The position numbers and the translations under genes were made by a program. A model generated the notes under the pieces. That model saw only the letters and a program-made list of their open reading frames with translations, searched no databases and had not been told where the DNA came from. From Chthoniobacterales bacterium (GTDB lineage Bacteria > Verrucomicrobiota > Verrucomicrobiia > Chthoniobacterales > JACTMZ01), in contig JBBEEK010000028.1 of NCBI GenBank assembly GCA_040880825.1, positions 1 through 37,421 of the forward strand: DNA of 37,421 bases. The letters are read 5' to 3'. Below, piece by piece: positions 1-37,421 of this stretch. Within the stretch, counting starts at the first letter, position 1. Each line of letters starts with the position of its first letter.

Positions 1-448
1 GATGCGCGGGGTCGATGGCCAGCGGGGTGAGGACGGGGAAGACTTCGCGTTCGAAATATTCGTCGAAGTGGGCGCGCACGGAGGGATCGACATCGGGGTA
101 GCGGTGGAAGCGCACGCCTTTGGCGGCCAGGCCGGGTTGGATTTCTTCGCGCCAGCAGGCGTATTGATCGGCAACGAGACGCCGGACGCGTCGGGAAATG
201 GCGGCGAGTTGTTGTGCGGCGGTGAGGCCATCGGGACCGGTGGCGTGCGAACCGGCTTGGACGACTTGTTTGAGCCCGGCCACGCGGACTTCGAAAAATT
301 CGTCGAGGTTGGAGGAGACGATGGCGAGGAACTTGAGGCGCTCGAGCAGGGGGACGGCGGGGTCTTTGGCCTGGTCGAGAACGCGTTGGTTGAACTCGAG
401 CCAACCCAACTCGCGGTTGATGAAAAATTGGGGATCCGCAAGATCCAT
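1..448 (-). CDS. ppk1: Polyphosphate kinase 1, N-terminal part (runs off the left edge)
   Basis: Not in the ORF track. Minus strand from ATG at 448 reads MDLADPQFFINRELGWLEFNQRVLDQA...PLLERLKFLAIVSSNLDEFFEVRVAGL...VFPVLTPLAIDPAH, matching the PPK1 N-terminal motifs NRELxWLxFNxRVL, SNLDEFFxVRVA and LTPLAxDPxH. Confidence 0.95.
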   Translation of the reverse strand, partial: MDLADPQFFINRELGWLEFNQRVLDQAKDPAVPLLERLKFLAIVSSNLDEFFEVRVAGLKQVVQAGSHATGPDGLTAAQQLAAISRRVRRLVADQYACWREEIQPGLAAKGVRFHRYPDVDPSVRAHFDEYFEREVFPVLTPLAIDPAH

Positions 449-541
449 AGGCAGCCCTGCAGTGTCCCGCCGCCCCCCGGCAAAGACAAGAGAAAGGCGC
501 CCGGCCGTTGCCGCCCGGCCGGGCTGTGCTAGGGTGGAGAG

Positions 542-1957
542 GTGAAAAAGTCTTGGCTGACAATTTGGGCGGTCTGCGCCGCGGCGGGCGCCGTGTCGGC
601 GGCGGAGACGGCATCGTTGCGCGCCTTGGGTGGTGCCTTTGCGGGGGTTTACGAGCGGGTGGCACCGAGTGTGGTCGTGCTGGAAATCACCAAGAAGGAT
701 ACCGGCTCGGCAGCAGATCGTTTCGCGTGGGAACTTCTTTTCCGCAACCAGCCGGGCGCACCCGGGCGGCCGCCCGCGGAGGAGAGCGAGGGGTCGGGGT
801 TTGTCATTCGCGAGGATGGCCACATCCTGACCAATGCGCATGTCATCGAGGGGGCGGATCCCGAGAAGGGCGTGGTGGCGCGGCGGCAGGACGGCACGCG
901 CTTGCCGCTCAAGGTGGTCGGCGTCGACGAGAAGACGGATCTGGCAGTGCTCAAAGCCGACCTTACGGGGATGCCCGCCGTGGAGTGGGGCGATAGTGAC
1001 GCGGTGCGTGTCGGCGAATTTGTCTGCGGGATCGGAGCGCCGTTCGAGCTGGATTACACGCTGACGGCCGGGGTGATCAGCGCGAAGGGGCGGAGCAATT
1101 TGACGAGCACGGTTTACGAGGACTACCTGCAGACCGACGCGGCGATCAATCCGGGCAACAGCGGTGGACCGCTCTGTGATCTCGACGGACGCGTTGTCGG
1201 CGTCAACACGCTGATCAACGGACTGAGCCGCGGCTTGAGCTTCGCCATCCCCTCGCAGCTGGCGCGCAAGGTCAGCGATGAATTGATCGCCAACGGCCGC
1301 GTGGTGCGTCCGTGGCTCGGCATCCGCATCGAGACGTTGTCGGAAACCCCCGGGCTGCAGGAGATGATGGGGATCGAGCAGGGCGTGGTGGTGCGGACGA
1401 TCGAGCCGGGCGCGCCGGCCGCGCGCAGCAAATTGCAACCGGCCGACGTGATCGTGGCGGTTGATGGCCAGCCGGTGACCAGCGCGCGCGAGTTGCAGCA
1501 GAGCATCCTCAGGAAGGCGATCGGGCAGAAGGTGGATCTGAAGGTCTGGCGGCGCGCCCTGCGGGGCGGAAAGTTCGAAACGATTCCGGTGACGACCGAG
1601 GAGCTGCCGCGAAATCCGTTGGTGGCCGGGACTCCGGAGCGGCGGCCGCCCCGCGAGCCCGCGGAGGGCAGGGAGATGGATACGCCGTTTGGTTTGGCGG
1701 TCGAGGATTTGTCCGCCGAGGTGGCTGGAGCCATGGGTCTGGAGCCCGGCGGCGTGATTGTCACGAATGTCGAGGGCAGCGGCCCGGCGGCGCTGGCCGG
1801 CTTGCAGCGCCGGGATGTGATCACGGCGGTCGGTCCGGCGGCGGTGGCTAACCAGGCGGCGTTCGAGGAAGCGTTGGCTGCGTTGCCCGAGGGCGAGTCG
1901 GCGGTGCTGCTGGTCGAACGCGACGGCAAGAAAACCTACGCGATCCTCAGGAAGTAG
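542..1957 (+). CDS. degP: DegP/HtrA-family periplasmic serine protease (trypsin domain + 2 PDZ)
   Basis: Signal peptide; GSGF, LTNAHV (His), TDLAVLK (Asp) and TDAAINPGNSGGPL (Ser) motifs; two C-terminal PDZ-like segments (PWLGI...PAARSKLQPADVI and FGLAV...PAALAGLQRRDVI). Confidence 0.92.
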   Translation: MKKSWLTIWAVCAAAGAVSAAETASLRALGGAFAGVYERVAPSVVVLEITKKDTGSAADRFAWELLFRNQPGAPGRPPAEESEGSGFVIREDGHILTNAHVIEGADPEKGVVARRQDGTRLPLKVVGVDEKTDLAVLKADLTGMPAVEWGDSDAVRVGEFVCGIGAPFELDYTLTAGVISAKGRSNLTSTVYEDYLQTDAAINPGNSGGPLCDLDGRVVGVNTLINGLSRGLSFAIPSQLARKVSDELIANGRVVRPWLGIRIETLSETPGLQEMMGIEQGVVVRTIEPGAPAARSKLQPADVIVAVDGQPVTSARELQQSILRKAIGQKVDLKVWRRALRGGKFETIPVTTEELPRNPLVAGTPERRPPREPAEGREMDTPFGLAVEDLSAEVAGAMGLEPGGVIVTNVEGSGPAALAGLQRRDVITAVGPAAVANQAAFEEALAALPEGESAVLLVERDGKKTYAILRK

Positions 1958-3848
1958 GCGCGTTCAGCACGCGGTGCAAGGCGGCGGCGGCGGCGGCGGG
2001 TTCGATGCCGGTCATGCAACGGAAGTCGATCGGGCACTCGCGGAGAAAGCACGGGCTGCAGTCGACTTTATGCCGCAAGACCTCGTGGAAATCCCCGAGC
2101 GGCGCGGTGAGGTCCGGTTCGGTCGAGCCGAAGATGGCAACGGTCGGGACGCCGAGAAAGGCGGCGAGGTGCATGGTGCCGGTGTCGTTGGTCAGCAGGG
2201 CGTCGCAGGTGGCGAGTTCGTCCATGAGTTCGTCGAGCGTGGTCTGTCCGATGCGGTTGCGCACGGGGAACGGGCAGTTACGTACGATCTCCTGGCCGGC
2301 CGGGGCGTCCCCGGCGACCCCGAAGAGGACCCATTCGGCAGGGGATGACGCGTGGAATTCGCGCAGGGCGGCGGCGAAACGTTCGGCGGGCCAGCGTTTG
2401 GCCGGTCCGTATTCCGCGCCGGGACAGACGCCGAGCCGCGGCAGGCGACCGGCGCGATGGTGTGGTCGGCGCTTGAAAGTCGGCGGTTCTTCGCTCTCCG
2501 GCGCGCCGCAGTGCACGACGAGACGCAGGTAGCGGTGGGCATGGTGTCCGCCGGACTCGGGGGTGAACTTCGGCATTTGTCCGAGCAGCCATTGGCGATG
2601 ATGGCCGGGGTAGCCGACGAGGCGCGGCACGCCGAGGGCGCGGGCTTCGAGGGCGGAGCGCAGGGAGTTGGGGAAAAGCAGGGCGGCGTCGAAGCGGCGG
2701 CGGAGGCGGCGGGCCAGTTGCCACGGATTTTCCCCCGGCTTGATGACCAGCACTTCGTCGACGGCGGCCACGCGGCGCCAGAGCGGGGCGAGTTTGGCGG
2801 GGGTGAGGACGGTGAGGTGCAGGTCGGGGCGCCCCATTTTGCAGGCTTCGACAGCGGGGATGCTCATGACGGCATCGCCCAGCCAGTTGCTCGAGCGGAT
2901 GAGGAGCCGGAAGGGATCGAGGTCGGCGGCGGTGGTGCCGGGCGGCAGGTAGAAGCCGCGTTTGACGCGACGGCCGGCGAGGAAGCGCGGGCGGGGGACT
3001 TTCCAGCGGTTGTGCAACCAGAACCAATCGGGTGGCGAGGCGGCGATTTCTTTTTCCAGGGTGCGGTTGAGCATCCACGTGAGTTCCGGCACGGTGCGGT
3101 CGTCGGGTGCGAGCGGAGGGTCGATGACACAATGCCAGCGGGCGGTGCCGGTCGTGTGGATGGCCACGGAGATGAGCGGGGCGCCGGTGCGGCTGGCGAG
3201 GGTGGCGGCCAGCGGTGAGGTGGAAGCGAGTTTGCCGAAGAGCGGGGTCCACACCCCGGTCTCGCCGGCGTGTTGGTCGATGAGGATGGCCAGGACGCCG
3301 CCGCGCTCGATCATCCCGGCGGCTCCGACGTAGCCGTCGCGGCGGTCGAAGGTTTCCATGCCGAGGCGGCGCCGGTTGCGGTCGATGAGGCGGTTGAGGT
3401 ATTGGTTGCGCTGCGACTGGAAGACGACACCGACGGGATATTCGCGGATGTGGCCGATGAGTTGGGCGTAGAGTTCCCAGTTGCCGATGTGGTTGATGGC
3501 CAGAACAACGCCGTGGCCGCGGGCGAGGGCTTCGCGGAGGTGCGAGAGACCGGTCATTTCCACCCGCGCTTGGACGTCGGCCTCGGGCATACGGGCGAGG
3601 CGCGGTGCGCTGAGCAGGTTGGCGCCGAGCCGGGCGAAATGCCGGCGGACAATCCGCCGGATCTCGCGCGGGGTGAGGCGGCCACCGAAGGCGATCTCGA
3701 CATTGCGCCGGGCCAGCCGGCGGTAGCCGGGCAGCAGGGCCCAGGCGAGCAGACCGAGCGCGGTTCCCAGACGGAACACGACGCCCAGCGGCAGCCGTTC
3801 GAGCACCGCGAGCAGGGCGAGCACCGTCAAATACAAAGCGTAATCCAT
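1947..3848 (-). CDS. Fused lipid A late acyltransferase (LpxL/HtrB-like) and LPS heptosyltransferase II (WaaF, GT9)
   Basis: N-half has HIGNWE, LIDQHAG and PPDWFWLHNRWK (LpxL family). C-half has SNWLGDAVMSIP, PGAEYGPAKRWP, TNDTGTMHLAAFLGVPTVAIFG and CSPCFLRECP (WaaF family). Start moved to MDYALY (ATG 3848). Confidence 0.9.
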   Translation of the reverse strand: MDYALYLTVLALLAVLERLPLGVVFRLGTALGLLAWALLPGYRRLARRNVEIAFGGRLTPREIRRIVRRHFARLGANLLSAPRLARMPEADVQARVEMTGLSHLREALARGHGVVLAINHIGNWELYAQLIGHIREYPVGVVFQSQRNQYLNRLIDRNRRRLGMETFDRRDGYVGAAGMIERGGVLAILIDQHAGETGVWTPLFGKLASTSPLAATLASRTGAPLISVAIHTTGTARWHCVIDPPLAPDDRTVPELTWMLNRTLEKEIAASPPDWFWLHNRWKVPRPRFLAGRRVKRGFYLPPGTTAADLDPFRLLIRSSNWLGDAVMSIPAVEACKMGRPDLHLTVLTPAKLAPLWRRVAAVDEVLVIKPGENPWQLARRLRRRFDAALLFPNSLRSALEARALGVPRLVGYPGHHRQWLLGQMPKFTPESGGHHAHRYLRLVVHCGAPESEEPPTFKRRPHHRAGRLPRLGVCPGAEYGPAKRWPAERFAAALREFHASSPAEWVLFGVAGDAPAGQEIVRNCPFPVRNRIGQTTLDELMDELATCDALLTNDTGTMHLAAFLGVPTVAIFGSTEPDLTAPLGDFHEVLRHKVDCSPCFLRECPIDFRCMTGIEPAAAAAALHRVLNAPTS

Positions 3849-3953
3849 GGAGCGGAACGGGCAAATTAGCGGGCGGACGGCGTCGGCGGAAGGTTTTCGT
3901 CCCGCCTCTTTCGACGTGCAGGGGACAGCGGGGTGGGGTATTGCCTTGGGTTG

Positions 3954-4304
3954 ATGGAATCCAAGGTTTACCGCGACCCGCATCGCACGCGTCTTCTTGC
4001 CGGCGCCATTGTGCTGGCGCTGGCCGTGATCGGTTTCGTCCTTTGGGCCACGTTGTCGATGGATCGCGTAACGCGCAGCACCGGGGCGTTCACCGGGCGG
4101 ATCATCGCCAAAGAATTCACCCCCGAACCGGCGCAGGAAATCACGGTGGGCACGGGCGGCCTGCAGAGTCAGCGGGTCGAGGGGGCTTACCTGTTGGAGG
4201 TCGAGACTCCGGACGGCCAGCGGGTTTTCAATGTGTGGGTCGACCGGAAGGCTTACGAGGAGTTCGAGGTCGGGGATGAATATTATGTGATCCCGGCCCC
4301 CTGA
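3954..4304 (+). CDS. Small membrane-anchored hypothetical protein (one N-terminal TM helix, beta-rich C-terminus)
   Basis: ATG 3954; hydrophobic stretch LLAGAIVLALAVIGFVLWATL; C-terminal AYEEFEVGDEY; fills the gap upstream of moxR on the same strand. Confidence 0.65.
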   Translation: MESKVYRDPHRTRLLAGAIVLALAVIGFVLWATLSMDRVTRSTGAFTGRIIAKEFTPEPAQEITVGTGGLQSQRVEGAYLLEVETPDGQRVFNVWVDRKAYEEFEVGDEYYVIPAP

Positions 4305-4401
4305 GGTCGGGCCGGAGATCGAACATTCCCCGCGTCAGGCTGTCTCATGTGGAAGCAAGCAGGGCGCCGGAGCGCGTCCGGGGGCAAGAACCAGATTTTT
4401 T

Positions 4402-5391
4402 ATGAGTCAAACTACGCAAGCATTGAACGAACGGGTGCGGCAAAGCAGCCAATGGGTGCAGCCGCTTTTCACGGAAGTGGGCAAAGTGGTGGTCGGGCAG
4501 AAGACGCTGGTCGAGCGCCTGATCATGGGATTGCTGACCAACGGTCACGTGCTCCTCGAAGGTGTGCCGGGGCTGGCCAAGACGCTGACGGTGCGCACCC
4601 TGGCTTCGTGCTTGCACACGGGCTTCCAGCGCCTGCAGTTCACGCCCGACCTGCTGCCGGCCGACCTCATCGGCACGCTGATCTACAATCCGCGCGACGG
4701 CGAGTTCACCACCAAGCTCGGGCCGATTTTTTCCAACCTCATCCTGGCCGACGAAATCAACCGCGCCCCGGCCAAAGTGCAGAGCGCCCTGCTTGAGGCC
4801 ATGCAGGAGCGGCAGGTGACGATCAGCGACCAGACCTACAAACTGCCCGATCCGTTCCTCGTGCTGGCCACCCAGAACCCGCTCGAGCAGGAGGGCACTT
4901 ACCAGTTGCCCGAGGCGCAGCTCGACCGCTTCATGTTCAAGGTCCACGTCGGTTACCCGACCCGCACCGAGGAACGCTCCATCCTTGATGCCATGTCGAC
5001 CTCCTCGCCGAAACTCGAGGTCAACGCGCTGGTCAATGTCGAGGACATCATCGCTTCGCGCGAACTGGTCAACGAGATCTACGTGGACGACCGCGTGAAG
5101 GACTACATTGTCGACATCGTGTGGGCCAGCCGCCAGCCGGAGACCTATGGATTGAAGCTCGATGGCATGATCCGCTACGGCGCGTCGCCGCGGGCCACGA
5201 TTTACCTCACCTTGGCCTCGAAAGCGCACGCCTTCCTCAACGGTCGCGGCTACGTGACGCCGCAGGACGTGAAGACGGTCGGCCCCGACGTGCTGCGGCA
5301 CCGCATTGCGGTGAGCTACGAGGCGGAGGCCGAGGAAATGACCAGCGAGCAGATCATCGAGCAGATCTTCGCGGGGCTGCCGGTGCCGTAG
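4402..5391 (+). CDS. moxR: MoxR-family AAA+ ATPase
   Basis: GHVLLEGVPGLAKT (Walker A), RLQFTPDLLPAD, LADEINRAPAKVQSALLEAMQE, ATQNPLEQEGTYQLPEAQLDRF, GASPRA. Confidence 0.96.
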   Translation: MSQTTQALNERVRQSSQWVQPLFTEVGKVVVGQKTLVERLIMGLLTNGHVLLEGVPGLAKTLTVRTLASCLHTGFQRLQFTPDLLPADLIGTLIYNPRDGEFTTKLGPIFSNLILADEINRAPAKVQSALLEAMQERQVTISDQTYKLPDPFLVLATQNPLEQEGTYQLPEAQLDRFMFKVHVGYPTRTEERSILDAMSTSSPKLEVNALVNVEDIIASRELVNEIYVDDRVKDYIVDIVWASRQPETYGLKLDGMIRYGASPRATIYLTLASKAHAFLNGRGYVTPQDVKTVGPDVLRHRIAVSYEAEAEEMTSEQIIEQIFAGLPVP

Positions 5392-5454
5392 GAGAGTTTT
5401 ACGTTTCAAGAACCAAAGTGTTAAGGGGGCGTCTTCCTTAAAACTTCAGACCTC

Positions 5455-6342
5455 ATGCAAGACACACGCGAGATCCTCAAAAAAATCCGGCGCCTCGAGC
5501 TGCGCACGCGGCGGCTGGTTGACGCCATGTTTGCGGGGTCTTACCACAGCGTGTTCAAGGGGCGCGGGATGAATTTCGAGGAGGTCCGGGAATACAATCC
5601 GGGCGACGAGATCCGCTCGATCGACTGGAACGTGACGGCGCGGATGAATGCGCCATTCGTGAAAAAGTTCACCGAGGAGCGCGAATTGACCGTCATGCTG
5701 GTGGTTGATGTCAGCGCCTCGGGTAATTTCGGCAGCGTCAGTTCGAGCAAGCGCGAATTGGCCGCCGAAGTCGCCTCCATCCTCGCCTTCAGCGCCATCC
5801 AGAACAACGACAAGGTCGGATTGCTGCTCTTCACCGACGAGGTGGAACTCTTCATCCACCCGAAGAAAGGCCGCATGCACACCTTGCGGCTCATCCGTGA
5901 GATGCTCTATTTCAAGCCCCGGCACCGCGGGACCAACCTGACGGCGGCATTGGAATATCTGAACAAAGTCGTGACCCGCCGCGCGGTGGTTTTTCTCATT
6001 TCTGATTTCATGGATGAGGGCTATTCGCGTCCGCTGGCGGTCACCGCGCGCCGCCACGACCTCGTGGCCATCCCGGTGGTCGATCCGGGCGAGGAGGACC
6101 TGCCGGACGTGGGGATCGTGACACTCGAGGATCCGGAGACCGGCGAGCAGATCGACATCAACACCTCCAACCGCGCTTTGCGCGGCGCTTATCTCGCACT
6201 GGAAGAGCGGCGGAAAAAAACCATCGACCAAGAATTGCGCAAGCTGGGCATCGACATGATCCCGTTGCGGACGAACGAAGACTACCTGCACGTGTTACGC
6301 GCATTTTTCGCCCGCCGCGAGCAGCGTCAACTCAGCGCCTGA
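5455..6342 (+). CDS. DUF58 family vWA-like protein
   Basis: G..HS.FKGRGMNFEEVREY.PGDEIRSIDWNVTAR, DVSAS and LISDF motifs; canonical position after moxR. Confidence 0.92.
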   Translation: MQDTREILKKIRRLELRTRRLVDAMFAGSYHSVFKGRGMNFEEVREYNPGDEIRSIDWNVTARMNAPFVKKFTEERELTVMLVVDVSASGNFGSVSSSKRELAAEVASILAFSAIQNNDKVGLLLFTDEVELFIHPKKGRMHTLRLIREMLYFKPRHRGTNLTAALEYLNKVVTRRAVVFLISDFMDEGYSRPLAVTARRHDLVAIPVVDPGEEDLPDVGIVTLEDPETGEQIDINTSNRALRGAYLALEERRKKTIDQELRKLGIDMIPLRTNEDYLHVLRAFFARREQRQLSA

Positions 6343-6343
6343 C

Positions 6344-6865
6344 ATGCCCCCCGCCGACGCCAACGCCGACTTGCTGCCCCACGACATCGCGGGGCCCGTG
6401 GGGTATCTGCCCTATCCCCTGCCGGTCATGATCGCGCTGGCCGCGGGGGCTTTGCTCTTGCTCGGCTTGGCCGTGTGGGGGTTCGTGGCGTGGCGGCGGC
6501 GGGTGAACCGCCGACCGTTGACGGCGCGGGAGAAAGCGCTGGCCGCGCTGGCCGCGGCGCGGGCGCGGATCGGGCAGGCAGCGCCTTATGACTTCAGCAT
6601 CGAGGTGTGCGACGTGCTCCGCCGCTTCCTCGGGGCCGAGCACCGCTTGCCGGCGACGACGCAGACGTCGTATGAATTTTTGCAGACGGCAGGGGGGAGC
6701 GGTGTCTTCAACGAGGCGCGCTTGGCTCACCTGACGTGTTTCCTCGAGAAGGCGGACGCGATCAAATTCGCGCGGGCCGAAGCCGGCGCGGCCGACAACG
6801 AGGAACTGACCGGTCTGGCGGAAGATCTGGTGAAGGGAGAGGAAGTCCATGCCGTCACTGCCTGA
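6344..6865 (+). CDS. Single-TM Bat-operon accessory protein (DUF4381-like)
   Basis: HDIAGP then one TM helix; C-terminal LRRFL...TQTSYEFL...ADAIKFA; lies between DUF58 and BatA. Confidence 0.75.
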   Translation: MPPADANADLLPHDIAGPVGYLPYPLPVMIALAAGALLLLGLAVWGFVAWRRRVNRRPLTAREKALAALAAARARIGQAAPYDFSIEVCDVLRRFLGAEHRLPATTQTSYEFLQTAGGSGVFNEARLAHLTCFLEKADAIKFARAEAGAADNEELTGLAEDLVKGEEVHAVTA

Positions 6866-7871
6866 CTGGTCCGGCATCTCGTTCGCCCAGCCGGATTTTC
6901 TCTGGCTGCTCCTGCTGGTGCCGTTGCTGGCGTGGTTGAAGGGCAAGTTCGGGGGCACGCCGGGGGTGCTTTTTTCCACGACCAAGACGGTGGCGAAAAT
7001 CGGCGGGCGGCGCCGGTCGCGGGCCGGGGATTTTCTGACCGGCCTGCTTTACCTCGCTTTGATCTTTCTTGTCCTCGCGCTGGCGCGGCCGCAGGAGGGC
7101 AAGACGATCACGCGCACGCAGGCCAGCGGCGTGGATATCATGCTGGTCATCGATGTCTCGCGTTCGATGCTGGCGGAAGACTTCACCATCGGCGGCCAGC
7201 GGGCCAACCGCCTGGAAGCGGTCAAGCAGGTGACCGAGACCTTCATCAGCGAGCGTCCCAACGACCGCATCGGCATCGTGGCTTTTGCCGGTCGGCCTTA
7301 TTTGGTGAGTCCGCTGACCCTCGACCACGACTGGCTGCGGCAAAATCTCGAACGCACCCGCATCGGGTTGGTCGAAGACGGCACGGCGATCGGTTCCGCG
7401 CTGGCGGCGGCCTCCAACCGGCTGAAGGACAAAGAAGCCAAATCCAAGCTCATCGTGTTGCTGACCGACGGCGACAACAATATGGGGCGGGTCAGTCCGA
7501 TGACGGCCGCCGAGGCGGCGCAGGCACTGGGGATCAAGGTCTACACCATCGGCTCCGGCAACCGGGGCACGGCGCCGTTTCCGGTGGGTGACGCGTTCGG
7601 CCGGACGGTTTACCGGCAGATTCCGGTGGAATTCGACGAGGAGATCCTCAAGGAAATCGCGACCACCACCGGCGGGACGTATTTCCGCGCGACCGACACG
7701 CAGTCGCTGCAAGGCATTTTCAACGAGATCGACGAGATGGAAAAATCGCAGGTCGAGGTGCAGAAGATCGCGCAATACAAAGACATCTTCCCGTGGTTCG
7801 TGCTGGTCGGCGCCGTGCTGCTCGCGGCGGAAACCGTGCTGGGTCAAACGATATGGAGACGTCTGCCCTGA
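6849..7871 (+). CDS. batA: BatA-like vWA membrane protein
   Basis: N-terminal FAQPDFLWLL, ALARPQ, MIDAS DVSRSM, DRIGIVAFAG, GTAIG, LLTDG, C-terminal TM. Confidence 0.9.
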   Translation: MPSLPDWSGISFAQPDFLWLLLLVPLLAWLKGKFGGTPGVLFSTTKTVAKIGGRRRSRAGDFLTGLLYLALIFLVLALARPQEGKTITRTQASGVDIMLVIDVSRSMLAEDFTIGGQRANRLEAVKQVTETFISERPNDRIGIVAFAGRPYLVSPLTLDHDWLRQNLERTRIGLVEDGTAIGSALAAASNRLKDKEAKSKLIVLLTDGDNNMGRVSPMTAAEAAQALGIKVYTIGSGNRGTAPFPVGDAFGRTVYRQIPVEFDEEILKEIATTTGGTYFRATDTQSLQGIFNEIDEMEKSQVEVQKIAQYKDIFPWFVLVGAVLLAAETVLGQTIWRRLP

Positions 7872-9985
7872 CTTTCGGCCAGCCTGCGGTGCTGCATTTC
7901 CTGTGGCTCTTGCTGCCGGTCGCCACGCTTTACTGGTGGGCCGAGCGGCGCCGGCGGGTGCTCGTCGGCCGCATCGTGGCGCCCAAACTACGCGCCCTCC
8001 TGGCCGGCAACACCAGCCCGCTGCGCCGGATCTTCCGCGGGGCCTGCGTGCTCGGGGCGCTGGGCCTGCTGGTGGTCGCGCTGGCCGAACCGCGGCTCGG
8101 CTATGACACGTTGGAAGTGCCGCATCGCGGCCGCGACGTGGTCATTGCCATGGATGTCTCCCGTTCCATGCTGGCCACCGATGTGGCGCCCTCGCGTTTG
8201 CAGCGGGCCAAGCTGCTGGCCGAAGATCTGGTTTCCGAGCTGGGCGGTGACCGTCTCGGTTTGGTCGCCTTCGCCGGGTCCGCTTTCCTGCAAGCGCCTT
8301 TGACGCTGGACCACGGCGCCGTGCTGACGGCCATCGACGAGCTGGATACCGAGTTGATCCCCCGGGGGGGGACCAACATCAACGCGGCGGTGCGCGCGAG
8401 CGAAGAGGCTTTCACCAAAGCGGAGGGGTTCTCGCGGGCCATCATCATCATTTCCGACGGCGAGGAACTCGATGCCGATGGCGTGGCCGCGGCGCGCAAT
8501 GCGGCGGGGGAGGGGGTGCGGATTTTCACGGTCGGCGTCGGCTCGAGCGAGGGCTCGGAGATCCCGCTGGGGCCGGGGGATTTCGTGCGCGACCCGTCGG
8601 GTAAAATCGTCCAGTCCAGACTGGATGCGGCGCGCCTGCGCGAAATCGCCGAGGTGACGGGCGGTTTTTACACGCCGTTGGATGACAATGCGGCGCGGAT
8701 GCTGGCCGTCGACGGCATCGGCAAGATGGCGGAAGCGGATATCACGGTCGGCAGTTCGCGCCGTCCGATCGAGCGCTACCAGTGGCCACTGGGCGCGGCC
8801 ATCGCGCTGCTCGTCTTGCAGGCCCTCGTCGGCGAGCGCCGCCGCCTTCCCCTTGGCGCCGTGGCCGCCGCGCTGTGCTTGCTCGGCGCGCTGCCGGCGC
8901 AGGCCTCGGGGCTTTCCGCCTACCAGCAGGGGAACTTCAAGCAGGCCGGCGAGGAATTCGAAAACCGCCTGAAGATGGAGCCGGGCGCCCCGAATTTGCA
9001 GCTCAATGCCGGCGCGGCAGCTTACCAGTTGCAGGATTACGCCAAGGCTTCGCAGTATTTTTCCAAAGCGATGCTGGCCGCCGACCCGGCGCTGCGCTCG
9101 GCCGCGGAGTTCAACCTGGGCAACACACTTTTCCGCCAAGGCGAAGGCCAGCAAGACAAGGAAAAGAAAGTCTCCGACTGGCAGGATGCCATCAAGCAAT
9201 ACGACGCGGCGCTTAAAACGCAGCCGGATTACACCGAGGCCAAGGAAAATAAGGAACGCGTGGAGGAATTGCTCCAGCAGTTGGAAAACGAGCAAGAGCA
9301 GCCCGAACAAAAGCAGGATCAGCAAGACCAGCAGCAAAAAGACGAGCAGCAAAAACAAGACGAGCAGCAGCAACAAGACGGACCACAGGACGAGCAGAAA
9401 CCGGACGAGCAGGGTGGTCAGGAGAAGAAGGAACCCTCCGGCGACGGCGGCGAGGATGAGAAAGAGCAGCAAGGACAGTCCCAAGACGAGCAAAAGCAAG
9501 ACGGCCAAGGCGGGGAGAAGGACCAGCAACAGCAGGATGGCGACCAAGAGGAGGAGAAGCAGGACGAGCAGGGCCGCGGAGACAAGCCGGACGAGCAGAA
9601 GCCGGAGGGACAACCGGACGAGCCAGAGCCGGGCCGGGGTGACCAGCCGCCGGATGATGGCGCAGGCGGCGAGAAGGAGAGCGAGCAGGGATCGCCTTCC
9701 CGTCCGGGTGATCGCGAGCAAGAAGGGAGTGGCGGACAATCCGGCGATAGTCCCGCGCCGGTGCCGACACCCTCGGGTGACAAAAAAGAAGGCCAACTGC
9801 GCGCGGCCGATGATGGGGACGGAGAGCCGCAGGAAGCCGCCGCGGAGGGCGCGGCCGGCGAGGAGAAACCGGGCGAGATGAGCGAGTCGCAAGCCCGCGC
9901 CTTGCTGCGTTCGCTGCAAGGCGAGGAGGAGAAGGTTGATCTTCTCGAACGTCGGGCCTTTCAGGATGTCTCAAGGGACTGGTAA
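7853..9985 (+). CDS. BatB-BatC fusion (vWA + TM + TPR + Q/E/D-rich tail)
   Basis: vWA (DVSRSM, DRLGLVAFAG, ISDGE), TPR-like segments (FNLGNTLF, YDAALKTQPDY), long acidic/Gln tract, and a BatC-like end (MSESQARALL...RDW). Start set at ATG 7853. Confidence 0.85.
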   Translation: METSALTFGQPAVLHFLWLLLPVATLYWWAERRRRVLVGRIVAPKLRALLAGNTSPLRRIFRGACVLGALGLLVVALAEPRLGYDTLEVPHRGRDVVIAMDVSRSMLATDVAPSRLQRAKLLAEDLVSELGGDRLGLVAFAGSAFLQAPLTLDHGAVLTAIDELDTELIPRGGTNINAAVRASEEAFTKAEGFSRAIIIISDGEELDADGVAAARNAAGEGVRIFTVGVGSSEGSEIPLGPGDFVRDPSGKIVQSRLDAARLREIAEVTGGFYTPLDDNAARMLAVDGIGKMAEADITVGSSRRPIERYQWPLGAAIALLVLQALVGERRRLPLGAVAAALCLLGALPAQASGLSAYQQGNFKQAGEEFENRLKMEPGAPNLQLNAGAAAYQLQDYAKASQYFSKAMLAADPALRSAAEFNLGNTLFRQGEGQQDKEKKVSDWQDAIKQYDAALKTQPDYTEAKENKERVEELLQQLENEQEQPEQKQDQQDQQQKDEQQKQDEQQQQDGPQDEQKPDEQGGQEKKEPSGDGGEDEKEQQGQSQDEQKQDGQGGEKDQQQQDGDQEEEKQDEQGRGDKPDEQKPEGQPDEPEPGRGDQPPDDGAGGEKESEQGSPSRPGDREQEGSGGQSGDSPAPVPTPSGDKKEGQLRAADDGDGEPQEAAAEGAAGEEKPGEMSESQARALLRSLQGEEEKVDLLERRAFQDVSRDW
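9280..9640 (+). repeat. Low-complexity coding tract of imperfect GACGAGCAG (DEQ/QQD) units in the BatC-like tail
   Basis: Repeated gacgagcag/caagac units encoding QKDEQQKQDEQQQQ...; boundaries approximate. Confidence 0.7.
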
Positions 9986-9986
9986 C

Positions 9987-11948
9987 ATGAGCATCCGCAT
10001 GAAATCTCCGCTCATTGTCCGCGCTTTCGCCAGTGCGATGCTGCTTTGGTGCGCGGGTGTGGCTGCGGCGGGGGAGGTTGTCGAAGTGCTCAGTTCGAAC
10101 ACGACACGCGTCGGGGAGCCGGTCATCCTCATTTACCGTTTCACCAACACCGCGCAGCCGAGCGACATGCCGCGGCCGACGATCAATGTGCCCGGGCTGG
10201 ATATCCGCTTCAACGGCGTGACCTCGCAAAGCCGGCAGTCCTTCACTTTCGGTGGCCGCGGCGCGCAGCGCGATGCCTCTTCGGTTTACGAATTCATGTA
10301 TGTGGTCACGCCGAACCAGCCCGGGAGATTCACCATTCCGGGCTTCGGGGTCAGCGTGGGCGGTCGGCTGATGCGCACCAAGGCGTTGACTCTCACCGTG
10401 ACGGGATCGGGCGGTTACGTGCCGCCGTCGCAGCAAGCGCCGGTGCAACAGGTCATCCCGCCGCCTTTCCAGCCGCAAGGCCAGCTGCCGCCGGCGGCGC
10501 AGGCCCGGCCGCCGCGTCCGTCGGCCCCCTCCGGGCAGGGCCGCACGCCGCCGGTCACGTCGGACGGCGAGGCGGCGCCATATTTCGGCGAAATCGTCAT
10601 TGGAAACCGCTCCGCCTACGTCGGCGAAGTTGTGCCCGTCGAGCTGCGTTTTTATTTCCGCGTGGATGTCGGTTTTAACGAGCTGCAGCGTCCGACCTTC
10701 GGCGGCGACGGATTCACCGCGGCTCCGCTGACCGAGCCCGAGCAGACCGAGCAGTTGCTCGAGAACACTCCCTACAATGTGGTGACTTTCCGCAGTGCCA
10801 TCACGCCGGTCAAAGTGGGGAAAATCGAGATCCCGCCGGCGTCCATGGAGGGGCGGATGATCACGGCCGGGGCGCCGCCTGGCATGGATCCATTTTTCAA
10901 CCAGTTTTTCGGCAATCTGCCCATGCCCGGTTTCGGGCGTGCCGAAGTTATCGAGGTGCGCACCGGCGCGCGCACGCTCGAGGTCAAGGCGCTGCCGACC
11001 GAGGGTCGTCCGGATAACTTCGCCGGCGCCATCGGGCAATTCACCCTGCGCGCGCAGGCGGCGCCGAAGAAGACCGGGGTCGGCGAACCGGTCACCCTCT
11101 CGCTTGCCGTCGAAGGCCGCGGCAATTTCGAGGCGGTCTCGGCACCGGAATTGACCGGCGAAGACGGTTGGCGGGTCTATGCGCCGAAGGAAAGTTTCAC
11201 GTCGACCGACAGCGCCGGTTTCGGCGAGAGCAGCGGGACCAAGACTTTCGACATTGCCATGGTGGCGCGGCGCGACCAGACGTCCACCCCGGGCGCGGAG
11301 TTCTCTTACTTCGATCCGCAGAAGAAAAACTATGTCACACTCAAAGCCGATCCTGTGCCGGTGACGGCCTTGGGTGGCGGCCCGGCGCCGGAGGAGGCCG
11401 GGGCCACTGTCCCGGTGGGCGGTGAGGCGGCCCAACTGCCGGCGGTGCCGACCGGTCCCGCGGATGTCGCGGCGCCCGCACGGGCTCTCACCGGTCCGGC
11501 CCGCGGTTTTGCCCCACGCTTGCTCGACCAAGGTTTCCATCTGCTCAATCTGCTCTTGCTGGCCGCGGTGATTCTTTCCATCCCGTTCCTGCTCTGGCAG
11601 CGGCGGCGGGCGCGCAAGAGTGCGCGCACCGCGGAAAGCGAATCGCTGGTGCGGCAGGCCAAGTCGGTCTGGCAAAAGACCTCCGACCCCGCGGAATTTT
11701 TCACCGCGGCCGCGCAATTCGTGCAGGCCCGCCTGGCCTTGCTCGACGACCGTCCGGCGGCGCTGGTCGACACGGACGAGGCGCTGACCCGCCGTGTGCC
11801 GGATGCGGCCGAGCGGCGGGAATTGCAATCTTTGCTGGCCCGGCGCGACGAATTGAAATACGGGGGGAGTGGCGGTGCGCCGCTCGATCCCGCGGAACGG
11901 CGCCGCCTCGCCGGTGTGTTGGAAAAATTCGCCTCAAACCATGTTTAA
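9987..11948 (+). CDS. batD: BatD-like protein (signal peptide, Ig-like beta domains, C-terminal TM)
   Basis: Signal peptide; VTP..PGRFTIP, AYVGE.V, LEVKALP...FAGAIGQF and YFDP motifs; Pro/Gln linker; TM near C-terminus; follows BatB/C. Confidence 0.85.
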   Translation: MSIRMKSPLIVRAFASAMLLWCAGVAAAGEVVEVLSSNTTRVGEPVILIYRFTNTAQPSDMPRPTINVPGLDIRFNGVTSQSRQSFTFGGRGAQRDASSVYEFMYVVTPNQPGRFTIPGFGVSVGGRLMRTKALTLTVTGSGGYVPPSQQAPVQQVIPPPFQPQGQLPPAAQARPPRPSAPSGQGRTPPVTSDGEAAPYFGEIVIGNRSAYVGEVVPVELRFYFRVDVGFNELQRPTFGGDGFTAAPLTEPEQTEQLLENTPYNVVTFRSAITPVKVGKIEIPPASMEGRMITAGAPPGMDPFFNQFFGNLPMPGFGRAEVIEVRTGARTLEVKALPTEGRPDNFAGAIGQFTLRAQAAPKKTGVGEPVTLSLAVEGRGNFEAVSAPELTGEDGWRVYAPKESFTSTDSAGFGESSGTKTFDIAMVARRDQTSTPGAEFSYFDPQKKNYVTLKADPVPVTALGGGPAPEEAGATVPVGGEAAQLPAVPTGPADVAAPARALTGPARGFAPRLLDQGFHLLNLLLLAAVILSIPFLLWQRRRARKSARTAESESLVRQAKSVWQKTSDPAEFFTAAAQFVQARLALLDDRPAALVDTDEALTRRVPDAAERRELQSLLARRDELKYGGSGGAPLDPAERRRLAGVLEKFASNHV

Positions 11949-12702
11949 AGCATTCACCTTCGGCCTCGTGCTGCTGGCCTCCTTCGCCGCACCCGCTCCG
12001 GCGTCCGCCGACGCGGCAACTTTCGACGACGGCCTGCGGGCTTATGCCGAGGGCGACTATGACGCGGCGCGCCGGGTCTACGAGCAGCTGGTCAAGCAGG
12101 GATCCACCGACCCTTCCGTCTTTCTCAACCTCGGGCACGCCGAATACCGCGCGGACCGCAAGGTGCAGGCGGCGATCAATTACCGCCGGGCGCTGGCGCT
12201 TGATCCGGCCAATTCGGCAGCGCGCAGCAGTCATGAGCACGTGCTCGGAGAACTGGGGATTCCGGCGGACGGCCTGGATCTGCCGCAAATGGTGGGACAA
12301 TACATTTCTTTCGACTTGTTGGTCTTGTTGGGGAGTCTGCTTTTCTGGGCCGGTCTGTTGTTGGTGGTCTTCGCGTTGTTCTCCGCCGGAAACCACCGCG
12401 GCCTCGTCGTTGGCGGGGTCTTTCTCGCCCTGCTTGGTGCCACCGCGGTGGCGCTGTCGTGGCAAGGGGACTCCCGCATCGCGCTCGCGCGGATGGCCAT
12501 GGTGACGGAGGGTACGCCGGCGCTGAGTGCTCCGAGCGCGAACTCACAGAAATTGACCGATCTGCGCCAGACCGATCTCGTTCGCGTGGTGGCCTCGCGC
12601 GATGATTGGTCGCTGGTGAAATTACCCATCGGCGTCGAGGGTTGGGTGCGCAGCAATATGCTGGAACCGGTTTTCCCCGGCGCGCTGCCGGAGGTGCCGT
12701 GA
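11941..12702 (+). CDS. batE: BatE-like TPR + SH3 protein
   Basis: ATG 11941 overlapping the batD stop; signal peptide, TPR (FLNLGHAEY...YRRALALDP), two TM helices, SH3-like end (WSLVKLP..EGWV). Confidence 0.82.
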   Translation: MFKAFTFGLVLLASFAAPAPASADAATFDDGLRAYAEGDYDAARRVYEQLVKQGSTDPSVFLNLGHAEYRADRKVQAAINYRRALALDPANSAARSSHEHVLGELGIPADGLDLPQMVGQYISFDLLVLLGSLLFWAGLLLVVFALFSAGNHRGLVVGGVFLALLGATAVALSWQGDSRIALARMAMVTEGTPALSAPSANSQKLTDLRQTDLVRVVASRDDWSLVKLPIGVEGWVRSNMLEPVFPGALPEVP

Positions 12703-12805
12703 GGCTGCGAGCGGATCTGACAGCGGCTCCCGCCGAGATTGCGAGGTAACCGCGGATTCCCAGTCGTCCGGCGGGCGGCGGGGAGGAGTCCGGGGTCCGG
12801 ACCGC

Positions 12806-13360
12806 TTACTGCCCCACGTATTTCGCGGTCATCGTGTCGTATTTGACGCTGCTGCCCGGAGATGGTGTCCGCTTGACGTTATACACCGTGTTGCCGACGA
12901 GCTTTTTCGTTTCCGTGTCATAGACCATCTGCTGCTTGGTCTGCGAGGGGCTTTGCGGCTGGGCCACGGTGTCGACCGCGATGTATTTGGGGACGCCTTG
13001 GGCGGGGGCCTTCTTGGCTACGCTGCTGCCGGTGCTGCGGGTCGTGGGTTTGGTGGCCCTTTGCTGGGCGAGGAGGCGCGCTTCGGCGGCGCGGGCATTT
13101 TGCAGGGCGATCTGGCGCTGGCGGGCTGTGGCTTGCTGTTTGGATACGACGAAAGCCGCTCCGCCGGCCAGCAGACCGGCGCCGGCGGCGATCGGGATAG
13201 CCAATCGAGGATCGACGCCAGCCAGAACGAGCACACCGCCGGTGATGGCGGCAGCCGCGCCGCCGAAGACCGCCGCGTTTTCGCCGGGCGACATGTTTTC
13301 GCAGCTGGTGGTGAAGAGCGAAGCAGCGACAATGAGGGGGATGAGTTTCGAGTTTTTCAT
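12806..13360 (-). CDS. Predicted lipoprotein with Gly/Ala-rich (glycine-zipper-like) hydrophobic hairpin
   Basis: MKNSKLIPLIVAASLFTTSC lipoprotein-like signal; GGAAAAITGG...AAGAGLLAGGAA segment; basic C-terminal domain (YIAVDT...). Confidence 0.7.
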   Translation of the reverse strand: MKNSKLIPLIVAASLFTTSCENMSPGENAAVFGGAAAAITGGVLVLAGVDPRLAIPIAAGAGLLAGGAAFVVSKQQATARQRQIALQNARAAEARLLAQQRATKPTTRSTGSSVAKKAPAQGVPKYIAVDTVAQPQSPSQTKQQMVYDTETKKLVGNTVYNVKRTPSPGSSVKYDTMTAKYVGQ

Positions 13361-13404
13361 GTCTTTATCTGATGATTATCAGTTGGATCCGGGACCCCAC
13401 AAGC

Positions 13405-16400
13405 TCAAAAAGGGACGTTGTTTTCCACGCACCACTCAATGGCGCGCTGGTTCCCAAGATTTGCTGATTTGCGCAGCCATTCCTTCCCGGTTTCGACATC
13501 CGGTGGGGCGAAGGCGCCGTCGTAGAGGATCAGACCGCAAAGATACATGGCCTCGGGATCGCCCTTATCAGCTCCATCTTTCAAGAGGGCCATGGCTTTC
13601 TCCGGGTCGGGAGAGACGCCCTGGCCTTGCAGATACATGGCCGCAAGAAAAGCTTGCGCCCGGAAATCTCCTGCTTCGATGGCCTCCGTGAAGAGGCGCA
13701 GAGCGGTATCGTAGTCCACTGCTGGCACGCCGAGACCCTGCCGGTAAAGATCGCCGAGGAAGGTTTTGGAGGGGATGTCTCCCAGCGTGGCGGCGGCTGA
13801 ATACAAGCGTGCTGCCTCTTGATGGCTCTGCTCTATACCTTGCCCGTCACGCAAAACTTCCGCATAGCACCGCATGCCGAAGGCGTAGCCGAGGTCCGAG
13901 GCCTTTTTGAACCAATTGGCCGCCATTTCCTCCGATTTGTCCGTTCCGTTGCCGCTGGCCAGCGCGAGTCCGGTCATGACCATGGCATGACGGTCGCCGA
14001 GTTCCGCGGCCTTCCGATAGAGGTCGAAGCTTTGCCAAGGGTCTTCTTTCTCGAGAAACTCGGCCAGCAGCGTCGCCGCGCGGGCGACATCGGCTTTGGC
14101 TAACTCTTCGAGAGCGCTGCGCAGCTCAACATGCTTGGCGAACGATTCGGATTTCTCTTCCAAACGCGCGATGGCGTTTTCGGCGCGTGTGCGGATTTCT
14201 TTGTTACCCGGCTTGGTCGCGAGCATGTCCTTGTAGACGATCAGGGCACTGACGAAATCCTGCGCGTTTTCAAAGTCTTTGGCCTTTTGCAACGTATCGT
14301 CCGGTGCTGCGGCACCCGGGGCGGGAGCGGGTTCGCTTGCGATTTTGGCTGTGACCGGTTGATCGTTGGTCAGGCCCGACTTTTCTTTTCCACCGTCGGG
14401 GTCGGGACGTGAGGCGAAGAGGAAAGCCAATCCCCCGAGCAACAGGACTCCAGCGGCGGCCGCGCCGATGAGCAAAGCGCGTTGAGGCGGGCGACGCGCA
14501 GTTGTGTGGGCTGGAATGGCGAAGGCCGCGGCGGGGGGCGGCACGACTTCCGTGCGACGCTTGAACTTGCCGCGTTTGGCGGCGGCGGGCGCCGGAGCGG
14601 ACGCGGCGGCCGGGGCGCCGATGCTTTGCGCCGGCAGGATTTGCGCGATGATGTCGCCTGCGCTGACCGCGGTTTGCGGGTTCTGGAAGATATCGCGCAG
14701 GGCGGCGTTGGCTTGCTGGGACAGTTCGGCCAGCGGCACATAGGGTCCGAGTCCCGGGGAGGACATCCCGCCGAGAATTTCGTAGGCCAGCGAACCGATA
14801 AGGGCGGCCGGACTGCGCTCGCTGGCCTCGTAGGAGGTAACCTGCGAGAGGGCGGAGGAACGGGTAATGGTGGTATTGACGTCAGCCTCGGTCGCTTCGC
14901 CGACGGGCAGCAGGTCGAGCACCGGGCGGATGCCGGGCCATTGGTCGAGTGGTGTCTCGGGTTTCTCGCCAGGCTGGAGCAGGATCTCGCGCAGGGTCAG
15001 TTGGGGCAGGGGCAAGCCATGCGCCGCGGCTTCGTCCAGTGCTTGGGCGAGCGGAACCAGCACGCGCACGGCCTCGCCGGTCGGGAGGACGCGGCGCACG
15101 CGCAGCACGGAAAGCAGGCGCGTGCCGGAGAGCCATTCGGTGACCAGGACAAAGCCGTCTTTCACATCGCCCATGTCACGCACCTGGCGGACGGCGGGGG
15201 CGGCGAGTGATTTGATGACCGGCGCGACTTCACGCACGCGGTCGGCCACGGCCAAGCCGCGTGCCGAGGTGTCGAAGCACAGCACGGCCAGTTCCTCGGC
15301 GCCGGGTGCCGTCGCCACGCGGTAGATCGAACCGCCTTCGATCGGCCCGACGCGGTCGATGGCGCCGAAATGGGTTGTCATCCATTCCATCGCCGTCTGT
15401 TCGCCGGTGCGGTGGAAGTCGCGCAGGACGCCCTCGATCTCGGATCGGGCATCGCCGCCGCTCTGGGGTCGCGCCGCCGGATCGCGGTCCATCATGCGTG
15501 CCACGAGGTGGATGATTTCCGCCGACTGCCCCTGCAAGGCTACGGCGGGAAACGGCTCCATGATCTGGCGCGAGGCGATTTGCGTGTAGGTCCCCTGGTA
15601 GGGGGGGCGGCCGGCGAGGGCGAAGTAGAGGGCTGCGCCCAGCGAGTAGATGTCGGAGCGGGCATCGACGGCGCTTTGGTCGAGTTGTTCCGGGCTGGCG
15701 TAGAGCGGGGTGCCCTCGAAGCCCTCGGATTCGCCGCCGGCCGCGGCGGCCAGACCGAAGTCGATGACGCGCACCGAAAGACTGCCGTCGGGCTTGCGCA
15801 CGACCATGATGTTGCTCGGTTTGATATCCCGGTGGACCATGCCGGTTTCGTGCGCCGCGCCGAGTGCGGCGGCGGCTTGCGAGGCGATGCTGAGCGCCTC
15901 CCCGGCCGCGAGCGGTCCGTGTTGCTGCACGAGGTCCTCGAGCGTCGGGCCATCGACGTATTCCATGGCGTAGAAGCAGGCTCCGTCCTGCTCGCCGAAG
16001 TAGTAGATGGAGGCGATGTTCGGGTGTTGCAGCGCGGCGGTGGCTTGGGCTTCGAGGAGAAATTTTTCGCGCGCGCTGCCGGTGGCGAGGCGTTCGGGGC
16101 TGACCACTTTGAGTGCCACTTTGCGGCGCAGGCGGGAGTCCATCGCCTTGTAGGTCACTCCCATGGCACCGCGCCCGATTTCCCACGGAGCGCCGTCGTC
16201 GTTGCGCATCACGACATAGTGGTGGAAGGCGAGTTCGCCGGTCGCGCCGGCGGGCGGGGTGGGCGCGGGTGGCGGCGGTGAGGGTTCCGGGGCGGGCGCC
16301 GTTTCCTCCAGGCCGACGACTCCACGCACGGCGAGGGCGAGTTCCTCGATCTTCGGCTCGAGGGGCGACTCCACGGCATCGAGCCAGTGGCAACTGCTGA

Positions 16401-16710
16401 TGAAAAGCTCGAGGTCTTCCGAGGGTTGGACCTTGGCGATACGGAAGGGAATGATCGGCACGCGGTGGGAAACAGCGCGCTCGATCTCGTTGTTCACATG
16501 GCGCGATTCGTTGGTGTGCTGGGAGAAGATGAGCACCATCACTTTCGAGCTGCCGAGAGCCTTGATGATCGAGCGTCCCCAATTCTCACCCGGCCGCACA
16601 TTGCGCGGCGCCATCCAGCAACCGATGCCCGCCGCCTCCAAGCCGGCGCAGACTTGGCGCGCCACGTCACCATCATCGTGACAGTAGCTGATAAAGACTC
16701 GGTGGCTCAT
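13405..16710 (-). CDS. TIR domain + Ser/Thr kinase + degenerate second kinase domain + TM + TPR/Sel1 repeats
   Basis: TIR: VFISY...CWMAPRNVRPG.NW...HVNNEIERA. Kinase: IGRGAMG, VALK, HRDIKPSN, DFG, GTPLYASPEQ, SDIYSLG. TM: ALLIGAAAAGVLLLGGLAFLFA. Sel1-type units: YRKAAELGD, WFKKASDLG, WLRKSANLGN. Start moved to MSHRVF (ATG 16710). Confidence 0.9.
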   Translation of the reverse strand: MSHRVFISYCHDDGDVARQVCAGLEAAGIGCWMAPRNVRPGENWGRSIIKALGSSKVMVLIFSQHTNESRHVNNEIERAVSHRVPIIPFRIAKVQPSEDLELFISSCHWLDAVESPLEPKIEELALAVRGVVGLEETAPAPEPSPPPPAPTPPAGATGELAFHHYVVMRNDDGAPWEIGRGAMGVTYKAMDSRLRRKVALKVVSPERLATGSAREKFLLEAQATAALQHPNIASIYYFGEQDGACFYAMEYVDGPTLEDLVQQHGPLAAGEALSIASQAAAALGAAHETGMVHRDIKPSNIMVVRKPDGSLSVRVIDFGLAAAAGGESEGFEGTPLYASPEQLDQSAVDARSDIYSLGAALYFALAGRPPYQGTYTQIASRQIMEPFPAVALQGQSAEIIHLVARMMDRDPAARPQSGGDARSEIEGVLRDFHRTGEQTAMEWMTTHFGAIDRVGPIEGGSIYRVATAPGAEELAVLCFDTSARGLAVADRVREVAPVIKSLAAPAVRQVRDMGDVKDGFVLVTEWLSGTRLLSVLRVRRVLPTGEAVRVLVPLAQALDEAAAHGLPLPQLTLREILLQPGEKPETPLDQWPGIRPVLDLLPVGEATEADVNTTITRSSALSQVTSYEASERSPAALIGSLAYEILGGMSSPGLGPYVPLAELSQQANAALRDIFQNPQTAVSAGDIIAQILPAQSIGAPAAASAPAPAAAKRGKFKRRTEVVPPPAAAFAIPAHTTARRPPQRALLIGAAAAGVLLLGGLAFLFASRPDPDGGKEKSGLTNDQPVTAKIASEPAPAPGAAAPDDTLQKAKDFENAQDFVSALIVYKDMLATKPGNKEIRTRAENAIARLEEKSESFAKHVELRSALEELAKADVARAATLLAEFLEKEDPWQSFDLYRKAAELGDRHAMVMTGLALASGNGTDKSEEMAANWFKKASDLGYAFGMRCYAEVLRDGQGIEQSHQEAARLYSAAATLGDIPSKTFLGDLYRQGLGVPAVDYDTALRLFTEAIEAGDFRAQAFLAAMYLQGQGVSPDPEKAMALLKDGADKGDPEAMYLCGLILYDGAFAPPDVETGKEWLRKSANLGNQRAIEWCVENNVPF

Positions 16711-16737
16711 GGAAGCAGTGACGTGGGCAGACCGTTG

Positions 16738-16766
16738 ATTACCCAAGGAGTTCTCCGTCCGGTCAA
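16738..16766 (-). promoter_or_regulatory. Candidate sigma70-like promoter of the TIR-kinase gene
   Basis: Minus strand TTGACC-N17-GGTAAT, ending 27 nt before ATG 16710; consensus match by eye only. Confidence 0.3.
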
Positions 16767-16853
16767 GCATCAAGCGGTCAGCCGATCGAAACCTCCGGCT
16801 GGCGGGTGCCGGGATTTCTGCTTCATTGGAGACGCGCCAACCTGGCCCCGTTT

Positions 16854-17423
16854 GTGAAACCCCGGATACTCCCACTTTTCCTCCTTCTGGTGGTCTGGCC
16901 TGCCGGCCTCCCGGCCCAAGAGGCCCGTGCCCTGCCGCAGGCGCTCACGCTGGCCGATCGCCCGCTGGTCCTTAATGGCAAAGCCACCCGCACCGTCTGG
17001 GGTTTTCCGGTTTACCAAGTCGGTCTGTTTCTCGAGGAGCCGAGCAACGATCCGCAGGCTATCATGCAGACCAACCGCGGACCCAAACGCGTGCAGATGG
17101 TCATGCTGCGCTCGGTGGAAAAAGAAAAGTTCGTTGCCACGGTGCGGGAGAACATCGAGCAAAATCTGACCGCTGAGGAACAAAAACGCTTCGCGTCCGA
17201 GCTGAAATCCTTCCTCGGCCACCTGCAAAGTGGCGGAGACCTCGATCATGGCCGCATCATCACCATCGATTATCTGCCGCAGCGCGGGACGGTGCTCGGA
17301 CTGGATGGCGCGCGCATCGCCACGATCGAGGGCGACGATTTCTACCACCTCATGCTGCGTTTGTGGATCGGCCGTCCCTTGCAGGCCTCGATCAAAGAGG
17401 GGCTTCTCGGCAGGGCCAACTGA
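16854..17423 (+). CDS. Periplasmic chalcone-isomerase-like protein (fatty-acid-binding fold)
   Basis: Signal peptide from GTG 16854; LVLNG.A.R..WGF.VY.VGLFL and F...LRLWIG.P....K..LLG, typical of bacterial chalcone isomerase-like proteins. Confidence 0.8.
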   Translation: MKPRILPLFLLLVVWPAGLPAQEARALPQALTLADRPLVLNGKATRTVWGFPVYQVGLFLEEPSNDPQAIMQTNRGPKRVQMVMLRSVEKEKFVATVRENIEQNLTAEEQKRFASELKSFLGHLQSGGDLDHGRIITIDYLPQRGTVLGLDGARIATIEGDDFYHLMLRLWIGRPLQASIKEGLLGRAN

Positions 17424-17429
17424 GCAGGA

Positions 17430-17457
17430 TTGACTCCCCGCGCAGCGAATTTAGCGT
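17430..17457 (+). promoter_or_regulatory. Candidate sigma70-like promoter, placed for a leaderless transcript of the hydrolase
   Basis: TTGACT-N16-TAGCGT followed by 7 nt and then ATG 17465; no Shine-Dalgarno sequence. Confidence 0.4.
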
Positions 17458-17464
17458 GGCGGGC

Positions 17465-19105
17465 ATGCCGGCCCGTTTATGTTTTCCCCTGGCCCTGGTG
17501 CTCTTGGCTCTTGCCGGCTGCGCTCAGTATTCGACGGTGCATCGCACGGACCGTCCGGGCGATCTGGCCGTAACCTCCCGCCAGCGCGCCCTGGCGGCCG
17601 ATCAGCAGCGGCAGAGAGATCCCCTGGCCCGCATCGGCGCCTATCTGCAGGAGGCCGACGACGCGCGCCGCGACTTGGCCGGTAATCCGCAGGACGCCCC
17701 ACGACGCAGCGATTACAACTTCGCCGTGGCCCGCATTATCGATGTCATTTCGAAGGAAAAACTGACGCCATGGGACCGCCCGATTGAATGTCCGGGACCG
17801 GACGGACGCATCTGGCGTTTGCGCCTGACCGCGCCTTACCCCCAGCCGGAATACCATCCCTCCAATTTCGAGTTCACGCCATCCGACCGCTATGACTTCC
17901 GCGGCAAGCTGGTCGGCGAGCGCGTGGTCAAGCAGGGGCTTGGCGCGCCACTCGTCGTCGAAAGCCGCAATGTTGACTATGTCAAACTTGACCGCTTCGC
18001 GCAGGGCAACCGTCTCTACTATGGTTTCACCGCACTGGCCAAGATGAGGGGGACTGATGCCGAAATTGTCCTGCTCGATCCGCTCAGCCGGGAAACGGTG
18101 TCCATGGATGGACGGACCCATGAACTGGCCGGCGATTTCCAAGGTCCCCTGGCCCTGGCCCTCGCCGAACTTCATCCGCGCCGCCGCGAACTGGCGGGAT
18201 TTTTCAGCCCGCAGAAATTCGAAGACCGGGTGCGCCTGGCCCGTTTGCAGCCTTACGACCCGCGCAAAATCCCCGTCCTTTTCATCCACGGTCTGACCAA
18301 CTCCCCGGCCACCTGGGCGCCGGTCGTGGAGTTCCTCCGCGGCGATCCGAACATCCGTAAAAACTATCAGTTCTGGTATTTCAGCTATCCGACCGGCCTG
18401 CCTTACCCCCTCACCGCGGCCATGCTTCGCAAGCAGCTGGCCGAGATCCGCAAGAAATATCCCGGCCACAAAGACATCGTGGTCATCGGTCACAGCATGG
18501 GCGGCATGATCAGCCGCATGCTGGTGACCGACAGCGGCATGAAACTTTGGAACACTTTCTTCGACCGTCCGCCGGACCAGTTGCCCTTTTCCGAGGAGAC
18601 CCGGCGGATGATGATGGGCTCGCTCGTCTTCAAGCCCGTCCCGAACATCCGGCGGGTCATTTTCGTCTCCGCTTCCCACCGTGGCAGCGGTATGGCGACC
18701 GACATTTTCGGGCGCCTGGGCGCTGCCATCATCGGGGAACCGATCGCCGAGGAACAAGTATACCTTCAGGCCTCGGCGCACCTCCGCCCCGAGCTCAGAT
18801 CCGGCCGCGGACGGCTCCCGAACAGCGTCGATCTCCTCGATCCGGAGAATCCTTTCCTGCGCACGCTCGACACGCTGCCGGTCTCTTCGCGCGTGCCCTT
18901 TCACAGCCTGATCGGGGACCGCGGACGCGGCGGATTCATCGACCGCGCCAAACCGCAGAGTTCCGACGGCATTGTGCCCTACTGGAGCAGCCACATGCCG
19001 GGAGCGCAGAGCGAGCGCGTCATCCCCAGCGGACACTGGAGCCACCTGCACCCGCTCGGTATGGTTGAACTCAACCGCATTCTCGTCGATCATTTGCGCA
19101 ATTGA
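17465..19105 (+). CDS. Alpha/beta-hydrolase lipoprotein (esterase/lipase-like)
   Basis: Lipobox LAGC; FIHGL oxyanion segment; nucleophile elbow GHSMGG; SDGIVP (Asp) and SGHWSH (His). Confidence 0.88.
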   Translation: MPARLCFPLALVLLALAGCAQYSTVHRTDRPGDLAVTSRQRALAADQQRQRDPLARIGAYLQEADDARRDLAGNPQDAPRRSDYNFAVARIIDVISKEKLTPWDRPIECPGPDGRIWRLRLTAPYPQPEYHPSNFEFTPSDRYDFRGKLVGERVVKQGLGAPLVVESRNVDYVKLDRFAQGNRLYYGFTALAKMRGTDAEIVLLDPLSRETVSMDGRTHELAGDFQGPLALALAELHPRRRELAGFFSPQKFEDRVRLARLQPYDPRKIPVLFIHGLTNSPATWAPVVEFLRGDPNIRKNYQFWYFSYPTGLPYPLTAAMLRKQLAEIRKKYPGHKDIVVIGHSMGGMISRMLVTDSGMKLWNTFFDRPPDQLPFSEETRRMMMGSLVFKPVPNIRRVIFVSASHRGSGMATDIFGRLGAAIIGEPIAEEQVYLQASAHLRPELRSGRGRLPNSVDLLDPENPFLRTLDTLPVSSRVPFHSLIGDRGRGGFIDRAKPQSSDGIVPYWSSHMPGAQSERVIPSGHWSHLHPLGMVELNRILVDHLRN

Positions 19106-19115
19106 TCCTTTCCCC

Positions 19116-20222
19116 GTGACTGCATCGTCCCGCTCGTTCTTCCGGTCGGAGCCACCGGCGCCGATGGAGGCCGTGGCCGCGCTCTTCGGCGAAGGGCGCG
19201 AAGAGACGGCCCGCGCGGTGGTGGATAGTCTGGCTGCGAGAGTTTTCGACGCTGCTCCTCCGCGTCCATCCAACCTCGTGCGCCGGGGATTGGCCCGCTT
19301 GGTGTGGCGCTTGATGCAGGCCACGACGCGCACGGAAATACGTCCGGGTCCCGACGGACAGGAAGTCGTCATCTTTCGCAACCGCATCCTCGAGCGATCC
19401 GGGCATCCTTACGCCACCACGCTGCTCGAGCCTTCGCGGGCCGACACGCAGGGTTTTGTCGAGGGCGGCGATCCCATGAACGCGCTCTACATGATGCTTT
19501 CGCCGGAAATCCGGGGCCGAGCCGGCGTGTGGGACCACATCATGCTCGACTCGGTGCAGGCCCGTGATGTCCAGTTGCGTTTCGTCTGGGAGTCCCGGTG
19601 CAGCTATGACTTGGCTGCGGCGCGTTTGGCGCGCGGCGAAGCAGTCCGCCTCAAAGCTGTGGCGGCCGGGGCCGGTTTGAGCATGGTGCTGGTGCTCGAC
19701 CGTTTGCTGCGCGAGGGCGGCGACCCCGCGCTCATTTCCGCCGTCATCGCCGATCGCGAAGCGGCCAACGTGGCCAAGGCGGCGCGCTTGCTCGGCAAGC
19801 TCGCCGCGACGCGTCCTTTGCTCGAGTCGGATCGCGTGCAAACGGTGGTCGAGGATCTTCTGGCCCCGGCGCACGACCGTCCGGCCGACGTGATCACTGC
19901 CATGGGTATTCTCGAATATTTCCCCGGCCATACTTTCACCACCACCGAGCGGCACCTCGGGCATCCCGAGCCGGCGGGCCCGCCGCATGCGGAAGATCTG
20001 GTGCGCAACCTGGCGGCCATGACTGCTCCCGGTGGTTCGCTCGTGACCAATACCTTCCGTCTGATCAGCGCGGTGCGGATCATGGAGGTGTTCGGCAAAA
20101 AATTCCGCTACCGCGGACGCTCCGAAATGCAACGCCTGCTCGCCACCTCCGGGTTCGTCCCGGCTGGACGGCACCATTCAGGTCACGTCTTCGACGTGGA
20201 AGTTTTCCAGAAGCGCGTTTAG
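19116..20222 (+). CDS. Divergent class I SAM-dependent methyltransferase-like protein
   Basis: Motif I-like AVAAGAG, acidic ADRE, VEDL, DVITAMGILEYF and LAAMTAPGGSLV. Start could be GTG 19116 or ATG 19164. Confidence 0.65.
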   Translation: MTASSRSFFRSEPPAPMEAVAALFGEGREETARAVVDSLAARVFDAAPPRPSNLVRRGLARLVWRLMQATTRTEIRPGPDGQEVVIFRNRILERSGHPYATTLLEPSRADTQGFVEGGDPMNALYMMLSPEIRGRAGVWDHIMLDSVQARDVQLRFVWESRCSYDLAAARLARGEAVRLKAVAAGAGLSMVLVLDRLLREGGDPALISAVIADREAANVAKAARLLGKLAATRPLLESDRVQTVVEDLLAPAHDRPADVITAMGILEYFPGHTFTTTERHLGHPEPAGPPHAEDLVRNLAAMTAPGGSLVTNTFRLISAVRIMEVFGKKFRYRGRSEMQRLLATSGFVPAGRHHSGHVFDVEVFQKRV

Positions 20223-20938
20223 GGCGCGAAATCGGCCTCCGCGTGCGTCACATCGTGGCGGATATTCGCGCCGTCGATCTCGGTGGTCCGGCCGCCGGCC
20301 TGCACGGACATCCCGGCGGGAATGTGGCGGCCGGTGTCGTCCTTGGCCACTTGCGTCGTCTCGATACGGCGGGCCAGTTTTCCGGATTTGTCATACTTTT
20401 CCACCCGCATGGTGACCATGCGCCGCGGATCGATCCAGCTGCGCACTTGGCCGTAGATGGTTGCGTCCCGGCGGCCGGGCCGGGACTCAAGGACGAGGCA
20501 CTCGGTTTTGCCCACGGTCTCCGTTCCGGCCAGGGTCTGCTTTTCCCAGCGGAAAAAGTTTTCGATGACGTCCGCGTAGGCCAGCGCTGTTCCGAAGACA
20601 GACTTTGACATCTCGGCCGCCCCGAGACGGACCGTGGCACCGCCGGGTGCTTTCACCACACCGCGGCCGGCTGGCCGGAGAACAAAAGCTTCGCCCTTGC
20701 GTTCGGCCGGCCAGAGAATTTCGTAGGCCGTAACCGCGCTGGCCGCGGTGCGCCGGGATTTGATCCGGATTTGCAGGACACCCGTTTCGGGCGAAGTCAT
20801 TTTCACGCGCGCCGTGGCATCTCCATCTTCCACCGCCGCGGCCATGGCCCCGGCCAGCTTCGGCGCGTTCCAGTCGGCGGCGGCGGCGAACGGGGCGGCC
20901 GCCAGCAGCACGGTGAGAGCAAGGGAGGGACTGCGCAT
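20219..20938 (-). CDS. Outer-membrane lipoprotein-sorting / LolA-like periplasmic protein
   Basis: Signal peptide from ATG 20938; VFGTALAYAD, CLVLES.P...YGQVRSWID...VEKYDKSGKLAR, typical of LolA-like proteins found with MacB-type ABC systems. Confidence 0.8.
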   Translation of the reverse strand: MRSPSLALTVLLAAAPFAAAADWNAPKLAGAMAAAVEDGDATARVKMTSPETGVLQIRIKSRRTAASAVTAYEILWPAERKGEAFVLRPAGRGVVKAPGGATVRLGAAEMSKSVFGTALAYADVIENFFRWEKQTLAGTETVGKTECLVLESRPGRRDATIYGQVRSWIDPRRMVTMRVEKYDKSGKLARRIETTQVAKDDTGRHIPAGMSVQAGGRTTEIDGANIRHDVTHAEADFAP

Positions 20939-20973
20939 GACTTCACGCACTGAAAGACTGGGGCGGACGGCGG

Positions 20974-22080
20974 TCAACCCTGAAGCGCCAGGCTGGGTGA
21001 AAGCCGCGAGCTGCGCCACGCGGGGTAGAGCCCGCTGACCACGCCGACCAGCATGGCGATGAGCACGGCTCGCACCGCCAGCGGCCATCCGAGATCCGGC
21101 TGGAGAAATCCTCGCACGTAGGGCGTTGTCTCGAGCACGGCGAGCACGGCGGCGCCGAGGAGCACACCGACGAGACCGCCGAGCAGGCCCATGGCCGCCG
21201 ATTCGCAGAGGATGAGCGCCATGATGCGTGTGCGTTGCCAGCCGAGCGCCAGCAGGACACCGATCTCGTGTTTGCGTTCAAAGACGCTCATCAACATGGT
21301 GTTCATCACACCGAGGACCCCGACAATGATGGCGAGCAGCGAGGTGCTCCAACTCATGGCGCGAGCCATGCGGAATCCCTGGCTCGTGCCGACCAGTTCT
21401 CCGGCGGCCACGGCGCGCAGACCCGGATGCCGGGCCTCGATGGCTTGGCAGAGGGCCCCGACATCGGTGCCTTTGGTGACGCGCACGTTGACGAAGTTGG
21501 CCCGGTCCTCGTAACCGGAGACCTCTTGGAAGCGCGGGAGGGCAAGGTTGACCGCGCCGTTCTCCAGCACGGAGGAACCGTCGACGACGCCGACCACGGT
21601 GAATTCGCCGGCTTCGATTTGCACCGGGTCACCGACTTTTTTGCCCAGGACTTCGGCCGCAAGTTTGCCCAGCACCACGGCCGGTTCCGCGGCGTCCCGC
21701 GGCAGGCGCCCCTCGAGAACTTTGAGTCCGTCCCAGGTGAAAGAGTCCCACTCGCGTCCGTAAACGACCATCATGGGCGCGTCCTCGACACTCAGCATCT
21801 GCATGAGGGTGGCATTGGCTTCGGCCACGCCGGGCAGGGCCGCGATGCGGTCGCGGACCGACTCTTCGAAAGCCTTGGGCATGATGCCGCCCTGCATGTT
21901 GCTCACCACGACATCGATCCCGATCGAATCGAGTTGGTCGCCCACGCTTTTCTCGTAGCCCGAGGCCATCCCGACCAAGGCGACTACTGCGGCGATGCCG
22001 ATGGCAATACCGAGCACGGTCAGACCCGTGCGCACCGGACGGCGCCGCAAACCGCGGAAGATAACCTGCAGGAAATTCAT
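20974..22080 (-). CDS. ABC transporter permease, MacB/LolE/FtsX type
   Basis: RRPVRTGLTVLGIAIGIAAVV, periplasmic domain, GVMNTMLMSVFERKHEIGVLLALGW, YPAWRSSRLSP. Start ATG 22080 overlaps the ATPase stop. Confidence 0.92.
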   Translation of the reverse strand: MNFLQVIFRGLRRRPVRTGLTVLGIAIGIAAVVALVGMASGYEKSVGDQLDSIGIDVVVSNMQGGIMPKAFEESVRDRIAALPGVAEANATLMQMLSVEDAPMMVVYGREWDSFTWDGLKVLEGRLPRDAAEPAVVLGKLAAEVLGKKVGDPVQIEAGEFTVVGVVDGSSVLENGAVNLALPRFQEVSGYEDRANFVNVRVTKGTDVGALCQAIEARHPGLRAVAAGELVGTSQGFRMARAMSWSTSLLAIIVGVLGVMNTMLMSVFERKHEIGVLLALGWQRTRIMALILCESAAMGLLGGLVGVLLGAAVLAVLETTPYVRGFLQPDLGWPLAVRAVLIAMLVGVVSGLYPAWRSSRLSPSLALQG

Positions 22081-22778
22081 GAAGTGACTCCGTCGGAAAC
22101 GACGCGTCCGTCGCGGATTTCCACCAGGCGCGAGGCGTGGGAGGCCAGCTCGCGGTCGTGCGTCACCATGACCAGCGTGGCGTCGTGCTCCCCGCGCAGG
22201 CGCTGGAGCAACTCCATGACGTGCGCGGAGTTTTTGCTGTCGAGGTTGCCGGTTGGTTCGTCGGCCAGAAGGATGGATGGACGGTTGGCCAGGCTGCGGG
22301 CGATGGCGGCGCGCTGGCGTTCTCCGCCGGACAACTTGACCGGCAAGTGGTCCAACCGGTGCGACAGTCCGACGCATTCGAGCAATTCGATGGCGCGGGC
22401 CCTGCGCGCGGCGGTGGAACCCGGCAGACCGAACATGGGGATCTGCACGTTTTCTTCGACCGTGAAATTCGGCAGGAGGTGGAACGATTGGAAGATAAAG
22501 CCGATGTCGCGCGCGCGATAAGCTGCCGGGTCGCCGAGCGAAGCCAAGTCGCGGCCGCGGAAATACAGGGTGCCCGCGGTCGGGCGATCGAGCAATCCGA
22601 GCATGTTGAGCAGGGTCGTCTTCCCGCAACCGCTCGGACCGACGATGGCCACGAATTCGCCGCGGCGGATGCGGAGGTCGATGCCGCGCAAGGCAGGGAC
22701 ACTGCCGCCGTCGTATTCCTTGGTCAGGCCGGCGGCCTCGTAGAGGATCTCGCCGGGCGGCGTTTCATGTCCCGGCAT
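22077..22778 (-). CDS. ABC transporter ATP-binding protein, LolD/MacB type
   Basis: GPSGCGKT, IGFIFQSFHL, LSGGERQR, ILLADEPTGNLD, VTHD; start ATG 22778. Confidence 0.94.
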   Translation of the reverse strand: MPGHETPPGEILYEAAGLTKEYDGGSVPALRGIDLRIRRGEFVAIVGPSGCGKTTLLNMLGLLDRPTAGTLYFRGRDLASLGDPAAYRARDIGFIFQSFHLLPNFTVEENVQIPMFGLPGSTAARRARAIELLECVGLSHRLDHLPVKLSGGERQRAAIARSLANRPSILLADEPTGNLDSKNSAHVMELLQRLRGEHDATLVMVTHDRELASHASRLVEIRDGRVVSDGVTS

Positions 22779-22786
22779 GGCGCGGT

Positions 22787-23752
22787 CTACTCGAACGCGG
22801 CCCACTGCGCGCCGACGCGGGGATCGCGCAGACGGGCGAGCAAATCGGCGAAGGCCGAGCGGTAGTTCGGGAAGGGCACCGTGTCGCCATGGTCCTGCGG
22901 CTCGATCAAACCGACATGGTCCGGCAGTTCCTCGTAAGGGATGGAACTTTTCACGTGATGGACGCCGTGCAGCGGTTGGTGCAGGAGGCTCAAGGCGACG
23001 AGGCGTCCGGGCGCCGTTTCCACGATGACGCTGCGCGTCGCGCTGCGCCCGGTGTTGCCGCTCAATCCGACGTGCTCGATGTATTTGCGCCAGCTTTGCA
23101 TGTTGCCGGCGATGAAGGCGGGAATGAAGTAAAGGACGAGGAACCAGTTCCACACGTTGAACCATGCGACGAGTCCGAGCACGGTGCCCCAGAGCGCGAT
23201 CATGCCCGCGGTCTCGCGCCAGATGCGTTGGCGCACGGTTTTGTTCGTCACCGGCGAAGGGCTTTGCAGGAAGACGCGCCAGAACAGGAGCGGTGTGTAG
23301 AAAAAGCCGAAGTTCAATTCGAGGAAAGCGGCCAAGCGGCGCCACCACAGCGGCTGTTGCGGATCGACGAAGGGCCAGAGTTCGAGGTCTTTCACCGTCG
23401 CCAGATTGACGTGATGTTTCTGGTGCAGGGCCCGGTAGAGGGTGAAGGGCGTGAGGCTGATCATGCCGACAATTTGGCCGTCGAATTCGTTGAGCCACTT
23501 GCTCTCGCGCAAATTGCCGTGTGCCGCCTCGTGGAAGGCGATGAGCATGGCGTGCATGAAATGGCTCGAGATGAGAACCAGGGGAATGATGAGCCAGAGA
23601 AAAGCCCCGCGGCCGGAGGTGTATTCATACATGCACCAGGCGAGCAGGCCGGCGGTCAGGTAAGTGCCGGTGGCCACCCAGGTGAAAGAGGCGCGGCAGG
23701 GCCAGGGCTCGGCATGCGCGGCGTGCGAAGGGTCTTTGACGGTCATGTGCAT
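22787..23752 (-). CDS. Membrane fatty-acid desaturase/hydroxylase family protein
   Basis: Three His boxes HEAAH, HQKHH and HGVHH, plus several TM helices. Confidence 0.9.
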   Translation of the reverse strand: MHMTVKDPSHAAHAEPWPCRASFTWVATGTYLTAGLLAWCMYEYTSGRGAFLWLIIPLVLISSHFMHAMLIAFHEAAHGNLRESKWLNEFDGQIVGMISLTPFTLYRALHQKHHVNLATVKDLELWPFVDPQQPLWWRRLAAFLELNFGFFYTPLLFWRVFLQSPSPVTNKTVRQRIWRETAGMIALWGTVLGLVAWFNVWNWFLVLYFIPAFIAGNMQSWRKYIEHVGLSGNTGRSATRSVIVETAPGRLVALSLLHQPLHGVHHVKSSIPYEELPDHVGLIEPQDHGDTVPFPNYRSAFADLLARLRDPRVGAQWAAFE

Positions 23753-23765
23753 GGCGGTTTTTCTT

Positions 23766-25139
23766 TCAGGTTGTCAGGGCGGCGGGGCGGGTTGAGGAAT
23801 TGCGCCCGACTTCACCGATGACGCCCCGGTAGATGCGGTCGAGTTCCGCAATATCCGCGTGGGTCAGGACGTCTGTCCGGTGCAGCCAGACTAACTCCAA
23901 ATTTCGGCCATCTTCCGTGATTTCGCAGCCGATGTCAAAGCGCGCCGTGCCCGTGGAAACCAGCTCGAGCCGGCTGGAAATGCCGGGAATATCGATGCCG
24001 GGGAAGGGGTGGTTTTGCACGGCAAAGCGGACATCGAAAACGGGGTGACGTCGGGCCATTTCCTCGCCTCCGACCGCCGCGGCCAGCTCGGCGAAAGGCA
24101 TGGCGCGGGCAAAATCGTCGACCACTCCGCGGTGCAGTTCGGTCAGCCCCGCATCGAAGGGCTGGTCCGGATCGAGCCGGGCGCGAAGCGGAACGTTACC
24201 CGAAAAATAGCCCATGGTTTCGCGGACAGCTGCCGTGGTCCGTCCGGCCACCGGCGTGCCGACCACGACGTCCGTCGCGCCGGCCCAGCGGAAGAGGGCC
24301 ACGCGGAACGCGGCGAGCAGGGTCGAAAAAAGGGTGACGCCCCGGGACTTGGCCAAGGCGCGCAGCGGGTCGACCAGGGCGCCGGCGATTCCGGCGTGCC
24401 AGCGGACGAGTGGTCCGGGTTGGAGGGTGCCGCGGTCGTGGAAGAGCGGACGCGAGCCCTCCAGCCGTTGGCGCCAATATTCGCCGTGCTTTTGCAATTC
24501 GGCTGGCGTCCACTGCGCCCGCTCCGTCGCCGCCCATTGCCCGTAGGTCGTGGCCAGGGCCGGTAATTCGAGCCGCATCGTCCCGAGGCGCGACATGTCG
24601 TTGCCGGCGCTTTGCCACGCGAGGAGGCAGCCAGTGGTGAAGTCGTGGACGAAATTGCTGAAGGTCCATCCGTCGGCGATGGAATGATGCAGGGCCAGGG
24701 CGAGCACGTGGTGGTCGGCGCCGCGCTTCAACATCTCGATGCGGTAGAGCGGTCCGCGGATGAGATCGATCGGTCGGGCGAAAAATTCTTCCGTCTGCGC
24801 GGGCCGGTGTTCATCGCCGGCGGCGGACGCCGGCAATTCGCGGTAGGACAAAACCGGATCGGCTTCGGCCCGCACCACTTGGAGGGGGCGTTCTTTGCCG
24901 GGCAGGAAAGTGGTGCGCAGGACATCGTGGCGCTTGATCACGTGGCCGAGGGCCTGCGTGCACATGGCGGGGGTGAGCGGTCCGCGGATGTCGAGGAAGC
25001 AGCAGATATTGTTCGAGGCGTCGCCCGGGGGCACGGCGGAGGCTTCCCACAACTCGCGCTGCGGAAAAGAAAGCGGCTCGAGCCGGGCCTTGCCGGCAGA
25101 CAGCCACTCTTTGAGTTTGCTCCGTGGGTCGGCTTCCAT
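23766..25139 (-). CDS. Free-standing NRPS-type condensation domain protein
   Basis: PLSFPQRELW, RHDVLRTTF, catalytic HHSIADG, YWRQRL, VVGTPVAGR...GYF, MPFAEL, ARFD. About 457 aa with no A or T domain. Start ATG 25139, 7 nt after the PKS stop. Confidence 0.92.
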   Translation of the reverse strand: MEADPRSKLKEWLSAGKARLEPLSFPQRELWEASAVPPGDASNNICCFLDIRGPLTPAMCTQALGHVIKRHDVLRTTFLPGKERPLQVVRAEADPVLSYRELPASAAGDEHRPAQTEEFFARPIDLIRGPLYRIEMLKRGADHHVLALALHHSIADGWTFSNFVHDFTTGCLLAWQSAGNDMSRLGTMRLELPALATTYGQWAATERAQWTPAELQKHGEYWRQRLEGSRPLFHDRGTLQPGPLVRWHAGIAGALVDPLRALAKSRGVTLFSTLLAAFRVALFRWAGATDVVVGTPVAGRTTAAVRETMGYFSGNVPLRARLDPDQPFDAGLTELHRGVVDDFARAMPFAELAAAVGGEEMARRHPVFDVRFAVQNHPFPGIDIPGISSRLELVSTGTARFDIGCEITEDGRNLELVWLHRTDVLTHADIAELDRIYRGVIGEVGRNSSTRPAALTT

Positions 25140-25146
25140 CCGCCGC

Positions 25147-28100
25147 CTACTCGGTGGTGGCCGCGACGGCGGTCCGGTTCGTTTCCGGTGCGGGCTGATC
25201 GGCGAGGATCTCCTCGAGCGCTCCGGCGTCGAGTTCGTCGAAATTGATTTCGTCGACCGTGACAACGGCTTCTTGGACGGGTGCCGCCGCGGGTGCGGTC
25301 TTGGTTCCGCCGCCGAGATGCTCGTCGATGAGCCCGGCGATCTGGCCGATGGTGCGTGCGCGCAGCAGGCTGGTCGGCGGCAAGGTCACCCCGACAGCAC
25401 TTTCAATCATGTTTTCGATCTCCACGCCCATGAGCGAATCGAGGCCGAGATCGGTCAGCGGTTGCTCCGGGCGGAGGGACTCGGGTTTGACGCGGAGGAC
25501 GGATCCGACCACTTCCTGCAGCGCCAGGATAATGATGCCCTGTCGCTCCGCGGGGGCGGCGGCATCGATGCGCTTGCGCCAATCGCCGACTTTGCCGGCG
25601 GATTCGTCGGCCTCGGCGGTGCCGGAGAGGACGCGCTCGAACAACCGGTTTTCCTGCGCGCCTTTCGATGCTTGGCGCCATTTGGCCCAGTCGATGCGCA
25701 TGCCCGCCGCCTGCGGGGCGCCCGTGCCGAGAAGAATCTCCAGCACTTCGAAAATTTCCCGCGGTTCGACGAGACCTGTGCCGATGCGCGCGAGGTATTC
25801 GGCCACGCGTTCGTTGCGCGCCACGTAGCCTTCGCCGCCGAGCGCACCCCAATTGACCGCGAGGGCCGGTTGTCCGAGAGACCGGCGGTGATGGGCCAGC
25901 GAGTCGAGGAAAGCGTTGGCCGCGGAATAGTTGCCTTGTGCGGGGTTGCCGAAAATGCTCGAGGCGGAGGAAAACATGACGAAAGCGTCGAGCGGTTGGT
26001 CGTGTGTGGCCTCGTGCAGGAGCCAGGCGCCGCGGGCTTTGGGATTGAGGACGGACGCCATGCGGTCCTCCGTCAGGTCGGCCAAGGGCGCATCATCAAG
26101 GACCATGGCCAGATGAAATACGCCTTTGAGCGGACGTCCGGCCGCGCGGATGCGGGTCATGACGGCATCCGCGCCCTCGGGCGTCCCGATATCCGCGGCC
26201 ACCGCGAGGACCTCCGTGCCGGCCGCATGCAACTCGGCGATGAATTCGTCCGCGCCCGGTGCAGCCGCGCCCTGACGGCTGGTCAGGACGAGATGACGCG
26301 CGCCTTTTTCCGCCAGCCAACGGGCCAGACTGCGTCCGAAGCCGCCGAATCCCCCGGTGACAAGGTAAAGCGCCTCCGCATCGACACGGAAAGGCGCGGC
26401 GGGAATTTCGCCTTGGCGCGAGACGAAGGGTTCGGCGAAATTCAAGATGACCTTTCCGGTGTGCTTGCCGCCGGCCATGAGACGGAAAGCGGCGTCGAGG
26501 CGGTTGACGGGGAAAGAGCGGTGCAAGAGCGGACGCAATTTTCCGGCGGCGACGAGCGCGGCGATTTCCGTCATGAGTTCGCGGGTCAGGGCCGCGTCGC
26601 CGGCGAAGACGGCATCCATGGCGACCACGTGAAAGGACGCGTTCTTGCGCAGGTGCCACATGGGCAGTTTGGAATTCTGGTAGATGTCGCGCTTGCCGAT
26701 CTCGATGAAACGTCCGAATTCGGCCAGACACGAGAGGCCCATGGGAATGGCTTCGGCGGCGAGGGCGTTGAGAACCGCGTCAACGCCGCGTCCGCCGGTC
26801 AGGCGTTTGACTTCCTCGGCGAAATCACCGCGGCGTGAATCCACCACATGCGCCACGCCGAGCGTCTGGAGCAGGGAGCGCTTGGCCGGGCTGCCGGCCG
26901 AGGCGATGACTTCGGCCCCGAGGTGATGCGCGATCTGGATGGCGGCCATGCCGACCCCGCCAGCTCCGGCGTGCACGAGGATTTTTTCGCCGGCGCGGAT
27001 CCGTGCCACGTTGACCAGCGAATGCCACGCGGTCATGAAAACGACCGGGATCGTCGCGGCCTGCTCGGGGGTGATCCCCTTGGGAATGGGCAACACATCT
27101 TCTGCGCGGGCCAGCGTGTGCGTAGCCAAACCGAAAACGGCCAGGCCGAAAACACGGTCGCCCGGTTTGACGTGGGTCACGCCGTCGCCGACCGCGAGGA
27201 CCTCGCCGGCCACCTCGTCGCCATACATGCGGGCATCGGCCGTCTCGGCCGGATAAAGTCCCAGCGCCTTGAGGACGTCGCGGAAATTCAAGCCGGCTGC
27301 CTCGACGCGGATCAGCACCTGACCCGGTTCGCAAACGGGCATGGTGAAAGCTGTGAGTTGCAGACTGTCGAGCACGCCGCGCTCGAGGGATTCGACGCGC
27401 AGCGGGACTTCGGGGCCGAGTTCGCGGGTGCGGACCGGCAAGCCGCGGGTCAGACGCAGTCCGTAGCGGGCCTCGTCGCGCAGGGCGATTTCGCGTTCCG
27501 GCTCATCGCGGGAAAGTTCGCCATGCAGGATTGCGGCATCGCGGGCCGAAGCGCGCGGTGGAAGGTCGATGCTGCGGACCACAACGTGGGGGTTTTCGTT
27601 GAGCAGGACGCGGAAAACTCCCAACACGGCGCCCGCGCCAAGGTCGATGGATTGGCGATCGCGTCCGACCGGTTGCGCGCCGCGGGTGACCACATCAACC
27701 CGGAGACCGCTGGCCGCCGCACCGAACCGGCCGAGGAAAACGGAAAGATTGCGCAGGGCCGTGGCATCGCGTTGGAACTCGCCGTCGCGGGCCGTGGCCA
27801 GGCCCCACAAATAAACGATACGCCGGGGTATCTCGGCGGACACCGCCTCGGCCAGCTTGGCCCAATCGGCCTCGCTCGATGGATCGATGGTGTATCCGTC
27901 CTGGCTGGCGCTGAAGTCCGTGCCCCGACGCACGACGCCGCAGGTTCCGCCGGCCGCGACAAGGGAAGTGGCCAGTCCGGCGCCGGTGCCTGCGTCGTCC
28001 GCAAAAACCAACCAACCGGCCGCCGGCATCTCCACCGCTTGGCCGGCGACGGCGCTTTCTTCCGCCTTGCGCGCCATGGCCAGAAATTGCGACTCCCCGC

Positions 28101-31100
28101 CCTCCGGCCCGGCCAGACCCGGCACGCTTGCGGTCTCCGCGAATCCGCATTCGCGCAATAGTTCCTCCCACCGTTCGCGCCCGAGAAGCGGGTGATCGGT
28201 CCGCAGGTCGGTGTCGGTCATGCTCCACCAACCGGACGTGAGCCCGAAGACGGACTCGGTCCAGGTGCGCGGCGAAGCCACATCGACAAAAGCCAGCGTC
28301 CCGCCGGGGGCAAGCAGGCGGTGGAGACGCCGCAAAGTCGCGCGTAAATCGCACGCGGCATGCAGGACATTCGTGCCGATGATGAAATCGAAGGAGCCTT
28401 CATCGAATCCCTGTTCGAAAGGCTCGCGATTCAAGTCGAGCGGCTGGTATTCGACCTCGGGGAAGCTGGCCAGCTTTTGCTGCGCCGAGGGGAAGAAGGC
28501 GGCCGACGCGTCGGTGAACACGTAGCGATGCAGTTCACGCTGCAAACGCGGAAGGACATAAGCGGCCAAACCGCCCGTGCCCGCGCCGACTTCAAGAATG
28601 CGGAGCCCGCGACCTTCGGGCAAAGCCAAGGCGGAGCGCCGCAGTGCGGTGGCCACGCCGGCCAGCCAGGGCGAGGAAAAGATGCCGTCGCTGTAAAAAT
28701 GCTCGAGCAAATCGGAACCGGCCCCGGTGAAGAGGACCTGCACGGCGTCCTTCTCCCCGCGCATGATCGCGGCGAAGTTCCGTCCGGTGGTCGCGCCCAA
28801 GAGCGCCTGCGGATAGTGCTCGGGGCGGGCTTGGAGAAAGGTGCGCAATTTGTCTTCGGCCGTGCCGGCCCACGCATCGAAGTGGTCCGTCGCCGCCCAA
28901 CCATCCTGCCGCGCCGCAAGCGCGCCGCGTCCGGCCAGCGCTTCCATCAAGCGGGCGAAGACGCGCTGCTGCGGCTCGACGACGCGGAGCGAGCCGGCGG
29001 TGAAGTTGCCGCCCTCGCGCACGCCCATCTCGTGCAAGCCGGCGGCCACGAAAGCGGCGGCGAGATCATCCTCCTCGCCCATGACCTGCCGCATGTTGTC
29101 TTCGCCGCGCAGGGCGACGACGCTGGACCCCGCCTCCGCGGCCGAGCGCTGCAATTCCGCCAGCGGGACACCGGGAGTTTCCAGCGTGTCGGCCGGCCCC
29201 GGCAACCTCTGCCAATCGAGATGGTAAACGAGGTCGCGCCAGCCGGATGTTCCGCCTTTTTTGCCGAAGGACAAAGCCACGGCGCGGAAGCCTTCGACGT
29301 AAACGGCCGGACGCCCGGCTTCGTCATAAAGTGAAATATTGCCCTCGATCAGCTCGTCGTTGTTTTGCGTCACTTCGGCGCGGACCCGTGCCGCGGCCCC
29401 GGGAGTGCGCAGGAAAAGGATGCGCGAGAAACGCACCGGCAATTTCATTTTTTCCTCGAGGCCTTCCATGGCGCGGCCCCCGGCCGAGAAGACGTGGAGC
29501 GCGGCATCCATGATGACCGGATGCATTGCGTAGTCGCCGGCGCGTTCGGCCGCGGTCTCCGAGAGCGAAACGCGACCTGCGGAACGGCCGGCGCGCGTGG
29601 CCAGTTCCCGCACGGCACGGAATTCCGGACCGTAGGGCAGACCGAGGCGCGCCATCGTTTCGTACGAGCTTTCCGGCGATTGTCCTTCGAATCCGGCGGT
29701 CGCATCTTGCCAGGGCGAATTTTCGAATGCCGACGCGACGCGCTCGGACCGCAGCGAGCCGACGACATGCACCGACCAATTGGGCGAGGGCTCGAAGCGG
29801 CTTTGGATGTTGAAGGTGCGTTCGACCGGGTCGTAGGTCAGCTCCATGACCAAATCCTCCACCGCCTCCGGCACGATGAGGGGCTTGCGGATTTCGAATT
29901 CCTCGACGGCGAAGGGCCGTCCCTCGAACAATTCGCGCCCGGCCTCGAGCGCCATTTCGATGAAGCCGGCGGCGGGAAAGACAATGTGTTTGTCGACGCG
30001 GTGGTCGCGCAGGTAGGCGAGGTGACGTTCGTCGAGCCGGCAGGTCCAGGTCGGCACGGAACGCAGCAGTTTGGCGTCGAGCAACCCGCGACCGCCGGGA
30101 TGAAGCCGCCCGTGCTGGGCCTCACCCGACTCGCTCCACCAGCGGGCTTTGTTCCAGGGATAAGTCGGCAACTTGAGCAGACGACGGGACGGAGTCATCG
30201 CCTCGAAGCGCAGCTCGACGCCGAGACGGTGCAGGTCGTTGGCCGCCTCGACCAGAGCTTCCTGCTCGCGTTCGCGTCGCGTGGAGGAGACGACTTGTGT
30301 TTTCCCGCCGTTGCCGGCCAGACATTCCTGGATGGAAATGGCCAGCGCGGGGTGCGCGCTCAATTCCAGCCAGATGTCCACGCCGTGCTCTGCCATGGAG
30401 CCGACCGCTTCGACGAAGCGCACCGGCTGACGGATCCCGCGCGCCCAATAGGAGGCCACGCAGTCCTCGCCGCGGCAACGTTCGCCGGTCACGGTGCAGA
30501 AAAAAGGCACGGTCTCGGCGCGCGGTTGCAAATGCGCCAAGCGCTTTTCCACGGCGTCGGCCGCCGGTTGCATCATGGCGTGGTGGAAGGGATGGCTGAC
30601 GCGCACAAAGCGGGCGAAAATTCCCGCCGTCTCCAGTTCGGCCGCCATTATTTCGAGGGACGTCTTGCGTCCGGACATGGTGAGCGACTTCGGACCATTG
30701 AAGGCCGCGATGCTCACTTCCGGATCATGGCGGGCGATCAATTCTCCGGCTTCCGCCGGCGAGAGTCCCACCGCCAGCATGGCGCCTTCGCCGTGGGTGC
30801 AATCCTGCATCGACTGCGCGCGAATCACGATGATCTCGGCCGCCTCCTCGAGCGTGAAGATCCCCGCGAGGCAAGCCGCGGCCACCTCGCCGACGCTGTG
30901 GCCGACGATGCACGAAGGTTCGATGCCGCGGGACTTCCATAGTTCGGCCAGTGCGATCTGCATGGCGAAAATGGCGGGTTGGGCGAATTCGGTCTGACCA
31001 AGGCGCGTTTCACTCTCATCGCGCATCAATTCCTCGAAGAGGGAAAAACGGGCATGCGGGGCCATGGCCGCCGCGCAGCGTTCCATGGCTGCGCGGAAAA

Positions 31101-32799
31101 CCGGTTCGGTCCGCATGAGTTCGCGTCCCATCCCCCACCATTGCGGCCCCTGTCCGCTCATGACAAAGCCGATGCGCGGGGCGTGTTCGGGTGCGGGTGT
31201 GAACGACGTTTTCAACTCCGGACTGGCGCCTTCCTGCGCGAATTCGCGCAAGGCGTCAGCCAGTTGACGGTCCGATTTCGGCGCACCGGTCAGCCGGTAA
31301 GAATGATGGTTGCGTCGTGCGCCGAGCGTGTGAACCAGATCCGGCAGCAGCGATGATACGCCGTTGGCGCGAAGCTTGGCCTCGATCCATGACGCGAGGT
31401 TCGCGGCGGAGGCCTTGAGCGATTCTTCGGAACGCGCGGAGAGGACGAAAGGCCAGGCGCGATTGTCTTCGACGACGACAGCGGACGACTCGGGGCGCGC
31501 GGGAGGTTCGGAGAGAATGACGTGTGCGTTGGCCCCGCCGAAACCGAAAGAATTCACGCCGATGGTGCGCGGTTTTTTTCCATCGCCCGGGAAATCCTCG
31601 GTGGCCACCGGCACGCGCAGACGGCAGGCCTCGAAATCGATGTGCGGACTCGGTTCCTTGAAATTCAGGCTCGGCGGGATTTTTCCGCGGTTGGCCACCA
31701 GCGCGGCTTTCATCAGTCCGGCCACGCCGGCGGCTGTCTCGAGGTGTCCGAGATTCGTCTTCACCGAACCGATGACCAGAGGGTGTCCGGCAGGACGTTC
31801 CTGACAAAGCGCTTCGGCCAGCGCATGCGCTTCGATCGGATCACCGACCGCGGTGCCCGTGCCGTGCGCCTCCACGTAGCCGATGTCGGACGGATCAATG
31901 CCGGCGATGACGCAGGCCTTTTTGACCAACCGGGCTTGCGCCTTCTGGCCGGGGAGGGAAATGCCGTTGGTGTGTCCGTCTTGGTTCGTCGCCGTGGCGC
32001 GGATCACCGCGTAAACCGGATCGCCGTCGGCCAGGGCCCGCGCCAACGGCTTGAGCACCACCATGCCGGCCCCTTCGCCGCGCACGAAACCGTCGGCCGA
32101 CGCGTCGAACGCTTTGCAGCGACCTTCCGGGGAAAGCATGCTGGCGCGCGAGAATCCGATGAAGCCCTCGGGCGTGATCATGACCGTCACGCCGCCGGCC
32201 ATGGCCACCGGACAATGCCCCGCCGCCAGCTGCTCGCAGGCGATATGCACCGCGGTGAGCGCCGCCGAGCAGGCGGTGTCCATCGCGATGCTCGGCCCGG
32301 TCAGGTTGAAGCAATAAGAAATGCGATTGGCCGCGATGCTGTGCGCGTGCCCGGTCGGGGTGTGCGCGCAGATGCGCGAACGGTCGCCCCCGCCGCCCTG
32401 GATCGACTGGTAATCGTTGTGCGAGACGCCGACGAAGACCCCGATGTCCGTGCCGTTGCCCAAGTCGAGCACGAGGCCGGCATCCTCCATCGCCTCCCAA
32501 GCCGTCTCGAGGAGGAGGCGTTGCTGCGGATCGATGGAGGGAGCCTCGCGGGGTGAGATGCCGAAAAATTGCGGGTCAAACTGGTCGATGCCATTGATGA
32601 ACCCGCCGCGCTTGGCGATCGATTTGCCGGGCAACCCGGCCTCCGTGTCATGAAAGCGCGCGATGTTCCAGCGGTCGGCCGGGATTTCGGACACCGCCTC
32701 GCGTCCTTCGAGCAGGAAGTTCCAGAAATCCTCCGGATTGTTCAGACCGCCGGGAAAGCGGCAGCCCATTCCGATAATGGCAATGTCTTCCTTCTTCAT
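25147..32799 (-). CDS. Single-module highly reducing type I PKS: KS-AT-DH-cMT-ER-KR-ACP (no TE, no loading domain)
   Basis: KS: DTACS, HGTGT, KTNLGHLE. AT: GHSVG, HPFH. DH: DHRVDKHIVFP, HPVIMD. cMT: LEVGAGTGG, TNVLHA. ER: NFRD, LVHAGAGGVG. KR: TGGFGGFG, HLAMVLDD, GNPAQGNYSAAN. ACP: LGLDSLM. Confidence 0.97.
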   Translation of the reverse strand: MKKEDIAIIGMGCRFPGGLNNPEDFWNFLLEGREAVSEIPADRWNIARFHDTEAGLPGKSIAKRGGFINGIDQFDPQFFGISPREAPSIDPQQRLLLETAWEAMEDAGLVLDLGNGTDIGVFVGVSHNDYQSIQGGGGDRSRICAHTPTGHAHSIAANRISYCFNLTGPSIAMDTACSAALTAVHIACEQLAAGHCPVAMAGGVTVMITPEGFIGFSRASMLSPEGRCKAFDASADGFVRGEGAGMVVLKPLARALADGDPVYAVIRATATNQDGHTNGISLPGQKAQARLVKKACVIAGIDPSDIGYVEAHGTGTAVGDPIEAHALAEALCQERPAGHPLVIGSVKTNLGHLETAAGVAGLMKAALVANRGKIPPSLNFKEPSPHIDFEACRLRVPVATEDFPGDGKKPRTIGVNSFGFGGANAHVILSEPPARPESSAVVVEDNRAWPFVLSARSEESLKASAANLASWIEAKLRANGVSSLLPDLVHTLGARRNHHSYRLTGAPKSDRQLADALREFAQEGASPELKTSFTPAPEHAPRIGFVMSGQGPQWWGMGRELMRTEPVFRAAMERCAAAMAPHARFSLFEELMRDESETRLGQTEFAQPAIFAMQIALAELWKSRGIEPSCIVGHSVGEVAAACLAGIFTLEEAAEIIVIRAQSMQDCTHGEGAMLAVGLSPAEAGELIARHDPEVSIAAFNGPKSLTMSGRKTSLEIMAAELETAGIFARFVRVSHPFHHAMMQPAADAVEKRLAHLQPRAETVPFFCTVTGERCRGEDCVASYWARGIRQPVRFVEAVGSMAEHGVDIWLELSAHPALAISIQECLAGNGGKTQVVSSTRREREQEALVEAANDLHRLGVELRFEAMTPSRRLLKLPTYPWNKARWWSESGEAQHGRLHPGGRGLLDAKLLRSVPTWTCRLDERHLAYLRDHRVDKHIVFPAAGFIEMALEAGRELFEGRPFAVEEFEIRKPLIVPEAVEDLVMELTYDPVERTFNIQSRFEPSPNWSVHVVGSLRSERVASAFENSPWQDATAGFEGQSPESSYETMARLGLPYGPEFRAVRELATRAGRSAGRVSLSETAAERAGDYAMHPVIMDAALHVFSAGGRAMEGLEEKMKLPVRFSRILFLRTPGAAARVRAEVTQNNDELIEGNISLYDEAGRPAVYVEGFRAVALSFGKKGGTSGWRDLVYHLDWQRLPGPADTLETPGVPLAELQRSAAEAGSSVVALRGEDNMRQVMGEEDDLAAAFVAAGLHEMGVREGGNFTAGSLRVVEPQQRVFARLMEALAGRGALAARQDGWAATDHFDAWAGTAEDKLRTFLQARPEHYPQALLGATTGRNFAAIMRGEKDAVQVLFTGAGSDLLEHFYSDGIFSSPWLAGVATALRRSALALPEGRGLRILEVGAGTGGLAAYVLPRLQRELHRYVFTDASAAFFPSAQQKLASFPEVEYQPLDLNREPFEQGFDEGSFDFIIGTNVLHAACDLRATLRRLHRLLAPGGTLAFVDVASPRTWTESVFGLTSGWWSMTDTDLRTDHPLLGRERWEELLRECGFAETASVPGLAGPEGGESQFLAMARKAEESAVAGQAVEMPAAGWLVFADDAGTGAGLATSLVAAGGTCGVVRRGTDFSASQDGYTIDPSSEADWAKLAEAVSAEIPRRIVYLWGLATARDGEFQRDATALRNLSVFLGRFGAAASGLRVDVVTRGAQPVGRDRQSIDLGAGAVLGVFRVLLNENPHVVVRSIDLPPRASARDAAILHGELSRDEPEREIALRDEARYGLRLTRGLPVRTRELGPEVPLRVESLERGVLDSLQLTAFTMPVCEPGQVLIRVEAAGLNFRDVLKALGLYPAETADARMYGDEVAGEVLAVGDGVTHVKPGDRVFGLAVFGLATHTLARAEDVLPIPKGITPEQAATIPVVFMTAWHSLVNVARIRAGEKILVHAGAGGVGMAAIQIAHHLGAEVIASAGSPAKRSLLQTLGVAHVVDSRRGDFAEEVKRLTGGRGVDAVLNALAAEAIPMGLSCLAEFGRFIEIGKRDIYQNSKLPMWHLRKNASFHVVAMDAVFAGDAALTRELMTEIAALVAAGKLRPLLHRSFPVNRLDAAFRLMAGGKHTGKVILNFAEPFVSRQGEIPAAPFRVDAEALYLVTGGFGGFGRSLARWLAEKGARHLVLTSRQGAAAPGADEFIAELHAAGTEVLAVAADIGTPEGADAVMTRIRAAGRPLKGVFHLAMVLDDAPLADLTEDRMASVLNPKARGAWLLHEATHDQPLDAFVMFSSASSIFGNPAQGNYSAANAFLDSLAHHRRSLGQPALAVNWGALGGEGYVARNERVAEYLARIGTGLVEPREIFEVLEILLGTGAPQAAGMRIDWAKWRQASKGAQENRLFERVLSGTAEADESAGKVGDWRKRIDAAAPAERQGIIILALQEVVGSVLRVKPESLRPEQPLTDLGLDSLMGVEIENMIESAVGVTLPPTSLLRARTIGQIAGLIDEHLGGGTKTAPAAAPVQEAVVTVDEINFDELDAGALEEILADQPAPETNRTAVAATTE

Positions 32800-32828
32800 G
32801 CATCAGGGCCCGAGGCAACCAACCGGCA

Positions 32829-32857
32829 AGTCTGGCAGCCGCCCCGACGCGGCGCAA
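32829..32857 (-). promoter_or_regulatory. Candidate sigma70-like promoter of the PKS operon
   Basis: Minus strand TTGCGC-N17-CAGACT with TGn just before the -10 element, in the 78-nt gap between the cyclase stop and the PKS start; visual match only. Confidence 0.3.
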
Positions 32858-32877
32858 GAACGGGGCTGCGCCACCGC

Positions 32878-34971
32878 TCAAGCGCGGGTCAAATGGTAAA
32901 GCTGGAAGGCGCCGAAGCCCTTGGGTAGTGGGGTTTCCCCCGCGTATTCGAAGCGTACCCCGGGAATACCGAAGGCGGTGGCCAGCGCGGCCACCGTGCG
33001 GCTGGCATAGACATGGTTGACCGGCGTGATTGGTTCGATGCGCGCCGCCCGGTTGACCAAGCTGCCGGCCACGTCGCGGCAACCGCTCACCGGGTCGTCG
33101 AATTCGAGCACCGGACCCGCATCGAGCGAGATGCGCAGCCCGAGATCCTCCGGCAGCCCGAGGGCCGACCAATCGACGGCGCGGATCGCGTCGCGCAGCT
33201 CGAGGCTGCAACGGATGGCGTCCGGCAAGTCTTTGAAGACCATGAAAAGCCCGTCGCCGGCCGTCTTGATCGTCACCGTCCGGTCGCGGAAGTGGTCGAC
33301 CGCGGCGCCCACGCGTCCGAGAAATTCGCGCGCGAAGACGCGCAACCGCGGCGCATCCAACCGGCTGTAGCCTTTCGCATCGGCGCACAGCACGGCCCGG
33401 AAGGGCGCGCCGTCGCCCGGCACCCCGAGATCCGCTGCTTCGGCCGGCGGCAATCCGGTCGGCACGATGTCGAGCTCGCCGGACCGCAGCAACACGGAAC
33501 CGCGGAAGAAGGCGCGCGCCAGGGCCGGGCTGATATCTTCGCGGACGATCTGCGTTTCCTTTTGTCCGAGCACGCGCGTGGCGCGGCGCATCACGGTCTC
33601 GAGCAGGGCATGCTCGGCGGGCGACAACCGGTCGCGGAATTTTTCCAGCGGCTCCTCCAGCCCCAGTTGGAATTCCGAGCAATGGGCGGCCAGGGCCGCG
33701 GCTTCCGTCAGTTGCCCGGGCTCGTGCAGGTAATAAAAAACCACCGCGTCTTCCGGCGGCGCGTCCGCGGCGGGTCCGCCGACGCCGGCCACACGCAACT
33801 CCGGGAGGCGGAACCAAGCGGCCACCTCGTTTTCCGGGAAGCCGGTGCGTCGCGCGGTTTCCAGCGCCTGCCGCCGCATGGATTGCAGCGGGCGCCAGCG
33901 GTTGCGCAGGGCCTGCGCGGCGGCGCGGTAAGCGGTGGCGGCCGGTTCCGCTTCGTGCCGCAGAAGGTGCGCCTCGCCGCGCGTCGCCTCGAGCCAGGGG
34001 TCGGGGGTTGCCTCACCGCGTTTTTTCTCCACGGCGTCGCACAGGCCGAGCACCTCGGCGGCCAGCCCGTGCGCTTCGTCGCGGCGTCCCGACCAGGCGG
34101 CCATGGCGGCGGCATTGATGCCGAGGTAGTAGGCCGAGGTGGCGGACTCAAGACTGTTCTCTTTGCCGAAAAGATCGCGAACTGTGTCATAAGCCGCATG
34201 GTAAGTGGCGCGCGCCTCCTCGAAGCACCGCCGCGCTTCGCCGGGCTCGGCGGCCCGCAACCCGCGCGCCTTGGCCAGACGGCCGCGCAGTCCCGGCAGA
34301 TCGCCGCCGAGCCATTGTTCGCTGCCGATTTTGGCGATTTCCTGCGAGGCGCGTTCCAGGGCGCCGACTTCCATGAGCGACAACGCGGCGAGGTAGCGCA
34401 GCCGCGCTTCGAGTTCCGGCGGCATTTCGTCGCTCCCGCCCGCGGCCAGGGTGCGCGAGACCATGTCGAAAGCGAGCAGCGGCCATCCGGCGTCGGACGC
34501 CCGGCGCGCCAGACGGTAAAGCAACACGGGGTGGTGGAGCCAGAAATCGGGCAAATGAGCCCGCCACAGCAGGTCTGCTTCCTCGAAGCGCAGACTGTCC
34601 GCGGCCTCGAGTGCGGCGGCCACGACCCGCGCTTCGTCCGCGGCGACGTCGTCCGTCTTGGCCGCGGCCGCGATCCGGTAGCCATCCTGGTAGAGGCCGC
34701 GCAGCGTGGTCAGCGCGGTGGTGCGGTCGTAATTTTTCTCCACTTCCGGCAACGCGGCGTAGGACACGAGGTTCGGCGTGGTCTTGCGCTCGTCGTCGCG
34801 TCGCGGCCCGTAGGTCCATCCTTCCTCCAAACGCTGCGCGGCCCATCGATCGTGCACTTTTTCCGCGAGGCGCTCGACCAGCGGCGCGAGGAAGTCCGGC
34901 AGCCTGACGGCCGCCGAGGCGTCCGGCGGGGGGGACCACGCCGGGGCAGGGGAGTCGGAGGAATCAGTCAA
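32878..34971 (-). CDS. RyR domain + TPR-like (DUF4071/TPR-S-like) region + class III nucleotidyl cyclase
   Basis: RyR: LAEKVHDRWAAQRLEEGWTYGPRRDDERKTTPNLVSYAALPEVEKNYD. Helical repeats: YYLGINAA, WLEATRGEAHLL. Cyclase: ADAKGYS, IKTAGDG, LRISLDAGPV, DVAGSLVNRAARIE. Probable TTG start at 34971 overlapping the upstream stop. Confidence 0.85.
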   Translation of the reverse strand: MTDSSDSPAPAWSPPPDASAAVRLPDFLAPLVERLAEKVHDRWAAQRLEEGWTYGPRRDDERKTTPNLVSYAALPEVEKNYDRTTALTTLRGLYQDGYRIAAAAKTDDVAADEARVVAAALEAADSLRFEEADLLWRAHLPDFWLHHPVLLYRLARRASDAGWPLLAFDMVSRTLAAGGSDEMPPELEARLRYLAALSLMEVGALERASQEIAKIGSEQWLGGDLPGLRGRLAKARGLRAAEPGEARRCFEEARATYHAAYDTVRDLFGKENSLESATSAYYLGINAAAMAAWSGRRDEAHGLAAEVLGLCDAVEKKRGEATPDPWLEATRGEAHLLRHEAEPAATAYRAAAQALRNRWRPLQSMRRQALETARRTGFPENEVAAWFRLPELRVAGVGGPAADAPPEDAVVFYYLHEPGQLTEAAALAAHCSEFQLGLEEPLEKFRDRLSPAEHALLETVMRRATRVLGQKETQIVREDISPALARAFFRGSVLLRSGELDIVPTGLPPAEAADLGVPGDGAPFRAVLCADAKGYSRLDAPRLRVFAREFLGRVGAAVDHFRDRTVTIKTAGDGLFMVFKDLPDAIRCSLELRDAIRAVDWSALGLPEDLGLRISLDAGPVLEFDDPVSGCRDVAGSLVNRAARIEPITPVNHVYASRTVAALATAFGIPGVRFEYAGETPLPKGFGAFQLYHLTRA

Positions 34972-35665
34972 ATTGGATCGTGCGGCTGTCTTGCACGGGG
35001 AAGGGCGCCTGCGTCGCGGGCTGGCTCGGACGCGATGACGGGGCGGCGGGCGCCGGTTGTGAAGACGGCGGGGCGGGGGCGGGGGCGGCCGCACCGGCAT
35101 TTTGCTCGCCCCAATCGATGAGGCGCGGACCATTTGGCGCCGGTCCTGCTTGCGGCGCTGGTTGTCCGCCGCCGCCGGAGCGGCGCTCCTGCAATGCGGC
35201 GATGGCGCCGAGATCGGGCAGACGCCATTTTCCCTCGCGGTCGGCCTTGATATTGATGGTGTAAGTGCTCACGCGCTGCCCCGTTCCTCCGGACAAGCCG
35301 AAGGTGAGTTCGGTGTTGTAGGGAAAACCCTGCTCATCGAGGGGCGTGGAGATGGTGCTGGAGCTGACCGGATCGACCGTCAGGCCGGGAAAGGCGCGCG
35401 TGAGGGTGGCGCGCAACTCCGGCATCAGGCTCTCAAGATTGCGGCCCAAGACCTCGCGGCCGAGGAAATCACTGCGGGCCGCCTTGCTGCGGGCCTCCTT
35501 GAGTTCGGTTTCGAGCCGGGCCTTCTCGCGGTCCAGGTCGCCGAGGCGCGTCCGCAATTCGGCTATCTCTTGCCGGATCTTGGGATCTTCCGATTCGCAG
35601 CCGGCCAAGACCGCCCCCAGGAGAGGCAGGGCAAAGATGGCGCGGACGATGGATCTCGGGGGCAT
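34964..35665 (-). CDS. Predicted lipoprotein with N-terminal coiled coil and Pro-rich C-terminal tail
   Basis: ATG 35665; lipobox LAGC; heptad pattern IRQEIAELRTRLGDLDREKARLETELKEA; ends in PAPAP...PFPVQDSRTIQFD. Confidence 0.75.
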   Translation of the reverse strand: MPPRSIVRAIFALPLLGAVLAGCESEDPKIRQEIAELRTRLGDLDREKARLETELKEARSKAARSDFLGREVLGRNLESLMPELRATLTRAFPGLTVDPVSSSTISTPLDEQGFPYNTELTFGLSGGTGQRVSTYTINIKADREGKWRLPDLGAIAALQERRSGGGGQPAPQAGPAPNGPRLIDWGEQNAGAAAPAPAPPSSQPAPAAPSSRPSQPATQAPFPVQDSRTIQFD

Positions 35666-35685
35666 TCGACAACGGATAATAGAAG

Positions 35686-35723
35686 ATTTTAAAGTTGCCA
35701 ACGGCAGAGGCAATTCCTAAAGA
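35686..35723. promoter_or_regulatory. AT-rich overlapping divergent promoter candidates
   Basis: Minus strand TTGCCT-N16-TAAAAT (35713-35686); plus strand TTGCCA-N17-TAAAGA (35695-35723); lies in the divergent intergenic region. Confidence 0.4.
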
Positions 35724-35759
35724 GATCACTTCAAGAATCACCTCCCAAGCTTCCCACCG

Positions 35760-36572
35760 ATGAAAAAACTCCTCAGCCTCCTTGTCCTTCTCACTCTCTC
35801 CGCGCCGGTCCTCGCGCAGGACGAAAAAGAAAAACCCGCCTTCGACAAAAGCAAAGCCGAGGTCGCGCCGCTGCCGCTGCCCAATCCCTCCGACAAGCTC
35901 ATCGCCATCGAGGAATCCGTTGGCGCCGGCAAGATCGACTGGAGCGCGCTGGCTGACGGCATCGCCGTGGATGTCGATGCCAACGACTTTCCCGACCAAG
36001 CCGATGCCGCCATGGCGCTCGGGGTGAAAATCGCCGACGGCATTGTCGCCATCAAGGCGCAGGACGTGGAGAAACTCAACCGCAGCGCCGACCAGCTCGA
36101 GGCCCTCGGCAAAAATCTCGGCGCCACCGACGAGGATATGAAGCGCGCCCGGCAAGTCCGCGATTTCGCCAACCGCGGCGAGTGGCTCATGGTCTACCTC
36201 GAACTCGGTTTCTTGCAGGCCGACATCATGAAGAAGCTCAACACGCCGGAGAACCAGAACGACCGCACGCTGGTCATCGCTTCCGGCTGGCTGCAAGGCG
36301 CGCGCTACGCCAGCAGCCTCATCCTCGCCAACTACACGCCCGATTTGTCCAACATCCTGCGCGAACCCGTCCTCGCCGCCGAACTCGACAAGCAACTGGC
36401 CGCCCTGCCGGCTGCGTTCCAGGAATCGGAAAAAGTCCGCCAGATCCGCCTGGCCGTCGGGCAAGCCGCGCAGATTGTCGACGTCCCGCTCACCGCCCCG
36501 GTCGCGCAGGATAAAGTCGAGCAACTCAAGTCCGTAAGCGACACCGCCGTGATGGCCATTACGACCAAATGA
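35760..36572 (+). CDS. Secreted/periplasmic alpha-helical hypothetical protein
   Basis: Clear signal peptide MKKLLSLLVLLTLSAPVLA; helical body (AMALGVKIADG..., SGWLQG); strong third-position C/G codon bias. Confidence 0.8.
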   Translation: MKKLLSLLVLLTLSAPVLAQDEKEKPAFDKSKAEVAPLPLPNPSDKLIAIEESVGAGKIDWSALADGIAVDVDANDFPDQADAAMALGVKIADGIVAIKAQDVEKLNRSADQLEALGKNLGATDEDMKRARQVRDFANRGEWLMVYLELGFLQADIMKKLNTPENQNDRTLVIASGWLQGARYASSLILANYTPDLSNILREPVLAAELDKQLAALPAAFQESEKVRQIRLAVGQAAQIVDVPLTAPVAQDKVEQLKSVSDTAVMAITTK

Positions 36573-36610
36573 CCGCGCCTTCCACCAACCCCCCGACCCA
36601 CCACAAGCCT

Positions 36611-37421
36611 ATGAACAAACTTACCGCTCCCCGCAAAATCGCCCTCCTGCTTATGGCCTCGGCCGTTTTCGCGGCCCATCCCGCCGCGGCCGACCCGGCC
36701 CAAGCCGAGGACGTGGCCTACCGCATGGCCAAAACCTACATCGACCGCAGTTTTGTCATCGCCCCGACCGATAATTTCGGCCTGGTCGGCCAAGGCGGGG
36801 TCATCCAGTTCTTCGTCCCGGTCAACCGCGGGCTCGACTACGTCTTCCTCGCCGGAACCGACGGCATGGCGCGCGACGTGGACATTTACGTCTATGACGA
36901 AGTCGGTAACCTCATCCTCGACGACCGTCGCCGCCAGAAAAACGCCGGCGTCCAGTTCCGCTCGAGCTACAACGGCACCGCCATCGTCTATCTCCACATG
37001 GCGGGAGCCGAAGGCATCGCTTCATGGTGCGTGCTCGTCGGCCGGCGCGGCGCGGAGAAAGCCAGTTTGCAGGCCGGCTTGCCGGGCGGGGGGGCAGCGC
37101 CATCTCCTACCCCATTTTTAACCCCATCACCGACTCCCCAAGACCCCAGTCTGTCAGCGACCGGTGCGCCCGGTAAGCTGAGCACCGTCTCCGGCACGGC
37201 CTCCGAGCCGCGAAGCTTCACGGTCAAAGGCAACGCCCTGCGCGGTGCCGTGCGCTTGAATGCGCCGGCGGGTGTGCAGGTTTCCAAGGACGGCGTCGAT
37301 TACAGCCGCAGTCTGTCCATTCAGCCTAGTGATGGCGGTTTGGGTGACACCACGATCATGGTGCGCCTCGACCCCGGGGCCCAACCCATCGACGAACTGA
37401 CGGGAGACATCGTGGTCGAAA
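36611..37421 (+). CDS. Secreted multidomain protein (beta-sandwich/PPC-like domain, Pro/Thr linker, Ig-like domain); runs off the right edge
   Basis: Not in the ORF track. Open from ATG 36611 to the window end: MNKLTAPRKIALLLMASAVFAAHPAAA|DPAQ...YVFLAGTDGMARDVDIYVYDEVGNLILDD...PSPTPFLTPSPTP...SFTVKGNAL...VSKDGVDYSRSLSI. Confidence 0.8.
   Translation, partial: MNKLTAPRKIALLLMASAVFAAHPAAADPAQAEDVAYRMAKTYIDRSFVIAPTDNFGLVGQGGVIQFFVPVNRGLDYVFLAGTDGMARDVDIYVYDEVGNLILDDRRRQKNAGVQFRSSYNGTAIVYLHMAGAEGIASWCVLVGRRGAEKASLQAGLPGGGAAPSPTPFLTPSPTPQDPSLSATGAPGKLSTVSGTASEPRSFTVKGNALRGAVRLNAPAGVQVSKDGVDYSRSLSIQPSDGGLGDTTIMVRLDPGAQPIDELTGDIVVE

Follow-up and report, generated by a model that had tools for sequence, protein, structure and literature searches.

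A conserved operon of Chthoniobacterales with a reducing polyketide synthase and a Lol-like transporter: a candidate cassette for a methyl-branched envelope lipid

Six co-directional genes on the reverse strand of contig JBBEEK010000028.1 of a Chthoniobacterales bacterium (20219-32799, delimited from open reading frames and Pfam matches) probably build a methyl-branched lipid and move it out of the inner membrane through a Lol-like transporter of their own. We are somewhat inclined to regard the operon as a self-contained cassette for an envelope lipid derived from a polyketide synthase (PKS), for which we infer the product, the accepting nucleophile and the destination. The window is the whole stretch of DNA analysed (37,421 nucleotides), and its relevant features are:

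25147..32799, minus strand: type I fully reducing PKS, KS-AT-DH-cMT-ER-KR-ACP, 2550 aa (Pfam, motifs)
23766..25139, minus strand: free-standing condensation-domain (C) protein, 457 aa (PF00668, HHSIADG)
22787..23752, minus strand: membrane di-iron fatty-acid desaturase/hydroxylase family protein, 321 aa (PF00487, His boxes)
22077..22778, minus strand: ABC ATPase, LolD/MacB-like, 233 aa (PF00005)
20974..22080, minus strand: type VII ABC permease, MacB-like periplasmic domain and FtsX, 368 aa (PF12704, PF02687)
20219..20938, minus strand: periplasmic LolA-superfamily (LolA3/PF17131-type) protein, 239 aa (PF17131, AF2/Foldseek)
19164..20222, plus strand: class I SAM-methyltransferase-fold protein, no Pfam model, 352 aa (AF2/Foldseek)
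17363..19105, plus strand: predicted lipoprotein with PGAP1-like alpha/beta-hydrolase domain (Pfam, lipobox LAGC)
16806..17423, plus strand: secreted chalcone-isomerase-like (CHI-like, PF16036) protein (Pfam, signal-like N-terminus)

Operon content, chain synthesis and release

Intergenic gaps along the operon are 7, 13, 8, -4 and 35 nt with start codons that fit orthologue alignments, and all the catalytic motifs checked are intact. GC3 peaks in the called frames, save for the two ABC genes if these are read as their long upstream-extended frames. The sequence-only reading had described these six genes and gaps as a reducing PKS, a C domain, a desaturase, a LolD/MacB-type ABC exporter and a LolA-like carrier that together would make, off-load, modify, export and carry a lipid; Pfam, motifs and orthologue-fitted starts bear out the genes and their spacing, and the gene content fits that logic. 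The absence of a thioesterase, an A domain and an acyl-AMP ligase, which it had also reported, holds: a six-frame search of the genome gave zero matches on the contig to AMP-binding (PF00501) or thioesterase (PF00975), and neither an A domain nor a TE nor a membrane-fusion protein turned up in Pfam scans of 24 further ORFs of the window.

Fully reducing PKSs are marked by the KS Cys-His-His, the AT GHSxG, the DH His and Asp, NADPH motifs in ER and KR, the KR Tyr and the ACP Ser, and their C-methyltransferases by a glycine-rich SAM-binding motif and the conserved His of NVLH. Pfam recovers KS (323 bits), AT (247), PS-DH (91), Methyltransf_12 (67), ADH_zinc_N (87-95), KR (230) and PP-binding (50) in the PKS, and every motif of a type I fully reducing module is present and intact: DTACS, HGTGT and NLGH in KS, GHSVG and HPFH in AT, H..P and DAALH in DH, HAGAGGVG in ER, GGFGGFG and YSAAN in KR, and LDSL in ACP. 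Both methyltransferase motifs, EVGAGTGG at 1401 (SAM-binding) and NVLHA at 1477, join the Methyltransf_12 score in identifying an active-looking C-methyltransferase (cMT) domain. The closest solved relative is mycocerosic acid synthase (MAS; 9d2z, 999 bits). The single module lacks a loading domain, FAAL or TE, which is compatible with two candidate modes, repeated use of the module and elongation of a long acyl primer; for AT specificity (HPFH) and iterative use the sequence gives no confident reading.

The C protein scores 180 bits on PF00668 against a cut-off of 30.6, and its HHxxxDG motif is kept in 120 of the 120 orthologues listed, as befits an NRPS condensation domain. Among solved structures it is closest to NRPS C domains (Txo2, 2.6e-41); like SgcC5 (4znm, 3.2e-16) it is a stand-alone C-fold enzyme, and VibH is matched at E 0.085 only. 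A PapA5-type acyltransferase was rejected, PapA5, whose structure is presumably in the PDB, being absent among the 57 solved-structure hits at E<=10. As judged from these matches, the protein is a true NRPS-type C domain. It most resembles elongation C domains, which normally take a PCP-bound acceptor, and use of a free acceptor would therefore be unusual. SgcC5 and VibH, which acylate a free alcohol or amine from a carrier-bound donor, are among the few cases known to us; unlike theirs, the donor in this case would be a long reduced chain on a PKS ACP. In a related genome that is 100% complete (G008), only two PP-binding matches occur, an AcpP-sized frame and the PKS ACP, and its three AMP-binding matches are all on other contigs, none of them sharing a frame with a PP-binding match. 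The want of a carrier protein there besides AcpP and the PKS ACP suggests that the C protein probably off-loads the chain onto a free nucleophile, itself inferred.

Membrane fatty-acid desaturases carry the histidine boxes HX3H, HX2HH and HX2HH. All three are found in the desaturase-family protein (HEAAH, HQKHH and HGVHH; PF00487, 108 bits), which places it in that family; there is no NCBIfam equivalog for it (top matches 31 and 30 bits), and no informative subfamily match was found.

Transporter and periplasmic carrier

The ATPase (ABC_tran, PF00005, 118 bits) scores 232 bits on the NCBIfam LolD model (cut-off 308), followed by MacB (209), DarD (190), bacteriocin-export (189) and DevA (182). 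The permease has the build of a type VII (MacB-like) transporter, with a MacB periplasmic core (MacB_PCD, PF12704, 87 bits) between TM1 and TM2 and a C-terminal FtsX domain (PF02687, 69 bits), and reaches about 54-61 bits on the lolCE model against a cut-off of 362. Related genomes hold a separate LolC/E-like gene elsewhere that scores 306-312 bits, against 40-54 for the cluster permeases, and this gene is also present in two genomes without the cluster (G003, G007). On these scores the operon transporter is an accessory, non-housekeeping paralogue of the LolD/LolC type, and an equivalog-level LolCDE-LolA system was rejected on both shortfalls and on the better gene elsewhere. A tripartite MacAB-TolC or DevBCA efflux pump was likewise rejected, no membrane-fusion protein gene being adjacent; none occurs among the scanned ORFs of the window or in the flanks of distant loci.

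The LolA-like protein (PF17131, 71 bits) has a Sec signal without a lipobox (no Cys in the signal sequence). Its AF2 model (pLDDT 88.3) shows the open beta-barrel and N-terminal helix expected of the LolA3/PF17131 type, and Foldseek aligns it with 4z48 (TMq 0.80), 3bk5 (0.77) and Porphyromonas gingivalis LolA3 (9tp6, 0.76), against only about 0.4 for canonical LolA structures and 0.30 for LppX, a remote match at rank 45. A second LolA_like match lies elsewhere in five of five genomes, and no LolB-like or outer-membrane component is found in the cassette. Complex prediction of the permease periplasmic domain with the LolA-like protein scored 0.51 (best control 0.01), with contacts agreeing between runs at 48% or better and partner pLDDT of at least 88; of 80 solved complexes 58 pass this mark, as do 2 of 110 mismatches, and at scores up to 0.60 only 7 of those 80 do so, together with both passing mismatches. 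This hints that the two proteins may dock, and as the structure of a LolA-LolC complex has already been solved, the predicted docking may reflect likeness only. Two genomes, both 97% complete (G457, G473), keep the five other operon genes without any cluster-type LolA-like gene, and the carrier is therefore dispensable there.

Conservation and linked genes

The sequence-only reading had staked its case on the ABC and LolA-like genes staying beside PKS homologues, and they do. All 35 related loci, drawn from nine families, retain the order PKS, C protein, desaturase, ATPase, permease, and the LolA-like gene follows the permease in 30 of them, three of the others finishing at contig ends and two lacking the gene. 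This synteny is far beyond chance. Distant genomes have unrelated neighbours on either side (amylase, NIF3, gluconolactonase, DUF899), so the six genes mark the borders of the unit, and they are inherited as one. Of the 301 genomes sampled from the order, 79 carry an orthologue of the C protein, spread over 8 of its 16 families, phyletic counts whose significance is overstated because kin are non-independent.

Three convergent genes, for the methyltransferase-fold protein, the lipoprotein lipase-like hydrolase and the CHI-like protein, had been overlooked in the earlier reading. The stop of the first overlaps that of the LolA-like gene by 4 nt. Its product has no Pfam or NCBIfam match; the AF2 model (pLDDT 90.2) is closest by Foldseek to the CurJ C-MT (5thy) and DnrK/RdmB, and its Atlas neighbours are class I MTs. 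The gene occurs in 24 of 79 C-positive genomes against 0 of 222 C-negative ones; within the genus, it and the C gene are both present in 14 of 30 genomes and both absent from the remaining 16. Elsewhere it sits inside the operon between the ATPase and permease genes (G684) or directly 3' of the LolA-like gene on the same strand (G686). This linkage to the cluster is new here. The hydrolase gene accompanies it in all 12 related loci whose contig extends far enough, and in one genome (G521) lies upstream of the PKS on the same strand; the CHI-like gene (PF16036, 121 bits) adjoins the hydrolase in six of the six loci reaching there (G006, G008, G009, G019, G014, G021).

Known systems and the function of the cassette

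In mycobacteria, the PDIM, sulfolipid and polyacyltrehalose loci combine Mas or Pks with a PapA acyltransferase, DrrABC or MmpL, and LppX. The parallel with PDIM drawn in the sequence-only reading survives as logic, with MAS as the closest solved PKS relative, and fails as homology. Shared are a MAS-like reducing PKS that would act iteratively, an HHxxxDG condensation-fold enzyme that would stand in for a TE in off-loading the chain, a dedicated ABC transporter with a LolA-superfamily lipid carrier, and what would be a methyl-branched envelope lipid. The methyl groups, however, would come here from SAM through the cMT, with a malonyl-type AT, and there from methylmalonyl-CoA; the C protein is of NRPS type with no PapA5 kinship detected, the transporter is type VII (MacB/LolC-like) instead of DrrABC or MmpL, the LolA3-type carrier is soluble and only distantly like LppX, and there is no FAAL, in a different phylum with an LPS-type envelope.

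The separate ATPase, the MacB_PCD-FtsX permease without a membrane-fusion protein and the soluble LolA-superfamily partner recall LolCDE-LolA, from which the cassette differs in its single permease gene, presumably acting as a homodimer, and in a cargo that is presumably not protein. The heterocyst glycolipid system couples Hgl PKSs to the DevBCA-HgdD exporter; here too a PKS-made envelope lipid would leave through a MacB-family ABC transporter, but with a LolA-like protein in place of the membrane-fusion protein and TolC-like partner of DevBCA. SupA is likened to the present PKS by description only, on the basis of its domain order. The symbiont mono-modular PKSs SupA and SwfA, and WcbR and RkpA, are single-module reducing type I enzymes proposed to make (methyl-branched) fatty acids, their products being unproven (PMC3908369, PMC4245539). 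The partners given in the available portions of those papers are a reductase/sulfotransferase and a radical-SAM protein for Swf and capsule genes for Wcb and Rkp, with no free C domain, desaturase or Lol-like exporter described.

Aryl polyene clusters encode a LolA-like ApeL, a LolB-like ApeN and an RND-type ApeM, and flexirubin loci LolA2/LolB2, with outer-membrane placement of the lipid proposed (PMC8253772, PMC11885536). As far as the accessible parts of these accounts go, they share with the present cluster a Gram-negative PKS/FAS-type lipid pathway with its own Lol homologues and a SAM methyltransferase. They differ in their discrete type II KS/ACP, RND transporter and LolB-like lipoprotein, against a type I megasynthase, a type VII ABC pump and no LolB-like gene; in attachment by lysophospholipid and glycosyl-type acyltransferases, against a C domain; and in the ApeL-type carrier, against LolA3. 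Assignment to such clusters (type II KS/CLF, ACPs, an aromatic-starter acyl-ACP synthetase) was rejected, only a type I megasynthase and no AMP-binding gene being present on the contig.

The product might instead be a secreted specialised metabolite (an N-acyl amino acid or amine signal, a surfactant, an antibiotic), with the ABC transporter as efflux or self-protection pump and the LolA-like protein binding the compound or giving immunity in the periplasm instead of shuttling to the outer membrane. MacB-family pumps do export small molecules, and the MacB, DarD and bacteriocin-export scores of the ATPase lie near its LolD score; with no membrane-fusion or TolC-like gene in or beside the cassette, however, efflux would have to cross the outer membrane without the usual parts. 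Accessory metabolites usually show such patchy spread (79/301 genomes; 14/30 in the genus), the LolA-like gene is missing from two genomes, and the cassette has no outer-membrane acceptor; against this, a fully reduced methyl-branched chain would be very hydrophobic, 30 of the 32 related loci that continue beyond the permease next encode a dedicated hydrophobic-groove LolA-superfamily protein, and the lipoprotein hydrolase and secreted CHI-like protein linked to the cassette speak for the handling of lipid in the periplasm. We consider this reading rather unlikely.

Were the acyl chain a lipid anchor, joined by the C protein to a peptide, protein or glycan and exported on that macromolecule by the Lol-like pair (as with Lol lipoproteins, or with the role in capsules proposed for the RkpA/WcbR PKS lipid), one might look for a glycosyltransferase, precursor-peptide-like or polysaccharide-export gene beside the cassette; none is conserved across the 35 loci, and flanks differ between families. 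We hold this improbable, even though Lol-type machinery normally handles lipidated proteins, amino-acyl amines are the normal acceptors of NRPS-type C domains, and mono-modular PKSs beside capsule genes have been described (PMC3908369). That the ABC and LolA-like genes are ordinary lipoprotein-sorting or housekeeping genes placed beside the PKS by chance is scarcely credible: LolD is the top NCBIfam model for the ATPase, but all scores fall under the equivalog cut-offs (232 against 308; 61 against 362), the far better LolC/E-like gene also occurs in cassette-less genomes, the three genes come and go with the PKS across nine families, and the gaps are 8, -4 and 35 nt.

No published description of such a cluster was found in the literature, in line with the earlier statement that it could not be matched to any characterised biosynthetic gene cluster, and it is an orphan among systems pairing a PKS-made lipid with an exporter. 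As an envelope-lipid cassette, which is the reading we prefer, it would begin with the PKS extending a fatty-acyl primer, or acting iteratively, with malonyl units, while the cMT methylates the alpha-carbon from SAM to give a saturated methyl-branched acyl-S-ACP. Since the cassette has neither a thioesterase nor a further carrier protein, release by the C protein would form an amide or ester between the chain and a free nucleophile not bound to a carrier (an amino acid, an amine, an alcohol or a lipid head group), and the desaturase would put a double bond or hydroxyl into the membrane-embedded product. The type VII transporter would then draw the lipid out of the inner membrane's outer leaflet and pass it to the LolA-like carrier for transit toward the outer membrane. 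In about 30% of cluster-bearing genomes the methyltransferase-fold enzyme may tailor the product further, and in this genus the lipoprotein lipase-like hydrolase and the CHI-like lipid-binding protein may tailor, remodel or bind it.

Gene content and conservation of the cassette

The cassette (20219-32799) comes from a source genome of 1.33 Mb that is 66% complete, and the window is the entire 37.4-kb contig. The organisms named for its close homologues assign it to Verrucomicrobiota, order Chthoniobacterales. With the start codons that agree with orthologue alignments, its six co-directional genes are separated by gaps of 7, 13, 8, -4 and 35 nt, exactly as the sequence-only reading had them.

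Genes of the cassette
25147-32799, minus strand: polyketide synthase (PKS), KS-AT-DH-cMT-ER-KR-ACP by Pfam, 2550 aa
23766-25139, minus strand: condensation-domain protein (C protein), 457 aa, PF00668 at 180 bits
22787-23752, minus strand: FA_desaturase protein, Pfam 108 bits
22077-22778, minus strand: ABC ATPase, Pfam 118 bits
20974-22080, minus strand: MacB_PCD+FtsX permease, Pfam 87 and 69 bits
20219-20938, minus strand: LolA_like (PF17131) protein, 71 bits, Sec-type signal without Cys

Every motif checked in the predicted cassette enzymes is intact. Those of the PKS are DTACS, HGTGT and NLGH in the KS, GHSVG with HPFH in the AT, H..P and DAALH in the DH, EVGAGTGG and NVLHA in the C-methyltransferase domain (cMT), HAGAGGVG in the ER, GGFGGFG and YSAAN in the KR, and LDSL in the ACP. 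Because the HPFH of the AT resembles the malonyl-type HAFH, any methyl branch would derive from SAM. The C protein carries HHSIADG, with HHxxxDG found in 120 of the 120 orthologues listed, and the desaturase has the His motifs HEAAH, HQKHH and HGVHH. Searches for the subfamily of the desaturase gave 30-31 bits at best on NCBIfam, no solved relative and generic Atlas neighbours. A promoter scan of the window found no sigma-70-like site, and all 31 terminator-like matches are intragenic.

The sequence-only reading had proposed co-conservation of the six genes as a check, and this is borne out. Across 35 related loci from 9 families (collected in sets of 14, 2, 18 and 1), the PKS, C protein, desaturase, ATPase and permease genes hold to one order and strand in every locus (35 of 35) over the stretch that its contig covers, and the LolA-like gene comes next in 30. 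Three loci (L019, L020 and L040) stop at a contig end, the LolA-like gene of L020 starting the next contig, while G457 (L045) and G473 (L046) keep the five other genes and have a cluster-type LolA-like gene nowhere in the genome. No conserved partner genes were found in the cassette flanks of distant genomes; these flanks are mutually unrelated, so that the six genes define the unit. At a threshold of E<=1e-60, a C-protein orthologue is present in 79 of 301 genomes sampled from the order, the unpublished genome G560 among them, spanning 8 of 16 families and 32 of 82 genera. Outside the order, only three further genomes among 400 drawn evenly across the phylum have one, all three from one genus of another order. 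Several of the positive genomes (G030, G449, G457, G509 and G556) are assembled in 1-10 contigs. The cassette is a real, strongly conserved orphan biosynthetic-export unit.

Individual loci show further features. Where the LolA-like gene would be expected, G457 has another MacB_PCD+FtsX permease gene in convergent orientation, and in one relative (L039, G479:C153) an IS200-like transposase gene at 7189-7638 (PF01797, 82 bits) splits the PKS from the C-protein gene. Two C-protein matches each at E<=1e-60 occur in G575, G588 and G681, for example a second copy of 41% identity on G575:C453, and may represent additional cassettes or fragments.

Proposed chain release and export

Against solved structures the C protein matches Txo2 (2.6e-41), Txo1 (3.3e-41), TycC PCP-C (3.8e-33), SgcC5 (4znm; 3.2e-16), the PKS-NRPS PsoA (1.3e-13), LovB CON (6e-7) and VibH (0.085), and PapA5 has no entry among its 57 solved-structure matches at E<=10. 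By these sequence comparisons it is a true NRPS-type C domain. A search of genome contigs with the C protein alone returned two true relatives and one NRPS, and its longer relatives, which range from 801 to 2285 aa and so fall below the size of a PKS-C fusion (~3000 aa), are only NRPS modules of 26-37% identity. The absence of a thioesterase, A domain or acyl-AMP ligase reported earlier for the window holds: AMP-binding and thioesterase models had no match on the contig in a six-frame search, and Pfam scans of the other ORFs gave no A domain or TE. In the 100% complete genome G008, PP-binding matches number just two, one in an AcpP-sized frame and the other the PKS ACP, so no PCP-bound acceptor is available. 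The simplest reading is that the acyl chain would leave the PKS ACP for a free nucleophile, a reaction known of a few free-standing C enzymes.

The transporter and carrier could be housekeeping Lol genes that are adjacent by chance, and the ATPase does score best on LolD. That score is 232 bits for a cut-off of 308, followed by MacB (209) and DevA (182), and the permease reaches only 61 bits on the lolCE model, whose cut-off is 362. Outside the cassette, G008 and G006 carry a LolC/E-like gene with a much higher score (306-312 bits), and such a gene is also present in the cassette-less genomes G003 and G007. On the sub-cut-off scores and the better gene elsewhere we reject chance adjacency, and the sequences mark the transporter as a paralogue dedicated to the cassette. 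In five of the five genomes tested, another LolA_like match lies outside the cassette. A tripartite efflux pump is rejected as well, since Pfam scans of the other window ORFs revealed no fusion protein.

The predicted model of the LolA-like protein (pLDDT 88.3) matches 4z48 (TMq 0.80), 3bk5 (0.77) and 3buu (0.71) in Foldseek, which places canonical LolA at a TMq of only about 0.4 and LppX (2byo) at 0.30, rank 45. Complex prediction with the periplasmic domain of the permease and the mature LolA-like protein scored 0.51, the best control reaching 0.01, with at least 48% of contacts shared between runs and partner pLDDT of at least 88. Of 80 solved complexes 58 pass the mark used, as do 2 of 110 mismatches, and the passes scoring 0.60 or less comprise only 7 of the 80 solved complexes along with both passing mismatches. 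As a LolA-LolC complex has been solved, this pass may show likeness only, and it hints that the permease domain may bind the LolA-like protein. A further Foldseek match is Porphyromonas gingivalis LolA3 (9tp6; TMq 0.76), which the available portions of two studies describe as lacking a LolB pairing (PMC13103446) and as giving no phenotype on deletion (PMC11885536).

Gene content, motif integrity, inheritance as a unit, the absence of further carrier proteins, transporter paralogy and folds are computed results. In the proposed mechanism, the PKS would extend a primer or act iteratively, with methyl branching, the C protein would release the chain onto a free nucleophile and the desaturase would desaturate the product, whereupon the ABC transporter would extract the lipid and hand it over to the LolA-like carrier, with the outer membrane as its destination. 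We regard it as possible, rather than probable, that the Verrucomicrobia of this order have, besides the Lol pathway, another Lol-like route whose cargo is a polyketide lipid and not a lipoprotein. This lipid would be an acyl amide or ester with methyl branches, formed when a free NRPS-type C domain transfers the chain to a nucleophile that no carrier holds.

Convergent genes and the wider window

Three plus-strand genes, overlooked in the sequence-only reading, are convergent to the LolA-like gene.

Convergent genes
16806-17423, plus strand: CHI-like secreted protein, PF16036
17363-19105, plus strand: predicted lipoprotein with a PGAP1-like alpha/beta-hydrolase domain (Pfam; lipobox LAGC)
19164-20222, plus strand: methyltransferase-fold protein, 352 aa, assigned by fold, no Pfam or NCBIfam match

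Pfam, NCBIfam and PDB sequence searches with the 352-aa protein were empty, so its identity comes from fold search and Atlas only. The model (pLDDT 90.2) has the fold of a class I SAM methyltransferase and carries a helical lid. In the fold search it matches best the CurJ C-methyltransferase and natural-product methyltransferases of the DnrK/RdmB type (E about 1e-9, TMq about 0.4), and its Atlas neighbours are class I methyltransferases. A search of 5.8 billion proteins turned up only about 201 relatives, every named one being 'hypothetical'.

The distribution of this gene falls wholly inside that of the cassette, by presence counts that are drawn from kin genomes and are not independent: of the 30 genomes of the genus, 14 contain it together with the C gene and 16 have neither; a 24-genome draw gave 13 with both and 11 with neither; and across the order it occurs in 24 of 79 C-positive and 0 of 222 C-negative genomes. 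A search of G030 and of the three C-positive genomes from the other order did not find it. It is convergent beside the LolA-like gene in 7 loci of the 14-locus set and in G021. On separate contigs in G009, G014 and G019 it is still accompanied by the hydrolase and CHI genes; in G686 it directly follows the LolA-like gene on the same strand, with a patatin-like lipase gene next; in G684 it sits inside the operon between the ATPase and permease genes; and in G521 the hydrolase gene precedes the PKS gene and is read in the same direction. That these arrangements vary across families suggests a functional link of the methyltransferase-fold and hydrolase genes to the cassette. In the window, the stop codons of the methyltransferase-fold gene and the LolA-like gene overlap by 4 nt (20219-20222), with no terminator-like hairpin between them.

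Directly upstream of the PKS, a 751-aa RyR and TPR-S protein (32878-35133, minus) is probably outside the cassette, since it was not found beside the PKS in the related loci of the 14-locus set. Elsewhere, a 1156-aa protein with TIR and Ser/Thr protein kinase domains and Sel1 repeats (13405-16875, minus) may be of a defence or signalling type. A Bat/MoxR-type operon (4402-12702, plus) encodes a MoxR AAA_3 ATPase, DUF58, DUF4381, BatA-VWA, VWA-TPR (BatB-like), BatD and TPR-SH3 proteins; the long acidic Q/E/D/K-rich C-terminal tail of the VWA-TPR protein accounts for an AT skew of 0.50 at 9001-10000. A single 678-aa frame (1947-3983, minus) fuses lipid A biosynthesis acyltransferase (PF03279) and family 9 heptosyltransferase (PF01075) domains, consistent with an LPS-type envelope.

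Related systems and significance

The likeness to the mycobacterial PDIM locus drawn in the sequence-only reading stands for the overall logic and for the PKS, whose best solved relative is MAS (999 bits), and does not extend to the C protein, transporter and carrier, whose families differ from those of PDIM-type loci. The heterocyst glycolipid system combines PKSs with the MacB-family DevBCA pump, a fusion protein and a TolC-like partner; the cassette resembles it in the PKS and MacB-family pump, and differs in the latter two components. The nearest Gram-negative analogues are the aryl polyene and flexirubin clusters, which, unlike the cassette, rely on type II enzymes with an RND pump, and whose own LolA/LolB homologues are, in the accessible parts of two papers, proposed but unproven movers of the lipid to the outer membrane (PMC8253772, PMC11885536). 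SupA/SwfA/WcbR-type mono-modular PKSs share the single reducing module, with an unproven fatty-acid-like product according to the sections available (PMC3908369, PMC4245539), and have different partner genes. No published description of the cassette was found in the literature, and the available part of a Ca. Udaeobacter MAG study reports no PKS cluster (PMC7343977). We class the cassette as a variant among the systems that pair a PKS lipid with an exporter of its own.

The cassette is common, with a C orthologue in about a quarter of the sampled genomes of the order and a gene order kept in all 35 related loci. If the proposed reading is true, the cassette would provide a Gram-negative counterpart of mycobacterial PDIM-type outer-membrane lipids, and a new methyltransferase family would be tied to it. 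It would also be a case in which an NRPS-type C domain releases the chain of a stand-alone reducing PKS with no PCP involved. An accessory Lol-like transporter would gain a defined, testable cargo, and LolA3/PF17131 proteins, whose function is left open in the portions available of PMC13103446 and PMC11885536, their first assigned cargo class. For Verrucomicrobia, it would point to an unrecognised methyl-branched envelope lipid, a possible biomarker. Chthoniobacterales, in which the cassette is so widespread, is an order of abundant environmental bacteria with few cultured members.

Follow-up and report, generated by a model that had tools for sequence, protein, structure and literature searches.

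What signal does a bacterial protein receive, and what does it pass on, when a RyR repeat and a helical repeat region are joined to a class III nucleotidyl cyclase? The question is raised by a gene on the minus strand (32878..34971) of a 37,421-nucleotide stretch of DNA from a Chthoniobacterales bacterium (contig JBBEEK010000028.1), the whole of which was analysed and is referred to here as the window. We propose, at a probability of roughly 55%, that the product is a cytosolic homodimeric sensor adenylate cyclase that acts as receiver and output in a Thoeris-like module of two genes, where the product of a TIR protein would be turned into a cAMP signal.

The coordinates given in the initial annotation proved to describe a genuine minus-strand gene, encoding 697 residues with a RyR repeat, a TPR-S region, a SLOG remnant and a class III cyclase. 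Homologues of similar length (about 697 residues) agree with the TTG start codon at 34971 used in that annotation, which overlaps the stop of the upstream open reading frame (ORF); the stop codon occupies 32878-32880, and the GC3 of 0.82 resembles that of the adjoining genes. The minus-strand ORF counted from its first ATG spans 32878..35133. This start at 35133, which would give a 751-residue protein with a Pro/Arg-rich head, was dropped in favour of the TTG because the homologues have the shorter length and begin at an equivalent MTDSS. An ORF on the plus strand (33013..35121, 702 aa) was taken as an antisense artefact. The maximum 19-residue Kyte-Doolittle mean was 1.17, bearing out the claimed absence of a transmembrane helix, and from its sequence the soluble protein looks like a class III cyclase under sensor control that bears the Lys/Asp signature of an adenylate cyclase. 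A PADLOC search found no family at E ≤ 1 for the cyclase protein and nothing for two distant relatives, and a scan of NCBIfam returned a weak partial match to LipJ alone (23 bits against a cut-off of 800).

The cyclase catalytic domain (aa 523-697; 32881..33405, minus strand) contains all the motifs that had been read from the sequence, namely D531 (ADAKG), K569 (IKTAG), D573 (GDG), D633 (RDVAG), N640 and R644, together with K684. Across an alignment of 35 family members D531, D573, N640 and R644 are invariant, and conservation is 90% or more at both K569 and D633. K569 lies four residues ahead of the metal-binding Asp in GDG, and D633 three residues ahead of G636, which is the established spacing of the Lys/Asp pair by which class III cyclases select ATP. 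The domain scores 14.2 bits against PF00211, below the cut-off of 21.9 (E 0.034), and 20 of the 35 members have a cyclase Pfam match at E ≤ 0.01. A whole-family profile searched against the PDB was swamped by RyR matches and uninformative for the cyclase, and was replaced by the C-terminal sequence and its model: phmmer matched the domain to the solved cyclase 3mr7 (E 9e-7), and the AF2 model (pLDDT 89.1) was matched by Foldseek to Rv1900c, CyaB and Ma1120 with TM scores of 0.75-0.84, Rv1900c giving E 4.9e-12, a TM score of 0.79-0.84 and an rmsd of 2.6. Judged by alignment and model together, the domain is divergent in sequence and clear in fold and motifs. The best structural matches, the CHD of Rv1900c (LipJ), Ma1120 (mycobacterial) and CyaB (P. 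aeruginosa), have the same catalytic residue set, but their regulatory domains are unrelated to those of the window protein and sequence identity is only 18-28%. In many relatives that carry SLOG the cyclase departs from the canonical residues, with Asn or Gly in place of Lys and Ser in place of Asn; the output may therefore differ across the superfamily, a point against the reading proposed above.

In animal calcium channels the RyR repeat is an ADP/ATP-binding regulatory domain and a drug-binding domain. The single repeat recognised in the initial annotation was readily recovered in the window protein (aa 13-101; 34669..34935, minus strand), with a PF02026 score of 81.6 bits against a cut-off of 27.4 (E 5e-23) and matches to RyR repeats in the PDB down to E 5e-45. 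H40, W43, R47, R58 and D82 are invariant among the 35 aligned members, and W43, R47 and R58 align with W882, R886 and R897, which bind adenine and phosphate in RyR1 according to the accessible text of PMC13642953. The same Pfam family includes RyDEP, a phage protein which, in the available part of a 2026 preprint, is described as a homodimer that cleaves or sequesters 2'/3'cADPR, as do related PF02026 phage proteins; six of eight tested RyDEP homologues bound 2'/3'cADPR, two of them with measured nanomolar affinity (PMC13232231). H40, W43 and D82 correspond to the ligand and catalytic positions H75, W78 and D117 of RyDEP, a match made by spacing and without direct alignment to RyDEP (PMC13232231). 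RyDEP-type proteins are small phage anti-defence proteins, whereas the RyR repeat of the window forms the N-terminal part of a cellular enzyme that has several domains and is linked to TIR genes. Two features of the repeat count against a relay from TIR product to cAMP: Thr65 stands in place of the His by which RyR1 and RyDEP hold the phosphates, and the glycosidase dyad of RyDEP is kept, so the domain might degrade a signal instead of sensing it. A homodimer model of the repeat (two copies of aa 8-112) scored 0.58 against 0.00 for the best control, with at least 80% of contacts agreeing between runs and pLDDT of at least 81, and in calibration 20 of 30 solved homo-pairs passed the same threshold, as did 1 of 23 single chains; since like complexes have already been solved, this score shows likeness and may simply reflect the known structures.

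The helical repeat region that follows (aa about 115-385; 33817..34629, minus strand) could be assigned to TPR-S, with a PF20308 match at aa 185-290 (34102..34419; E 1.3e-7, 32.6 bits against a cut-off of 27.6), and this family is matched by 32 of the 35 members. Between it and the cyclase lies a linker (VVFYYL...; aa about 408-518; 33418..33750, minus strand), earlier described as a possibly decayed SLOG-like insert without the glycine-rich loop. This description is upheld by a full SLOG domain at the same position in distant relatives. Aligned by hhalign, the SLOG alignment of these relatives (A2) matched the window family alignment (A1) with a probability of 85.6% and an E value of 5.6e-6 over 93 columns (A2 columns 61-157 against A1 424-517), while A2 columns 1-60, holding FxGHM, helix 1, strand 2 and SAACGAD, have no counterpart in the window family. 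By AF2 secondary structure, compared with the SLOG model, beta1, alpha2, beta3, alpha3, beta4 and alpha4 are retained; missing are alpha1-beta2, the motifs of the glycine loop (GH and SAACGAD) and the final beta-alpha-beta unit. The model of the window linker has only 3-4 strands and lacks a complete Rossmann-like core with a glycine-rich loop after strand 2. Alignment and model thus describe a remnant that is homologous to part of the relatives' domain and is no working SLOG. The middle domain of the relatives gave an AF2 model of pLDDT 93.8, matched to YpsA by Foldseek at E 3.7e-7; its structural matches by VIA were YpsA (Z 19.2, rmsd 2.9 over 161 aa), DprA (12.8), ShosA (12.5) and the 3'cADPR-bound SLOG of ThsA (7.2), and LOG was also matched. 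In the window lineage the SLOG segment, with the ligand-loop half lost, is probably a mere structural spacer. The loss of this pocket counts against a relay through the window protein; it also makes the window subfamily a natural dissection, in which SLOG is disabled and RyR and TPR-S are intact.

The initial annotation had called the domain combination unusual, which did not hold up: RyR, TPR-S, SLOG in part of the family, and cyclase together define a large family spread over many phyla. Among 152 representatives taken at 50% identity, RyR is present in 99 and at least the C-terminal part of SLOG in 147. The family is widespread in bacteria, and the combination is undescribed in the literature that we found; Burroughs et al. 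2015 and Burroughs and Aravind 2020 may mention TPR-S/SLOG cyclase fusions. Our search likewise found no paper pairing a Thoeris TIR with a class III cyclase, and the words "cyclase" and "fused" are absent from the RyDEP preprint (PMC13232231).

About 16 kb from the cyclase gene, on the same strand, the window contains a gene for a TIR - Ser/Thr kinase - Sel1 protein (13405..16875), its probable partner. The TIR domain (16366..16698) matches TIR_2 at E 3.3e-21, the sole such match in the assembled genome. When the domain is aligned to PdTIR (3h16), the Glu in "..NNEI.." falls opposite the Glu in "..QKEL..", presumably the catalytic Glu of TIR domains. PADLOC matched this protein through its kinase domain alone. 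That a conserved TIR-domain partner gene forms part of the context had been overlooked in the initial annotation.

The pairing recurs among relatives from different phyla. When loci were fetched at ±8 kb, a TIR ORF was present in 34 of 80; among the 50 loci flanked on each side by 3 kb or more, 27 had one. Pfam confirmed TIR_2 on all 19 TIR ORFs sampled. Of the 34 linked loci, 31 have the TIR gene no more than 1.5 kb away and 23 have it on the cyclase strand. The 46 loci without TIR, many of them on short contigs, count against the relay, as do the RyR-bearing Opitutia-type relatives, which mostly have no TIR neighbour. Among 31 genomes of the genus, a cyclase is present in 9 and a close TIR in 9, both occurring in 8 genomes and neither in 21; the two exceptions, one with the cyclase alone and one with the TIR alone, are genomes only 60-65% complete. 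The TIR gene adjoins the cyclase gene in 7 of the 9 cyclase-bearing genomes, and these genomes hold just 1-2 TIR genes each. Gene order varies: the TIR gene follows the cyclase gene in L001, L002 and L005 and precedes it in G099, G052 and G073. In the former three, the stop-to-stop frames of cyclase and TIR are 4 nt apart or overlap by 7 nt; the gap value at L072 is an artefact of overlapping stop-to-stop frames. The suggestion that the protein belongs with nucleotide-based conflict or signalling systems holds.

Conserved adjacency is silent on the direction of signalling, and Pycsar, in which a PycC cyclase is paired with a cNMP-activated effector, includes cyclase and TIR-effector pairs. By that precedent, a cyclase of the same fold class likewise paired genomically with TIR could work in the reverse order: the RyR/TPR-S cyclase would sense the trigger and make the cyclic nucleotide, and the TIR protein would be a downstream NAD-depleting effector. 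We consider this order distinctly unlikely, since the TIR partners have no cNMP-binding or GAF domain and their variable C-terminal parts (Sel1, TPR, WD40, FGE-sulfatase or CHASE2) offer no common cNMP receptor. In addition, the cyclase protein matches no PADLOC Pycsar model, and its Lys/Asp pair predicts a purine (ATP) substrate. The varied repeats of the TIR partners, set against a constant TPR-S/SLOG side, instead fit a TIR protein acting as sensor and generator and a cyclase protein acting as receiver. TPR-S, SLOG and RyR are also the domain kinds reported as readers of TIR products, SLOG and phage RyR by experiment (for phage RyR, the available part of PMC13232231) and TPR-S by prediction.

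The roughly 16 kb between the two genes (16876..32877) encode an alpha/beta hydrolase, a LolA-like protein, MacB/FtsX, a fatty-acid desaturase, a condensation domain and a 2550-aa type I PKS, as assigned by Pfam. From the comparison of gene orders we read this block as an insertion relative to the relatives; a search of it for tRNA genes and flanking direct repeats, as signs of a mobile element, found neither. Between the cyclase gene and the PKS gene, which follows it on the same strand, lie 78 nt; when 32600..35900 was scanned for promoters and terminators, no terminator-like site appeared between the two, such sites occurring at chance level. The distance to the TIR gene means that co-regulation is not evident, and the neighbourhood, with a Bat operon and the PKS, is no defence island; both count against the relay. 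The separation from TIR and the place just ahead of the PKS gene would suit a stand-alone metabolic sensor, whose RyR clamp would read ADP/ATP and tune housekeeping cAMP, the TIR link having been lost here, and which may even serve the downstream PKS cluster. RY12 of RyR1 is described as an ADP sensor in the accessible text of PMC13642953, and the Opitutia-type relatives work without a TIR neighbour. This explanation nevertheless appears unlikely to us: both genes are intact, with the only TIR gene of the assembly on the same contig, cyclase and TIR come and go together within the genus, and TPR-S is kept in nearly all family members.

Pfam found no cNMP-binding domain in the window, and no effector of this kind adjoins the cyclase gene, which again counts against the relay; the only cNMP-binding domain in the genome lies on another contig (C139), in a CNB-patatin gene. 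Among the 80 loci, a cNMP-binding neighbour was found only at L045 and in six Opitutia-type loci, where a flanking ABC transporter with this domain was confirmed. The scarcity of such neighbours at TIR-linked loci would be expected if the cyclase were itself the terminal effector, switched on by the TIR signal to drain ATP in an abortive-infection type of nucleotide depletion. Class III cyclases are, however, signalling enzymes of modest turnover, and the CNB-ABC neighbours and the CNB-patatin gene point to a cAMP reader. We therefore regard an ATP-draining role as improbable, even though manipulation of nucleotide pools is a common effector logic according to the part of 10.64898/2025.12.03.692087 available to us.

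Under the reading that we prefer, the variable repeats of the TIR partner, here those of the TIR-kinase-Sel1 protein, would sense a trigger, and the TIR domain would then produce from NAD+ a signal derived from ADP-ribose, for instance a cADPR isomer. This signal would be read at the N-terminal, sensory end of the cyclase protein, either by a single RyR repeat pairing across the dimer into an R12-like clamp, or by ligand binding to the TPR-S scaffold, or both. Binding would then arrange the two cyclase domains as an active dimer and ATP would be converted to cAMP, in the service of defence or of stress signalling. With such an output, a signal that TIR makes from NAD would be handed on to a second, classical messenger in a two-tier relay. 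To our knowledge, the effectors of Thoeris-type systems described so far kill the cell or deplete a metabolite, and we know of no test in bacteria of a two-tier relay from a TIR signal to cAMP.

The closest parallel is type VIII Thoeris, in which, as described in the accessible part of 10.64898/2025.12.03.692087, the TIR protein ThsB signals through canonical cADPR to ThsI, an effector composed of a TPR domain and a "CMP hydrolase". The authors presume that the TPR domain of ThsI perceives the TIR-made cADPR, and they tie it to the TPR that Burroughs and Aravind (2020) predicted for TIR signalling (10.64898/2025.12.03.692087). By our comparison, both modules appear to pair a TIR gene with a TPR sensor scaffold, a Rossmann-type nucleotide domain and an output. 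The window protein differs in its class III cyclase output, added RyR repeat and decayed SLOG, and its TIR gene is not adjacent; we do not presume that the TPR of ThsI is identical with PF20308. Type I Thoeris ThsA (SIR2-SLOG), whose SLOG has been solved with 3'cADPR (PDB 7uxs), likewise has a counterpart in the relatives' middle domain. Unlike ThsA, however, the relatives are nearest to the YpsA clade of SLOG, the window SLOG is without its glycine-loop half, and the output is a cyclase instead of SIR2.

A broader idea, which we put forward tentatively and with the odds somewhat against it, is that the RyR domains of cellular proteins act as native receptors for TIR-made signals of the cADPR type, or as self-limiting hydrolases of them. 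They would then join SLOG, Macro and TPR-S as one more class of sensor, gating many outputs in bacteria, the window protein being a relay from a cADPR isomer to cAMP. If so, phage RyDEP sponges would be captured copies of host receptors, and the old link between cADPR and the ryanodine receptor would gain a bacterial ancestry. RyR proteins of unrelated architectures are TIR-linked in 10 of 18 loci, which also speaks for the relay that we prefer; local TIR HMM matches at L114 (false, an RHS repeat protein) and L117 (below the Pfam cut-off) were left out of the counts. As bacterial RyR domains are fused to several outputs and lie repeatedly beside TIR genes, binding of cADPR-type ligands becomes testable on a small soluble bacterial protein. 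In other Verrucomicrobiota, the outputs fused to RyR include RelA/SpoT, an ABC transporter, AAA and TrkA_N.

The gene at 32878..34971 (minus strand) is genuine and has the extent assigned in the initial annotation. Its reading frame is open from an ATG at 35133 (751 aa); because 49 close homologues (54–92% identity) are mostly about 680–706 aa long with starts equivalent to a TTG at 34971, the gene was taken as 34971..32878, encoding 697 aa. This TTG and the stop codon of the ORF upstream overlap (TTGACTGA). Its GC3 of 0.82 is similar to that of neighbouring genes, and a long plus-strand ORF across the same DNA was regarded as an antisense artefact. The highest 19-residue hydrophobicity mean is only 1.17, and a membrane helix is therefore absent. 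The upstream ORF (34964..35713, minus strand) reads as a lipoprotein, with a signal peptide and LAGC lipobox, a coiled-coil segment and a tail rich in Pro and Ala. Outside the window it is conserved in just two syntenic loci (L001 and L002) and hence probably does not belong to the module.

An RyR domain (PF02026, E = 5e-23) occupies aa 13–101 and is matched by ryanodine-receptor repeats in the PDB down to E = 5e-45, while TPR-S (PF20308, 32.6 bits, cut-off 27.6) spans aa 185–290 within a helical region of ~270 aa. The cyclase domain is divergent, as the Pfam cyclase model scored under its cut-off (E = 0.034). The last 200 aa agree motif for motif with the solved cyclase 3mr7 (E = 9e-7), and Foldseek with an AF2 model of aa 385–697 (pLDDT 89.1) retrieved Rv1900c, CyaB and Ma1120 (E to 4.9e-12, TM 0.75–0.84, rmsd 2.6–2.8). 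All 35 aligned family members match RyR, 32 of them TPR-S and 20 the cyclase model (E <= 0.01). The metal-binding D531 and D573, together with Asn640, Arg644 and Lys684, are invariant in these members, and conservation is at least 90% for K569 and D633, which occupy the positions of the ATP-specifying Lys/Asp pair of class III cyclases. This conservation indicates that all the cyclase motifs named in the initial annotation are present and under selection.

The initial annotation had also suspected a decayed SLOG-like insert in the linker. Three distant relatives (P0052–P0054, ~29% identity) carry ~90 extra residues between TPR-S and cyclase, bearing the motifs FxGHM and SAACGAD, and this extra domain was aligned from 33 loci. 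Its AF2 model was confident (pLDDT 93.8), and the top structural matches were all SLOG-superfamily proteins: YpsA (E = 3.7e-7), then DprA, ShosA, LOG and the Moco carrier protein by Foldseek, and by VIA YpsA (Z 19.2, rmsd 2.9 over 161 aa), DprA (12.8), ShosA (12.5), LOG (~10), the TRPM2 N-terminal domain (9.7) and 3'cADPR-bound ThsA SLOG (7.2). Profile–profile comparison with the window's family gave a probability of 85.6% (E = 5.6e-6, 93 columns), in which only columns 61–157 of the relatives' alignment matched, to aa 424–517. Comparison of the two AF2 models showed that the window linker keeps strand 1 (VVFYYL), helix 2, strand 3 (EFQLGL), helix 3, strand 4 and the long helix 4, with helix 1, strand 2, the loop rich in glycine and the final beta-alpha-beta all lost. 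The profile match and the model comparison thus bear out the suspected decay. As modelled, the remnant is predicted to be incapable of canonical ligand binding; this natural loss of the SLOG pocket is a notable feature of the window's protein.

To the initial annotation the domain combination appeared unusual; it is in fact common. Searching 1.84 billion representatives with a profile yielded 11,732 matches at E <= 0.001, of which 1,001 reach E <= 1e-30; all of the best 150 have E <= 1.6e-65. Local HMMs were used to classify these best representatives together with 4 others, 152 altogether: 70 have RyR and a full SLOG, 25 RyR and the C-terminal SLOG part only, 4 RyR without SLOG, 49 a full SLOG without RyR, 3 the C-terminal SLOG part only without RyR, and 1 neither, proportions that are biased by a ranking profile that itself includes RyR and the SLOG remnant. 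RyR is thus present in 99/152, mostly with a SLOG part. Subject to the same bias, the N-terminal SLOG half was lost more often with RyR (25/99) than without it (3/53). In many members with SLOG, the Lys of the cyclase set is replaced by Asn or Gly, and its Asn by Ser; the canonical adenylate cyclase residues are found in the window's subfamily. The distribution is patchy, resembling that of accessory genes: a relative at E <= 1e-30 was present in 13/151 sampled genomes of the window's order, and a cyclase relative in 9/31 of its genus. In one deltaproteobacterial relative (L020:8001-10228), which has a 183-aa upstream TIR gene, the reading frame runs into stops beyond the TPR-S region; this is a frameshifted or decayed copy.

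The genomic context revealed a probable TIR partner gene that the initial annotation had missed. GTDB species genomes were scanned, which yielded 164 confirmed relatives; we retained 80 loci, spanning Verrucomicrobiota, Acidobacteriota, Planctomycetota, Spirochaetota, Gammaproteobacteria and other groups. With an iterated local HMM, a TIR-domain ORF was detected inside the fetched ±8 kb in 34/80 loci, and in 27/50 loci having at least 3 kb either side; it lay within 1.5 kb of the cyclase in 31/34 and on the same strand in 23/34. Pfam TIR_2 was confirmed for all 19 sampled ORFs (18 loci), the C-terminal parts of which differ (Sel1, TPR, WD40, FGE-sulfatase, CHASE2, SIR2). Next to the cyclase in the closest relatives lies the orthologue of the window's TIR-kinase-Sel1 gene (13405..16875, minus strand), 78% identical in L001, where the stop-to-stop frames are 4 nt apart. 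The TIR gene lies downstream of the cyclase gene in L001, L002 and L005, whereas three genomes of the same genus have it upstream, and this changed order argues against mere shared synteny as the cause of co-occurrence. Among the 31 genomes of the genus, which as relatives are not independent samples, the cyclase was present in 9, a close TIR in 9 and both in 8; one genome (65% complete) had the cyclase only, one (60% complete) the TIR only, and 21 neither, two of these with a distant TIR paralogue. TIR genes are rare here: the window's 1.33-Mb assembly has only the one at 13405..16875, and three complete relatives have 1–2 each. The window's TIR domain matches PdTIR (E = 6e-8) and retains a Glu at what is presumably the catalytic position of PdTIR.

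In the window, the pair is split by ~16 kb holding a lipid/polyketide block (17363..32799) of alpha/beta hydrolase, LolA-like, MacB/FtsX, fatty-acid desaturase, condensation-domain and PKS genes; the PKS (2550 aa, KS-AT-DH-MT-ER-KR-ACP) is encoded on the cyclase strand and begins 78 nt past the cyclase stop. In L001, L002 and L005 the two genes are adjacent, with no such block between them, and no tRNA or flanking repeats explaining the split were found at the window's block.

According to PMC13642953 and PMC12627627, animal R12/RY12 binds ADP/ATP, the adenine stacking on W882, with R886, R897 and H904 near the phosphates. These residues align with W43, R47, R58 and T65 of the window RyR, the first three invariant in the 35 aligned members. 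Phage RyR-domain proteins are shown in a 2026 preprint (PMC13232231) to be homodimers that cleave or tightly bind 2'/3'cADPR, with key residues H75, W78, H100 and D117; mapped by spacing, these would correspond to H40, W43, T65 and D82, and H40, W43 and D82 are invariant in the 35 members. A two-copy model of aa 8–112 scored 0.58 against 0.00 for the best control (at least 80% of contacts agreeing between runs, pLDDT at least 81; in calibration of the tool, 20/30 solved homo-pairs and 1/23 single chains reached the mark), with a symmetric interface including residues 38–46; since similar dimers are already solved, the model suggests likeness only.

In a separate test, PF02026 matched in 16/301 Verrucomicrobiota genomes, and 18 loci were fetched around 23 places outside the window (L112–L129, from G295, G264, G214, G324, G375, G409, G244, G412, G457, G260, G445, G360, G015, G192 and G350). 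None of the 18 matched the cyclase, TPR-S or SLOG profiles; RyR instead formed the C-terminal part of RelA/SpoT, AAA, ABC-transporter or TrkA_N proteins, or made up a small stand-alone protein. A Pfam-confirmed TIR_2 ORF lay within ~7 kb in 10/18, several directly adjacent, as in L122 (TIR-NB-ARC-TPR) and L127 (TIR-AAA-TPR). The neighbouring TIR gene is the only one in G260 and one of two in G192 and G350, with 10 in G324 and 14 in G244. The RyR module by itself thus tracks TIR genes, including where no cyclase was matched.

With slightly better than even odds, the TIR protein would sense a trigger via its repeats and produce an ADP-ribose-derived signal, which the dimeric cyclase protein would read through its RyR clamp and/or TPR-S before making cAMP, SLOG being vestigial in the window's protein. 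One rival is a reverse, Pycsar-like order, in which the cyclase would signal to the TIR protein; another is a stand-alone ADP/ATP sensor. The TIR-to-cyclase direction is favoured by a constant receiver side against a variable TIR side, by TIR proteins without any cNMP receptor, and by SLOG and phage RyR having been shown to bind TIR-made signals, TPR only presumably so. Among described systems, those nearest on the receiver side are type VIII and type I Thoeris; the RyR module is closest to phage RyDEP, and the output to mycobacterial class III cyclases. We classify the whole as Thoeris-like TIR signalling with a cyclase output. No description of a TIR-linked cyclase, or of cellular RyR fusions beside TIR genes, was found in the literature searched, a search not exhaustive for earlier domain surveys.

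ATP depletion by the cyclase is a further rival. The neighbours of some relatives fit a cyclic-nucleotide product. Opitutia-type loci (L008–L013, L022) share a conserved run of GAF protein, Peptidase_S8 subtilase, RyR-TPR-S-cyclase and an ABC transporter with a C-terminal cNMP-binding domain (PF00027, E = 7e-15, 2e-16), the first two upstream of the cyclase gene and the transporter flanking it in six loci, the seventh ending at a contig boundary. Their cyclases have Arg/Glu in place of Lys/Asp and degraded SLOG motifs, and only L011 has a TIR gene (TIR-SIR2, 3 kb off). The sole cNMP-binding gene found in the window's assembly, on the unlinked contig C139 (L111:3729-5459, plus strand), encodes cNMP_binding, NTE P-loop and patatin phospholipase domains; that it reads the window cyclase's cAMP is speculation. 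A six-frame PF00211 search of the assembly, which misses the window's own divergent domain at E <= 0.1, gave one other class III cyclase-like gene (C155:5752-6021).

Elsewhere in the window, a complete Bat/MoxR aerotolerance-type operon (4402..12702, plus strand; MoxR AAA, DUF58, DUF4381, BatA, BatB-like VWA-TPR, BatD, TPR-SH3) lies just past the TIR-kinase gene. Just outside it, a gene encoding FHA, ABC_tran and an ABC-2 membrane protein (L081:1498-4248, minus strand, equal to G000:C28:37986-40796 in the window's assembly) is syntenic with L001 and L002, and one TGA falls within its wider match in the genome search. FHA is a phosphothreonine-binding domain, and its presence near a TIR-Ser/Thr-kinase gene may not be chance. 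A 55-bp stretch at 37367..37421 recurs exactly ~155 bp on, at G000:C28:37522-37576.
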